From NCBI RefSeq assembly GCF_006345805.1, contig NC_043026.1, positions 4,836,001-4,900,000 on the forward strand: 64,000 nucleotides of DNA, in the 5' to 3' direction. Every line of letters starts with the position of its first letter. Position 1 is the stretch's first letter. This DNA is from Octopus sinensis (lineage: Eukaryota). The position numbers and the translations under genes were made by a program. The notes under the pieces were generated by a model. The model had not been told where the DNA came from, did no database searches, and saw nothing but the letters and a program-made list of their open reading frames with translations. Shown here piece after piece: positions 1 to 64,000 of this stretch.

Positions 1-433
1 AAATTTAAAACTGTAATTTGAGAGAAAATTGCCTACTACCTCTAGCAGGTTGAGAAACCAGGTAAAGGCTACGGCTATATCTCTTTGTTGTTCTTTAAAG
101 CCCAGAGCAGACCTATGATAAAAGTTGTTTGCAAGAATATTAGGAATCCTATGACCGGTTAATGGAAAAGAAATACTATATATTATATGTTGATAAACGA
201 AGGAAAGATTTTGTGTTTCGCGTGTGATGTTTTAGTTTATCAAATTTTAGTATCAATTTGTTTGGTGGTTGTGCAAGCTTTCTTTATTTGATGTTGTGCT
301 ACTGTCGTCTTCTTTGTCATACGAGTTATTTTCGGTGTGGTTATGAATTGCTCCTAGTTTTGTTTGTTTTAATTATTCTCGTATTTGAAGTCATGAAATG
401 TAATTTCTTTTATTTTACCAACAAATGAAATAC

Positions 434-477
434 CTTCATGGAATCGTTTGACCTGTTTGAAATAACATTCTCTGCTC
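434..477 (-). CDS. Candidate isolated 44-bp exon, gene unknown
   Basis: Minus strand reads tgttgttctgcag|GAGCAGAGAATGTTATTTCAAACAGGTCAAACGATTCCATGAAG|gtattt: canonical AG/GT, open in two frames. No partner exon identified. Confidence 0.2.
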
Positions 478-694
478 CTGCAGAACAACAACAACAATAC
501 AAAAACGATAAACAACAACAATTACGACATTTAAAATAAAACAACTTTTGAAAATATATGATGAATATAGTGGGATACCTATTTCTTCACTACCCACAAG
601 GGGCTAAACACAGAGGGGCAAACAAGGACACCTTGAAAAGGTAAAATAAAGGGAAGAGAAAATCGGCGGGAGAAAGCGACACGTCCGATTGTCA

Positions 695-795
695 CACACA
701 CACACACACTCTCTCTCTCTCTCTCTTTCTTTCTCTTTTCTCTCTCTCTCTCTCTTTCTTTCTTTCTCTCTCTCTCTCTCTCTTATACTCTTTCT
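695..795. repeat. (CA)n/(CT)n microsatellite
   Basis: Direct dinucleotide repeats; explains the spurious ORF 604..810. Confidence 0.95.
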
Positions 796-1089
796 GTCTC
801 GAAAACCCATTTCATTAAGAAGTAATAATGCAAAAGAAAAAAAATAACTTAAAATTATATAAATATATATATGTTCATATATGTGAATGTAGGAGTATTT
901 CTTTTACGAATTTATGTCTAAAGATAAGAATCGAGTCAAACGTTGGCATCAAAAGCTCCAATTTAAGAACCGATTATTTCTGAAAACACACTGATTCATT
1001 TTTTTGTATGGGAATACGGTGAGGAAACAAAGATTTGCTTTAAGGCGGTAATAATATGTTTAAATAAGTGAAATATTTCAAGGTTACCC

Positions 1090-1120
<31 letters not shown>

Positions 1121-1124
1121 CTGT

Positions 1125-1833
1125 GGCATAACTACAGATGAACACCCCATCGACTTTGTTTCCTAATAACTTCCAGGAAAATGGATATTTTTAATGAAAC
1201 TTCCACTTTCATTTTCTAAGAGAAAAGGATGCTCTCAAAAGAATCCTCTTTTACAAAGCTCTTATTTAAATCCCTGTGGATAAATCCCAGCAAGAATCTT
1301 CTCAGGCTCTCCAATATTTTACGATTATATAAAGAGAAAGAATCGGGGGCCAGGAAGTGGGGCTAAAAATAATCAGAGATTTTTAAAATATTCTTTTTAT
1401 TTTTTTGTAACGTAAATGTGTTTCTGAGGGAAAAAATGAGAAAAAAAAAGAAGACAAGGAGGGTGGTGTGCTAGAAACAACAGCCAAATCTCCCTTAAAT
1501 CACACACTTTTTCCCTTGACCCCTTACAAAACATTTTGCCAACAAATTTCTTTTAATCGTAATCTACATCATTTGAAAGTTATTTCTATAAAATTTCATT
1601 CAAAAATACCCATTTTCCTGAAATTTATGAGGAGGGAAAATGTCTCGTTGTGTGAATTTCGCGAAACTCCTTTCCGCAACCCTTCAGAAAATGTTTTTCC
1701 AACAAATCCTTACAAAAACTCAATCTACAGGATCTAAACGATTATTTGTTGAAAGTTTCCTTCAAAAAATATCCATTTTTCTGCAAGTTATGAGGAAACA
1801 AAGTCGGTGGGGGTATATATCTGTAGTTATGCC
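1125..1833. mobile_element. Non-autonomous inverted-repeat element (MITE-like), copy 1
   Basis: About 70-bp imperfect inverted repeats: ggcataactacagat...gactttgtttcct...aaaatggatattttt (1125-1192) versus the reverse complement ending atctgtagttatgcc at 1833. Internal subrepeats of aaaaatatccatttt.ctgcaagttat. Confidence 0.55.
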
Positions 1834-2932
1834 GAATTTGCTTCCTCACAACTTTCGCAAAATTAAATGTTTTTTAATGAAATTTTCTACAAATATTCTT
1901 CAGATGGTTTAGATTCCGATTAAATCGGAATTCATTGTGAAAACCGTTTGTCCCTGGGTGGGAAAAGCAGTTTTAGAAAATTCACAAGATTTGCCTTTGT
2001 TATGAAAGAAAAAAAGTTTTTCCTATAAATCCCCATAGAATCGGAATCTACACCATCTGAAGCATATTTGTAAGAAATTCCATGAAAAATATCCATTTCC
2101 CTGCAAGTTATTACGGAAGAAGCATATACATCATCAAGGAACCTTTATACACATGTATATTTATATATACCTACATATACACACATGTCTTTGCTATGTT
2201 TTTTAAACACATAAAACTCATAGATGCATACTTTTATAATATTTTGCACTTAAACCGCAAGAGGACAATATTTTCAGAGTTGCTTCTTAAAGTGTCCTTC
2301 ACTTTTTTGATGAAAAACGATACAAATTTCAGAGTATTTGGCTGTTATTTCTAGCATGATGTTAGGCCGTAAATTGTCCTTCGATTTTTATTTGTGATGA
2401 AACAAAAATGTGAAGGTTTAGGTGGCTCTTTCTAGCATGAAATGAGACCATATACAGGTCAATTTTATTTATGAATGCTTCTTATCTGTCCTTCAAATTT
2501 TATATGAAAAATAAAGTGGTTTCTATTTCTAGCGTGAAAAATGACCAGCTATGGGAAAGCTTTTACTGAATGCTTCTTAAAGTGTCCTTCTCTTTTTTTA
2601 TGAACCCCCAACAACAACCCTACGAGGACGAAAGGCAATGTTTGTGCGTGTGTGCAGTTGGAATGTCACTGCAACAACAACAACAACAACAACAATCTAT
2701 TCTTATTAAACGTTAAAAACTGTCAGATGCAGACTGCACACACGCACACACAACGCTGATGACGACGATGATGATGACGATGATGACGATGATGATGATG
2801 GTGGTGGTGATGATGATGACGACGATGATGATGATGGTGGTGGTGGCGGTGGTCGTCTGCCTTTTAATGGAGAATCAATGATTATGAAAGTCTCTGGTTT
2901 CGGACCAGACATTCCTATACATACATGCATGC

Positions 2933-2982
<50 letters not shown>

Positions 2983-2990
2983 CATCCTGT

Positions 2991-3700
2991 GGCATAACTA
3001 CAGATGAACACCCCATCGACTTTGTTTCCTAATAACTTCCAGGAAAATGGATATTTTTAATGAAACTTCCACTTTCATTTTCTAAGAGAAAAGGATGCTC
3101 TCAAAAGAAATCCTCTTTTACAAAGCTCTTATTTAAATCCCTGTGGATAAATCCCAGCAAGAATCTTCTCAGGCTCTCCAATATTTTACGATTATATAAA
3201 GAGAAAGAATCGGGGGCCAGGAAGTGGGGCTAAAAATAATCAGAGATTTTTAAAATATTCTTTTTATTTTTTTGTAACGTAAATGTGTTTCTGAGGGAAA
3301 AAATGAGAAAAAAAAAGAAGACAAGGAGGGTGGTGTGCTAGAAACAACAGCCAAATCTCCCTTAAATCACACACTTTTTCCCTTGACCCCTTACAAAACA
3401 TTTTGCCAACAAATTTCTTTTAATCGTAATCTACATCATTTGAAAGTTATTTCTATAAAATTTCATTCAAAAATACCCATTTTCCTGAAATTTATGAGGA
3501 GGGAAAATGTCTCGTTGTGTGAATTTCGCGAAACTCCTTTCCGCAACCCTTCAGAAAATGTTTTTCCAACAAATCCTTACAAAAACTCAATCTACAGGAT
3601 CTAAACGATTATTTGTTGAAAGTTTCCTTCAAAAAATATCCATTTTTCTGCAAGTTATGAGGAAACAAAGTCGGTGGGGGTATATATCTGTAGTTATGCC
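2991..3700. mobile_element. Non-autonomous inverted-repeat element (MITE-like), copy 2
   Basis: Same element within the second tandem unit. Confidence 0.55.
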
Positions 3701-4787
3701 GAATTTGCTTCCTCACAACTTTCGCAAAATTAAATGTTTTTTAATGAAATTTTCTACAAATATTCTTCAGATGGTTTAGATTCCGATTAAATCGGAATTC
3801 ATTGTGAAAACCGTTTGTCCCTGGGTGGGAAAAGCAGTTTTAGAAAATTCACAAGATTTGCCTTTGTTATGAAAGAAAAAAAGTTTTTCCTATAAATCCC
3901 CATAGAATCGGAATCTACACCATCTGAAGCATATTTGTAAGAAATTCCATGAAAAATATCCATTTCCCTGCAAGTTATTACGGAAGAAGCATATACATCA
4001 TAAAGGAACATTTATACACATGTATATTTATATATACCTACATATACACACATGTCTTTGCTATGTTTTTTAAACACATCAAACTCATAGATGCATACTT
4101 TTATAATATTTTACACTTAAACCGCCACAGGACAATATTTTCAGAGTTGCTTCTTAAAGTGTCCTTCACTTTTTTGATGAAAAACGATACAAATTTCAGA
4201 GTATTTGGCTGTTATTTCTAGCATGATGTTAGGCCGTAAATTGTCCTTCGATTTTTATTTGTGATGAAACAAAAATGTGAAGGTTTAGGTGGCTCTTTCT
4301 AGCATGAAATGAGACCATATACAGGTCAATTTTATTTATGAATGCTTCTTATCTGTCCTTCAAATTTTATATGAAAAATAAAGTGGTTTCTATTTCTAGC
4401 GTGAAAAATGACCAGCTATGGGAAAGCTTTTACTGAATGCTTCTTAAAGTGTCCTTCTCTTTTTTTATGAACCCCCAACAACAACCCTACGAGGACGAAA
4501 GGCAATGTTTGTGCGTGTGTGCAGTTGGAATGTCACTGCAACAACAACAACAACAACAACAATCTATTCTTATTAAACGTTAAAAACTGTCAGATGCAGA
4601 CTGCACACACGCACACACAACGCTGATGACGACGATGATGATGATGGTGATGATGATGATGATGATGGTGATGATGACGACGATGATGATGATGGTGGTG
4701 GTGGCGGTGGTCGTCTGCCTTTTAATGGAGAATCAATGATTATGAAAGTCTCTGGTTTCGGACCAGACATTCCTATACATACATGCA

Positions 4788-4850
<63 letters not shown>

Positions 4851-4992
4851 AACATACATACTTATAGCCTTATTTCTATACATACATTCCTAAATATGTG
4901 TGTATATATATATAAACACATGTACATATATTGTATAATTAATATACATACACACACAAAGAGAGAGTGTTAAGGAATGTTACAACAATAAG

Positions 4993-5076
4993 TGTTAGTG
5001 TGTAGAATGCAATGTATGCGATGCAGGTTCGATTCCCGGGTGAAGCCATTTACAAGAAGAAGAAGAAGAAGAAGGA
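4993..5076 (+). mobile_element. Degenerate tRNA-derived fragment or SINE with (AAG)n tail
   Basis: B-box-like ggttcgattcccgg at about 5027-5040, followed by agcca and an (aag)n run. No complete cloverleaf. Confidence 0.35.
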
Positions 5077-5087
5077 GAAGATTGAAG

Positions 5088-5093
5088 TTTAAT
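5088..5093 (-). promoter_or_regulatory. Possible polyadenylation signal (ATTAAA) of the 1793-aa gene
   Basis: ATTAAA on the minus strand about 15 nt after the stop codon; AT-rich context makes chance occurrence likely. Confidence 0.25.
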
Positions 5094-5107
5094 GTTTCTG
5101 GAAATAT

Positions 5108-8100
5108 TTATTTGTCAAAATAAAAGAAAGCAAAAGATTGACGTCCAGGAATAATTCCAAAAACCATCAAAGAATTGTCTGAAACATCCAAACCAAGAAC
5201 TTCAAAGACTTCATTATCATCCCATCTGAGGAGTAAATATTTTGGATTATCTTTTAATCCCAGGATTTCATCATCTTCAGATGTTTCCTCTTCAATATGT
5301 CGAGGTATTTCGTAAATATTGTTTATTAAATCTGTTATATAAACACATTCACCAATTATGGTCAGACGAGGTCTTGGAATATAATCTTCCGGACCTAAAA
5401 TTATTCCTCTTTCTATTCTTATCTTCCTCACCAAAGACTTTTCCCTGAACCATTCCACAAAACACAAATATTCCCAAAATTCTAACTCCTCCTCCTCCTC
5501 CATCTCCCTCCTCACAACAACAACATCACCAAAAGATGTGACTCCCACACCATCCACCCCTTCATCTCCCTCCAACCTTCCCCATCTCCCCATCTTCCCA
5601 CGACATACTTCATCTTTACATTTCCCATCTTTGATATCAACCACATCCACATAATAAGGGTCAAAGATGTAGGGGTCATTGCAAACATAGTAATCCTTGT
5701 TGTTCTCCCACATTCTTTCGTATTTCTTGTGTCTCTCTTCTTGAGTTATGTCTCTAATATAATGACCACCACACACGAGTTGATTGTCGTTGTATTTATA
5801 AATCCTGTTGTAGTATTTCTCAGTTCTGATGGTTTTTAAACGACGGAGATCCCTGTCAAAGACCCTCATTTCTCTCCCAAAGGCGACAATGAAACATTCC
5901 TCTGTCCACCGACAAATGTCCAGTGGTGGTCGTTGTTGTTGTTCATGTTGAAGTATGTCCACTGTTGTTGTTGTTGTTCTGATTAATGTGACACTTTCTC
6001 GAAACATCAACACACTCACATTCTCATCTAACTTAATTAGTTTACTGTTCCGGTCCCTAATGTCCCTCAAATCATAATCAACAGGTTCCTCGAATGCAGG
6101 AATGGAAAAAGGGACCATTGCTGTCCTATATGGAAGTCTCCTCACTGATATTTCATCAATTCCTGAATTATTAATCTCCGCTATGTAATTACCACATCTC
6201 ACCTTTAATCTACCTTTACCAATTATTTCACCTGATTTACCTCTTCTCCCTCCATCTCCATCTCCTCCTCTGTGTTCCAATTTATTAATTAATTCATTAC
6301 TGAATATTTCCTTGTTTGTTTCAGATGTAATGGAAGGGAAACGAAGACCAGAATCAAGATTTAATGACGACACAGATTCCAGAATGTTCACTTGGTCCCC
6401 ATCAATCTTTATGCAATGACATTCAATCAATTCAATATGTACACACCAGTAAATACCCGCCACTTTTCTCCATATTACACCATAAGGGATGAGACTCAAC
6501 CAAACTTGAGATGTCTGCAAATCTTCTCCATTCAGTTGAAATATTTCTTTCCTGTTAGGAACTGTGGCCATTATGTGTGATTCTTGTGTAAAACACACAC
6601 CACCAACTAAACTTGCAACATTTCTGTGACGTAGCAACTGGCCGTCTTCATCGAATATTTTAACATTTCCATTATTGGCTTTTTCACACACAACTGTCTT
6701 TCCTTCCTCAGAGACATCAAAATCTTTTACTTGAACAGGACATTCGTCTGTTTGTAAACGAGCAACCGGGAAGCTGTCTCGATTCACCGTAAACAACCCT
6801 TCAACATACAATTCATTCGTTCCCCTCATGGGGCTTCCAACAAACCTTGGTCCTTTACAGTCTATACTGGAGAAATCTACTTCTTCTTTATAGATTCTTT
6901 TATTTAAAAATATTCTCTTGTATTCCCCATTCTGGGTCAAACACAAAATGTTTCGATATTCAGATGAACCAGAACATTTCTCCCACCCACATTGAATGTA
7001 CAAAAAACTGTCATCAATTGTCATCCTGTCATCACCAGAATAATCATCCATGTAGTGTCTGACTGAATGTAAATATTGACCACCACTGTTGAAGAAAATG
7101 ATGAATCTCCTGTTGAAGACAATGATGACATCTTCATCAGTAACTTTAATATCCTGGATTCTATCAGAATAATTTCCATCTTCGTCTCTCCTTATTAATA
7201 GTTCAGGTATGTCTATTTTTTTTTTTTCCTCCACACTCGAATGTATTTCATCAATATCAACAAAATGCAAATGTCTTCCATCTCCCCATTCACTAAAAAC
7301 CAGTTGATTGTTTGATAAAGAAGCCACACAATTATATTTATTTCTCGTTTGGTAAATTACCAATGACAATGGAAATTCCACTTTTAATGTCAACAGTTGG
7401 GATTTATTAGAAAGATCAAAAATATCCCTCATCGTAATGACCAGTGTGTTTGACTGCCATCGACACATTTTAATATATCTATAAACATTCACTTTGATTG
7501 AATCCATAAGGTGACCATCCAATGTGAATATCTTAATGTTTCCATTCTCCTTGTCACATCCTGCAATCAGATTATTTTCAGTAAGAACCAAATGATTAAT
7601 CCTCGCTGGTCCTTTGTCTCCCAAATGTTTAGGGAGAGGAATATGTCTGGCTTTATCAGAAACTGTCAGGTCCTGTAGATATAAAGTGGAAGACAACATT
7701 TCACTGAGAGAAATGTTTCTGGAAAATACATCCACCAGGTCGATATAATAATTAAGTTGATTATTAGTAACGAGATCATTAACCAACAAATTCTGATCAT
7801 TTATGGCAAACATATGGCTTCTGTCTATCAGATAAACAGACGTTTGGTCAATTGATCCACCTTGGAGACTGAGGGGACGTTTCACTTGGGACATTAAAAC
7901 ACTGGGAACCATCTGACAACCGCCATGACCACCACCACCTATTCTAGTGTTGTACTGAAAAGCTTTTCCCCTAGTAACAATTAATAGCTTTTCTGTTTTC
8001 TTGTCTATTGATAATGATTTCACAAAAACAGGGATATTAATTGTCTTAATTACTTCCACTTGATTATAATAATTGATGGCTAAAATGTCTAAATGTGATG

Positions 8101-10489
8101 GTTTATCACAATAACAAACAATTTCACCTTCACCCATCTTACACACCCGTACATAAGGCTGCCTTAACGATACACTTCTCACTGTCTTTGATATGTTTCC
8201 AATGACCCTTAATTGTTTCTGTAGGGGTAATGTGACCCCTATATGATTAGAATCCCATCGACATATATCTGTGGCTGTAGACGGCAGAGATAATCTGGAC
8301 ACAACGTCTCCTTCCTCAGAAATGTACAACAAGCAATCATGCTTGATGTCGGACACCACCAACTGTCCATTGGACAGATTACATATTTCGCCAATTACAA
8401 GTTTTTGGTCATTCTCCTTTTCTTTGAGTCGTAGATTTAGATTTCTGATATAAGGACTTTTCGTGGGTAAACGACAGCCAGACGACCGGTCTTGATACTT
8501 GTAAAGAAGAACCCTGTTGAGTTGAGTGTCCGGGACATAAAGAGTTCCTTGGAAAACAGCAATGTGAGGGTGAACAGGGAAAGGCAGTTCCCACTGCCAT
8601 TTCATTTGTCCATATAGATCGTAACATCTGAGAATAGAGTGTCTCCTGAAGAGGACATAGAAATAAACATTATCAGAGTAGATGTGATGAGGGTGGCCAT
8701 AGAATGGAAGGTATTTTTGAAAAAGTTCTTCACCATATGTGGAATAAAATACCATTTTATTTTCGTTTCCATCTACGACTACAAAATTAATTGGAGTTGC
8801 AGCAATGCTGACATTATGATGTCCCAGAGAAATTCTTTCTGCAATGTCAACTTTATCTTCGTTGATCAATAGGATATGGACCTCGCTTTTGTTTCCACTT
8901 GTGGCTAGAGCTAAACACTTATTTGATACAAAATGACATAGTTTAATGTAATCAGTATGGACTTTCATTAAAGGGCCTTTCATTAGCCCAGGGCATGTGA
9001 TACACTGAAATTCTTTGTTTTCATGGTAAAACACCAAAAATCCTTTAGAATTCATTCTACAAAAGCAAGAAGGAATCTCAGGGAAAGTTGAATTATTTTG
9101 GTTAATTATTTCTCCAGTCTCAGTGAATAATATAGCTTTATTATTCCTGTAGAATATTAATATAGAAGATGTAGACATAGGTAGAATATTAGTAATGTTG
9201 TAGCAATCCTCAATATAAATATAGTTGTTCAATGTTGGGGTCCATAGCTGGGGGTTATATGACTGCCTGGGCCAAAAGTCTTCATTTGTTCCAATGATAT
9301 AAAGGACATCAAAATAATCGGTTACAAAAATGTTTTCTTTGCCAACAGAAATATGGCGGCATTTCATGCCAATTTCTCTTGTTGTCACAGCACCTGTACC
9401 CGATATCTGATAAATAATATGTCCCTGAAGGACATAAAAATGGTTTTGGTACACAGAGATGTGGCTTGGAATGTCCAGGGAATTTGTATCCACCTCAAAT
9501 AACTGCTGGCCATCCACATTGTAACAGGTAACCCTGTTAATATTGGAAAAGGATACTAAGAGTTTATTTTGTGCTCCTACAGCAATATCTGAAGGGGTTT
9601 CTTTCGTTATGAATTCGTATTTTATTCTATTCTCTTCCCAGTCAATGACGTATATGGTCTGACCAAACATTTCTACACCTATAAGCGTGGAATGTTCCAA
9701 ATAAGAAACCAAGATTAATCCTAGCTGAATTCTTTTGATTTCAAAACTTAAAGGGTTGATAATAAGAATCATTTTTCGAAATGGGAGGGTGGCCAGGACT
9801 GTGTCTTGACTGATTCTGGTAAAATCAGTGACAGAAGATGAGCAATGAACTTCATTTCTGTTGCCGACTCTTGTTATACAACATATTGTCATACAGTAGT
9901 GGGAATATGTTACAATACCCCCTTGTATGACAACAATATTGGATATTGGGTTGCTTAAGTCTTCACCAGATTCCTCAATCTCTACTTCTCTGGTCACAAC
10001 TGGCCGAAGAGGACGAAATTTTGTGATTACTTTTGGTGGTTCAATGGTCTTGTGGTTGTATGGGTTACAGGTGACATAAATGTCAAAGAGTCTTTGTTGA
10101 AACCAATCAAGGTTTTGGTGAACAAAATCATTATTTTGTTCTGCAATTTCCAGAAATCTTGGCATTTTACGTTTGATATTACGTAAAATTCGAGATCCAT
10201 TTAAACCCAGAGAGTCCATGTGATTACATTTATCCTTTACATAATCTATAAACGTATTGATGTGGTCTGTTTTGATTAGTGCTCGGTAACATGTCACAAT
10301 ATGAAGGAAACTTGGTAACATGGACTTTTCCTGTTCTTTAGATTTCTTTGTGTCTTTTCTTTCCTGTTCTCTTTTCTTTGTGTTTTGTGTATGTAATATT
10401 TGGGGAAGAATTGGTGTAGTTTCCTTATAAATTGCTGTTGTGGCAGGAATGAGAGCCAACATTTTGTTTTCTTCATTAATCTTCTCCAT
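5108..10489 (-). CDS. Intronless 1793-aa protein with six tandem NHL/TolB-like beta-propeller modules
   Basis: 5.4-kb uninterrupted ORF with start context aaaATGG and in-frame stops just upstream. Blade motifs typical of molluscan NHL-type propellers (IGEICNLSNGQLVVSD, PSDIAVGAQNKLLVS, NIKIFTLDG, NVKIFDEDG). A D-I-C-R-W-like motif recurs about every 230-290 aa. No RING or B-box seen. Confidence 0.85.
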   Translation of the reverse strand: MEKINEENKMLALIPATTAIYKETTPILPQILHTQNTKKREQERKDTKKSKEQEKSMLPSFLHIVTCYRALIKTDHINTFIDYVKDKCNHMDSLGLNGSRILRNIKRKMPRFLEIAEQNNDFVHQNLDWFQQRLFDIYVTCNPYNHKTIEPPKVITKFRPLRPVVTREVEIEESGEDLSNPISNIVVIQGGIVTYSHYCMTICCITRVGNRNEVHCSSSVTDFTRISQDTVLATLPFRKMILIINPLSFEIKRIQLGLILVSYLEHSTLIGVEMFGQTIYVIDWEENRIKYEFITKETPSDIAVGAQNKLLVSFSNINRVTCYNVDGQQLFEVDTNSLDIPSHISVYQNHFYVLQGHIIYQISGTGAVTTREIGMKCRHISVGKENIFVTDYFDVLYIIGTNEDFWPRQSYNPQLWTPTLNNYIYIEDCYNITNILPMSTSSILIFYRNNKAILFTETGEIINQNNSTFPEIPSCFCRMNSKGFLVFYHENKEFQCITCPGLMKGPLMKVHTDYIKLCHFVSNKCLALATSGNKSEVHILLINEDKVDIAERISLGHHNVSIAATPINFVVVDGNENKMVFYSTYGEELFQKYLPFYGHPHHIYSDNVYFYVLFRRHSILRCYDLYGQMKWQWELPFPVHPHIAVFQGTLYVPDTQLNRVLLYKYQDRSSGCRLPTKSPYIRNLNLRLKEKENDQKLVIGEICNLSNGQLVVSDIKHDCLLYISEEGDVVSRLSLPSTATDICRWDSNHIGVTLPLQKQLRVIGNISKTVRSVSLRQPYVRVCKMGEGEIVCYCDKPSHLDILAINYYNQVEVIKTINIPVFVKSLSIDKKTEKLLIVTRGKAFQYNTRIGGGGHGGCQMVPSVLMSQVKRPLSLQGGSIDQTSVYLIDRSHMFAINDQNLLVNDLVTNNQLNYYIDLVDVFSRNISLSEMLSSTLYLQDLTVSDKARHIPLPKHLGDKGPARINHLVLTENNLIAGCDKENGNIKIFTLDGHLMDSIKVNVYRYIKMCRWQSNTLVITMRDIFDLSNKSQLLTLKVEFPLSLVIYQTRNKYNCVASLSNNQLVFSEWGDGRHLHFVDIDEIHSSVEEKKKIDIPELLIRRDEDGNYSDRIQDIKVTDEDVIIVFNRRFIIFFNSGGQYLHSVRHYMDDYSGDDRMTIDDSFLYIQCGWEKCSGSSEYRNILCLTQNGEYKRIFLNKRIYKEEVDFSSIDCKGPRFVGSPMRGTNELYVEGLFTVNRDSFPVARLQTDECPVQVKDFDVSEEGKTVVCEKANNGNVKIFDEDGQLLRHRNVASLVGGVCFTQESHIMATVPNRKEIFQLNGEDLQTSQVWLSLIPYGVIWRKVAGIYWCVHIELIECHCIKIDGDQVNILESVSSLNLDSGLRFPSITSETNKEIFSNELINKLEHRGGDGDGGRRGKSGEIIGKGRLKVRCGNYIAEINNSGIDEISVRRLPYRTAMVPFSIPAFEEPVDYDLRDIRDRNSKLIKLDENVSVLMFRESVTLIRTTTTTVDILQHEQQQRPPLDICRWTEECFIVAFGREMRVFDRDLRRLKTIRTEKYYNRIYKYNDNQLVCGGHYIRDITQEERHKKYERMWENNKDYYVCNDPYIFDPYYVDVVDIKDGKCKDEVCRGKMGRWGRLEGDEGVDGVGVTSFGDVVVVRREMEEEEELEFWEYLCFVEWFREKSLVRKIRIERGIILGPEDYIPRPRLTIIGECVYITDLINNIYEIPRHIEEETSEDDEILGLKDNPKYLLLRWDDNEVFEVLGLDVSDNSLMVFGIIPGRQSFAFFYFDK

Positions 10490-10605
10490 TTTATGAATAT
10501 AGAATTATTATCTTTTTCTGTTAATATTTCTTTTCTGTGGATTTTGTTTTTCTTCCTTTGGAATACAATTTATCTCTTCAAAATTCACTAATTTTTACAT
10601 GAAAG

Positions 10606-10622
10606 CTGAATAAAATGAAAAC
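10606..10622 (-). promoter_or_regulatory. Candidate splice acceptor for the exon carrying the 1793-aa ORF
   Basis: Minus strand ttttcattttattcag|CTTTC, 116 nt upstream of the ATG; the exon would start at 10605. Confidence 0.45.
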
Positions 10623-10901
10623 TTTATTAGTTTTGTGAAAAGCTTTGATAAAATAATATTTACTTGATTCATTCAAAGAATTTCAAGGAAACACACATTT
10701 CATTAAATATATTAAACAAATTGTTTATTTGACAGTGAAGTTAAACATTTAAACTGTTTTCAATGGAATAATCATTAGAAATAAAACTTGAAGATATAAA
10801 TACACCATTATCTTTATTGACTGAATATAAGTGATGGTGAAAAGTTTTGTAGTAAGAAGGAATATAAATATTTGCTGAGGTTATTCTACAGATATTATCG
10901 G

Positions 10902-11088
10902 TAGAAATTATAGCCAGGACTGATTTCCTGCTACAACATTCATATCGAAATGTCAGACGGAAACAAACAATGAGATCAAAGAGAAAAACATCTGTTGTTT
11001 GTTCTCATTGTTTATCTCATTGTTTGTTTACATCTGACATCTCGATAGGAAAGGTTTTAGCAAAAATCAGAGCCAACTATAATTTCTA
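10902..11088. mobile_element. Hairpin MITE (about 187 bp, arms about 75 bp)
   Basis: tagaaattatag...atgtcaga..aaacaaacaatgagat (10902-10977) pairs with atctcattgtttgttt..tctgacat...ctataatttcta (to 11088); roughly 80% arm identity. Confidence 0.7.
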
Positions 11089-11292
11089 TGGAATATCAAT
11101 AGAATAATGTGAAAAACACTGCTAACAAAGTAGAATGTGGTGTTGACTTCTAAAACGATTTAATATATTTTACAGGAATTGATGGTTGCATAATGAAATA
11201 CCACGTCCCTACAAAATCAGGAATATAAGTATTATAATAATTATATGCACTGGAAATGATGTGACAGTCATGGTTGGCTTGGTTTCCATCAT

Positions 11293-11302
11293 ATTTACCT
11301 GG
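11293..11302 (-). promoter_or_regulatory. Candidate splice donor of an upstream non-coding exon
   Basis: Minus strand CCAG|gtaaat; would define an intron of about 693 bp (11298-10606) ahead of the propeller exon. Confidence 0.3.
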
Positions 11303-11912
11303 ATTCACAGATACCAATAAAGCTGGAGATGAAACTGTTCTTAACCTGACAAATGCTGTAAATCTCTCGACATTTCAATATAATCCACACAATTATCATA
11401 CACAACATTGATTAACTCGGAAAGCTTATCCAAAGATGGGCTTTCATATAATCACACTGATAGACAGCATGTTGAGAGGATCGTTATTATTTGTTGCTGA
11501 TTGAGATAATAAAGATTGGTTAATGAATAAACCCAATTAATGAAAGTTAGGTTCATCTTAATTATCTTTAATATAAGGGACAATGTTTGGGTAGCAATGA
11601 GAAAGATGTCTTTGTATGAAAAAGGGGTTTGGCAGGTGAAGTGTGTTTTGTTTTGTGTGAGGTGAGGAGTTATAACTTGGTGTAGTTTATTATGAAGTAT
11701 TGGGGGTTTAATGAGGTGGATTAGGAAATATTGGTGGGGGTGTTTAATGACATTGTGGTGACCCATCATCATCAGAATGATCCTCCACCGCCTCCTTGGT
11801 CTATGAAATAATGACTGTTACTCTATTGACCCCAGGAGGAATGAAAAATAAACGAGACCTTCTTCAGGATGTCAGCTCTTTGAATATACATGGACTAAAC
11901 AACAACATATTT

Positions 11913-12666
11913 TTTGGGAAAAGCTGGGTAAGGATATGTTGTTGTTATTGCTGTTGTTGTTGACAACAAAGTTTATAAAGAGAAAAGCAGATAATTGCCA
12001 ATATTTCTATTGTAAAATTAAATTGGAATGAATGTTTATGTTTCATTTGTGCCATTCTACTTGGTTTATTTTGGGGAAGAAAATCCTACAAAAACTCTCA
12101 TAATAATTAGACTTTAATCTAATCGTAGATGTATTTATATACACATGCATACATATATATGAATGAATGTGTATAATATATACACAAGGATGCACATATG
12201 TATATTTATACATCCATACGTCTGTATGTATGTATGATGATCATCATTTTACCCCCACTTTCCATGCTGGAATGGGTTGGATGGTTCAGAGAATATCTTG
12301 CCTGAAGTTACATTTTCTGGTTTTCTTTCCACAGCTGGATGCTCTTCCTGACACCAACCACTGCACAATGTGCACTGGGTGCATCTTATGGCACCGTCAC
12401 TAGAGACAATCGCCATGTCCTTGACAAAACTAAAGGTTCCCCTCAATCTCTGAGTGTGACATATACCTTGGGATGGGTGAGAGATCTAGGGTAATAAATA
12501 TATGAAAAGGAGTGGCTGAGTGTTGGGGAGAGACTCAGGTGGGTCCAGTAACATCCCTAGTTTCATTGGAAGAATGGTGAAGAGAAGAGATTTACTGCCA
12601 ATCTTTGTCACAGCAATAAGATAGAGTAAAAAGAAGAAGAGAGAGTGATTGAGAGATGAAAGATAG
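11913..12666 (+). repeat. Dispersed duplication, copy 1 (copy 2 at 18638-19394)
   Basis: About 755 bp at roughly 93-95% identity, spanning unique-looking DNA plus repeat junctions; ORFs 12167..12403 and 18890..19126 nearly identical. Confidence 0.9.
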
Positions 12667-13111
12667 AAAGATACTTCTGCTAATTATTAATAAGTATATA
12701 TATATATATACACACACATACATACACATATATAGACAGACACATTTTGAATGACTTCTGACTCCATCAAAAGAGGATAGGTATCTTTATTTTTCACATT
12801 TAATCACAGATATCTTTATTCTGATGTATAATTTTATATTTTATATTTGACATTCTATACTTGACTTTCTAAGTTTGATAAATGTATGCTAATTTATATT
12901 TATAATTTAGAATCTATCATTTTTAATTCTTAATTTTGTAAAGTTTAATTTTTTAATTTTATATTTTTAATGTTTAATTTAATGCTTAGTTTTAAGGTGA
13001 TGTAAAATTAGGTTAACAATATTTTGAAAAAGAACCTGAAGATGGTAGAATTGTAAATCTTATGATTACACCACACACACACACCAAACACACACACACA
13101 CACACACACCA

Positions 13112-13162
<51 letters not shown>

Positions 13163-13163
13163 C

Positions 13164-13703
13164 ATTGCATGGAAAAATGTGAGCATGAAAAGTAATATTC
13201 TTAAGATTATAAACATGGAAAAGTACAAGACAAGTTATTACACCTGTAAAAGTATAGGACAAGTTATTACTTCAAGTAAAGAATAAGAAAGTTTTTACTT
13301 AAAATATTGCAGCAAAGAATTCCAGTTCTTCTAATTTACCACTCTTTACAGTTCTCATCTTTTAAATTTATTGTACAAAACTGTTCAGCTAATTTGTAAG
13401 TTTGTCTAATTAGTCACTTTTTTCTGTATTTAAGGTAGTAAATTAGCTAAATTCTACTTAAATAAGTATAGTGTTATTTGTAAACTATAATAAGTTTTAA
13501 TATTCAAATTTTTATTTTAGCTGCAATATTTTAAGTAAAAAGTTTCTTAATCTTTACTTTACTTGAAGTAATAGCTTGTCCTAAACTTTTACAGGTGGAA
13601 TAGCTTGTCCTAAACTTTTACAGGTGTAATAACTTGTCCTGTACTTTTCCAGGTTTATAATCTTAAGAATATTACTTTTCATGCTCACATTTTTCCATGT
13701 AAT
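13164..13703. mobile_element. MITE with about 150-bp terminal inverted repeats
   Basis: attgcatggaaaaatgtgagcatgaaaagtaatattcttaagattataaac... mirrored by ...gtttataatcttaagaatattacttttcatgctcacatttttccatgtaat. A 28-bp subrepeat occurs twice in the left arm and three times in the right. Confidence 0.85.
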
Positions 13704-16376
13704 CCATGATTTTTCCAGGCATTGCTGTTATAACATAATTAATGATGTGTCAATTAATAATTTAAGATTTTACCGTATAAAATACTGGGTAGGGGGATAC
13801 ATTGACTGCTATTTTTAGCATGTTGAGCGACCAGATAGAGGCTCTTTCATTGGTTTGATTGCGGGATGAGATTTTTTTTTACAATCTATGTATAATATTT
13901 ATATATATATATCATCGGCAGAAGTTAGAGAGTAAGTCAAAAGCTGAGAGTTTCATGTATTGGCGCTTATCAAACACAAATTTGTCCATTGTCACTCAGT
14001 AACTTGTGACGAAATAACTTCTAAAATAAAAAATTTTGTCAAAAACGTTAAGAGTAAACCCTGTTGTATGTGACACATTCTACCAGTATTTGAAGTTTGA
14101 AAGTGTTTAGTTAAAAAAAAATTAATTAAATAATCTGGACGTCAAATTGAATAGATCCGAAATGGATAAAAAGCAAATTTGACCTCAGTGGAATTTGAAC
14201 TCAAAATGTAAACAAAGGCGAAATACCTGTAAGCATTTCGCCCTGTGCTAATGTTTCTGCCAGCTCACTCTCTTGGAACAGAAACATTCATTTTAGCAAT
14301 ATATTCTTTAATATTCTTATAGCTGAAGCATTACTTCCTTCTCTCTTACTGACACGAAATTTCCTGGCATTTCACCCCATGACTTTTCTTCTACAAATTT
14401 TTGTTCAGTGCAACTAACGACTCTGAATTCCTCATACATTTTTCTCTCATTTAAGCCGAAGAAAAGTATACTTTTATTTTAAAATTAAAAAGTTTACGTT
14501 AATTGAAGGTGAATAGGTGCCTTACTGCCCCCCACCCCTCTATAGGTCGCAGATATTTTGATGTAACTTTTTTTCCACTGAACCAAATCTAAAACTATTT
14601 ATGCCAAAGTGTAGCCGAGGAGGTGTCCTCTTTAAGACTGTTAACAGTTGGCAATTTAGTTGAGAACTGAATTAGTGGTGAAGTGAAGCTGCTGGATTGA
14701 CGAAATGGTGGACTTAAGAATATATTCAACCACTACCATGGTTGAATGATAACCTTCCAATATTGAAACACGTGTAGTTCATTCCTAATGACATTTTAAC
14801 TTCAGTAGGAGGTAATTAAGGAAGTATATTGTATACCCTGCTGGTGTACTACTACTGGTTTCATCCTTAAAGTATTACTTCTTGATGTGCATACAATCTG
14901 ACCCTACTATACTGTGTAGTCGACAAAATCAAAAACAACCACCAATGTGTGTGTACGAAATTAGAAATATAAAAGAGCGACAATTTACCCATCGCAGCCT
15001 GTATGTGACGAGTGTGTGCATATTTGATAATACAAATAAGTTATAAAACATATGGAAGCAGCTATTTTCCACATGAGATGTGTTAAGACAGAGCTCAATA
15101 AATATGCAATGAATTCCTGTTGGGATCGATAATATAATGAAAGATAATGATGTCCAAAACTGATGGACATGAGAAATTAAAACCATGAGAAACATTTTAA
15201 GGTGAAAACAACCTTACCGTCCCGTACCAAATCCTTGCTCCACGTCACACCTCCTTGCTACTCCACCACCACCATACTTCTCCACATTGGTCCTCCCCAT
15301 CCCGTTACACAACCCTCTTCTCACGCCACTATGTTGGATGTGTGTGGGTGGGTGTGAGAGAGAAAGAGAGAGAGAGAGTACCTGTTTATACACACAACTA
15401 TTTGAATGTATATGCGTATGAATAATACGTGTGTGTGTGTGTGTGTTGGCTGTATATGAGTAAGTATGTAGTTGTGTTGCGTTGTGTCTGGTGCTTGGTA
15501 ACAAAGCATACAGTTTGGCTGTCTGCAGTTTGTCAGGCCAGAGAAGATATTAGCTTGCTTGGAAATAGAGCATCTATCCATAGAAAAAACTGCCTCAATG
15601 AAGTCTCAGTTGACCGGGGGAGGCAGAGAAAAAGTGACCCTTAAAAACGATCGTGCGTGTGTATATATTTAATACCCTTTCTTGGGGCCCTGAACAACTA
15701 ATGGAGTTGAAAGAGTATCCATGGGACATACAGTGTGTTTAGGGTGTTTTAAATCTGGAAGATCCCTTCTCTCTACATGCGTAACCCCTGTCAATGTCTT
15801 CCACGGAGAAAGAAAGAAGTAGTTGAGGAGGAAGTGGAAGAACAACGATGACAAATCTTTTGTCTCCTGTGAAAATATACAGAGTGTATCAAATACATAT
15901 TTGAGAGTCTGCATAATGATAGGAGGAAATAAATACAAACGTGAATGTGACTGTGTGTGCATGAATATAAGCATTCTTTTATTCTTTTCTATGTACGACG
16001 GGCTTCTTTCAGTTTCCGTCTACCAAATCCATTCACAAGGCTTTGGTTGGCCCGAGGCTATAGTAGGAGACACTTGCCCAAGGTGCCACACAGTGGGACT
16101 GAACCCAGAACAACGTGGTTGCATGATGCAGGGAAACGGTCGTATAATCAAGTACCTGCATACCTGGAGAACTACATTGCGCAGAAACAATTGTAGTGAA
16201 TGAAAAGAAATGTCCAACCATGTTTCTTCTTGTTGATCCCAATTTTTTTTCAATTATATATTCACGCACGACAGATGCCCAAACGCAAACCTGGAAGTAC
16301 GTTCAATATTACTACTGGATAACGAGTTGCTAACAGAATATACCATAACCATATATATATATATATATAGACAGAC

Positions 16377-16442
<66 letters not shown>

Positions 16443-16792
16443 TTAGATTGATAGATATATAGTTCCCGTCATTCAAACATACTGTAAATGTGTTAGTACT
16501 CTCAATTCAATTAAAATATCTGGTATATTTCCTAACCTAGCAGTTCGACAATTAGATACAGTTAAAATATTTACCAGACTATAAAAGTAATACTGCAGTT
16601 ATCCTAAGGTATTTATTCTGGGTTCAAATCCTGGCAAGGTTTAATAGCTTCTCGTGTATAATATACTGCTTGAAAATAAAATAATTTTCTATAGAAGAGT
16701 ATATTTATGTTTGAAATAGGTCTAATGAATATTTAACAAAGTAAATGCGTTACTAAATTGTTAATTAAAATAATTATCACAAGATGACTTAC

Positions 16793-16837
16793 CAAAGTCA
16801 ATAATTGCGTTTGAATCTCAGCCTGAAGTCTTGGCCT
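16793..16837 (-). CDS. Candidate 45-bp exon (RPRLQAEIQTQLLTL), paralog of 25802-25846
   Basis: First AG after a long pyrimidine tract; perfect donor TTG|gtaagt. Five synonymous third-position differences versus the 25.8-kb paralog in this frame. Confidence 0.4.
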
Positions 16838-17124
16838 CTGAGTTCAGTTCGTTCAAAGTGTAGCAAAAATGTAAAAAGAAAAATCACAAGTCACGAGGCA
16901 GGAAAGAGTGGGCGTTAACGGTTCGAGTGTGTGTTTAGTGTGTGTGCGTGCGTAGTGTGTGTGTGTGTACGTGTAGTGTCTGTTTAGTGTGTGTGTGTGT
17001 GTGTAGTGTGAAACTAGCACACAATCTGTTACGTATTTGATCATGTAGACAAATGGCAAGTCCTTGACACCAATTATTCTAACAGTGAATGCCAGGAATG
17101 TGTGTGTGTTTAGGTGTATGTATG

Positions 17125-17161
<37 letters not shown>

Positions 17162-17574
17162 ATGCCCATATATGTGTGTGTGTGTGTGTGTTTGTGAGTG
17201 TGCTAGGTTCCCGCTAGAGGTACAAAAAGAAACATACTTAGAAACACACATACGGACACATATATAAACGTACATACATTTATCTATCTGTGCGTAGATA
17301 GATGCATAATATATATGATTATACATAATATACACACACACTATATATATATATAATATTTAATGTGTGTGTGTGTGTGTCTGCCAGGGTATATGTATGC
17401 CATTTGTGTATGTATGTATACGCACACACACACACACACATACACACACACAAATATACAATAAATAATAGGCACAGCTTGGCTGTGTGTTAAGAAGCTT
17501 GCTTCCCACCCACATGGCTCTGGGTTCAATTCCATTGAACACAGAGTGTCTTCTACTATCGCTTTAGATACAAA

Positions 17575-18637
17575 TTCTATTTTGATTTGTTTTGATTTGA
17601 TTTTGATTTTGATTTTGATTTTCACTTGCCTCAACAGGTCTTCACAAGTGTCACAAGAAGGAAGGTATGCACAGGTGGACTGACTACATCCCAGGTAGGG
17701 GCCACGGGTTATGGCCTGACTAGTCTTGCCAGGTCTTCTCACGCACAGCATACTTCCATAGGTCTCGGTCTCTAGTCATTTCCTTGGTGAGACCTAAAGT
17801 TCGAAGGTCATGCTTCACCACCTCGTCCCAGGTTTTCCTGGGTCTACCTCTCCCACAGGTTCCCTCAACTGCTAGGGTGTAGCACTTTTGCACACAACTA
17901 TCTTCAGCCATTCTCGTCACATGACCATACCAGCGCAGCCGTCTCTCTTGCACACCACAACTGACGCTTCTTAGGTTCAACTTTTCTCTCAAGGTACTTA
18001 CACTCTGACGATTATGAACACTGACATTACACATCCATCGGAGCATACTGGCTTCATTTCTTGCAAGCTTACGCATGTCCTCAGCAGTCACGGCCCATGT
18101 TTCACTACCATGTAGCATGGCTGTACGTACACATGCATCATACAGTCTGCCTTTTACTCTGAGCGAGAGGCCTTTTGTCACCAGCAGGGGTAAGAGCTCT
18201 CTAAACTTTGCCCAGGCTATTCTTACTCTAGCAGTTACACTTTCAGCACACCCACCCCCGCTACTGACTTGGTCTCCTAGGTAGCGGAAGCTATCAACTA
18301 CTTCTAGTTTGTCTCCCTGGAACGTGGCAGAAGTTGGTCTCTGCACATTTCCAGTGTTTATTGCTCCTGAGAATCTGCCACAGACAAAAACTATTTTCCT
18401 AGTTAGCCTTCCTTTGACATTGCTGCACCTCTTATGTGTCCATAGCTTACACTTGGTGCACCTTATAGAGTTTCTACCTACACCTTTTTTACAGATCGAG
18501 CAGGGCCATCTACTTGAAGTCGTTTGTGATTGGTCCACCTTCCTACTTATTAGGACTTTGGTTTTGGCTAGGTTGATTCTAAGGCCCTTCGATTCTAATC
18601 CAGTTCTGATAGTGACTCAGCAATTAGAGCAAGGTCA
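17575..18637 (-). mobile_element. RTE-clade LINE, 5'-truncated (C-terminal RT region, PHD-like finger, partial 3' UTR)
   Basis: ORF 17720..18538: LEVVDSFRYLG, RLYDACVRTAMLHGSETW, RRLRWYGHV, GRGRPRKTW. Confidence 0.92.
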
Positions 18638-19394
18638 TTTTGGGGAAAAGCTGGATAAGGCTATGTTGTTGTTATTGCTGTTGTTGTTGACAACAAAGTT
18701 TATAAAGAGAAAAGCAGATAATTGCAAATATTTCTATTGTAAAATTAAATTGGAATGAATGTTTATGTTTCACTTGTGCCAATCTACTTGGTTTATTTTG
18801 AGGAAGAAAAACCTACAAAACCCTTCATAATAATTAGACTTTAATCTAATTGTAGATGTATTTATATACACATGCATACATATATATGAATGAAGGTGTA
18901 TAATATATACACAAGGATGAACATATGTATATTTATACATCCATACGTCTGTATGTATGATGATCATCATTTTACCCCCATTTTCCATTCTGGAATGGGT
19001 TGGATGGTTCAAAGAATATCTTGCCTGAAGTTACATTTTCTGGTTATCTTTCCACAGCTGGATGCTCTTCCTGACACCAACCACTGCACAATGTGCACTG
19101 GGTGCATCTTATGGCACCGTCACTAGAGACGATCACCATGTCCTTGACAAAACTAAAGGTTCCCCTCAATCTCTGGGTGTGACATATACCTTGGGATGTG
19201 TGAGAGATCTAGGGTAATGAATATATGAAAAGGAGTGGTTTGGGTTTTAGGGAGAGACCCAGGTAGGTCCAGTAACATCCCTAGTTTCATTGGAAGAATG
19301 GTGAAGAGAAGAGATTTACTGCCATTCTTTGTCACAGCAGTAAGATAGTAGAGTAAAAAGAAGAAGAGAGAGTGATTGAGAGATGAAAGATAGA
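18638..19394 (+). repeat. Dispersed duplication, copy 2 (copy 1 at 11913-12666)
   Basis: See copy 1; the left edge abuts the 5' truncation point of the RTE at 18637. Confidence 0.9.
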
Positions 19395-19972
19395 GGTAGG
19401 GGTGCTAGGGGCGTGGCAGTAGGGACACAGGTGACAGTGACATGGGGGATATGAAGGGTGTGTGATGTTGGAAGTGAATGATAAGTTATGTGTATTAGAG
19501 GGGTGAGTGATAGGGGTGTGGTAAATATGAGAGGTAGTGAAAGGGCTGAAGGTGTAGACTATACATATACAGGTGCAAATGGGAAAAATAGAACTTGACA
19601 TGTAAGTATATGTGTATTGTATTTTTTATTATTATTGAGCAGAACGAACAGAGTGACTCAAGATCTGAGAGTTTCATGTGCTGACACTCATCAATCTGGT
19701 TCTTTGGAGGTCTGGGAATATACCTCCCAAAAACCAGTTTTATAAATGCCAATAAAAGAAACTTTTGGATCTTGGGTCACTTTGTTACTTTGGTGAAATA
19801 ATATTAATATAAATATATATATACATATATATATACACACATTCACACTAACATTTACATAGACACACATATGTAATTATATGAATATACCTTCACATAC
19901 CTATGTATAAATATTTGTGTCTATGTATGTTTATAGATATGAATCAATGTATGACAAAAGAACAAGAGTTAC

Positions 19973-20127
19973 GTAGACACCTTCATTAGCTTCCAGCTGT
20001 TTCTGCTGCAGGAAGCAGTGAACTCGAGCTGAGTGTGTGTGCGCATAGGTGTCTGTGCATTTGTTTATGTTTGCAATGTCTTTTAAGTTGCTCCAAGCAG
20101 ACACATCTGTCAACCAATCACCCCCAC
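19973..20127 (-). CDS. Candidate internal exon of an unidentified minus-strand gene (GGDWLTDVSAWSNLKDIANINKCTDTYAHTHSARVHCFLQQKQLEANEGVY)
   Basis: Acceptor tttccatgtcttccaag|GT, open frame, donor TAC|gtaact (alternative AAG|gtgtct at 19981). Phase matches exon 20615-20695. Confidence 0.5.
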
Positions 20128-20614
20128 CTTGGAAGACATGGAAATAAGAACTTTTGTTCTTGCAAAATGGTTTTGGGTGAGCAATAGGAAGGCTGTCTGT
20201 CTGTAACCCAAGGCTACAATAATATATTCACCTAACCCATGCTAGCATACAAAGTCAGATGTGCAATCAAACATAAGTAAACCCATGTTTATACATTCAT
20301 ATACTCTTATGCACGCATAAACACATACACACACGTGTATGTGTGCATCTGGTATTAAGATCATCCAGCTGTAGAAATCTTGCCAAATCTTTCATTGGAG
20401 CTCAGCAATGTCCTCTGGTTCACTGCTTCCTCGTCAACTGTCCTACCCATGCCAGTTAGGGAAAATGGATGTCAGAACCTTTATAATACATCAGATGATG
20501 TATTTTCTTTTCTGTATTTTCCTTCTAATAATTTTGTTTTTTTCTTGCCAGGTTCTTGTGAGTGCCACTCAGTCAAGTCTATGACTACACTCGATGAGGG
20601 TCACCAATCCTCAC

Positions 20615-20695
20615 CTGGTTTCAAGCAAGAGAATATTTCCCCAAGTTCTTCCAACATGAACAGCACAATGGTTGGATATGTTTTCTGGTGGAACA
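20615..20695 (-). CDS. Candidate 81-bp phase 1-1 exon (FHQKTYPTIVLFMLEELGEIFSCLKP)
   Basis: tttgtttgcag|TG...CCAG|gtgagg; open frame that joins in frame to 20127 (LKP-G-GGDW). Confidence 0.55.
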
Positions 20696-21769
20696 CTGCA
20701 AACAAACGACTCTGTTTGTGTGACGTGACATTTGTTTATAATTCGCAGCAGATGTCAAGACAAGGAGACATGAGCAGACATATGCACACACACACACACA
20801 CACAACACACACACACACACACCACATTACATGCATACACATACAAGTACAAATGTAGATATGCATACATGAATATACACACACATGTATATACCATAGG
20901 CTTTATCAGTTCCTTGTACGAAACCCACTCACAAGACTTGTGCCAACCTGGAACATTAGAAGAAGTTAATTCTTTAAGGTGCTGCAAAGTGGGACTGAAC
21001 CTGAGACCACAAGGTTGTAAAGTGAATTTCTTAACCATACAGCCATGCCCCCATCTTTTTTTTGGTGATATTTTGAAGATAATAATAATCCTTTCTACTA
21101 TAGGCACAAGGCCTGAAATTTTGGGTGTGAGGTCTAGTCGATTACATCAATAAGTACTGGAATAAGTACCAGTTGCACAACTCCAGTGTGTAACTGGTAC
21201 TTATTGAATTGACCCCAAAAGGAAGAAAGGCAAAATCGACCTTGGTGGAATTTGAACTCAGACTGTAGCGGCAAACGAGTCATCATAATATTAATAATAA
21301 TAAATGGCTTCAAATTTTAGCACAAGCCAGCAGTTTCAGGGGAGCAGGTAAGTTGATTACAGCGACCCCAGAACTCGAAAGGTACTTATTTTATCGACCC
21401 TGAAAGAATGGAAGTTGACATCGGCAACATTTGAACTCAGAACGTAAAGACAACCAAAATGCTGCCAAGCATTTTGCCCAGCATGCTAACTGTTCTGCCA
21501 GCTCACCACCTACATCATCATCATCATCATCATCATCATAATAAACAATAACAACAACAACCATACTTTTCCTATTTTATATCCTTCATATGTCCCCTTT
21601 TACTTTCATCTCTCTCTCTCTCTCATTCACTGTCTCCTTTTAAATATCAACTTCAACATTTCATTTCCCTTCTTTTACATAAACATATATTATGTGTGTA
21701 TATATATACATATATATATAATATATATATATAATATATATATATATTATATATATATTATGTATCATC

Positions 21770-22090
21770 ATCATCATCGTTTAACGTCTGCCTTCCATGC
21801 TAGCATGGGTTGGACGATTTTGACTGATGGCTAGCAAACCAGATGGCACACCAGGCTCCAATGTTGATCTGGCAAGTTTCTCTACAGCTGGATGCCCTTC
21901 CTAATGCCAACCACTCCGAGAGTGTAGTGGGTGCATTTTACGTGCCAGTCAGGTGGTACTGGCAACGACCTCACTCGAATGGTGTCTTTTACGTTCCACT
22001 GACACGGAAGCCAGTTAACCACTCTGGCAACGATCACGCTTGGATGATGCTCTTAGCACCCTACTAGCCCGGGTACAAGTGCCAGTAAGG
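21770..22090 (-). mobile_element. RTE 3'-tail fragment or RTE-tail SINE
   Basis: (cat)n-cgtttaacgtc...catgctagcatgggttggacg...ctggatgcccttcctaatgccaaccactccg, shared with the 3' ends of the RTE copies in this window. Confidence 0.8.
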
Positions 22091-22094
22091 CGAC

Positions 22095-22127
<33 letters not shown>

Positions 22128-22130
<3 letters not shown>

Positions 22131-22478
22131 TTTTATTCTTGTATTTGCTTCAGTCATTTGAGTGTGGCCATGCTGGAGCACTGCCTTTAGTCAAACAAAT
22201 CAACCTGAGGACTTATTCTTTCTAAGACCAATACTTATTCTATTGGTCTCTTTAGCCAAATTGCTAAGTTACGGGGATGTAATCAAACCAATATTGGTTG
22301 TCAAGCTCTGTTGGTGGGACAGAGACAGATAAATATATATGACAGGCTTCTTTCAGTTTCCGTCTAACAGATCCACTCACAAGGTTTTGATTTGCCCAAT
22401 GTGCCATGCAATAGGACTGAACCCAGAGCCATGTGGTTGGCAAGCATGCTTCTTACCACACAGCCACACTTGTGCCCT
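22128..22478 (-). mobile_element. tRNA-derived SINE, family A
   Basis: Head with A/B-box-like tggctgtgtgg and ggttcagtcc, then a microsatellite spacer and a tail with ctccagcatggcc..gactgaa. Confidence 0.8.
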
Positions 22479-22849
22479 TGCCCCACTGCTTCTAATTCTT
22501 GTCACCTCCCACATTACCATTCCCCCTTTACATTGTCTCTCTCTTAATATAAATATATGTTATGTATGTGTATATATATATATATATGTATATATGGTAT
22601 TCCTTTATTTGTTTTAGTCAATTGACTGCAGCCATGCTGGAGCACCGCCTGTAGTCAAATATAAATGGACCCCAGTTCTTATTCTTTGTTTTGCCCAATA
22701 CTTATTCTATCAGTCTCTTTTGCCAAATCGCTAAGATACAGGGACGCAAACACATCAAAATCGGTTGTCAAGCGAAGCTGGGGGACAAACATAAACACAA
22801 ACATATTCACACACACACACACAATATATATATATATATATATAATCGA

Positions 22850-23330
22850 AATTGAACCAAATTCGATAACTGGCACCCGTGCCAATGGAGCGCTAGCAGC
22901 ACCATCCAAGTGTGATCATTTCCAGAGCAGCCGTCTGGCTCCCATGCTGGTGGCACATGAAAAGCACCATTTGAGTGTGATCGTTACCAGCATTGCCTCA
23001 TTGGCACTTGTGCTGGTGACACAAAAAATGATTCGAGCGAGGTCGTAGCCAGTGCCGCTGGACTGGCTCCTGTACAGGTGGCACGTAAAAGGCACCATTT
23101 GAGAGTGGATGTGGCCAGTATCGCCTGGATGGCCCTTGTGCCAGTGTAACGTAAAAGCAGCCAGTACACTCTCGGAATGGTTGGCATTAGGAAGGGTATC
23201 CAGCTATAGAAACTCTGCCAGATGAGATTGGAGCCTGGTGCAACCATCTGGTTCGCCAGTCCTCACTCAAATTGTCCAACCCATGACAGCATGGAAAGCG
23301 GACGTTAAACAACGATGATGATGATGATGA
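22850..23330 (+). mobile_element. RTE 3' UTR fragment ending in (GAT)n tail
   Basis: ...ggaagggtatccagctatagaaac...gcggacgttaaacaacgatgatgatgat. Confidence 0.75.
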
Positions 23331-24246
23331 TATCGGGCTTCTTTCATTTCCCTCTACCAAATCCTCTCACAAGTCTTTGGTTGGCCTGAGGCTATAATAG
23401 TAAACTCTTGCTCAAAGTATCACGCAGTGGAACTGAACCCGGAACTATGTGGTTGGGAAGTAAGCTTCTTACCACACAGCCACTCCTGTGTATGTGTATA
23501 TATATACACCACAGATTCACAAACCAAAAGATCCTGACTCCATACGGATTTATAGTGGCAGAGCTGATGCTGGGAATGGCCAATGAGCTGGTGTTGACAA
23601 CAACACAACACCAAGCACAGTGGCAGTGACCGGATGGGTGTCTTTGAGACCAGAGCCTTAAACGGCTGAAAAAGTGGAAGGGTCAACTACAACAGTTGTT
23701 GCAGACTTGATAATATAACAAGAGAAGAACGATGAAAGAGGGAGGAAATGGATGAAGAGGAGGCATGTAAACAAACTCTGGGTCTACATTGATGAAAATA
23801 AGTTGAAAAACAGCATCAGAAGATCTGACCTCTCTGGCTGTATTTAAAATCAAAAGAGGTCAACCAGATGACATAAGATATAGAATGACTTGAAGAGATT
23901 TGAAATCTGGAGAGCCTTTCTCTCTACTTGTGTAACCCCTGGCAATGTCTTGCACATAGAAAGAAAGAAGTGGTTGAAGAGGAGGAAGAACAACAATGAT
24001 GACAAATCTACTCCAGTACTTGACTGGTTCTTTATCAATCATAATATAAAGTAAAGCTGACCTCACTAGGTATTGAACTCAGGGCACCAGAGCAGATACT
24101 GGAAACAGTCTTTTAGTAAAATGTGTGAAAGCCTTTGCCAACTGACCCCTTTTTACATGAATAAGTTCACTTGTTTAACTGTTTGATTTCTATGAATATA
24201 TTATTGCTTGAGAGAGCATCATTAGAGAAACATAACCAGGTCGTAC

Positions 24247-24357
24247 CTTGGCCAGGTAATAACAAATGATTAATTACATTATACACAGGTGCATGTTCGT
24301 TGGTATATCTGATGTTACCTTGGAATTGTTTAATTTTTAGACAATTCTCTTGGTAAA
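24247..24357 (-). CDS. Candidate 111-bp phase 1-1 exon (YQENCLKIKQFQGNIRYTNEHAPVYNVINHLLLPGQ)
   Basis: tatatttcttcaag|TT...CAAG|gtacga; open frame; an internal alternative donor CAAG|gtaaca is also present. Confidence 0.45.
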
Positions 24358-24895
24358 CTTGAAGAAATATACAAATTTATAACATAGATTATTATTATTA
24401 AAAATACAATATTTAAATGTAATTTATAAAAATATATTAAAAATACAATCTTTTAAAATGTTATAAAACTTTTATAATTCCGAAATACAATTTATAAAGT
24501 TGAAATATTGAAACATTAAAATTATTTTTATAAACAGTAAATATATTTAAAATAAAAGAAATACATTTGTTTAAAATATATTAAAACTATGATTTCCATT
24601 TTTGATTTTTCACTGAAAGTTAATTCTTGTCTAGCGATGCTATAGTCAAAAACTCTCTAACCATGACCCTCCCATAAGTTGTCATGATTGAATATGTTTT
24701 TAGGGGCATTTTAGGGACTTTGTTCTTTGTTTGTAATAGAGTTTATATTAAATGCAGACAATGTGAAATATTTCCCAGAAGCCATCCATCTGATAAATAA
24801 TATCGAAGATGGTGAGAAAACATATTTAATGCATTGCACATTAAAATGTTGATGTAGGATAAAGATGTGCTGAGAGAGAAAATATATGTTGTCAC

Positions 24896-24931
24896 CAAAT
24901 TGTTTAATATTTAAACAATTCTTCTTGTTTG
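24896..24931 (-). CDS. Candidate duplicated exon (NKKNCLNIKQF), paralog of the 5' part of 24247-24357
   Basis: Same-phase acceptor tatatcttgaag|CA; peptide NCL.IKQF shared with synonymous changes (CTA/TTA, TTC/TTT); donor TTTG|gtgaca. Confidence 0.3.
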
Positions 24932-25364
24932 CTTCAAGATATAAAATAGAGATGAAATCACCAGAACAATTCCATTTATATACAAAGTTTAATATTAAAA
25001 TCAAAAATCAGTTAAAAATATTTCAATTAGTAGAGTCGTTAGAATTGTATTAGTACTGACACTTTGTGTTCTGGGTTCAAATTCTGGCATGGTCAACTTT
25101 GACTTTTATTATGCAAGGGTCAATAATTTAAATACTAGTTTGAGGTGGTAGAATTAAATACTGGACACGATGCCTTCCAGTAGGTAATGTGGTTCTTTAT
25201 GAACTGAGTTCAAATCCCATTGTGGCCACCCTATGTTGCAGACTAAATCTATCACCAAATTTCACACCAAAAGCTGGCCCCTGAGCTGCTTTTAGCAGAG
25301 GATTTCTCTTTTGTCTACAATCACATTAGGCCCCTTGTTTTGAGAATGTCTTTTTCCCACTCAC

Positions 25365-25378
25365 CACTGTCGAAGACC
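25365..25378 (-). CDS. Candidate 14-nt microexon
   Basis: ctttctttttctag|GGTCTTCGACAGTG|gtgagt: strong acceptor and donor. Confidence 0.35.
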
Positions 25379-25801
25379 CTAGAAAAAGAAAGGGTTATAT
25401 GCAGGGCCGTTCTTGACTAAGCTTTTAAAAAATTAAGTTTATGAAAAACAGCCAATTAATTTATCTGCCATGAAATTAATTTGCAAATTTTAAATTTCAC
25501 TTGAGACTTAGAAATCCACTTTAAACTACGTAAAATGATGTATCCTTAGATGAACATTTCCATCAAATAGTTTTGACATAGTTATAACACAACCATACTT
25601 TATATTCTGGAAATGAAAGGTTTTACTTGTGATGTGACACTGCAAAATGTTTAAACAATGTTTAGTCTATAAAATGGTGTGTGCAAATAAAACAATATCT
25701 ATATAACAGTATATTTATGTTTGAAATAAGTCTAATGAATGTTTAGCAGTGTAAATGTGGTGGTAAATTGTGTGTTAAATAAATAGGAGAATATTATTTA
25801 C

Positions 25802-25926
25802 CGGGGTTGGTTATTGGGTTTTGATACTGGCTTGAAGTCTTTCTGTCTCAGAAATATTCTGTGAGTCTGCTTCGCTCGAACAGCAATGAAGATATGGCAA
25901 CAGTTAAGAGGATACTTATAATATAT
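25802..25926 (-). CDS. Candidate exon or pseudo-exon with donor CCG|gtaaat
   Basis: Open as IYYKYPLNCCHIFIAVRAKQTHRIFLRQKDFKPVSKPNNQPR, but the frame conserved with 16793-16837 (ERLQASIKTQ*) contains TAA. Confidence 0.3.
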
Positions 25927-26057
25927 CTGGGAGTAGTAGGCATTGCCTCCTCATGTGTGTGTGTGTGTGTGTGTGTATACATCTTTATGTATGTATATAT
26001 AGATGGATATACACATACATACATGTCTGTGTGTATATACATTTCTATGTGTGTATA

Positions 26058-26385
26058 GGTGTGGGAGCGGCTGTGTAGTAAGTAGATTGCTTACCAACCA
26101 CATGGCTCTGGGTTCAGTCCCACTGTGTGGCACCTTGCACAAGTGACTTCTACTATAGCCTGGGGCCAACCAAAGCCTTGTAAGTAGATTTGGTAGATGG
26201 AAACTGTAAGAAGCCCATTCTCTATATATATGTATGTGTGTGTATATGTCCCCCATAGCTTCGCAGTTTAGCAAAAGAGACTGATAGAATAAGTACTAGG
26301 CTTACAAAGAAAAAATACTGGGTCGATTTGCTCAATTAAAGGCAGTGCTCCAGCATAGCCATAGTCTTGTTAGAAATAATAAAGA
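26058..26385 (+). mobile_element. tRNA-derived SINE, family A (internally deleted)
   Basis: ggctgtgtagtaag...ggttcagtcccactgtgtggcaccttgcacaagtg...aagtactaggcttacaaag...ctccagcat. Confidence 0.8.
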
Positions 26386-26939
26386 AATTTTCCTGAAATA
26401 ACATACAACCTTCTCATAAATACACACATATATATAGATATGCTTATTTTTATATACGTATGTATATATATATATATATGTGTGTATATATATACACATA
26501 CACACTCACATGTTTATATATACACATGTATGTATATATATATATATATATCTGTGTATATGTCTGTGTAACACAACTATGGTGTTATTGTTGTGAAACC
26601 GGCATTTCTTATGCTTGAAGAATTTTGGTATTGGTCTGGAATCCAACAGCCCAGAGCTCAGGTTGGGTTTCTCTGCAAATAATCTACCAGGAACTAACTT
26701 ATATGTATGTGTGCACATATGTATATGTATTCTCTTATTCCTTTACTTGTTTCAGTAATTTGAATGTGGTCATGCTGGAGCACCACCTTTAGTAGAAGAA
26801 ATCGATCCTAGGACTTACTCTTTGTAAGCTTAGTAGTTTTTCTATTGGTCTTTTTTGCTGAACTGCTAAGTTATAGGGGTGTAAACACAGCAACACTGGT
26901 TCTCAAACGATGGTGAGGGTGGACAGTCACAGATGCATA

Positions 26940-26976
<37 letters not shown>

Positions 26977-27074
26977 GAATGTGTATTTTTCCTTGTTAAC
27001 AATTAACACGGAAAAAATACATAAACAGGTACCAGGAAGTAAAAGAATTTGAACAACACCCAGGTTTAACTTCA

Positions 27075-27109
<35 letters not shown>

Positions 27110-27153
27110 ATATATACATATATACATATATATATATACATACACACACACAC

Positions 27154-27189
<36 letters not shown>

Positions 27190-27305
27190 CACACAAACAC
27201 ACACTCATATATTCAGGATGGACTTCTTTCTGTTTCTGTCTACGAAAGCCACTCACAAAGCTTTGGTTATAGTAGATGACACTTGCTTAAGGTGCCACCC
27301 AGTGG

Positions 27306-27512
27306 GACTGAACTTGGAACCATGTAGTTGGGAAGCAAGCCTCTTATCACAAAGACACTCCCGTTGTTATTTGGATTTGATTTTCACTTCCTCCCTCTTA
27401 AGATCTAAAAATCCATTTTGAAATAATTCCAGCTGTTTCCAACTGATAAAGCATTCATTTACATTTACTCAACAACTCAAGGGTTTTGTTTACACATTGG
27501 TCCCCAAAATGC
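27306..27512 (+). repeat. Inverted duplication arm 1 (arm 2 at 31415-31622)
   Basis: About 205 bp that include a SINE/unique-DNA junction, roughly 95% identical to the reverse complement of 31415-31622. Confidence 0.85.
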
Positions 27513-28218
27513 AAGTATTCACATCCCACCACCACCGCCACCACGAAAAAAGACACCCACTCTCATCATCATCATCATCTTATTCATGAGTTTCAACTGT
27601 CATTTATTAAAAATATAATGCTTTGTGTATTGTTTTTGTTTTCCTGTACACGACCTCATTCTTTCCTCTCTCTCTCTCCCTCTTTCTCTCTTTCTCTCTC
27701 TTTCTCTCTCTCTCGCTATTTCTATCTCTCTCTCTCTCTCTTCAAATAATCACTCTGAAATCATTTGATCCTTGTTCTTTTGATTTCGTTTCCCCTCCCT
27801 CCCTCTCAACATCTAACAATCTGCTTTTGTGTCACAATGGCTAAGCTGCCTTTAGACAAAAATAAATATAATTGAAACCTCTTTGCAAACTGATAACACA
27901 TTCATTTACAGATTCAGGGTCATCTCAAGGGTTTTGCTTTTAAAACCCTTAGAAACTGTGGTTTTTCTAATGAATATGCATTGTTCTGTATAAATTTCAC
28001 TTTCTTCAGTCTGGATGCAAATACTTACACCAACACCACCACAACCACCACCAACAACAACAACAGCATTATCACCTTCGTCATCATCAACATCACCATC
28101 ACAATCATTGTGTTATTTTGAATTTATTAAAAATAAATTTATTTATTCTGTTTTTATTTCCATTCACTGATTAAAAAGGTGAAGCAGCACCTTTGGGTGT
28201 TTTCCTTTTTCCTATCAG

Positions 28219-28263
28219 AATACAATCTTGGATGTTTTCATATATTCATAAGTTCAATTAGAG
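28219..28263 (+). CDS. Candidate 45-bp plus-strand exon (YNLGCFHIFISSIR)
   Basis: tttcctttttcctatcag|AA...GAG|gtgagt; one open frame, phase 1-1. Confidence 0.3.
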
Positions 28264-28346
28264 GTGAGTTTCGCCTTAGTTAAGGGATGGCACCATTCAA
28301 GGAGTTGCTGGTTAAATACCTAACATGTTTAGGGAAAATGATAGGA

Positions 28347-28523
28347 AAATGGGATCTACCAATACTATATTTGCATACACATGCATAAACTAAGAATATG
28401 CAAATGAAACTAATAAATTATAGTAACTAATGAGTTTATATACAATTATAAATATTTAGGGGTGAAAAAAGTATTCTTAGTTTATGCAAGTGAATGCAAA
28501 TATAGTATTGGTATATCCCATTT
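28347..28523. mobile_element. Small MITE with about 50-bp TIRs
   Basis: aaatgggatctaccaatactatatttgcat..catgcataaactaagaata mirrored by tattcttagtttatgcaagtgaatgcaaatatagtattggtatatcccattt. Confidence 0.75.
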
Positions 28524-29198
28524 ATGTTCATTAGAAATCAAATAAATGAGGAATTATGACACATCACGAATATTTATTTCCCCACCACTGTATGTATATA
28601 TTTGTTTGTCTGTGGTTGTCCACACCATTGCTTGACAACCGATGTTGGTGTGTTTACATCCCTGTAACTTTGTGGTTCAGCAACAGTGACTGACAGAATG
28701 AGTACAAGGCTTACAATGAATGAGTCCTGGGGTTGATATGCCTGACTGAAGGTGGTGCTCCAACATGGCCACTGTCATGTAACTAAAAGAATATCTATAC
28801 ACACACACACAGACACACACACACACATATATACATATGTAGTATTGACCTCTAGTGTAAAGGTCATGGCCATGCAGGGGCACCACAGTATCATCATATT
28901 CTCTATCTATCTATCTTTCTATCTAACCATCCATCTGTATAGATATATAAACACTCTTTTATTCTTTTACTTGTTTCAGCAATGGGACTGTGGTCATGCT
29001 GGAGCAATGCCTTAAAGGGCTTTAGCCAAACAAATCGACTCCAGGGCTTACTCTTTGAAAGCTTAGTACATATTCTGGCAGTCTTTTTTACCGAATGAAA
29101 TTACAGGGATGTAAACACACCACCATCGGTTGTCAAGTTATGATGAGGGTGGGAGGGAGGCAGACAGACAGACAGACAGACACACACACAAACATATA

Positions 29199-31068
29199 TC
29201 ATCATCATTATCGTTTAACGTCCGTTTTCCGCGCTAGCACGGGTTGGACGGTTCGACCAGGGTCTGGGAAGCCAGGGGTTGCACCAGGCTCCAGTCTGAT
29301 CTGGCAGTGTTTCTACAGCTGGATGCCCTTCCTAACGCCAACCACTCCGCAAGTGTAGTGGGTGCTTTTTACGTGCCACTGGCACAGGTGCCAGGGGAGT
29401 CTGGCATCGCCACGATCGGTTGGTGCTTTAACGTGCCACCGGCACGGAAGCCAGCCAAGGCGGTGCTGGCATCGGTCACGTTTGGATGTTGCTTTTTATG
29501 TGCCACCGGCACAGGTATCACAACTACTATTTCCATTGATATTTATTTCGATGTTCATGTTCATGTACTTAACTCAACAGGACTCCTCAAGCACAGCGGG
29601 ATGTTCTGGAATCCAAGGTACTTTGAATGGGCAGGGGCTATGCGGAACTGGTGCAGGAAGCAGCCCGGGTCTTTGCAGTCACAGCATATCTCCAGAGATC
29701 TCGGTCGTTCGCCATTGCCTCAGTGAGGCCCAATGCTCTGAGGTCATGCTTGACTACCTCATCTCATGTCTTCCTGGGTCTACCGCTCCCCCTGATTCCT
29801 TCAACTGTTTGGGAGCGGCACTTCTTCACACATCTCTCCTCATCCATCCGCAGTACATGACCATACTATCGCAAGCGTCGCTCTTGCCCACCACATCTGA
29901 TGATTCTTATGTCCAGCATTTCTCTCAGGGTGCTTACACTCTGTCGTGCGTGCACACTGACATTACACATCCAGCGGATCATGCTAGCTTCATTTCTTTC
30001 AAGTCTACGCATGTCCTCTGCAGTCACGGCCCATGTTTCACTACCGTGAAGCATGGCAGTTCGCACACATGCATCATACAATCTACCTTTCACTCTGAGG
30101 GAGAGACCTTTTCTTGCCAGTAGGGGTAGGAGCTTTCTAAACTTTGCCCAGGCTATTCGTATTCTAGTGGTGACACTCTCTGAGCATCCACCTCCACTAC
30201 TAACTTGGTCACCCAGGTAGCGGAAATTATCAACCACTTCTAGTTTCTCCCCCTGGAGTGTGATGGAATCTGTTTTCTGAGTGTCTGTGGTGTCTATTGT
30301 CCCTGTGCATCTGCCGCACATGAAAGCTATCTTATCAGTTAATTTCCCTTTGATGTTGCTGCACCTCTTATGCGTCCATAGCTTACACTGGGTGCATCTT
30401 ATGGAGTTTCTACCTACACCTTTCCTACAGCTCGAGCAGGGCCACCTGCCCGATGGGGGGGGGTGCTGAGTTCGCCTTTCTGCATACTATAACTTTGGTC
30501 TTTGCTACATTTACTCTAAGGCCCTTTGATTCTAACTCTTGCTTCCACACCAGAAATTTCTTTTCTAGTCTCGGTAGTGATTCTGCTATGAGGGCCAGGT
30601 CATCAGCATAGAGGAGCTCCCAGGGGCAACCTGTTTTGAATTCCTCTGTTATTGCCTAGAGGACTATGATGAATAAAAGGGGACTGAGGGCTGAGCCCTG
30701 GTGTACACCTACTTCTACCTGGAATTCTTCCCTATATTCGTTGCCAATCCTAACCTTGCTGACAGCCTCTCTGTATAGGGCCTGTACAGCCCTTATTAGC
30801 CATTCGTCAATCTCCAGTTTCTGCATCGACCACCAGATAAGGGATCGGGGGACCCTGTCAAAGGCTTTCTCCAAGTCCACAAAAGCTATGTAGAGGGGTT
30901 TATCTTTAGCTAGGTATTTCTCCTGCAGTTGTTGGACCAGGAATATAGCATCAGTAGTGCTTCTACCAGCACAAAACAGAACTGCATCTCATCTAAGCAG
31001 ATTCTCTCCCTAATGAGATGGGTTATGACCCTCTCTGTGACCTTCATCACCTGATCCAACAGTTGATG
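29199..31068 (-). mobile_element. RTE-clade LINE, 5'-truncated and frameshifted
   Basis: ORF fragments 30656..30880 (DLEKAFDRVPR, GVHQGSALSPLLF) and 29866..30321; 3' UTR with (cat)n tail at about 29200. Confidence 0.9.
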
Positions 31069-31278
31069 ATGAAAGTCACAGATATATATATATATATAAT
31101 ATATATATATGTCTGATGGGCTCACTTCAGTTTCCATCTTACAAGGCCCGAGATCAAAATAGAAGAGAATTGTCCTAGGTGCCATGCAGTAGGACTGAAC
31201 ACAGAACCCTGTGGTTGAAAAGCAAACTTCTTACCACACAGGAACACCTGTGCCTATACATTTGTGGAGCACACAAAC

Positions 31279-31330
<52 letters not shown>

Positions 31331-31414
31331 TAATACAATTGTTCGTTTGTTTCCCACCTGCCTTCGTCTTTTGTTTATTTTCATAAAGCTTCCCGTTATA
31401 TATATATATATATA

Positions 31415-31622
31415 TGCATTTTTGGGACCAATGTGTAAACAAAACACTTGAGTTGTTGAGTAAATGTAAATGAATGCTTTATCAGTTGGAAACAAGTGGA
31501 ATTATTTCAAAATGGATTTTTAGATCTTAAGAGGGAGGAAGTGAAAATCGAATCCAAATAACAACAGGAGAGTCTTTGTGATAAGAGGCTTGCTTCCCAA
31601 CTACATGGTTCCAGGTTCAGTC
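31415..31622 (-). repeat. Inverted duplication arm 2 (arm 1 at 27306-27512)
   Basis: Reverse complement matches 27306-27512. Confidence 0.85.
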
Positions 31623-31772
31623 TATATATATATTTATATATATATATACACATATAATGTGTTTATTATGGTAGTTTGACTTTAATAGTCCCTCGTAGTG
31701 TGAAGCATTTATGTATGGTAATGCCCTGATATATAAACATATATATATGTTGTATAGTTAGAATGATGGATG

Positions 31773-31836
<64 letters not shown>

Positions 31837-31937
31837 ATACCGGAGTAAACACATAAATGTGAAACAAGGTGGAAAAAAGAGTACTCAAATACCAGTGGTA
31901 GAGTAATATGCTTTATTTTAAGCAGCAGAAGTTCAAC

Positions 31938-31986
31938 AAATCTGTTACTCTGAGCTTCTCGTTGCCGTTCATCAAACAGTTTTTGC
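31938..31986 (-). ncRNA. Degenerate minimal hammerhead ribozyme motif in the inverted pLTR
   Basis: ctgt TTGATGA acggcaacga GAAG c tcaga GTA acag; C3 and A14 of the core deviate. Confidence 0.35.
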
Positions 31987-33094
31987 TAGAATGGAACCGA
32001 TATATCAATTCAATCTAGACTCTTGCAAACGCTACACCTTTAAAAAAATGGACTTGTTTGATTGGCCCTTTAGAAAAAACGGTCAATCTTCGAGCGATAG
32101 ACAAAAAAAGCTCAAAAATATATCTATATATATATATAAAAAAATTATAAAAATTATAAAATTCTAGGAAAAAACCTTACATTGAATAAAATACATATTG
32201 ACATTAATGAAGAAAGTATAATTAATGCATAGAAATTAAAACCTATTATAAATATTACACTGCAATACATATTTATATTAAAGTGTACATATATATATCA
32301 ACATACACAGAAGGATGCTTGCAAACGCCATACATATACAGACGCATAAATATAAATCTAAAATATACGCATAAATGCATGCGGACATATATGCACGCAA
32401 TCCATCTCGCACGCAAGTTAAAATCATCGATGTAGCGATTCTCATATACTGAGTAAAGCTTAAGTAAGGGGGACGTAGAGTTGTATCAGTTATAGGAAAA
32501 AACGAAAGAAAGGAAGAAAGAGAAAAAGGAACGAAGAAGGGGGAAGGAATAAAGAAAAAGGAGGAGTGGGGAAAAAAACGAAATAAGAAAAAATTATGTA
32601 TACAAGCTGTGTAACGGCATTATTGACATATATGGAGACAAGTATACAAATACACAAGTTCGAATGGATACATACACATACAGTCGTGTATATGTATGCT
32701 TAAGCACAAACATACGTTCACTTACACATACACAGATACGCATGCTTACAAATACATATCCATGGCTTAACACATACTTATATCAAAATTCTAATTTTTG
32801 ACAACATTGCTTTTTTTTAAAAAAATGAGTGCAAATAAAAAATATATACGAAAGACATATAAAATAAAATATAACACCCTATTTGGATCATCTATAAATA
32901 ATCAAGGTAATCCTATACAATACAATAACATGAAATAAACAAAGTCAAGGTTTTTCCTAATGTATATGTAGAAATATAAGACTTTGCTATACGGAATGAA
33001 ATCTGCATAGCGCGAAACAATCCATCGTAGCGTTACATACTAGTTCAAGAGTCAAAATCAAAATTTCAAAAATCAAAAATACAAAATATATACT

Positions 33095-33823
33095 CTATCC
33101 ATATGGTATATTTATATTCGACATTTTAAATTTAGTTGCGTGCCTACATATGTTCATTAGCTCACTTCTTTGATTCAAAGAATTATTGTCTTTGAATAAA
33201 ATGTACATTTTCTCTAATAGGCAAAGTTTGCATTTAAAATTATTTCTGTATGCTCCATGCCTGTATGGTGCCACTCTGTCCGAAATGCTCCATGTCACGT
33301 TGAAAGTGGGGGTTTCCTTTTCTTTTAGTTCCCAGACATATTTTGCTAGGCTGGTCCTCTTCCTATTCTCTGGGTATTTAAATGAATTTTTATGAGAATA
33401 AAATCGTGTTTTAAATGAATTTTCTGAAACCCCTGTGTATGTCTTGTATTCCGATGAGCCTTCTACTTGCACCTTGGCTCTATAAACTACTCCTTCCACT
33501 AGACATTTCCCTTCTAACGGACAGGAGCTTTCGTTTTTGAAATTGCATTTCTTAATGGGCTCGGCACCATGTCTAATCTCAATTAGTTTCCTATTATGCT
33601 GGCTAATGTAAGAGGCGAAATTTCTGCAACAAGAATAGCTAACCTTCAGGGTTCTTCTATTAAATATCCTATAGAATTTATGACCCTGCTTAAAATGCTT
33701 AGAGACTAATCTCAAAAATTCCTTACCTATATTAGTCTTTACGGCCAAACTGAAAGCCGGGTTGAACCACAAAACTTTCCTGGTCCTAGTTCTTCGTGCT
33801 GCATTATTACCAGCATTAAGCAC
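33095..33823 (-). pseudogene. Inverted partial copy of the Penelope-like ORF (linker + GIY-YIG endonuclease)
   Basis: 242 aa matching the C-terminus of ORF 35677..36879 with 7 amino acid differences. Confidence 0.9.
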
Positions 33824-34538
33824 ACATATACACGACTGTATGTGTATGTATCCATTCGAACTTGTGTATTTGTATACTTGTCTCCATATATGTCAATAAT
33901 GCCGTTACACAGCTTGTATATATAATTTTTTCTTATTTCGTTTTTTTCCCCACTCAACCTTTTTCTTTTTTCCTTCCCCCCTCTTCGTTCCTTTTTCTCT
34001 CTCTTCCTTTCTTTCGTTTTTTCTATAACTGATACAACTCTACGTCCCCCTTACTTAAGCTTTACTCAGTATATGAGAATCGCTACATCGATGATTTTAA
34101 CTTGCGTGCGAGATGGATTGCGTGCATATATGTCCGCATGCATTTATGTGTATATTTTAGATTTATATTTATGCGTCTGTATATGTATGGCGTTTGCAAG
34201 CATCCTTCTGTGTATGTTGATATATATATGTACACTTTAATATAAATACGTATTGCAGTGTAATATTTATAATAGGTTTTAATTTCTATGCATTAATTAT
34301 ACTTTCTTCATTAATGTCAATATGTATTTTATTCAATGTAAGGCTTTTTCCTAGAATTTTATAATTTTTATAACTGTTTATATATATATATACATATATT
34401 TTTGAGCTTTTTTTGTTTATCGCTCAAAGATTGACCGTTTTTTCTAAAGGGCCAATCAAACAAGTCCATTTTTTTTAAAGGTTTAGCGTTTGTAAGAGTC
34501 TAGATTGAATTGATATATCGGTTCCATTCTAGCAAAAA

Positions 34539-34575
34539 CTGTCTGATGAACGGCAACAGAAACTCAGAGTAACAG
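34539..34575 (+). ncRNA. Minimal type I hammerhead ribozyme motif in the 5' pLTR
   Basis: CTGT-CTGATGA-acggcaaca-GAAA-C-TCAGA-G-TA-ACAG: stem I CTGT/ACAG, palindromic stem III ACTC-A-GAGT, GUA cleavage triplet. Stem II is weak. Confidence 0.55.
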
Positions 34576-34746
34576 ATTTTGTTGAATTTTCTGCTGCTTA
34601 AAATAAAGCATATTACTCTACCACTGGTATTTGAGTACTCTTTTTTCCACCTTGTTTCACATTTATGTGTTTACTCCGGTGTAACCCGCTCCTTATAAAA
34701 GTTTGAGCGACTCTGCACAAGTAGGAAGAACAAACAGCTGAAAAAG

Positions 34747-36879
34747 ATGGAACTTTACCCGCTGGATTTTTCTCAGAAAAATATACCTATCCCTGCAACG
34801 AAGCAATATCTCAAAGGTCTTATAGAGAAAACAGAAGAGTTAATTCGAAGATTGAGATGGAAAGCCTTCTTCTTTGATAATAAACAGAAAATAGAAGGAA
34901 ACAAATATGGATTTAAATCTCCCAGAACCCCGCCACCTATTCCGGAATTAGAAGCCTTCGAGAAAGACCTTTTCGAGCTTATTAGGAAAATTAAATTCCG
35001 CAAATATACCAACCAATTACATAGAAATATGAGAGAAAAAATTAAGGAGATTAACAACTCGAATAAGATCTTCGTTAATTCTGATAAGACAAGGAACTTA
35101 TATGCACTTGATAAGGACGTTTATAAGCGCCTGATTTCGAATAGTGTCACAGACACATACAAAAAAGACAACACGAATATATACAAAGAGGTGAACTTAG
35201 AAGCAAGAGGAATAGCTATCGATCTTAAGATTAGCGATAGGATTGAATATCTTTCACCATGACCAGCTTTTATTACTCTGAAAGACCATGAAGCCAATTT
35301 TAGTAGAAACCCCAAATGTAGATTGATAAATCCGGCTAAAACTGAGATAGGAATTATATATCAAAAATATTTGGGACCGTATTTTAGTTAAGTTAGATAG
35401 TGAAGTAGACTTGAGAATTGGGAAGAATAGTAAGTCAGTTATAGAGTGGTTTAAAGGTATTAGCTATAAGAATAATTGTAGTTTCACACAATTCGACATT
35501 ATTGACTTTTACCCGTCAATATCTAGGACGTTGCTCCTAAGGGCATTGGACTTCGCAAGCAGTATGTCAACATCGATAGCTCGGAAATTGATTATTATGC
35601 ATGCGAGGAAATCGCTTTTTTTTTCGAGGATTCCACCTGGATTAAGAAGACTGAGGATTCTCTTTTCGATGTACCGATGGAGGCATACGACGGGGCTGAG
35701 TTATGTATGCTCATAGGAGCCTTTATTCTCCATAATCTAAAAATAGAATTCCCATTTATAGATGCAGGTTTATATAGGGATGACGGCCTTATAGCCACGC
35801 ATAATCTAAACGGCCATGAATCAGATAGACTTAGGAAGGACCTCATTGATTTCTTTCAAAGGATGGGCTTACGGGTTACAATAGATGCTAACCTGAATAG
35901 TGTAGATTTTTTAGACGTAAATTTTAATGTAAGGTCGGATAGATTTAAACCTTTCCGTAAGCCCAATGAAAAGCTATCGTATATTAGCAAAGATTTGAAC
36001 CATCCACCAGTTATCCTTAGGAACTTAGTCAGCAATGTAGGTAGAAGAATATCTTCAATTTCTTCGGACGGGGCAGCATTCCATAATGCTGCACCTTATT
36101 ACGATAGCGCATTAAAGAATAGTGGTTTCTCTGAGAAGATCCAGTACAACCAGCTTAATGCTGGTAATAATGCTGCACGAAGAACTAGGACCAGGAAAGT
36201 TTTGTGGTTCAACCCGGCTTTCAGTTTGGCCGTAAAGACTAATATAGGTAAGGAATTTTTGAGATTAGTCTCTAAGCATTTTAAGCAGGGTCATAAATTC
36301 TATAGGATATTTAATAGAAGAACCCTGAAGGTTAGCTATTCTTGTTGCAGAAATTTCGCCTCTTACATTAGCCAGCATAATAGGAAGCTAATTGAGATTA
36401 GACATGGTGCCGAGCCCATTAAGAAATGCAATTTCAAAAACGAAAGCTCCTGTCCGTTAGAAGGGAAATGTCTAGTGAAAGGAGTAGTTTATAGAGCCAC
36501 GGTGCAAGTAGAAGGCTTATCGGAATACAAGACATACACAGGGGCTTCAGAAAATTCATTTAAAACACGATTTTATTCTCATAAAAATTCATTTAAATAC
36601 CCAGAGAATAGGAAGAGGACCAGCCTAGCAAAATATGTCTGGGAACTAAAAGAAAAGGAAACCCCACCTTTCAACGTGACATGGAGCATTCTGGACAGAG
36701 TGGCACCATACAGGCATGGAGCATACAGAAATAATTTTAAATGCAAACTTTGCCTATTAGAGAAAATGTACATTTTATTCAAAGACAATAATTCTTTGAA
36801 TCAAAGAAGTGAGCTAATGAACTTATGTAGGCACGCAACTAAATTTAAAATGTCGAATATAAATATACCATATGGATAG
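34747..36879 (+). pseudogene. Penelope-like RT + C-terminal GIY-YIG ORF, disrupted
   Basis: PAFITLKDH, NPKCRLINPAK, FDIIDFYPSI, YDGAELC, GLYRDDGL (RT), VVYRA...TYTG (GIY-YIG). TGA at 35260-35262 and frameshifts near 35.36 and 35.6 kb. Confidence 0.9.
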
Positions 36880-37993
36880 AGTATATATTTTGTATTTTTG
36901 ATTTTTGAAATTTTGATTTTGTCTCTTGAACTAGTATGTAAACGCTACGATGGATTTTGTTTCGCGCTATGCAGATTTCATTCCGTATAGCAAAGTCTTA
37001 TATTTCTACATATACATTAGGAAAAACCTTTGACTTTGTTTATTTCATGTTATTGTATTGTATAGGATTACCTTGATTATTTATAGATGATCCAAAATAG
37101 GGTGTTATATTTTATTTTATGTCTTTCGTATATATTTTTTATTATTGCACTCATTTTTTTAAAAAAAAGCAATGTTGTCAAAAATTAGAATTTTGATATG
37201 AGTATGTGTTAAGCCATGGATATGTATCTGTAAGCATGCGTATCTGTGTATGTGTAAGTGAACGTATGTTTGTGCTTAAGCATACATATACACGACTGTA
37301 TGTGTATGTATCCATTCGAACTTGTGTATTTGTATACTTGTCTCCATATATGCCAATAATGCCGTTACACAGCTTGTATACATAATTTTTTTCTTATTTC
37401 GTTTTTTTCCCCACTCAACCTTTTTCTTTTTTCCTTCCCCCTTCTTCGTTCCTTTTTCTCTCTCTTCCTTTCTTTCGTTTTTTTCTATAACTGATACAAC
37501 TCTACGTCCCCCTACTTAAGCTTTACTCAGTATATGAGAATCGCTACATCGATGATTTTAACTTGCGTGCGAGATGGATTGCGTGCATATATGTCCGCAT
37601 GCATTTATGCGTATATTTTAGATTTATATTTATGCGTCTGTATATGTATGGCGTTTGCAAGCATCCTTCTGTGTATGTTGATATATATATGTACACTTTA
37701 ATATAAATATGTGCATTGTAAATTTATAATAGGTTTTAAATTTTCTATGCATTAATTATACTTTCTTCATTAATGTCAATATGTATTTTATTCAATGTAA
37801 GGTTTTTTCCTAGAATTTTATAATTTTTATAATTTTCTATATATATATAGATATATTTTTGAGCTTTTTTTGTTTATCGCTCGAAGATTGACCGTTATTT
37901 CTAAAGGGCCAATCAAACAAGTCCAATTTTTTAAAGGTGTAGCGTTTGTAAGAGTCTAGATTGAATTGATATATCGGTTCCATTCTAGCAAAA

Positions 37994-38032
37994 ACTGTTT
38001 GATGAACGGCAACGAGAAACTCAGAGTAACAA
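37994..38032 (+). ncRNA. Degenerate minimal hammerhead motif in the 3' pLTR
   Basis: actgt TTGATGA a-cg-gcaa-cg-a GAAA c tcaga GTA acaa. Confidence 0.4.
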
Positions 38033-38089
38033 ATTTTGTTGAACTTCTGCTGCTTAAAATAAAGTATATATATATATATATATATATCA

Positions 38090-38319
38090 ATTCGTATGCT
38101 CCCAGTCATCTTCCCAAATACATTCGTAAACTATGACAAGATATACTCTGACATGCGGGTTCCATTCCTTCTCTGCCGATTATATTCGTAGTCTCGTTAT
38201 GTTGATTTGGGGGCATCAGTCTCACAGATTTTATTTTAGAAATCCACCCCATACGTATTCAGTTAGTCTCTTGTACTGAAGCACAAACCAAATCTAGACA
38301 TATATTTTGGGAAGGGACC
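38090..38319 (-). pseudogene. Decayed exon copy A within the triplicated unit
   Basis: Acceptor ttttttcacaaag| at 38320; reconstructed peptide ...LQYKRLTEYVWG.F.KIKSVRL...YLVIVYECIWEDDWEHTN with indels and stops. Confidence 0.45.
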
Positions 38320-38921
38320 CTTTGTGAAAAAATATGCAATGCATTCATATAACTGTTGTTTCTAGCAAACTTTGTATTTAAGTTTGTGTCTGTAACTAGT
38401 TTTTTGTTGTATTAATTACATTTTAATAATTAAATGCAAATTAATGCCTAATTTAAAAATATAATTAAAAGTATGACATATAAAATGCAACTGAATGCAA
38501 GAGCTGCTAGTAATAGCAGCCAAATTTACAGAGAAAACAGCCCCATATTGTCTCACGTAACTCCATACATAGTTATATAGCTAGAGTTGCTTGAAATAGC
38601 AGCCAAATGCCCCTCCAATCCACTGTACTTCTGAAATTAGCTACAGTTTAAAATTCTACGCCTGTTTGTCATGCAAAACAAATCCAATACAACAGGTCCA
38701 TTAAACTGTATCATTTCATATGCTAGAAACAACAGCAAGTGTTTAGCAAAAATATATACAAAGACGGACAAAGAAAAACTGGGAGGAAAGCAAAAACCAA
38801 AAAAGATCGAAATATATAATGTATCAATGTTAAATGTACTTGCTAGAAATAGCAGCCAAAAGAAATTGAATCACAGCTGTCTATCTATCTATTTGTCTGT
38901 CTGTCTGTTTGTCTCTCTATT

Positions 38922-39003
<82 letters not shown>

Positions 39004-39004
39004 T

Positions 39005-39478
39005 CTTTTATTCTTGTACATTTATTTATTCTTTTATTTGTTTCAGTTATTTCACTGTGGCCCTGCTGGAGCACAACCTTCCTGGGTTTCTGTCAAACAA
39101 ATCTTTGTAAGTTTAGTACTTATTCTATCAGTCTCTTTTGTCAAATCAAAGTCACAGGGACATAAACAGACCAACATCGGTTGTCATACGATGGGGATGT
39201 GTGGTGTAGGGTAGACACATACAAATGAATATGTATATATATATATATAAATATGTATGTATATGTATATGTGTATATATATACATATATATATATACAC
39301 ATACATATAGATATACACACATATGTATATGACGGGCTTCTTTCAGTTTCCATCTAGCAGATCAACTCACAAAGCTTTGGTTGGCTTAAGGGTCATTTAA
39401 AAGACACTTGCCTAAGGTGCCACACAGTAGGATTGAACCTGGAAACATGTGGTTGGGAAGCAAACTTCTTATGACAGA
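39005..39478 (-). mobile_element. tRNA-derived SINE, family A
   Basis: Tail 39005-39200, microsatellite, head 39330-39478. Confidence 0.8.
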
Positions 39479-39510
39479 GCCTGGCCGATACCAGTTTGCA
39501 TTACTGGTAC

Positions 39511-39755
39511 CTGTGTCGACTCGTTTCTTCCCGATTGTCTTCCCACACACATTCCTAAATGACACCAAGGTATACTCCAACATGTTGGTTCCATTCCTTC
39601 CTCTGCCGATTTTACTCGTTGTCTTGTTGTTTCTGTCAATTCTGGGGCACCAGTCTCAAGGATTTTATTTCAGAAAATCGACCCCAAACATATTCCCTCC
39701 GTCCCTTCTACTCAAACAACAAACTAAACCTAGGCACAAAGCTTTGGAAAGGAGA
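39511..39755 (-). pseudogene. Decayed exon copy B within the triplicated unit
   Basis: Acceptor tttttttataaag| at 39756, donor ACAG|gtacca at 39510; EYVWGRFSEIKSLRLVP...RQRKEWNQHVGVYLGVI*ECVWED. Confidence 0.45.
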
Positions 39756-40450
39756 CTTTATAAAAAAATATGTGATACATTCCTTTAACTGTTGTTTCTA
39801 GCTTCAACTTGTATTTAATTGTGCATTTGTAACTATTTTATAGACTTGCTGCTAGAAATAGCAGTCAAAACTCACTGAATCACAGCTGTCTATCTATCTA
39901 TTTGTCTTATATGGTTTTCCAGTTTTGTATTAATTTCTTTGGAAGAATTAAATGGAAAATGAAGTCTAATTTAGAAAAGAAAACGAAAATCATGATGTAT
40001 AAGAAGTAAATGAAAGCAAGGGCTGCTAGAAATAGCAGCCAAATCTACGTCGAAACAGCATCATACTGCCTCACGTAACTCCATCCATATTTATATATGA
40101 GCCAATAAAAATTGAAGCCAATCAAAATGATAGCTAGATTTGTTTGAAATAGCAGCCTAATGTCCCTCCAATCTGCTGTAGTTCTGAAATTAACTTCAGT
40201 CTATAAATTCTACACCTATTTGTCACGCAAAACAAGACAAATACAAAGGGTCCATTAAACTGAGACGTTTCCTATGCTAGAAACAACAGCAAGACTCGAG
40301 CAAAAATATATGCGAAGAAGGATACAGAAAATACTGAGAGGGAGGCAGAAAGAAAAGACATTTAAATATAGAATGTTTCAATGCTTAATGGATGCCAGAG
40401 TTACTGCTAGAAATAGCAGCCAAATCTCACATCTGTCTGTTTATCTATCG

Positions 40451-40635
40451 AAGAGGTTCCCAACCTTTTTTATGCCCTGCACCCTTAAAAACCTTTAATA
40501 TGTTCTCACACCCCTTAAAGTAATAGTTTATATAAGAATAAAGGTGCCCGGAGCAATTGCCGACTTTGACCCCATATAAATCCAGCCCTGCTCGCACCCC
40601 CAAGCGGTGTGTGCACCCCTGGGTGGGAAACCCTG
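40451..40635. mobile_element. Short hAT-like MITE remnant
   Basis: Termini aagaggttcccaacc ... ggtgggaaaccctg resemble CAGGGGTTCCCAAC-type hAT TIRs; no clear TSD. Confidence 0.35.
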
Positions 40636-41179
40636 CATCTAAATATATTACATTCTTTGTTTCTTTTACTTGTTTCAGTTATTTGACTGCGGCCATGCTG
40701 GAGCACTGCCTTAAAGGGTTTTAGTCAAACAAATCGACCCCAGGATTTATTCTTCGTAAGCCTAGGACTTATTCTATCAGTCTCTTTTGCCAAACTAACT
40801 TAAAGGGTTGTAAACAGACCAACATAGGTTGTCAAGTGATGGTTATTTGGGGTGGGGTTCAGATATACACACATGAATATATATATATATATATTATATA
40901 TATATATACACACACAGATATATACACTCACACATATATATATATATCTATTGTACTATAGGCACGAGGCCTGAAAGTTTGGCGGGGGGGGGGGTGTCGA
41001 GTTGATAACATTAACTCCAATGTTTCACTGTACTTCATTTATTGACCTGAAAGGTTGTGTTGAAAGGCAAAGTTGACCCTGACGTGTATATTTGAATAGA
41101 TATAGTGACAGGTGAAAAAGTAAGTACTTTGTCGGTGCACTATCATTCTGCCAGCTCACCTCTCTCAGGGTGTGGGGTG

Positions 41180-41312
41180 TATAATATATATGTATATATA
41201 TATATGTATAATATATATATTATATATATATATTATATATATAGATCTTATATATTATATATTACTATATATATATATATTATATATATATATATATGAT
41301 ATATAGATATAT

Positions 41313-41358
<46 letters not shown>

Positions 41359-41394
41359 GATATATATAATAATATATATATATATAATTATATA

Positions 41395-41451
<57 letters not shown>

Positions 41452-41472
41452 TATATATATAATATATATATA

Positions 41473-41505
<33 letters not shown>

Positions 41506-41510
41506 GTATG
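41180..41510. repeat. Long interrupted (TA)n microsatellite
   Basis: About 330 bp of TA with single-base interruptions. Confidence 0.95.
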
Positions 41511-41769
41511 TATGTATGGGTATAAATATACGATGGGCTTCGTTTAGTTTCCGCCAACCAAATTCTACCCACAAGGCTTTGGTTGGCCAGATGCTGTAGT
41601 AGAAGACACTTGTCCAAGTTGTCATACAGTGGGACTGAACCCCCGAGTGTGTGGTTGGGAAACAAGCTTCTTACCACACAGCCACACCTGTATGTGAATG
41701 CATGTTGTATAGTTAGATGGAGGGAGATATATAATATATAAGTACAAATGTATATACATAGATATCAAT

Positions 41770-42015
41770 CCATTCGTTTGTTCCCAGTCGTCTTCCCTCA
41801 CACACTCCTAAACGATGCAAAGATATTCTCCTAAATGTGGCTTCCATTCCTTCCTCTGCCGAATACATCCATACTCTTGTTGCTTATGCTGATTTAGGGG
41901 CACCAGTCTCACAGATTTTATTTCAGAAAACCAACCCCCATCCCCTATACATATTCACTCAGTCTCTTCTACTGAAGCACAAACTTTACGTAGACACACG
42001 TTTTTGGAAAGGAAA
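41770..42015 (-). pseudogene. Decayed exon copy C within the triplicated unit
   Basis: Acceptor tttctttttacacag| at 42016; SFPKTCVYVKFVLQ*KRLSEYV...FSEIKSVRLVPLNQHKQQEYGCIRQRKEWKPHLGEYLCIV*ECVREDDWEQT. Confidence 0.45.
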
Positions 42016-42882
42016 CTGTGTAAAAAGAAACATGAAATACTTCTATATAGCTGCTGTTTCTAGCATATGTAATTGTGTGTTTGTAACTAGTTTTGGTTGT
42101 TGTATTAATTTCACTGTAATACTTAAATGCAAATTAAAGTTTAATTTAATGAGAAAATTAGATTAATCATGTGTAAAATGCAAACGAATGCCAGAGCTGC
42201 TAGATATAGCAGCCAAATCTACGTTGAAACAACATCATACCGTCTCTTCTAACTCCATACATATTTATATATTAGCTGATGAAAGCTGAAGTGTACATGA
42301 TAGCTAGAGTTGTTTGAAATAGCAGCTAAATGCCCCTCCAATCTACTGTTCTTCTGAAATTAATTGCAGTTTATAAATTGTACACCTATTTGTCACACGA
42401 CACAAATCCAATACAACAGGTCCATGAAACTGAGACATTTCATATGCTAGAAACAACAGCAAGAGTTTAGCAAAAATATATGCAAAGACGGACACAGAAA
42501 ACGAGAGAAGGATGCAGAAAAAATAAGATCTAAATATATAACGTATCAATGCTTAATGTACAGTAGACCTGCTGCAAGAAATAACAGCCAAATCTCACAG
42601 CCATCCATCTATCCATTTGTCTGTTACTCTCTTTTCTTCTCAGAATTTGGGAGCAGAAATTTTCCTTGTAATCTTCACCCACATCGACATTCAGTCCCAG
42701 GGCACCCATGGAGACTTCCGCTTTCTACCATACACATATGTGATCATTCTTTGTCTAAAGAAAACAAGGCCTGGAATTCTAGTAGAGGCAACTAATTGAC
42801 TCCAACGACCCTGCGTGTGAACGATTCTGTCACCTCATCGGCTTATACACACACACACACATACTATAACAGATCTATCTAC

Positions 42883-42915
<33 letters not shown>

Positions 42916-43615
42916 TCTCACTCTCTCTAATTCACTTTTTACTATTAGCACAAGGCCTGCAATTACTGTGGGCAACTAATCAATTACTTCATCCTTAGTA
43001 TTTGACTGGTACTTAATTTATTGACCCTGGAACGATGAAATGGATAAATCGACCGAGGCAGAACTTGAACTCACAACATGAAGCTATACAAAATGCGATT
43101 AAGCATTTCCTCCAGCATGGCAACGATTCTACCAATTTCCCCACTGATACACACACACACACACACACACACCACACACACACCATAGCAACAATAATAT
43201 ATATCAATATAGTTGTACTAATACATCTCCTTCTAGAAATAGCAGTCAAATCTCCTGAAATCACACATCATACTGTGTAATATCTGAGGGGATTATCTGC
43301 AATGAAAGTAGGCTCGTTGGAATTACCAATTAATTACAGCGTACTCTCTTATGTGTGTCTGATGAGGCCATGCAGGACCCGTATCTGGTGACTAGACCAC
43401 TTTCGGTAAATGTCGATTTAACCCGTCCCCTTAAAATTTCTGGCGTGGATGAGGAACTATAATTCTTTTTGAGGTCTGGGAGTCACTTCTTGTATATCTG
43501 TGAATATAGTTGTATCGATATTTTCTCTTGCAGAAATAGCAGTCAAATCCCTTTAAATCACACATTATACTGTGTAATGCCTGAAGGAAATATTTGCATT
43601 GTGACTCAGTTTGTT

Positions 43616-43646
<31 letters not shown>

Positions 43647-43958
43647 ATGAGCGAGTGAAAAAGAAGGAGCTATATGGAGGGATCGATGGAATAAATACAA
43701 GGCTTAACACAAAGATGTACTGGGTTCAATTCTTCGACTAGAAATTCTTCAAGGTGTTGCTCCAGCATGGCCACAGTCTAATGTCTGAAACACGTTAAAG
43801 ATAAAAGATACACACAGACACAGGCATACTTTTATGCATTTGTTTTGCCGGATTCTTCATGTGAAGTTGCGTGTTGAAAGAGACATTGTTGTATTTCATG
43901 ATGGTCATGTCCTTTCTTTCATTACATAATAAATAGAGAGAGAGAGAGAGAGACAGAC

Positions 43959-43990
<32 letters not shown>

Positions 43991-44571
43991 CCGTTATAGT
44001 GTGTGTGTGTGTAGTTTGTAAAATCTCACAAAGTAAAGTGAGTCAGCACATCAAAGTGGCTGCTGAAGGTTACTACTAGTTTAACCCCAGGCAGATTCTC
44101 CACTAGCGGGTTATCGCTGCTACACTGCACCCTTTATATACAATATCTTGTTAGCAGTGGTGGGGAGGGGGGGTCGTACCTCAGTAAACTTTCAGATTAA
44201 CACCCGCACGATTTTCGCCAAGAAAGAAAAAAACTCGAATTTTTTTTGCATGGAATGAAGTACCCTGACCTCCAAATATGCTGGAAATCACTTATTATGG
44301 TTCAGAAGAAAAGGGTGCCACGACGGGGACGCACTCCCACCCCATTCCCAAATCATTGGAAATTATTATTTTTGGTTTTTGTCGGATGAATTCCTGTGAC
44401 TTATTATGCTACAAAACCCTTTTTGGGGTCTGCAAAACGGGGTGAGTTGAGGCGGAAGCCTTGGAAATTGTACCCACTCCCAACATTTTACAGAAATAAA
44501 TTTTCCAGAGAGTGAATTACATGGTTCGTTATTAAATATATATATATATATACATCTCTTTTATAAAATCC

Positions 44572-44760
44572 TTTCTGTCTGTCTGCGTGTCTTCTAGGAT
44601 CTCAGGCATCCTCCATCCGATTGCACTCAAATTTGATATGTAGATACCAATGGTATCAGGGCATGTATAAGTCTTTAAAAATTACAAAAATCGATTCCAG
44701 GTGAGAATGTGATCGATAAATCCGTGGGAACGTGCATTTGTACATGCAAGTACATTAGCT
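44572..44760 (+). mobile_element. Possible Helitron/Helentron-type non-autonomous 5' fragment
   Basis: Begins in a TA tract with atctcttttataaaa..ctgtctgtctg, a layout common to such 5' ends; no 3' hairpin or CTAG found. Confidence 0.25.
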
Positions 44761-45369
44761 GTTGCGATCGATACTACGCATACGCGAGAAAATTGCACGT
44801 GCAGTTTGCGCAATAAAGCCGGCTGGCTTGAAATAATGCCACAAAATGCAGTATATTTAAGAGACCAAAAAAGTAAGATGCAAAAGAGATATTTTCTCCA
44901 AACTTGGCATGAAGGAAGGAAAAACTATTTTGTTTCTGAAGAAGTCTTTTCTTTTTTTCTTTGCCTTAATTTCGTTTAACAAAACCAAAAATTTTATTGA
45001 AATAAAGGCATGCTTAATTATTTTTTAATGAAAAGAAAACACAATTGCTTTTTATTCAAGGAAGAAAATATAATTTTCTTGTTAATAAATGATTTTCCAT
45101 GTTTGTGTTCTCCCAGTCTACAGACTTATCATTTCTGGTACTTTAAACTCTTCGGTTGCATATTTGGGTGAATAAAATCGTTTTTCTTTGGAATAGAAAA
45201 AAAGTCTATCTTTATTTCTTCTTTTGCTGGTGTCTCAAATTTAGGTTAAATCAGTGCTTCTCAAAGGGGTGGCCTATGGGACTGTCAGACAAGTTGTTTT
45301 GAGACAATTTGGTTTAAATGTTTGACAACTCAGCACCATCCATTGGACAGGGAGTGGGGCATTTTGCTC

Positions 45370-45632
45370 GTATATACATGTGTGTGTGTGTGTATAAATA
45401 TATATATATGTGTGTGTGTGTATATATATATATGTGTGTGTGTGTATACATATATATGTGTGTATGTGTGTGTGTGTGTGTATACATATATATGTGTGTA
45501 TGTGTGTATATATATATGTGTGTGTGTGTGTATACATATATATATGTGTGTGTGTGTGTATATATATGTGTGTGTGTGTGTGTATGCCTGTGTATGTGTG
45601 TGTGTGTATACATATATATATGTGTGTGTGTG

Positions 45633-45690
<58 letters not shown>

Positions 45691-45781
45691 TCATATATAT
45701 ATATTCCTGCATATATATACATGTGTATATATATATGCATATATATCTATTCATACATATATATGCATATATATACATGTA

Positions 45782-45822
<41 letters not shown>
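45370..45822. repeat. Compound (TG)n/(TA)n microsatellite
   Basis: Direct observation; source of many spurious ORFs. Confidence 0.95.
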
Positions 45823-45826
<4 letters not shown>

Positions 45827-48826
45827 AAGGCCTGGAAGAACGGTGGTAGCAGGGAAGGGTATCAGACTGCCAGAAGGGAAGCTAGGAGACAGGTCTATCT
45901 AGCCAGAGGGGAAGCAGATAAGAGAAAATTTGCCAATGTCCTGCGCCGTGAGGATGAAAGACTTGAGGTATTTCGTGTTGCAAGACAGTGTGGGAGAGAG
46001 AATCGTGATGTGGTAGGAGAGAAATGTGTTCGCATGGAGGATGGTTCACTTGCGCTAAATGAGGATGCAAAGAGAGAGCTTGGAGACGCCACTATGAAAG
46101 TTACTGAATGAGGAAAATGAATGGGATAAAGAGAGTCTGCCGAATGTTGACCCTACAGAGGGACCAGCTATCCGAGTTGATAGTTCCGTGGTAGCTAAGG
46201 CAATTAGAAGCATGAAGACAGGGAAAGCCCCAGGCCCATCAGGAATTACTGCAGAGATGCTCAAAATATCTGGCAGTGTCGGCTATAACCTAGTCACCCG
46301 TATAGTCAACCAGGTGATACACGAAGGAGTCATACCCAATGACTGGTGCAGCAGCATACTAGTCAACTGCTACAAAGGTAAAGGTGATGCCCTAGATACA
46401 ATAATTACAGAGGTATCAAGCTGTTGGATCAGGTAATGAAGGTTACGGAGAGGGTCATAGCCCAACTAATTAGAGAGAGAGTTAGTTTAGATGAGATGCA
46501 GTTTGGGTTCGTGCCAGGAAAAAGTACCACTGATGCTATATTCCTGGTAAGGCAGCTGCAGGAGAAATACCTAGCCAAAGATAAGCCCCTGTACCTGGCT
46601 TTCGTTGACATGGAGAAAGCTTTTGATAGGGTCCCCCGATCCCTTATCTGGTGGTCAATGAGGAAACTAGGGATAGATGAATGGCTGGTGAGGACTGTGC
46701 AAGCCATGTACAGAGATGCCGTAAGTAAGGTTAGGGTTGGCAACATGTACACAGAAGAATTCAAAGTAGAGGTTGGGGTCCACCAGGGTTCAGTACTCAG
46801 CCCCCTCCTATTTATCATAGTACTCCAGGCAATTACGGAGGAATTCAAGACAGGCTGTCCCTGGGAGCTCCTCTACGCTGACGACCTTGCTCTTATTGCT
46901 GAGTCACTATCAGAACTGGAGGAGAAGTTCCAGGTGTGGAAGGAGGGTTTAGAATCAAGGGGCCTTAGAATCAACCTAGCTAAAACCAAAGTACTAATAA
47001 GTAGAAAGGTAGACAATCCACAAATATCTTCAGGAAGATGGCCTGCTCGATCTGTAGAAAGGTGTGTAGGTAGAAACTCTATAGATGTACCCAGTGTAAG
47101 CTATGGACACATAAGAGGTGCAGCAATGTCAAAGGTACGCTAACTGGGAAGATAGTTTTTGTATGTGGCAGATGCTCGGGAGCATTAACCTCCGAAAATC
47201 TGCAGAAAACAACTTCCGTCACTTTCCAGGGGGAAAAACTAGAAGTAGTTGATAGCTTCCGTTATCTAGGTGACCAAGTCAGTAGTGGGGGTGGGTGCGC
47301 TGAAAGTGTAACTGCTAGAATAAGAATAGCCTGGGCAAAGTTTAGGGAGCTCTTACCTCTGCTGGTGACTAAAGGCCTCTCGCTCAGAGTAAAAGGCAGA
47401 CTGTATGATGCGTGTGTACGAACAGCCATGCTACATGGCAGCGAAACATGGGCTGTGACTTCTGAGGACATGCGTAAGCTCGTGAGGAATGAAGCCAGTA
47501 TGCTCCGATGGATGTGTAATGTCAGTGTACATACTCGACAGAGCGTTAGCACCTTGAGAGAAATGTTGTACCTAAGAAGCATCAGTTGTGGTGTGCAAGA
47601 GAGACGATTGCGCTGGTATGGTCATGTGGCGAGAATGGATGAAGATAGGTGTGTGAGAAAGTGCCAATCCCTAGCAGTTGAGGGAACCCGTGGAAGAGGT
47701 AGACCCAGGAAAACCTGGGACGAGGTGGTGAAGCACGACCTTCGAACTTTAGGCCTCACTGAGGAAATGACCAGAGACCGAGACCTTTGGAAATATTCTG
47801 TACGTGAGAAGACCAGGCAGGACAAGTGAGCCCAGCCCACTTATGAATGCCTTTCCTCCCTTGGACACAAAGACCGGTTGAGGCAAGCGAAGTCGATATA
47901 GAACCTCATCCGACGACAGACACCCATCCCAACCCCCCATGCTTGCGAAGACATGTTGGGGCAAGCGAAATCGAAATCGAAATTGAAACCGAATTGAACC
48001 AGCCAGGATCCCTGGCCTGGTGGTACGTAAAAAGCACTATCCGACTCGGGGCCGTGGCACGTAAAATACTCCAATGCGACCGTACGACAGGCACCCATGC
48101 CAACCCCCTTTGCTTGTGAAGACATGTTGGGGCAAGCGAAATCGAAATCGAAATCGAATTGAACCAGCCAGGATCCCTGGTCTGGTGGTACGTAAAAAGC
48201 ACTATCCGACTCGTGGCCGTGGCACGTAAAATACTCCAATGCGACCGTACGACAGGCACCCTTGCCAACCCCCTTTGCTTGTGAAGACATGTTGGGGCAG
48301 CGAAATCGAAATCGAATTGAACCAGCCAGGATCCCTGGTCTGGTGGTACGTAAAAAGCACTATCCGACTCGTGGCCGTGGCACGTAAAATACTCCAATGC
48401 GACCGTACGACAGGCACCCTTGCCAACCCCCTTTGCTTGTGAAGACATGTTGGGGCAAGCGAAATCGAAATCGAATTGAACCAGCCAGGATCCCTGGTCT
48501 GGTGGTACGTAAAAAGCACTATCCGACTCGTGGCCGATGCCAGCACCGCCTTGACTGGCTTCCGTGCGGTGGCACATAAAATACACCAATCTGACCGTGG
48601 CCGTTGCCAGCCCCGCCTGGCACCTGTGCAGGTGGCACGTAAAAAGCACCCACTACACTCACGGAGTGGTTGGCGTTAGGAAGGGCATCCAGCTGTAGAA
48701 ACATTGCCAAATTAGACTGGAGCCTGGTGCAGCCTTCTGGCTTCCCAGAACCCCGGTCGAACCGTCCAACCCATGCTAGCATGGAGAACGGACGTTAAAC
48801 GACGATGATGATGATGATGATGATGA
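45823..48826 (+). mobile_element. RTE-clade LINE, 5'-truncated, frameshifted, with (GAT)n tail
   Basis: KAPGPSG, DMEKAFDRVPR, GVHQGSVLSPLLF, LLYADDL, RRLRWYGHV in ORFs 46188..46436, 46424..47143 and 47365..47829; tail ggacgttaaacgacgatgatgat. Confidence 0.95.
47920..48535 (+). repeat. Tandem minisatellite (about 160-170 bp, 3.6 copies) inside the RTE 3' UTR
   Basis: catgttgggg at 47952, 48123, 48288 and 48446; period varies with the number of gaaatc hexamers. Confidence 0.92.
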
Positions 48827-48945
48827 TATTCATACGTATACTCACACACACATATATATATTCATAAATATATGTATGTATATATATATATGTATGTATG
48901 TATATATTCATACATTTACTCACACACACACACACCCACACACAT

Positions 48946-51212
48946 ATCATCATCATCATCATCATCATCATTTAGCATTCGCTTTCCATGCTAGCATGTG
49001 TTGGATGGTTCAACTGGGGTCTGGGAAGCCAGAAGGCTGCACCAGGCCCAGTCTGATCTGGCAGTGTTTCTATGGCTGGATGCCCTTCCTAACGCCAACC
49101 ACTCCGTGAGTATAGTGGGTGCTTTTTATGTGCCACCCGCACAGGTGCCAGACGGAGCTGGCAAACGTCCACGGATGGATGGTGCTTTTTACGTGCCACC
49201 GGCACGGGGGCCAGGCGAGGCTGGCAACGGCCACGAACGGATGGTGCTTTTTACGTGCCACCAGCACGGAGGCCAGTCGGGGTGGCGCTGGCAACGGCCA
49301 CGATCGGATGGTTCGCTTACTTGTCACAGGCACTGGTATCACAGCTGCAATTTCCATTGATGTTGATCGACTTCGATTTTGGTTCTGCTTTCTGATATCT
49401 GATTTGATTTGGTTTGATTTTGAATTTGATTTTTTGATTTTTTGATTTTTGATTTTCAATTGCCTCAACGGGTCTTCACAAGTGGAGTTCTGTGTCCCAA
49501 GAAGGAAAGGTATGTATAAGTCGACTGGCTACATACCAGGTAGAGGCCACGGGTTATGGTCTCACTAGTCTTGCTGGGTCTTCTCATGCACAGCATACTT
49601 CCATAGGTCTATGTCTCTAGTCATTTCCTTGGTGAGACCTAAAGTGCTTCACCACCTCATCCCAGGTTTTCCTGGGTCTACCTCTTCCACAGGTTCCCTC
49701 AACTGCTAGGGTGTGGCACTTTTGCACACAACTATCTTCAGCCATTCTCGTCACATGACCATACCAGCGCAGACGTCTCTCTTGCACACCACAACTGATG
49801 CTTCTTAGGTCCAACTTTTCTTTCAAGGTACTTACACTCTATCGATTATGAACACTGACATTACACATCCATCGGAGCATACGGGCTTCATTTCTTGTGA
49901 GCTTACACATATCCTCAGCAGTCACAGCCCATGTTTCACTACCATGTAGCATGGCTGTACGTACACATGCATCATACAATCTGCCTTTTACTCTGAGCGA
50001 GAGGCCTTTTCTCACTAGCAGGGGTAAGAGCTCTCTAAACTTTGCCCAGGCTATTCTTACTCTAGCAGTTACACTTTCAGCACACCCACCCCCGCTACTG
50101 ACTTGGTCACCTAGGTAGCGGAAGCTATCAACTACTTCTAGTTTTTCTCCCTGGAACGTGGTAGAAGTTGGTCTCTGCACATTTTCAGAGTTTATTGCTC
50201 CTGAGCATCTGCCACAGACAAAAACTATTTTCCTAGTTAGCCTTCCTTTGACATTACTGCACCTCTTATGTGTCCATAGCTTACACTTGGTGCACCTTAT
50301 AGAGTTTCTACCTACACCTTTCTTACAGATCGAGCAGGGCCATCTACCTGAAGGCGTTTGTGATTGGTCTACCTTCCTACTTATTAGGACTTTGGTTTTG
50401 GCTAGGTTGATTCTAAGGTCCTTCGATTCTAAACCTTGCTTCCACACCTGAAACTTCTCCTCCAGTTCTGATAGTGACTCAGCAATTAGAGCAAGGTCAT
50501 CAGCATAGAGGAGCTCCCAGGGGCATCCTGTCTTGAATTCCTCTGTTATTGCCTGGAGGACTATGATAAATTGGAGGGGACTGAGGACTGAACCTTGGTG
50601 GACCCCAAACTCTACCCGGAATTCTTCACTGTACTCATTGCCAACCCTCACCTTTCTAGCAGCGTCTCTGTACATGGCTCGCACAGCTCTCACTAACCAT
50701 TCATCTATCCCTAGTTTCCTCATTGACCACCAGATAAGGGATCGGGGGACCCTGTCGAAGGCTTTCTCCATGTCAACAAAAGCCAGGTACCAGGGCTTGT
50801 CTTCCCAGGAATATAGCATCAGTAGTACTGTTCGCTGGCACGAATCCAAACTGCATCTCATCTAAACTAACTCTATCTCTAATTAGTTGGGCTATGACCC
50901 TCTCCGTAACCTTCATTACCTGATCCAACAGCTTGATACCCCTGTAGTTATTTCTATCTAGGGCGTCACCTTTACCTTTGTAGCGGTAGACTATTATGCT
51001 GCTACACCAGTCATTGGGTATGACTCCTTCGTGTATCACCTGGTTAACTATACGGGTGACTAGGCTATAGCCGACCCTGGTAGATATTTTGAGCATCTCT
51101 GCAGTATTTCCTGATGGGCCTGGGACTTACCCTGTTTCCATGCTTGTAATTGCCTTAACTACTAAGGAACTGTCAACTCGGATTGCTGGTCCCTCTGTTG
51201 GTTCGACATTGG
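48946..51212 (-). mobile_element. RTE-clade LINE, 5'-truncated, tail-to-tail with the previous copy
   Basis: ORF 49839..50861 with YADD, PHD-like C4HC3 and FRYLG; (cat)n tail at about 48946-48970. Confidence 0.95.
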
Positions 51213-51244
51213 GATATATATATATATATATGTGTGTGTATGTT

Positions 51245-51447
51245 TGTGTGTCTGTTTGTCCCTCCAACATTGCTTGACAACTGATGCTGGTGTGTTTATG
51301 TCACCGTAACTTAGCGGTTCGGGAAAAGAGATCGATAGAATAAGTACTAGGCTTACAAAGAATAAGTCCTGGGGTCGATTTGCTTGACTAAAGGCGGTGC
51401 TCCAGCATGACCATAGTCAAATGACTGAAACAAATAAAAGAGTAAAG
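51245..51447 (+). mobile_element. SINE family A tail
   Basis: ttgtccctccaacattgcttgacaac...ggcggtgctccagcatg..gactgaaacaaataaaag. Confidence 0.8.
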
Positions 51448-51480
51448 CATTGCACTGGGGTTAATATAATCAAATTTCCT

Positions 51481-52269
51481 GGATCTTTTCCTTTTGAATG
51501 GCACTTTGTAACATAATTTCTAGGTAACTAACAAAGTTTTAAACTTCGTATACTGGTAGAATGTGTTTATAAAACATCATTTTCTCTTGGCTTTATTGAG
51601 AAAATTCTATAGGTTGTAACATATTTCGTCTAAAATTTCTTGCATTTCGGCAATTTTAACCAATCAATTACCTCCATTGACGTAAATAACATTCTGTGCA
51701 TAATGAATATGTCCCTCGTTTAAGAAACAGATTGGGTTTATTTACATTTGGGAAGAAAAAAGATACCCTTCCCCCACCCCTGACCCTAAATCTAAAATAG
51801 ATTGAAATGCAATAGATCGATACTAGGGTTATAATTATGGGTGACAATTTCATATGACACCGCTACGGAAAATGGGATTTTTTTCTAGCAGTGTCAAATG
51901 AAAATGTCACTCATAATTATGGCCCTGGTATTGATCTATTGCATTTCAATCTATTTTAGATTTAGGGTTAGGGTTAGGGGTTGGGGAAGGGTATCTTTTT
52001 TCTTCACAAATGTAAATAAACCCAATCTGTTTCTTAAACGAGGGACATATTCATTATGCACAGAATGTTATTTATGTCAATGGAGGTAATTGATTGGTTA
52101 AAATTGCCGAAATGCAAGAAATTTTAGACGAAATATGTTACAACCTATAGAATTTTCTCAATAAAGCCAAGAGAAAATGATGTTTTATAAACACATTCTA
52201 CCAGTATACGAAGTTTAAAACTTTTTTAGTTACCTAGAAATTATGTTGCCGTTCAAAAGGAAAAGATCC
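51481..52269. mobile_element. 789-bp palindromic non-autonomous DNA element with probable 8-bp TSD
   Basis: GGATCTTTTCC...GGAAAAGATCC termini; arms of about 385 bp are near-identical (ORFs 51668..51853 and 51898..52089 mirror each other); flanks aatttcct and aatttccc. Confidence 0.9.
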
Positions 52270-52823
52270 AATTTCCCAAGGGCTGAAATTTAATGAGATC
52301 CACCCCCAGTGCTCAACTGGTTATTATTTTATTGACCCTGAAAGGATGAAGGGCGAAGTTGACCTTAGCAGCATTCAAACTAAGAACATGAAGCCAAAAG
52401 AAATGCTGCTGGGCATTTTATCCAGCATGGTAATGATTCTAGCCCCTTGCAACCTTAATAATAACAACTACAACAAGAACATCAATATTAATGTTTCCCT
52501 GTATTTCTATGATCAACATTAATACAAAACACTACAATACAAAAAAAAACCCCAAAAAACCACCACCAACAACAAAACCTTGAAGTGTACATAAATATGG
52601 CATGAAGCATGAATGATAAATGATCTCCTGGCAATTAGAAGTAACGATACAATATAGAATAGTTTCTTATAGCCAGAGGATAATACTGTAGCAAATTTGA
52701 ACTCACGACATGGGTTTGTAGTTCAACATTTCAGCCACTTAGCCACCTTGCCACCACACACACACACAAAACGAAAGAAAGAGTACCTCAATACATATAG
52801 TGTTTATATCTATTGAGAAACAC

Positions 52824-52898
52824 CTGATGATTGCCTCTGTTGCTCTTCAGGTGTCTCCCCTCCCCGTGTCCAATGTTGAGTTGACATTCTTTGAATGA
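52824..52898 (-). CDS. Candidate 75-bp phase 1-1 exon (IQRMSTQHWTRGGETPEEQQRQSS)
   Basis: ctttctaccctgtgtag|TC...TCAG|gtgttt; open frame in a GC-richer island between microsatellites. Confidence 0.3.
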
Positions 52899-52969
52899 CT
52901 ACACAGGGTAGAAAGCTAGATCGAGCAACAGAGTGAAAATCATTAGCTGTTTTAATAAATAACTGAATG

Positions 52970-53450
52970 TGTGTATATATAGAGAGAGATAGAGAGATAG
53001 ATAGATACATATGTATATATATATATATATTATATATATATATACACACACACACATAAACATATATATACACACACACATACATATATATACACAGATA
53101 TATATATACATACATATATATATACACACACACACATAAACATATATATACACACACATACATATATATACACAGATATATATACATACATATATATATA
53201 TACACTCACACATATACATACATTTATATATATATAGCGCCCAGATGTACCGTCTAATATACATGCACACACACACATATACATATATACACATATATAT
53301 ATACATACATACATGTATATATATATTATATATATACATACACACACACCTATACATATATATATATATACATACATTTATATATATATATGTAGCAACC
53401 AGATGTACCGTCTAATATATATGCACACACACACATATACATATATACAC

Positions 53451-53481
<31 letters not shown>

Positions 53482-53505
53482 TATACATATATATATATAC
53501 ATACA

Positions 53506-53536
<31 letters not shown>

Positions 53537-53540
53537 GCAC
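52970..53540. repeat. Compound TA/CA microsatellite with three copies of ccagatgtaccgtctaa
   Basis: Motif at about 53240, 53398 and 53541. Confidence 0.85.
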
Positions 53541-54314
53541 CCAGATGTACCGTCTAACCAATGTTGGCAAGGGAGGCAGACTGACCCTGTTACCATGACT
53601 ACTTTGTCTTCCTCTCTCCTGTTTCCATCATTCTCATCCTCCCACAATAAATCCTCCTTCCTTCCATCCATCATGGGGACTCTCTGTTGCTTTTCAAGCA
53701 GCAAGCGAATCCCCGAAATGCTGGTGCCACATAAAGCACCCAACATACTTTAAGTGATTATCTAGGCTTGAGAGGGTTGCTGATGACAAGGCAACATCTA
53801 TAACGCTGGTGCTACTTGAAAGAAAAATGCACTCAGTACACTATGTAAACTGGTTGGTACAAGTCTAGGAATGGCATCAAATTGTAGAAACCATGCCAAA
53901 AGTGAGATATCAAGGCAAGTTGTGATTCTCCAACCTGTTGAAACCTGTCAAACTAACCTACCTGGGTCAGCTGATGAAAACTGATGTAAATTGATAATAT
54001 TATATATATATATATGTGTGTATATATATATATGTGTGTGTATTGGGAGACTTCACGAAGAAAATAAAAGATGAAGACAGGTGGTGTAGAAAACAAACAG
54101 ATGTATTAGTATAACGCTCCTTGTCAGTAAATGTTTTTATATGTATGATAAATAATACATACATGGCAAGTGAAAGATAAAGGGTTCAATCACCAATCAC
54201 CCCCATTAGCTTGTTGGTCTTTTTCAATCTAAAATTAGTGTTTTACATAGGTGTGTCTATATATATATAGGTGACTATATATACATTCATGTATGTGTTT
54301 GTATTTATATACTC

Positions 54315-54684
54315 TTTACTCTTTTACTCTTTTACTTGTTTCAGTCATTTGACTGCGGCCATGCTGGGACTTATTCTTTGTAAGCCCAGTACTTATTCTA
54401 TCGGTCTCTTTTGCCGATCATCTAAGTGACGGGGACGTAAACACACCAGCATCGGTTGTCAAGCAATGCTAGGGGGACAAACACACACACACACACACTC
54501 ATATATATATACACATATATACGACAGGCTTCTTTCAGTTTCCGTCTACCAAATCCACTCACAAGGCATTGGTCGGCCCGGGGCTATAGCAGAAGACACT
54601 TGCCCAAGATGCCACGCAGTGGGACTGAACCCGGAACCATGTGGTTGGTTAGCAAGCTACTTACCACACAGCCACTCCTGCGCC
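54315..54684 (-). mobile_element. Full-length tRNA-derived SINE, family A
   Basis: Reverse complement reads GGCGCAGGAGTGGCTGTGTGGTAAG...GGTTCAGTCCC...CTTGGGCAAGTGTC (CORE-like), microsatellite, then tail. Confidence 0.88.
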
Positions 54685-55899
54685 TATTATAATATGTATG
54701 ATTAGGAAGACTTTTTTTTAGTCTGTTTAATGGCCATGCTGAAAGGGTTGACAGGGTAAACATGAACGAAAGATCTGGTAAAATGGAGATGAGTGAAGGG
54801 GCAATGAACAAGTATCAGAAAGATAGGCAAAGATGAGATTACTTGAAAAATGGTGGGGTTTGGTCTTTGTTTTGCCTATAGATGCAGTAGGGACATGCTA
54901 ATTTGTTTATAGTTGAAAAGGATAGAAATTTCAAGCTTTTTGATTGTTCCTTGTAGCTTTCTTTAAGGGAGTCCTCTTTTCCATTTCAATAATTGTAGCA
55001 TAATAGACCCATGATCAAAGACTTTCCAACCTTACTATATTTAGAACTATATTATTCAATGTGTCTGTTCATATTTTTAAATTGGTAAGATATACCGTGA
55101 GACAATTGGCTGCTATATCTAGCTGGTGTATGTAAATTATTTTGTATTCAATCACTGTAAACTACCTCCTTTTGTTTGTATATAGATCTATTGCCATTTT
55201 ATGTCCTCCCACACTTCCTACTGGTGAAATTAATTGATATTTCAGTATTAAGTTAATTCACTTTATCTTATGAATGCCTCAAATTCAACTGGGGCCATCT
55301 TCACCTTTACTCCTTCCAGGAGTTGTTGTTATTGTTATTATTATTATTGTTATAAAAGCAGCAGAATCAATAGCATTCCAGGCAAAATGCTTAGCAGCAT
55401 TTCATCCGTCTTGATGTTCTGAGTTCAAATCCCACAAAGGTTGACTTTGTCATTCATCCTTTTGGGGTTGATGTAATCAAGTTATTCTCCCCCAGAATTG
55501 CTGGCTTTGAGCCAATATTTGAAATCATTATTATAATTATTACTATTATTATTATTAGTTGTAGTTGTAGTAGTAGTATCAGCAAACAGAGGAGTGCCAG
55601 ACTAAATACTAGACAGTAAGAGAATCTGTACTTCCTCTTTTTGAGGAAGATTCACATATTCCATTGACCAAATGTTCTATTTTCTGTAAACACCTTGGTT
55701 GGCTGGTTACCCTCTTGAGTCATACTGACTCATAAGGGCTGATTTTCTGGTTTCTATGGCACATAAATTCCTCATTTTTGCCAGCTAAGTGAACTGGAGC
55801 AATGTGAAATGAAGTGTTCTGCTCAATAACAAAATGCATTGCCTGGACCAGGAACTGAAACCGCAATCTTATGATCATGAGTGCAACACCCTAACTAAG

Positions 55900-56830
55900 C
55901 CACATGCCTCCTGTAAACATCTGCTGAGGGAAGATTGGGCATGGTGTAGTTGATGATATAGACATGTGCTGAGGTTGTGACATCCACAGCAATTCCCTGA
56001 TGGTGAACAGGTATGGTTGCTGTTTGTCAAATGTATTTTTACACAGCTCTTCTCTTTGACACAGATGCAGAGCTGTGTCAAGCAAAGGCTGAGAGAAGGT
56101 GCTTAGCATCTGGAATGTCACAAAGTACACACAGGCCTTTACCAGCTGGTGGCAGTTCTATGTTGGCATTCTACAGAGGATTAGTGGCACAAAAGCAATG
56201 ATGTTCTTGGGGGTGAGAGAGTCTGGGTATCAACGAAAATTAACTGGCTGGAAATTTCAAAGGATTTTCAGGCCTGGACTCATTGATAATTACTAGAAAT
56301 CCCTGGCCTTGCTTTGCTACCAGGGGTTATTACCAGTTTGAGATAAACTCTGCAGGTCAAGAAGCACCATCAGCTAAACCAGTTTGAGATATGTGCAGAG
56401 CAATGAAACCTTCCTGTACATACTCGTCCCGTGCCTAGGCATTGCTGACTTGTGGAGTTATGTCGAAAACCTACTGTAATGTGTGGGGGGATCCATCTAT
56501 CAGCTGTGTCTGTTGTGAAATTCATCCCACCACTTTCCTTTCTTGGGAAGGACAGGCAATCTTTATTTGTCAGGGGACTTTGGTAAAAGAAGTTGTGTGG
56601 TGGATGAGGTTGAAAGACAGACACTTTCATCAACTTTATCGAGTTTCACTTCAAAGGGAAAATGAGTGTAAAAACGGGAAGTACTGCCTCCCAGTAAATT
56701 TGGTGAAAGGTGGATGTGAGTAGTAAGTAGGGTCTGACTGAGGGAGCTGTCCTGAGCATGCACCTACTGATTGGAAGAGGCCAACGTGAGAGGGCACTTG
56801 TCTTAATGGTCAGGGTAACTATGGTTTTAT
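55900..56830 (-). mobile_element. Highly degraded non-LTR retrotransposon fragment
   Basis: LSFPRKESGGMN resembles the LYLPRKEGG.GL motif downstream of RT in several non-LTR clades; many stops. Confidence 0.3.
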
Positions 56831-57375
56831 GATATTTCCATAAGTAACCCTTAGAAGTCTCTTCTTTTGGAGAATTATACCTTGTTTGAATTTCCTTGTT
56901 TCTGTTATTTTACTTTTTACATGCTTTTATGCAATCCCTTACTGTGTGACATCTTGTAATGTCCCCAATGTTTTTATCAACCTTTATTAGTTAATAAAGA
57001 AAGCATTATTTTAATTATAATTATTATTAGTAGTAATAGTAGTAGTAGGATGGGGGAGTGGTAGAATTCATAGTGCTGATACAACTTGTCTTTCATTCTT
57101 CAAAAACTCAATAATATAAGTAAATACAAACCAATTACTAGAGTTCATCTAATTACACACCACCACTCCCTAAATTAGTCTCTCTCTCTCTCTCTCTCTC
57201 TCTGTAAAAAAAATATCACTGTCATTATCATCATCATCATCATCATCATTATTATCATTATTATTCTGAAGGCAGCAAGCTGGCAGAATTGGATGGAATG
57301 CCGAGAAGCATTTCTTCCAGTTTTAAGTTCTGAGTTGAAATGCTGTTGAGGCTGACCTTGACTTTCATCCTTTAA

Positions 57376-57585
57376 CCCTTTCGTTACCAACCTGGCCCTG
57401 GCTCTCACTACAAATGTCTTGTTTTCATAAGTTCTGAATCAAAATCTTCCACCAAACCTTAGTCACAATTTATTTTCCTAACACTAGCTGAATGATAACT
57501 AAGTTATTTTACTAAATTCTTTGTTATATTTAAAGTAATTGAAAGAAACACAGAGCATCTCAAAATAAATACAGTAACGAAAGGG
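57376..57585. mobile_element. piggyBac-type MITE (210 bp) inserted in a SINE
   Basis: TTAA|CCCTTTCGTTAC ... GTAACGAAAGGG|TTAA: perfect 12-bp TIR with TTAA duplication. Confidence 0.9.
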
Positions 57586-57729
57586 TTAAGGATCATTGAA
57601 ATAAGTCAATGAAATAAGTACCATTTGAGCATTAGGGTTGACATAATCAACTAGCCCTCTTACCCAAAATTTCAGGCCTTGTACCTGAATTAGAAAGAAT
57701 TATTATAATTATAATAATTATTATTATTA

Positions 57730-57910
57730 TCCAAAATGCTTTGCGGTATTTCACCCATCTTTACATTCTGGGTTCGAATTCTGCCAGGATCGACTGCCTT
57801 TCATCCTTTTGGGGTTGATAAATTAAGTACCAGTGAAACACTGGGGTCGATGTAATCGACTATCTCTCTCCCCCAAATTTCAGGCCTTGTGCCTTTAGTA
57901 GAAAGGATTA
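57730..57910 (+). mobile_element. tRNA-derived SINE, family B
   Basis: ttctgggttcgaattctgcc..gcctttcatccttttggggttgataaattaagtacc..caaatttcaggccttgtgcc. Related copies at about 14180-14270, 21085-21515, 43000-43140, 52290-52450 and 55355-55520. Confidence 0.8.
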
Positions 57911-57985
57911 TTATTATTATTATTATTATTATCATCACCAACATCATTTATTGTAGTAGTTAAGGTAGAAGTAGAAATTGTAAAT

Positions 57986-58016
<31 letters not shown>

Positions 58017-58149
58017 AAGCAGCAGCAGTTGTAGTAGTATATTGTTATTCATTTCAAAAACATCTTTATTAAGTGGTATTAAATAATTATCTTATAGGGA
58101 GCAGAAATGCTGATTATGAGATGAGGTGTCTGAGTGCAAGAAAGAGCAA

Positions 58150-58189
<40 letters not shown>

Positions 58190-58365
58190 TGAAATGAATA
58201 GGAGTGAAACACTTGGCAGTCAAAATATTGATGATTTTGACGTGACATTTGTCATTGTTAAAACATTTGACATTTTGCAGTCTTCAAAGTTTATTAAAAA
58301 AAAAAAAAAATCTTTTTTTTTCGCTTTCATATGTTTTACGAATGATGAATTTTGATGACACATCC

Positions 58366-58429
<64 letters not shown>

Positions 58430-59657
58430 TTAGCGTCCGTTTTCCATGCTAGCATGGGTTGGACGGTTCAACTGGGGTCAGTGAAGCCAGAAGGCTGCAT
58501 CAGGCCCAGTCTGATCTGGCAGTGTTTCTACGGCTATTTGCCTTTCCGAACGCCAACCACTCCGTGAGTGTAGTGGGTGCTTTTTACGTGCCACCCGCAC
58601 AGGTGCCAGACGGAGCTGGCAAACGGCCAAGGACGGATGGTGTTTTTTACGTGTCACCGGCACGGAGGCCAGTCGGGGCGGCGCTGGCAACGGCCACGAT
58701 CAGATGGTTCGCTTACTTGTCACCAGCACTGGTATCACAGCTGCAATTTCCACTGATGTTGATCGACTTCGATTTTGGTTCTGCTTTCTGATATCTGATT
58801 TGATTTGGTTTGATTTTGATTTTGATTTTGATTTTCACTTGTCTCAACGGGTCTTCACAAGTGGAGTTCTGTGTCCCAAGAAGGAAAGGTATGTATAAGT
58901 CGACTGGCTACATACCAGGTAGAGGCCACGGGTTATGGTCTCACTAGTCTTGCCGGGTCTTCTCACGCACAGCATACTTCCATAGGTCTATGTCTCTAGT
59001 CATTTCCTTGGTGAGACCTAAAGTTCGGAGGTCGTGCTTCACCACCTCGTCCCAGGTTTTCCTGGGTCTACCTCTTCCACAGGTTCCCTCAGCTGCTAGG
59101 GTGTGGCACTTTTGCACACAACTATCTTCATTCATTCTTGTCACATGACCATACCAGCGCAGACGTCTCTCTTGCACATCACAACTGATGCTTCTTAGGT
59201 CCAACTTTTCTCTCAAGGTACTTACACTCTGTCGATTATGAACACTGACATTACACATCCATCGGAGCATACTGGCTTCATTTCTTGCGAGCTTACGCAT
59301 ATCCTCAGCAGTCACAGCCCATGTTTCACTACCATGTAGCATGGCTGTACGTACACATGCATCATACAGTCTGCCTTTTATTCTGAGCGAGAGGCCTTTT
59401 GATACCAGCAGGGGTAAGAGCTCTCTAAACTTTGCCCAGGCTATTCTTACTCTAGCAGTTACACTTTCAGCGCACCCACTGACTTGGTCACCTAGGTAGT
59501 GGAAGCTATCTACTATTCTAGTTTTTCTCCCTGGAACGTGGTAGAAGTTGATCTCTGCACATTTTCAGTGTTTATTGCTCCTGAGCATCTGCCACAGACA
59601 AAAACTATTTTCCTAGTTAGCCTTCCTTTGGCATTGCTGCACCTCTTATGTGTCCAC
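58366..59657 (-). mobile_element. RTE-clade LINE, 5'-truncated, with long (CAT)n tail
   Basis: ORF 58944..59342 (MLHGSETW...GRPRKTW); 3' UTR nearly identical to the copy at 48946-49560. Confidence 0.92.
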
Positions 59658-60015
59658 TGCAATCAAACAGTCACAGGCTGAATGAAAACAGAAACTGTAA
59701 TGGAGTATAAATCAGATGAGGGGGAAAAATAAATAAAAGTGTTTAAAAAAAAAAGAACCAACAAAAAACAGGAGGTAATTTAGAAAAAAAGAAAGGAAAA
59801 GAAATCCAAAGCAGAAGATTAAATAAACTTTAAAAATCCTGACAGGGAAGAAATGAAAGAAATCAGACTCAACAAACATTTGACAGTAAAAATTATAAAT
59901 ATAATTTAAGAGTAAATATTGCTGAGGAAGTGAAAAACAAAATTTAAAAAATACAAAAACATAAAAAAAGAGAGAGGAAAGTTTGTAATTTTATAAATGA
60001 CATTAAATTAAACAT

Positions 60016-60848
60016 TCAGACGTTTGCCAGAATCTTAAATTCTGTATCATCTTTGTTTTGTGGATTTTTCCAGATAAACTTCTTTTGAAAATTCCAAAAT
60101 TTTTTCATCACAGCCTTCTTATTACGTAGTCGGAGGCTGCCGATTTCTTTTGATTTCATTGCTTTCAGTAGGGTCAGTGGAAGCCCCTGCAACTGTGAGT
60201 GCAGGGCTGTTGGCGAGGGAAGCAATTTGAGGAGATTGGTAAGATTTTCGACAAGCTCCCAATCCAGAGTCTTTTGAAATATGTGGAGTGTCTCTAGAAG
60301 AGCAGATAAATTCTCGTTCAAAGAAATGCTTGTTACTACTTTGCTCAAAATCTGACAAATCAGTATTTTCTTTATTATGTGATCTCGATCTTCGATGTTC
60401 TAACATTCCTCTGTGTCTGCGATTACTTGAAGAATTGTTGTTATTGGCTCTCTTATCGTGATTTCTTTTGGCCACTTGTCTGTGGACCTTTGGTTTGGCA
60501 CCTTCTGGCTTCATTTGATTGTCTTTAGAGATGTTAGATATTGGACTGAAAGGAGACAGACCTTTGTGACAATGGGATGACTTGACAGGAGAAAAATACA
60601 GAGAACTAGTGTCTTGGAATGAATCAGCTGGCAAACTTTGATTGCTGTATGAAGATTTATCTTTGCAAAGCTGATTCGTTGAATATACTGAATGAGGCAC
60701 TTTTTTTACTCTTAGCTAAAATTTGGTTGTGATTTTGTTTGGAAACAGCAGCAGTAGTAGTAGTAGTAGTAGTAGTGGTGGCAGCATTTTGCTGTTCTGA
60801 AGATGTTGAAGAAGAACCATGAAGAGCAGCATTCTGCATTTTGGAAGC

Positions 60849-60913
<65 letters not shown>

Positions 60914-62920
60914 GATGATGATGGTGATGATGATGATGATGTGATGATGATGATGATGATGATGATGATGCTGATGATGCTGATGGTGATGATGGTGATG
61001 ATGATGATGATGATGTTGGTTATTTTCCTCAAATGAAATTAATGAAAGCGAACCCATATCAATAGAAAAGGGAGAGGTAATTACTGGCCCTTTTCTCTCA
61101 AGTGATATGTCTTTCTGACTGTTTCGGGTTGATGACAGAATGTTGAAAAGAATTTGAGTCATTACTCTTATCCCTGGCTTCAACATTTTCATTCTCAGCC
61201 TCTGCTTCAGAATCACTGCTCCATGACAGACCAACACAACCAGGCGTTTCCCCAAGAGAAACAGAAAGTGAAACTGAACTGTCAGAGAGAACTATTTCAT
61301 GTTTTGTATCTCCACTTGCATTGCAAAGCAGCTGCAACTGGGATTGTTCATTGGAAGTTTCAATTTGAACAAATGCTTTGTTGCCTTCCTCAAGGGACGT
61401 ATCAAGGCTGTCACTAGCAGAAATATGTTCTTCCACTGAAGACAAATTTAGGGAACTACTAGGCAAGGGCAACTCTTGGCAAGGTCCTGATGAAGAGTCT
61501 GAAATGTTAGGTAATGGTGAAGATGTAACTGACCGGGATCATCATTCTAGACTTGAACAACCCATAGCTGCTTCTACCTGATATTACTTCTGTATTCATG
61601 CTCTCTGGAGTCGACCAAGTCTGGCTGCTACATGGATACGAAGTCTCAGATAAAATAACACTTGTATGTGACTGCAAACATGGATGTTCATTTTTGCTGT
61701 CTCTACCAGAATCAGTCAGTACCAAATCAGATTGGCCAAGACGACCAATTGTTTCATTTAAGAGATCAGCAGTTTCAGAAAATTGATTCTGGAATTATTC
61801 TTGGATTTTAAATTACTATTTACAATTCTTCTTTTGCGACTAGAAAACCAAAGGCTAGAAAGGCAACAAAAATATTTTTGTTGCTATGAAACATTTTTTT
61901 CTTCCGTTCATGGTGAGCAGACACTGGAGTGTTTTGTTCCATGTAATTCTCCAACTGACACTTTTTGATGAGTTTTCTTTTGCGAGAGATAACTTGCTGT
62001 CGCTTTGGTGATCTCTCCCATACTTTCTTGGTGCGAGCAGTTTTCTCAATTCGACACTGTTTTATATAGTGTGAATGATATTCAAACTTTCTCAGACCAC
62101 GTGGTTTGTTATAATTTTGACCATAAGGGCAGTCTGAGGTGTCCCCTGTGAAAGCAGGGTAACCATCAGTTAAACTTGATAAGGATGAAGTAGACAAAGG
62201 TTCGGCATTACCTTCATCATTAGCCTCAGTTCTATGAATACTGCTAAGGTTAGCATATGTTGGTCTCTTTTCCAAACGAGGTGTTGTAACATTTACCTCA
62301 ATGGGTTTTCTCTGTTCATCACTTGAACAGGTTTGACGCTTATCAGATATAAACTTTGTAAAAGAATCTTCCTTTGAATATTTTGTTGATTTTTTAGGCC
62401 ATGAGGAAACAGATGACAATGATGATGATAATGATGAGGACATTGGTGGTGACAGTATACCATGAGTTTTTAACGAGACAGGTTGATTTGTTGGAGACTG
62501 TACCATATTGGATGCTGAACTTTGCGACATAGGTGAACAGTACAATTTGTAATTTGTAGTCTGCCTATGTAGTATAACCGGAGGCATTGGTGTTGACTCA
62601 GAAGGACAGAGTAAATTTTTGTTCCTCGTGTCACCAACTTTTGATTGTTCAAAACTCTGATCTTCATCTTCGTCTGTGTCACTGGACATTTTTAATAGGG
62701 CTTCAATGGTACGGTTCCCATAATCTAAGCCTACATTTGAAGATGTAATTGGAAGAGGCCCGCAATGAGAAAGTTTTTCCATGTTGGGCAAAATTGTTCT
62801 ACAACCCATCCGACAGAGTGTTGTTTTTAATTTTTCTTTCACAGAATATATTACCATCTATCTTAATGTTATTCATCAAATCAGGATTGTCAACCAGTGA
62901 AGTGAGGGATCAAATGCAAC
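60016..62920 (-). pseudogene. Large coding-like block (Ser/Thr/Lys-rich, apparently disordered, helical C-terminal part), broken into several frames
   Basis: Strong acceptor at 62921 (ttttattttatttccag|). Successive ORFs 61820..62857, 61507..61725, 61098..61472, 60716..61255, 60657..60839, 60122..60700 and 60016..60348 read as one protein-like run with frameshifts and stops. Identity unknown. Confidence 0.5.
61820..62857 (-). CDS. Longest intact piece (345 aa) of the decayed block; may still be translated
   Basis: Open 345 codons; acidic DTDEDED, basic RKRKLIKK, several SP/TP sites. No recognisable domain. Confidence 0.35.
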   Translation of the reverse strand: MVIYSVKEKLKTTLCRMGCRTILPNMEKLSHCGPLPITSSNVGLDYGNRTIEALLKMSSDTDEDEDQSFEQSKVGDTRNKNLLCPSESTPMPPVILHRQTTNYKLYCSPMSQSSASNMVQSPTNQPVSLKTHGILSPPMSSSLSSSLSSVSSWPKKSTKYSKEDSFTKFISDKRQTCSSDEQRKPIEVNVTTPRLEKRPTYANLSSIHRTEANDEGNAEPLSTSSLSSLTDGYPAFTGDTSDCPYGQNYNKPRGLRKFEYHSHYIKQCRIEKTARTKKVWERSPKRQQVISRKRKLIKKCQLENYMEQNTPVSAHHERKKKMFHSNKNIFVAFLAFGFLVAKEEL

Positions 62921-63661
62921 CTGGAAATAAAAATAAAAAGGAAAATAAATAATAAATAAAATAATTATTGAGTAGTCACAAGAAGTCCTACCATCCCATT
63001 TTTTTGCTTCAATAAATCTGTGGTTGAACATCATCGTCATCATCCTTTCATGTCCATTTTCCAGACTGGCAAGCCGAAGAACTCTACCAGATTCCAGTCT
63101 GATTTAGCTTGGTTTTTATGGCTGGAAGTGCTTCCTAACACCAACCACTTAACAGTGTGTGCTGGATGCTTTTTATGTGGCACCAGCATGGGAGCTATTA
63201 CATGGCTCCTGTGCCGGTGCCATGTAAAAAAAAAACATCTATGTAAAATAATAGATTCCTTAAATATGCGCAGAGCTCAGTGTAACATAAAGTCTAAGCT
63301 GGATTCATAACCTGAACTTGTGCTTTACCAACCAGAACCCTTCATACATTTGTCAGTATTTTTGTTGCTATTTGGTTTTCTAGCCTTGTAACACAAAACT
63401 TTATTCAAGCTTCTGTTTATGGTTCCTCTTTCTTATCTTTTGCTTGTTTCAGTCATTAGACTCTGGCCATGCTGGAACACTGTTTTCAAGGATTTAGTCA
63501 AACAAATCGATCCCAATACTTAGCTTTTTTTTTCGGGTCTGATATTTATTCTACTAGTTTCTTTTTGCTGAGCTGCTAGGTTACAGTGATGTAAATGAAC
63601 TAACACCAGTTGTCAAGTGGTGGATGGGGACAAATACAACACAAATAGATATATATGCATA

Positions 63662-63826
63662 GGCGCAGGAGTGGCTGTGTGGTAAGTAGTTTGCTTACCA
63701 ACCACATGGTTCCGGGTTCAGTCCCACTGCGTGGTATCTTGGGCAAGTGTCTTCTGCTATAGCCCCGAGCCGACCAATGCCTTGTAAGTGGATTTGGTAG
63801 ATGGAAACTGAAAGAAGCCTGTCATA

Positions 63827-63881
<55 letters not shown>

Positions 63882-64000
63882 ATGTGTTTGTGTGTCTGTG
63901 TTTGTCCCCCTAGCATTGCTTGACAACCAATGCTGATGTGTTTATGTCCCCGTCACTTAGCGTTTCGGCAAAAAGAGACCGCTAGAATAAGTATAGGGCT
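63662..64000 (+). mobile_element. tRNA-derived SINE, family A (runs off window end)
   Basis: ggcgcaggagtggctgtgtggtaag...ggttcagtcccactgcgtgg..cttgggcaagtgtc, TA tract, then tail. Confidence 0.9.

What the first reader, a model, noticed from the sequence alone, without database searches (positions are those of the whole stretch)
5108..10489. Intronless giant protein built from six tandem NHL-type beta-propellers
Seen: a 5.4-kb ORF without a break in otherwise microsatellite-ridden DNA. A homologous blade motif recurs at approx. aa 221 (TDFTRISQD), 474 (SCFCRMNSK), 741 (TDICRWDSN), 1007 (KMCRWQSN), 1296 (GGVCFTQES) and 1523 (LDICRWTEE), about every 230-290 aa. Established: NHL propellers usually occur once per protein, typically behind RING/B-box/coiled-coil in TRIM-NHL proteins, and bind RNA or proteins; mollusc genomes have expanded B-box-NHL families. 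Inference: this is a TRIM-less string of six highly diverged propellers, possibly a lineage-specific multivalent recognition scaffold (immune, RNA-binding or neuronal). It is the best candidate here for an undescribed system.
Basis: partly seen in the sequence, partly recalled or inferred. Interest (0 to 1): 0.8.

Follow-up and report, generated by a model that had tools for sequence, protein, structure and literature searches.

The report
Octopus six-propeller NHL-like giant gene
This is a real, intronless octopus gene for a 1,793-residue protein made of a helical head and six diverged NHL-like beta-propeller units; it belongs to an undescribed, octopod-only family with dozens of copies whose members swap old, variable modules, a pattern typical of recognition proteins, though its function is untested.

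Summary
Profile comparisons link all six units; the N-terminal 180 aa match none. AlphaFold models are all-beta after a helical N-terminus and match multi-propeller proteins. The NHL label is probable, not formally met: Pfam NHL stays below threshold, but family profiles hit only TRIM-NHL propellers in PDB (E=0.002), and the nearest outsiders are a bivalve B-box-propeller protein and a two-propeller protein that matches Thin/TRIM3/Brat NHL at 1e-9 to 1e-11. No RING or B-box, signal peptide or membrane segment is present. The family is found only in octopods (three Octopus species plus Argonauta), is intronless throughout, and has dozens of intact and truncated copies, mostly on one small chromosome. 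Whole-gene dN/dS is 0.46-0.73. Synonymous divergence varies over 30-fold along the gene: the N-terminus, unit 4 and unit 6 exist as old divergent types recombined onto a homogenised frame of units 1-3 and 5. Function is unknown; a multivalent intracellular recognition scaffold is the best guess. It is a new architecture of a known fold.

The parts
5108..10489 (-). Complete single-exon coding sequence (1793 codons plus a stop at 5108-5110)
   Evidence: P(open by chance) 7e-55; 91% aa identity and 94.8% nt identity to the single-exon O. vulgaris gene P0001/L001
9950..10489 (-). N-terminal region, aa 1-180: polar and basic start, then helices at aa 58-141. Not a propeller, with no RING or B-box. 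The most variable part of the family, occurring in two deeply diverged types.
   Evidence: AF2 secondary structure; no Pfam hit; hhalign 0.5% or less against all units and 0.2% against the outsiders' pre-propeller regions; mean pairwise identity 0.37; dS 1.09 against P0013
9194..9949 (-). Unit 1 (aa 181-432): NHL-like propeller, about 23 predicted strands, motif TDFTRISQD at aa 221. Contains the best single NHL-blade match (aa 299-334).
   Evidence: pLDDT 66-84; Pfam NHL E=0.35; Brat blade match; U1-U2 83%
8390..9193 (-). Unit 2 (aa 433-700): propeller, about 22 strands, clear 41-aa blade period, motif SCFCRMNSK at aa 474
   Evidence: z=8.4 at offset 41; U2-U3 91%, U2-U4 93%
7595..8389 (-). 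Unit 3 (aa 701-965): the best-conserved signature unit (TDICRWDSN at aa 740) and the closest to outside single-propeller proteins. Poorly modelled by AF2.
   Evidence: hhalign U3-P0064 94.6%, U3-P0062 86%; U3-U6 96%; pLDDT below 45
6725..7594 (-). Unit 4 (aa 966-1255): variable propeller module, motif KMCRWQSN at aa 1007
   Evidence: no paralog above 86% identity; dN/dS 1.7-2.3 among recent copies, nominal p 0.02-0.11; dS 0.43 against P0013; TRIM71/Brat/TRIM2 blade matches at about aa 969-1013; U4-P0065 63% over 147 columns
6050..6724 (-). Unit 5 (aa 1256-1480): short, highly conserved unit with a helical insert (about aa 1389-1424), motif GGVCFTQES at aa 1296. May have fewer than six blades.
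   Evidence: U4-U5 66%; U5-P0064 92.4%; up to 97% identity to paralogs; dS 0.03
5111..6049 (-). Unit 6 (aa 1481-1793): variable C-terminal propeller module, motif LDICRWTEE at aa 1523. The best-modelled part.
   Evidence: pLDDT up to 93; U4-U6 95%, U3-U6 96%; no paralog above 89%; dN/dS 1.7-3.0 among recent copies; dS rising to 1.09 at aa 1621-1710 against P0013
10490..12342 (-). Upstream flank conserved with the O. vulgaris counterpart (about 95% over 1.85 kb; the first ~650 bp are also 91% identical to paralog L002). Candidate promoter or 5'UTR; not otherwise analysed.

Best explanation
Shown: the ORF is a genuine, selectively maintained, single-exon protein-coding gene of an Octopus species. 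Its product has no signal peptide or membrane segment, so it is predicted to be a soluble intracellular protein. It has a helical N-terminal region followed by six homologous beta-propeller units. Inferred with good support: the unit descends from the NHL-type six-bladed propeller found singly in mollusc B-box/coiled-coil-propeller (TRIM-like) proteins, and it was multiplied sixfold inside one gene before Octopus and Argonauta diverged. The gene then expanded to dozens of dispersed copies, mostly on one small chromosome. Shown: paralogs are mosaics. Units 1-3 and 5 are kept nearly identical, while the N-terminus, unit 4 and unit 6 persist as old, divergent types that are exchanged between copies by recombination or gene conversion. 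Inferred mechanism (untested): the protein is a multivalent binding scaffold. The conserved propellers would supply a common frame or shared partner, and the variable N-terminus, unit 4 and unit 6 would set ligand specificity. That would make the family a diversified intracellular recognition repertoire, with protein or RNA ligands as for other NHL propellers, possibly directed at fast-evolving targets such as viruses or transposons.
For: Real gene: open frame P=7e-55. dN/dS is 0.46-0.73 over ten paralog pairs, and 0.45 for the diverged member's cross-species ortholog pair P0049/P0068. Intact single-exon copies occur in O. vulgaris, O. sinensis, O. bimaculoides and Argonauta hians. Six homologous units. 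Propeller fold: AF2 gives an all-beta pattern with four-strand periodicity. Foldseek matches tandem or triple propeller proteins: IFT-A, UTP21, LRP2, DDB1, Trm734 and Aip1, with E 1e-12 to 1e-18 over 600-1100 columns. NHL descent: in the PDB search with profile A4, 11 of the top 13 hits are TRIM71, Brat, TRIM3 or TRIM2 NHL domains, best E=0.002, and no WD40 or YWTD propeller appears. The exhaustive HMMER search of 1.84e9 proteins finds as nearest outsiders P0062 (bivalve, B-box above threshold plus propeller, E=9e-6) and P0065 (Pfam NHL 30.2 bits against a cut-off of 20, E=6.7e-4). P0065 matches Thin, TRIM3, Brat and TRIM71 NHL at 8.5e-12 to 2e-8. Units against outsiders by hhalign reach up to 94.6%, and the two-blade signature is shared column by column. 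Intracellular: maximum KD-19 hydropathy 1.38 and a polar N-terminus. Mosaic evolution: see the per-unit identity table. dS ranges from 0.03 (U5) to 0.43 (U4) and 1.09 (N-terminus) within one gene pair. U1 of P0003 has dS 0.75 against 0.04-0.17 elsewhere. Relic window-type C-terminal cassettes lie downstream of P0013.
Against: No direct evidence of transcription or of the protein was available. Pfam NHL is below threshold in every family member, and the direct PDB link (E=0.002) is marginal. AF2 confidence is low for unit 3 and parts of units 4-5 (mean pLDDT 51 and 62), and ring closure could not be inspected. dN/dS above 1 in units 4 and 6 rests on 4-7 synonymous changes per unit, with nominal p 0.02-0.11 from non-independent pairs. 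Mosaic gene conversion is common in any young multigene family and does not by itself show a recognition function. Many copies on the main chromosome are truncated, so part of the family is decaying.
Confidence: 0.6

Rival explanations
1. The ORF belongs to, or derives from, a mobile element. A multi-copy, intronless, 5.4-kb ORF in repeat-rich DNA could be a transposon gene or a passenger carried by one.
For: Dozens of copies, many truncated, are scattered over one chromosome and others. All are intronless. The neighbourhood is full of RT/PHD retroelement debris. Recent copies share flanks beyond the ORF.
Against: No transposase, integrase, RT, helicase or other element-type domain is present in the protein. 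Against older paralogs, DNA homology lies within the ORF and does not extend into either flank, with no common termini, TIRs or LTRs. Each locus holds one copy. The diverged member P0049 has orthologs in three species, located on the large chromosomes OX597815.1 and CM046602.1 for the two mapped here, with dN/dS 0.45. Shared flanks of recent copies look like segmental duplication or orthology, with collinear blocks.
Confidence: 0.05
2. The units are beta-propellers of a type other than NHL (WD40-like, YWTD or another six- or seven-bladed class), and the NHL resemblance is convergent blade-motif similarity.
For: The top Foldseek hits are WD40 and YWTD multi-propeller proteins. Pfam NHL is never reached, and weak hits scatter over DUF4934, WDR90, ELP1 and CNH propeller models.
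Against: Foldseek ranking with a multi-domain query favours any multi-propeller chain, with identity 7-12% and TM-scores near 0.2. Sequence profiles hit only TRIM-NHL domains in PDB. The nearest sequence relatives are NHL-positive. Unit length (250-290 aa) and the 41-aa blade period fit six-bladed NHL propellers better than seven-bladed WD40 ones.
Confidence: 0.1
3. The family is a conserved structural or housekeeping scaffold (for example cytoskeletal or trafficking, like other multi-propeller proteins), and the expanded copies are largely redundant or decaying duplicates without diversified specificity.
For: Many multi-propeller proteins (IFT-A, EML, DDB1) are structural scaffolds. The diverged member P0049 has orthologs in three species and is under purifying selection. 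Many expanded copies are truncated, and dN/dS of 0.5-0.7 indicates relaxed constraint.
Against: More than 15 full-length intact ORFs of about 1,800 codons are maintained in O. vulgaris alone. The module-specific pattern (old N-terminal, U4 and U6 types kept distinct while other units are homogenised) is not expected for simple decay.
Confidence: 0.15
4. The window copy itself is a recently inactivated or never-expressed duplicate that merely has not yet acquired a stop codon.
For: No expression data were available. The exact protein is not in the gene-model collection. dN/dS against its closest counterpart is 0.73.
Against: At dS=0.058 from L001 the two differ by about 5% of bases over 5.4 kb, yet both frames are intact. 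Units 1, 2, 3 and 5 show dN/dS 0.34-0.45 in this very pair. The upstream 1.85 kb is conserved at about 95%.
Confidence: 0.1

Closest known systems
TRIM-NHL proteins (Brat, TRIM71/LIN-41, TRIM2, TRIM3, Thin/Abba): C-terminal six-bladed NHL propeller
   Same: They are the only solved structures hit by the family profile (E=0.002-0.1). Individual blades align with the classic NHL pattern, e.g. aa 299-334 against Brat blade 1. Unit length and the ~41-aa blade period fit. The protein is intracellular with no signal peptide.
   Different: This protein has no RING, B-box or filamin domain. It has six propeller units instead of one. Pfam NHL is below threshold. The helical N-terminus shows no detectable similarity to TRIM-like pre-propeller regions. 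It is a fast-evolving multi-copy family rather than a set of conserved single-copy developmental regulators.
Mollusc/invertebrate B-box or coiled-coil + NHL-like propeller proteins (e.g. Potamilus streckersoni KAK3588083.1 = P0062; unnamed P0064; two-propeller P0065)
   Same: They are the nearest relatives outside the family in a search of 1.84e9 proteins. hhalign reaches 94.6%. P0065 already has two tandem units.
   Different: The outsiders have one or two units and 467-563 aa. P0062 has a B-box above Pfam threshold and a weak RING match. Sequence identity to the octopod units is only about 20-32% over partial alignments. The organisms of P0063-P0065 are unknown.
Multi-propeller scaffold proteins (DDB1, Trm734, IFT-A subunits, LRP2/5/6 YWTD arrays, EML, Aip1)
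   Same: They are the best structural matches to the two AF2 half-models. The principle is the same: several propellers strung on one chain to give multivalent interaction surfaces.
   Different: The propeller classes differ (WD40, YWTD). There is no sequence relationship (7-12% identity). These are conserved single-copy genes, and the LRPs are extracellular and interleaved with EGF modules.
Diversified, recombining recognition-gene families (an analogy of evolutionary mode only, from general knowledge: TRIM5/TRIM22, NLRs, snail FREPs, sea-urchin Sp185/333)
   Same: Lineage-specific expansion, clustering on one chromosome, many pseudogenes, conserved framework plus variable modules, and mosaicism produced by gene conversion.
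   Different: There is no homology, and no evidence here of immune expression or ligand binding. The analogy rests on evolutionary pattern alone.

Membership tests
NHL repeat (Pfam PF01436) / NHL six-bladed propeller | The protein scores at or above Pfam's gathering threshold (20 bits) for the NHL repeat model | tested here: not met
   Window protein: 11.4 bits, E=0.35, in unit 1 only. Best in any family member: P0049 at 18.5 bits. No member of A4 passes.
NHL repeat (Pfam PF01436) / NHL six-bladed propeller | Significant sequence-profile similarity to solved NHL propellers | tested here: inconclusive
   Profile A1: Brat E=0.065. Broader profile A4: TRIM71 E=0.002, Brat 0.003, TRIM3 0.038 and TRIM2 0.09. 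All propeller hits are NHL, but each is a summed score of short blade matches.
NHL repeat (Pfam PF01436) / NHL six-bladed propeller | Transitive homology through intermediates that are themselves bona fide NHL proteins | tested here: met
   The family profile hits P0065 at E=6.7e-4 in 1.84e9 proteins. P0065 passes Pfam NHL (30.2 bits) and hits Thin, TRIM3, Brat and TRIM71 NHL at 8.5e-12 to 2e-8. U4-P0065 by hhalign is 63% over 147 columns and U3-P0062 is 86%. P0062 hits teneurin NHL at 1e-6.
NHL repeat (Pfam PF01436) / NHL six-bladed propeller | Six four-stranded blades closing into a ring, per unit | tested here: inconclusive
   DSSP strand counts are about 23 (U1), 22 (U2), 17 at low confidence (U3), 20 (U4), about 15 plus a helical insert (U5) and about 24 (U6). 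Foldseek confirms the propeller class.
TRIM / tripartite-motif proteins | N-terminal RING and/or B-box zinc-binding domains followed by a coiled coil | tested here: not met
   There is no RING or B-box hit in the whole protein or in the N-terminal 180 aa, even at E up to 10. Only 3 Cys occur in aa 1-180. A helical segment at aa 58-141 exists but shows no similarity to the outsiders' pre-propeller regions.
Transposable-element-encoded protein | An element-type catalytic domain, and defined element termini shared among copies | tested here: not met
   No such Pfam domain is present. Homology to the older paralogs L003 and L004 lies within the ORF. No family fragments occur elsewhere in the window.
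Octopod six-unit propeller family (defined here; 'uncharacterized protein LOC...' entries of Octopus spp. and Argonauta hians) | Collinear full-length alignment (N-terminal region plus six units) encoded in a single exon | tested here: met
   91% identity over 100% of its length to P0001, and 39% to the Argonauta protein P0046, collinear over aa 4-1793. Single-exon genes are seen.

The most novel reading that the evidence does not exclude
The family is an octopod-specific, germline-diversified intracellular recognition repertoire. A constant frame of propellers (units 1-3 and 5) would carry interchangeable, anciently diverged specificity modules (N-terminus, unit 4, unit 6). These would be shuffled among dozens of paralogs by gene conversion and used against fast-evolving targets such as viruses or the abundant retroelements of octopus genomes. 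That would be a new type of invertebrate immune or genome-defence receptor built from NHL propellers.
Probability: 0.2. Interest if true: 0.85.

Novelty: new variant of a known kind. Interest (0 to 1): 0.62.

Why it matters
NHL propellers are known as single C-terminal ligand-binding domains for RNA or protein. A chain of six in one polypeptide, without any TRIM module, is an architecture I found described nowhere. In an exhaustive search of 1.84 billion representative proteins it was found only in octopods. Cephalopod genome biology has so far highlighted a few lineage-specific expansions, such as protocadherins, C2H2 zinc fingers and GPCRs. This would add a large, fast-evolving, intronless family concentrated on one small chromosome. 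Its mode of evolution, with conserved frame units and old variable modules recombined between copies, is the signature usually seen in recognition or defence genes. If a ligand-recognition role is confirmed, it would give a handle on intracellular immunity or genome defence in cephalopods, about which very little is known. If not, it is still a clean natural example of how a single propeller domain is multiplied and then diversified module by module.

Tried and rejected
1. Plain self-BLASTP for internal repeats found nothing; profile methods were needed.
2. Direct phmmer of the protein against PDB gave no hit.
3. Pfam on the whole protein, on each unit and on all 20 aligned members gave no family above threshold, only scattered propeller-type noise.
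4. A search for homologs of the bivalve outsider P0062, meant to build an outside NHL profile, returned only one extra protein, so that route was dropped. I used single-sequence outsiders in hhalign instead.
5. The transposon hypothesis was rejected (see rivals).
6. The idea of a tight tandem gene array was rejected: each 25-kb locus and the 64-kb window hold one copy, and two O. vulgaris copies lie 13 Mb apart.
7. Homology of the N-terminal helical region to TRIM-like coiled coils was not detected.
8. A search for relic cassettes in the window, like those downstream of P0013, found none.
9. Literature searches for the LOC identifiers and for octopus, NHL, multi-propeller or intronless families found nothing relevant.
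10. The window's species could not be fixed. The exact protein is absent from the gene-model collection. The closest locus is O. vulgaris OX597841.1 at 9.57 Mb with dS=0.058, about the O. vulgaris-O. bimaculoides distance measured on P0049/P0068 (0.059).
Full report
**1. What is there**

Window 5108-10489 on the minus strand is one uninterrupted ORF of 1793 codons starting with ATG. At the window's base composition (37% G+C) a stop is expected in 6.7% of codons. The chance of such an open run is about 7e-55. The surrounding DNA is microsatellite-rich. The other long ORFs in the window are reverse-transcriptase and PHD fragments of retroelements.

**2. Are the six motifs a real repeat?**

Ordinary self-BLAST sees nothing. 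I built a family alignment (A1, 17 full-length relatives) and compared its profile with itself.
- Profile autocorrelation peaks at 1075, 519, 556, 783, 259-266 and 291 residues. It also shows a 41-residue period inside units.
- With a broader alignment (A4) cut into the N-terminal 180 aa and six units, hhalign links every unit: U1-U2 83%, U2-U3 91%, U2-U4 93%, U3-U4 81%, U3-U6 96%, U4-U6 95%, U4-U5 66%.
- The N-terminal piece scores 0.5% or less against all units, which is a useful internal control.

The motif marks the second blade of each unit.

**3. Fold**

The protein exceeds the length limit for structure prediction, so I predicted two halves.
- Half 1 (aa 1-975, mean pLDDT 51) has helices at aa 58-141. 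All-beta blocks follow at 184-400 (pLDDT 66-84) and 432-664 (55-80). Unit 3 is poorly modelled.
- Half 2 (aa 940-1793, mean pLDDT 62, pTM 0.59) is all-beta, with unit 6 reaching pLDDT 93. A helical insert lies at about aa 1389-1424.
- Foldseek against PDB returns tandem and triple propeller proteins for both halves: IFT-A, UTP21, LRP2, EML-type, DDB1, Trm734 and Aip1. E-values are 1e-12 to 1e-18 over 600-1100 columns.
- Strand counts suggest six blades in units 1, 2 and 6, and five or six in unit 4. Unit 3 is unclear, and unit 5 seems to have only four or five.

I could not inspect coordinates, so 'six closed rings' is not proven.

**4. NHL or not?**

Pfam never reaches threshold. NHL scores 11.4 bits in unit 1 of the window protein and 18.5 bits in paralog P0049, against a cut-off of 20. 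Three lines of evidence still point to NHL.
- Among the matches of the family profiles to solved structures, the propellers are all TRIM-NHL domains (Brat, Thin, TRIM71, TRIM2, TRIM3). The best E improves from 0.065 to 0.002 as the profile is broadened. No WD40 or YWTD propeller is listed.
- An exhaustive HMMER search of 1.84 billion representative proteins with the N-half profile finds only 28 hits. Beyond the family itself, the nearest are P0062, P0065, P0063 and P0064.
  - P0062 is a bivalve protein with a B-box above Pfam threshold, a weak RING match and a propeller (E=9e-6).
  - P0065 passes Pfam NHL at 30.2 bits. It matches Thin, TRIM3, Brat and TRIM71 NHL domains at 8.5e-12 to 2e-8.
  - P0063 has a weak NHL match (17.1 bits), and P0064 is a helical-region-plus-propeller protein with no Pfam family.
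- Single units match these outsiders by hhalign: U3-P0064 94.6%, U5-P0064 92.4%, U3-P0062 86%, U4-P0064 81% and U4-P0065 63% over 147 columns. A shared two-blade signature aligns column by column.

P0065 itself consists of two tandem units, so tandem multiplication of this propeller type is not unique to octopods. Six units are. I conclude that NHL descent is probable (about 85%), while formal Pfam membership is not met.

**5. What it lacks**

There is no RING or B-box, so 'TRIM-less' is right. There is no signal peptide or membrane segment. The helical N-terminus shows no detectable relation to the pre-propeller parts of the outsiders.

**6. Family and genomic setting**

- All close relatives are 'uncharacterized' or 'hypothetical' proteins of O. 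vulgaris, O. sinensis and O. bimaculoides (42-94% identity). Most O. vulgaris copies lie on one 29.2-Mb chromosome, OX597841.1.
- More distant full-length members exist in Argonauta hians (39% identity). A diverged lineage with one member in each of the three Octopus species is also present (P0049/P0067/P0068, about 30% identity). The two members mapped here lie on the large chromosomes OX597815.1 and CM046602.1.
- Every gene examined is a single exon. P0013 has only a 7-residue upstream mini-exon in its model.
- The six-unit layout is collinear in Argonauta. The architecture therefore predates the Octopus-Argonauta split.
- Copies are dispersed, one per 25-kb locus, with two copies 13 Mb apart. 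Many are truncated.
- The window matches O. vulgaris locus L001 at 94.8% over 7.7 kb, including 1.85 kb upstream, with further collinear blocks. dS=0.058 equals the O. vulgaris-O. bimaculoides distance measured on P0049/P0068 (0.059). The pair may therefore be cross-species orthologs. The species of the window is not determined.

**7. Selection and mosaicism**

- Whole-gene dN/dS is 0.46-0.73, and 0.45 for the P0049/P0068 orthologs. This indicates weak but real purifying selection.
- Against older paralogs, DNA homology lies within the ORF and does not extend into either flank, and no element-type termini or domains exist. This rejects a transposon origin.
- The units behave differently. Every unit except U4 and U6 has a paralog at 95-97% identity; U4 tops out at 86% and U6 at 89%.
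- P0010, P0013 and P0014 are 83-95% identical to the window in U1-U3 and U5. They are only 59-66% identical in U4 and 52-57% in U6, and they carry a non-alignable N-terminus. P0003, P0006 and P0009 instead carry a divergent U1.
- Synonymous divergence shows the same mosaic. Against P0013 the values are N-terminus 1.09, U1 0.11, U2 0.05, U3 0.17, U4 0.43, U5 0.03 and U6 0.38, rising to 1.09 near the C-terminus.
- The pattern is therefore produced by recombination or gene conversion among paralogs. Fast amino-acid change alone would not produce it.
- Downstream of P0013 lie two relic copies of a window-type C-terminal segment. They are a footprint of 3'-module replacement.
- Among the three most recent copies, dN/dS is 1.7-3.0 in U4 and U6. 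This rests on few synonymous changes, with nominal p of 0.02-0.11. I treat it as suggestive only.

**8. Interpretation**

The anatomy is established: a helical head plus six NHL-like propellers, intracellular, octopod-specific and multi-copy. The mode of evolution is also established: a homogenised frame plus old variable modules that are exchanged. The function is an inference. By analogy with NHL domains, which bind RNA or protein on one propeller face (Brat: PMC4015489, listed), and with multi-propeller scaffolds, the protein is most likely a multivalent binding platform. Its variable N-terminus, U4 and U6 would set specificity. A defence or genome-defence role is attractive but untested. 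Rivals are listed with their probabilities: a structural scaffold with redundant copies, an inactive copy, a non-NHL propeller class and a mobile element.

**9. Novelty**

The sequences are in public databases, but only as uncharacterised predictions. I found no paper on them. The fold is known. The six-fold NHL-like architecture, its restriction to octopods and the module-swapping family dynamics are new. I classify it as a new variant of a known kind and score its interest at 0.62.

Noticed in passing
window 1099-2971 and 2916-4829: A tandem duplication of about 1.87 kb lies immediately downstream of the gene. Both copies match a single-copy stretch of the O. vulgaris counterpart (L001 16924-18245) at 88-97%.
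   Followed up: partly
window 46424-47143 (+), 49839-50861 (-), 17720-18538 (-): Retroelement debris: reverse-transcriptase (RVT_1) fragments, one joined to a PHD finger, and a separate PHD-finger ORF. Many short interspersed repeats are shared with the O. vulgaris locus.
   Followed up: partly
window 35677-36879 (+) and 61820-62857 (-): Two ATG-initiated ORFs of 400 and 345 aa have no Pfam match. They may be a repeat-derived ORF or an exon; undetermined.
   Followed up: no
L009 21452-21697 and 21893-22138 (O. vulgaris OX597841.1, P0013 locus): Two relic copies of the family's last ~82 codons sit downstream of P0013's stop. They are 91-93% identical to the window's C-terminus but only 66-67% to P0013's own, a footprint of replacement of the 3' module.
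   Followed up: partly
L002 (P0003) unit 1; also P0006 and P0009: Unit 1 of these paralogs is a divergent type (65% aa identity; dS 0.75 against 0.04-0.17 in the rest of the gene). Module exchange therefore also affects unit 1.
   Followed up: partly
L004 1-18460 (O. sinensis CM016888.1): Paralog P0027 lies nested inside the range of a 1956-aa gene on the opposite strand, presumably in an intron.
   Followed up: no
P0057 / P0083 (O. vulgaris, 12.0-Mb contig): Gene models named 'E3 ubiquitin-protein ligase MIB2-like' contain a piece matching the family's N-terminus/unit 1 boundary (profile positions 141-267). They may be chimeric models or a real fusion with a ubiquitin-ligase gene.
   Followed up: no
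P0027 unit 4, P0033 near the C-terminus, P0036 unit 3 linker: Paralog-specific low-complexity insertions are tolerated at unit edges or loops: a D-rich run of about 50 aa, roughly 20 copies of ESEDQ(I/L)(F/S)(E/V), and an S-rich run.
   Followed up: no
L008 8001-9692 (ENA assembly ERZ25069870, contig ctg2578_31x_l): P0065 is an intronless 563-aa protein made of two near-identical tandem NHL propellers (about 276 aa each) from an unnamed eukaryote-like assembly. It is the only other multi-unit relative found.
   Followed up: partly
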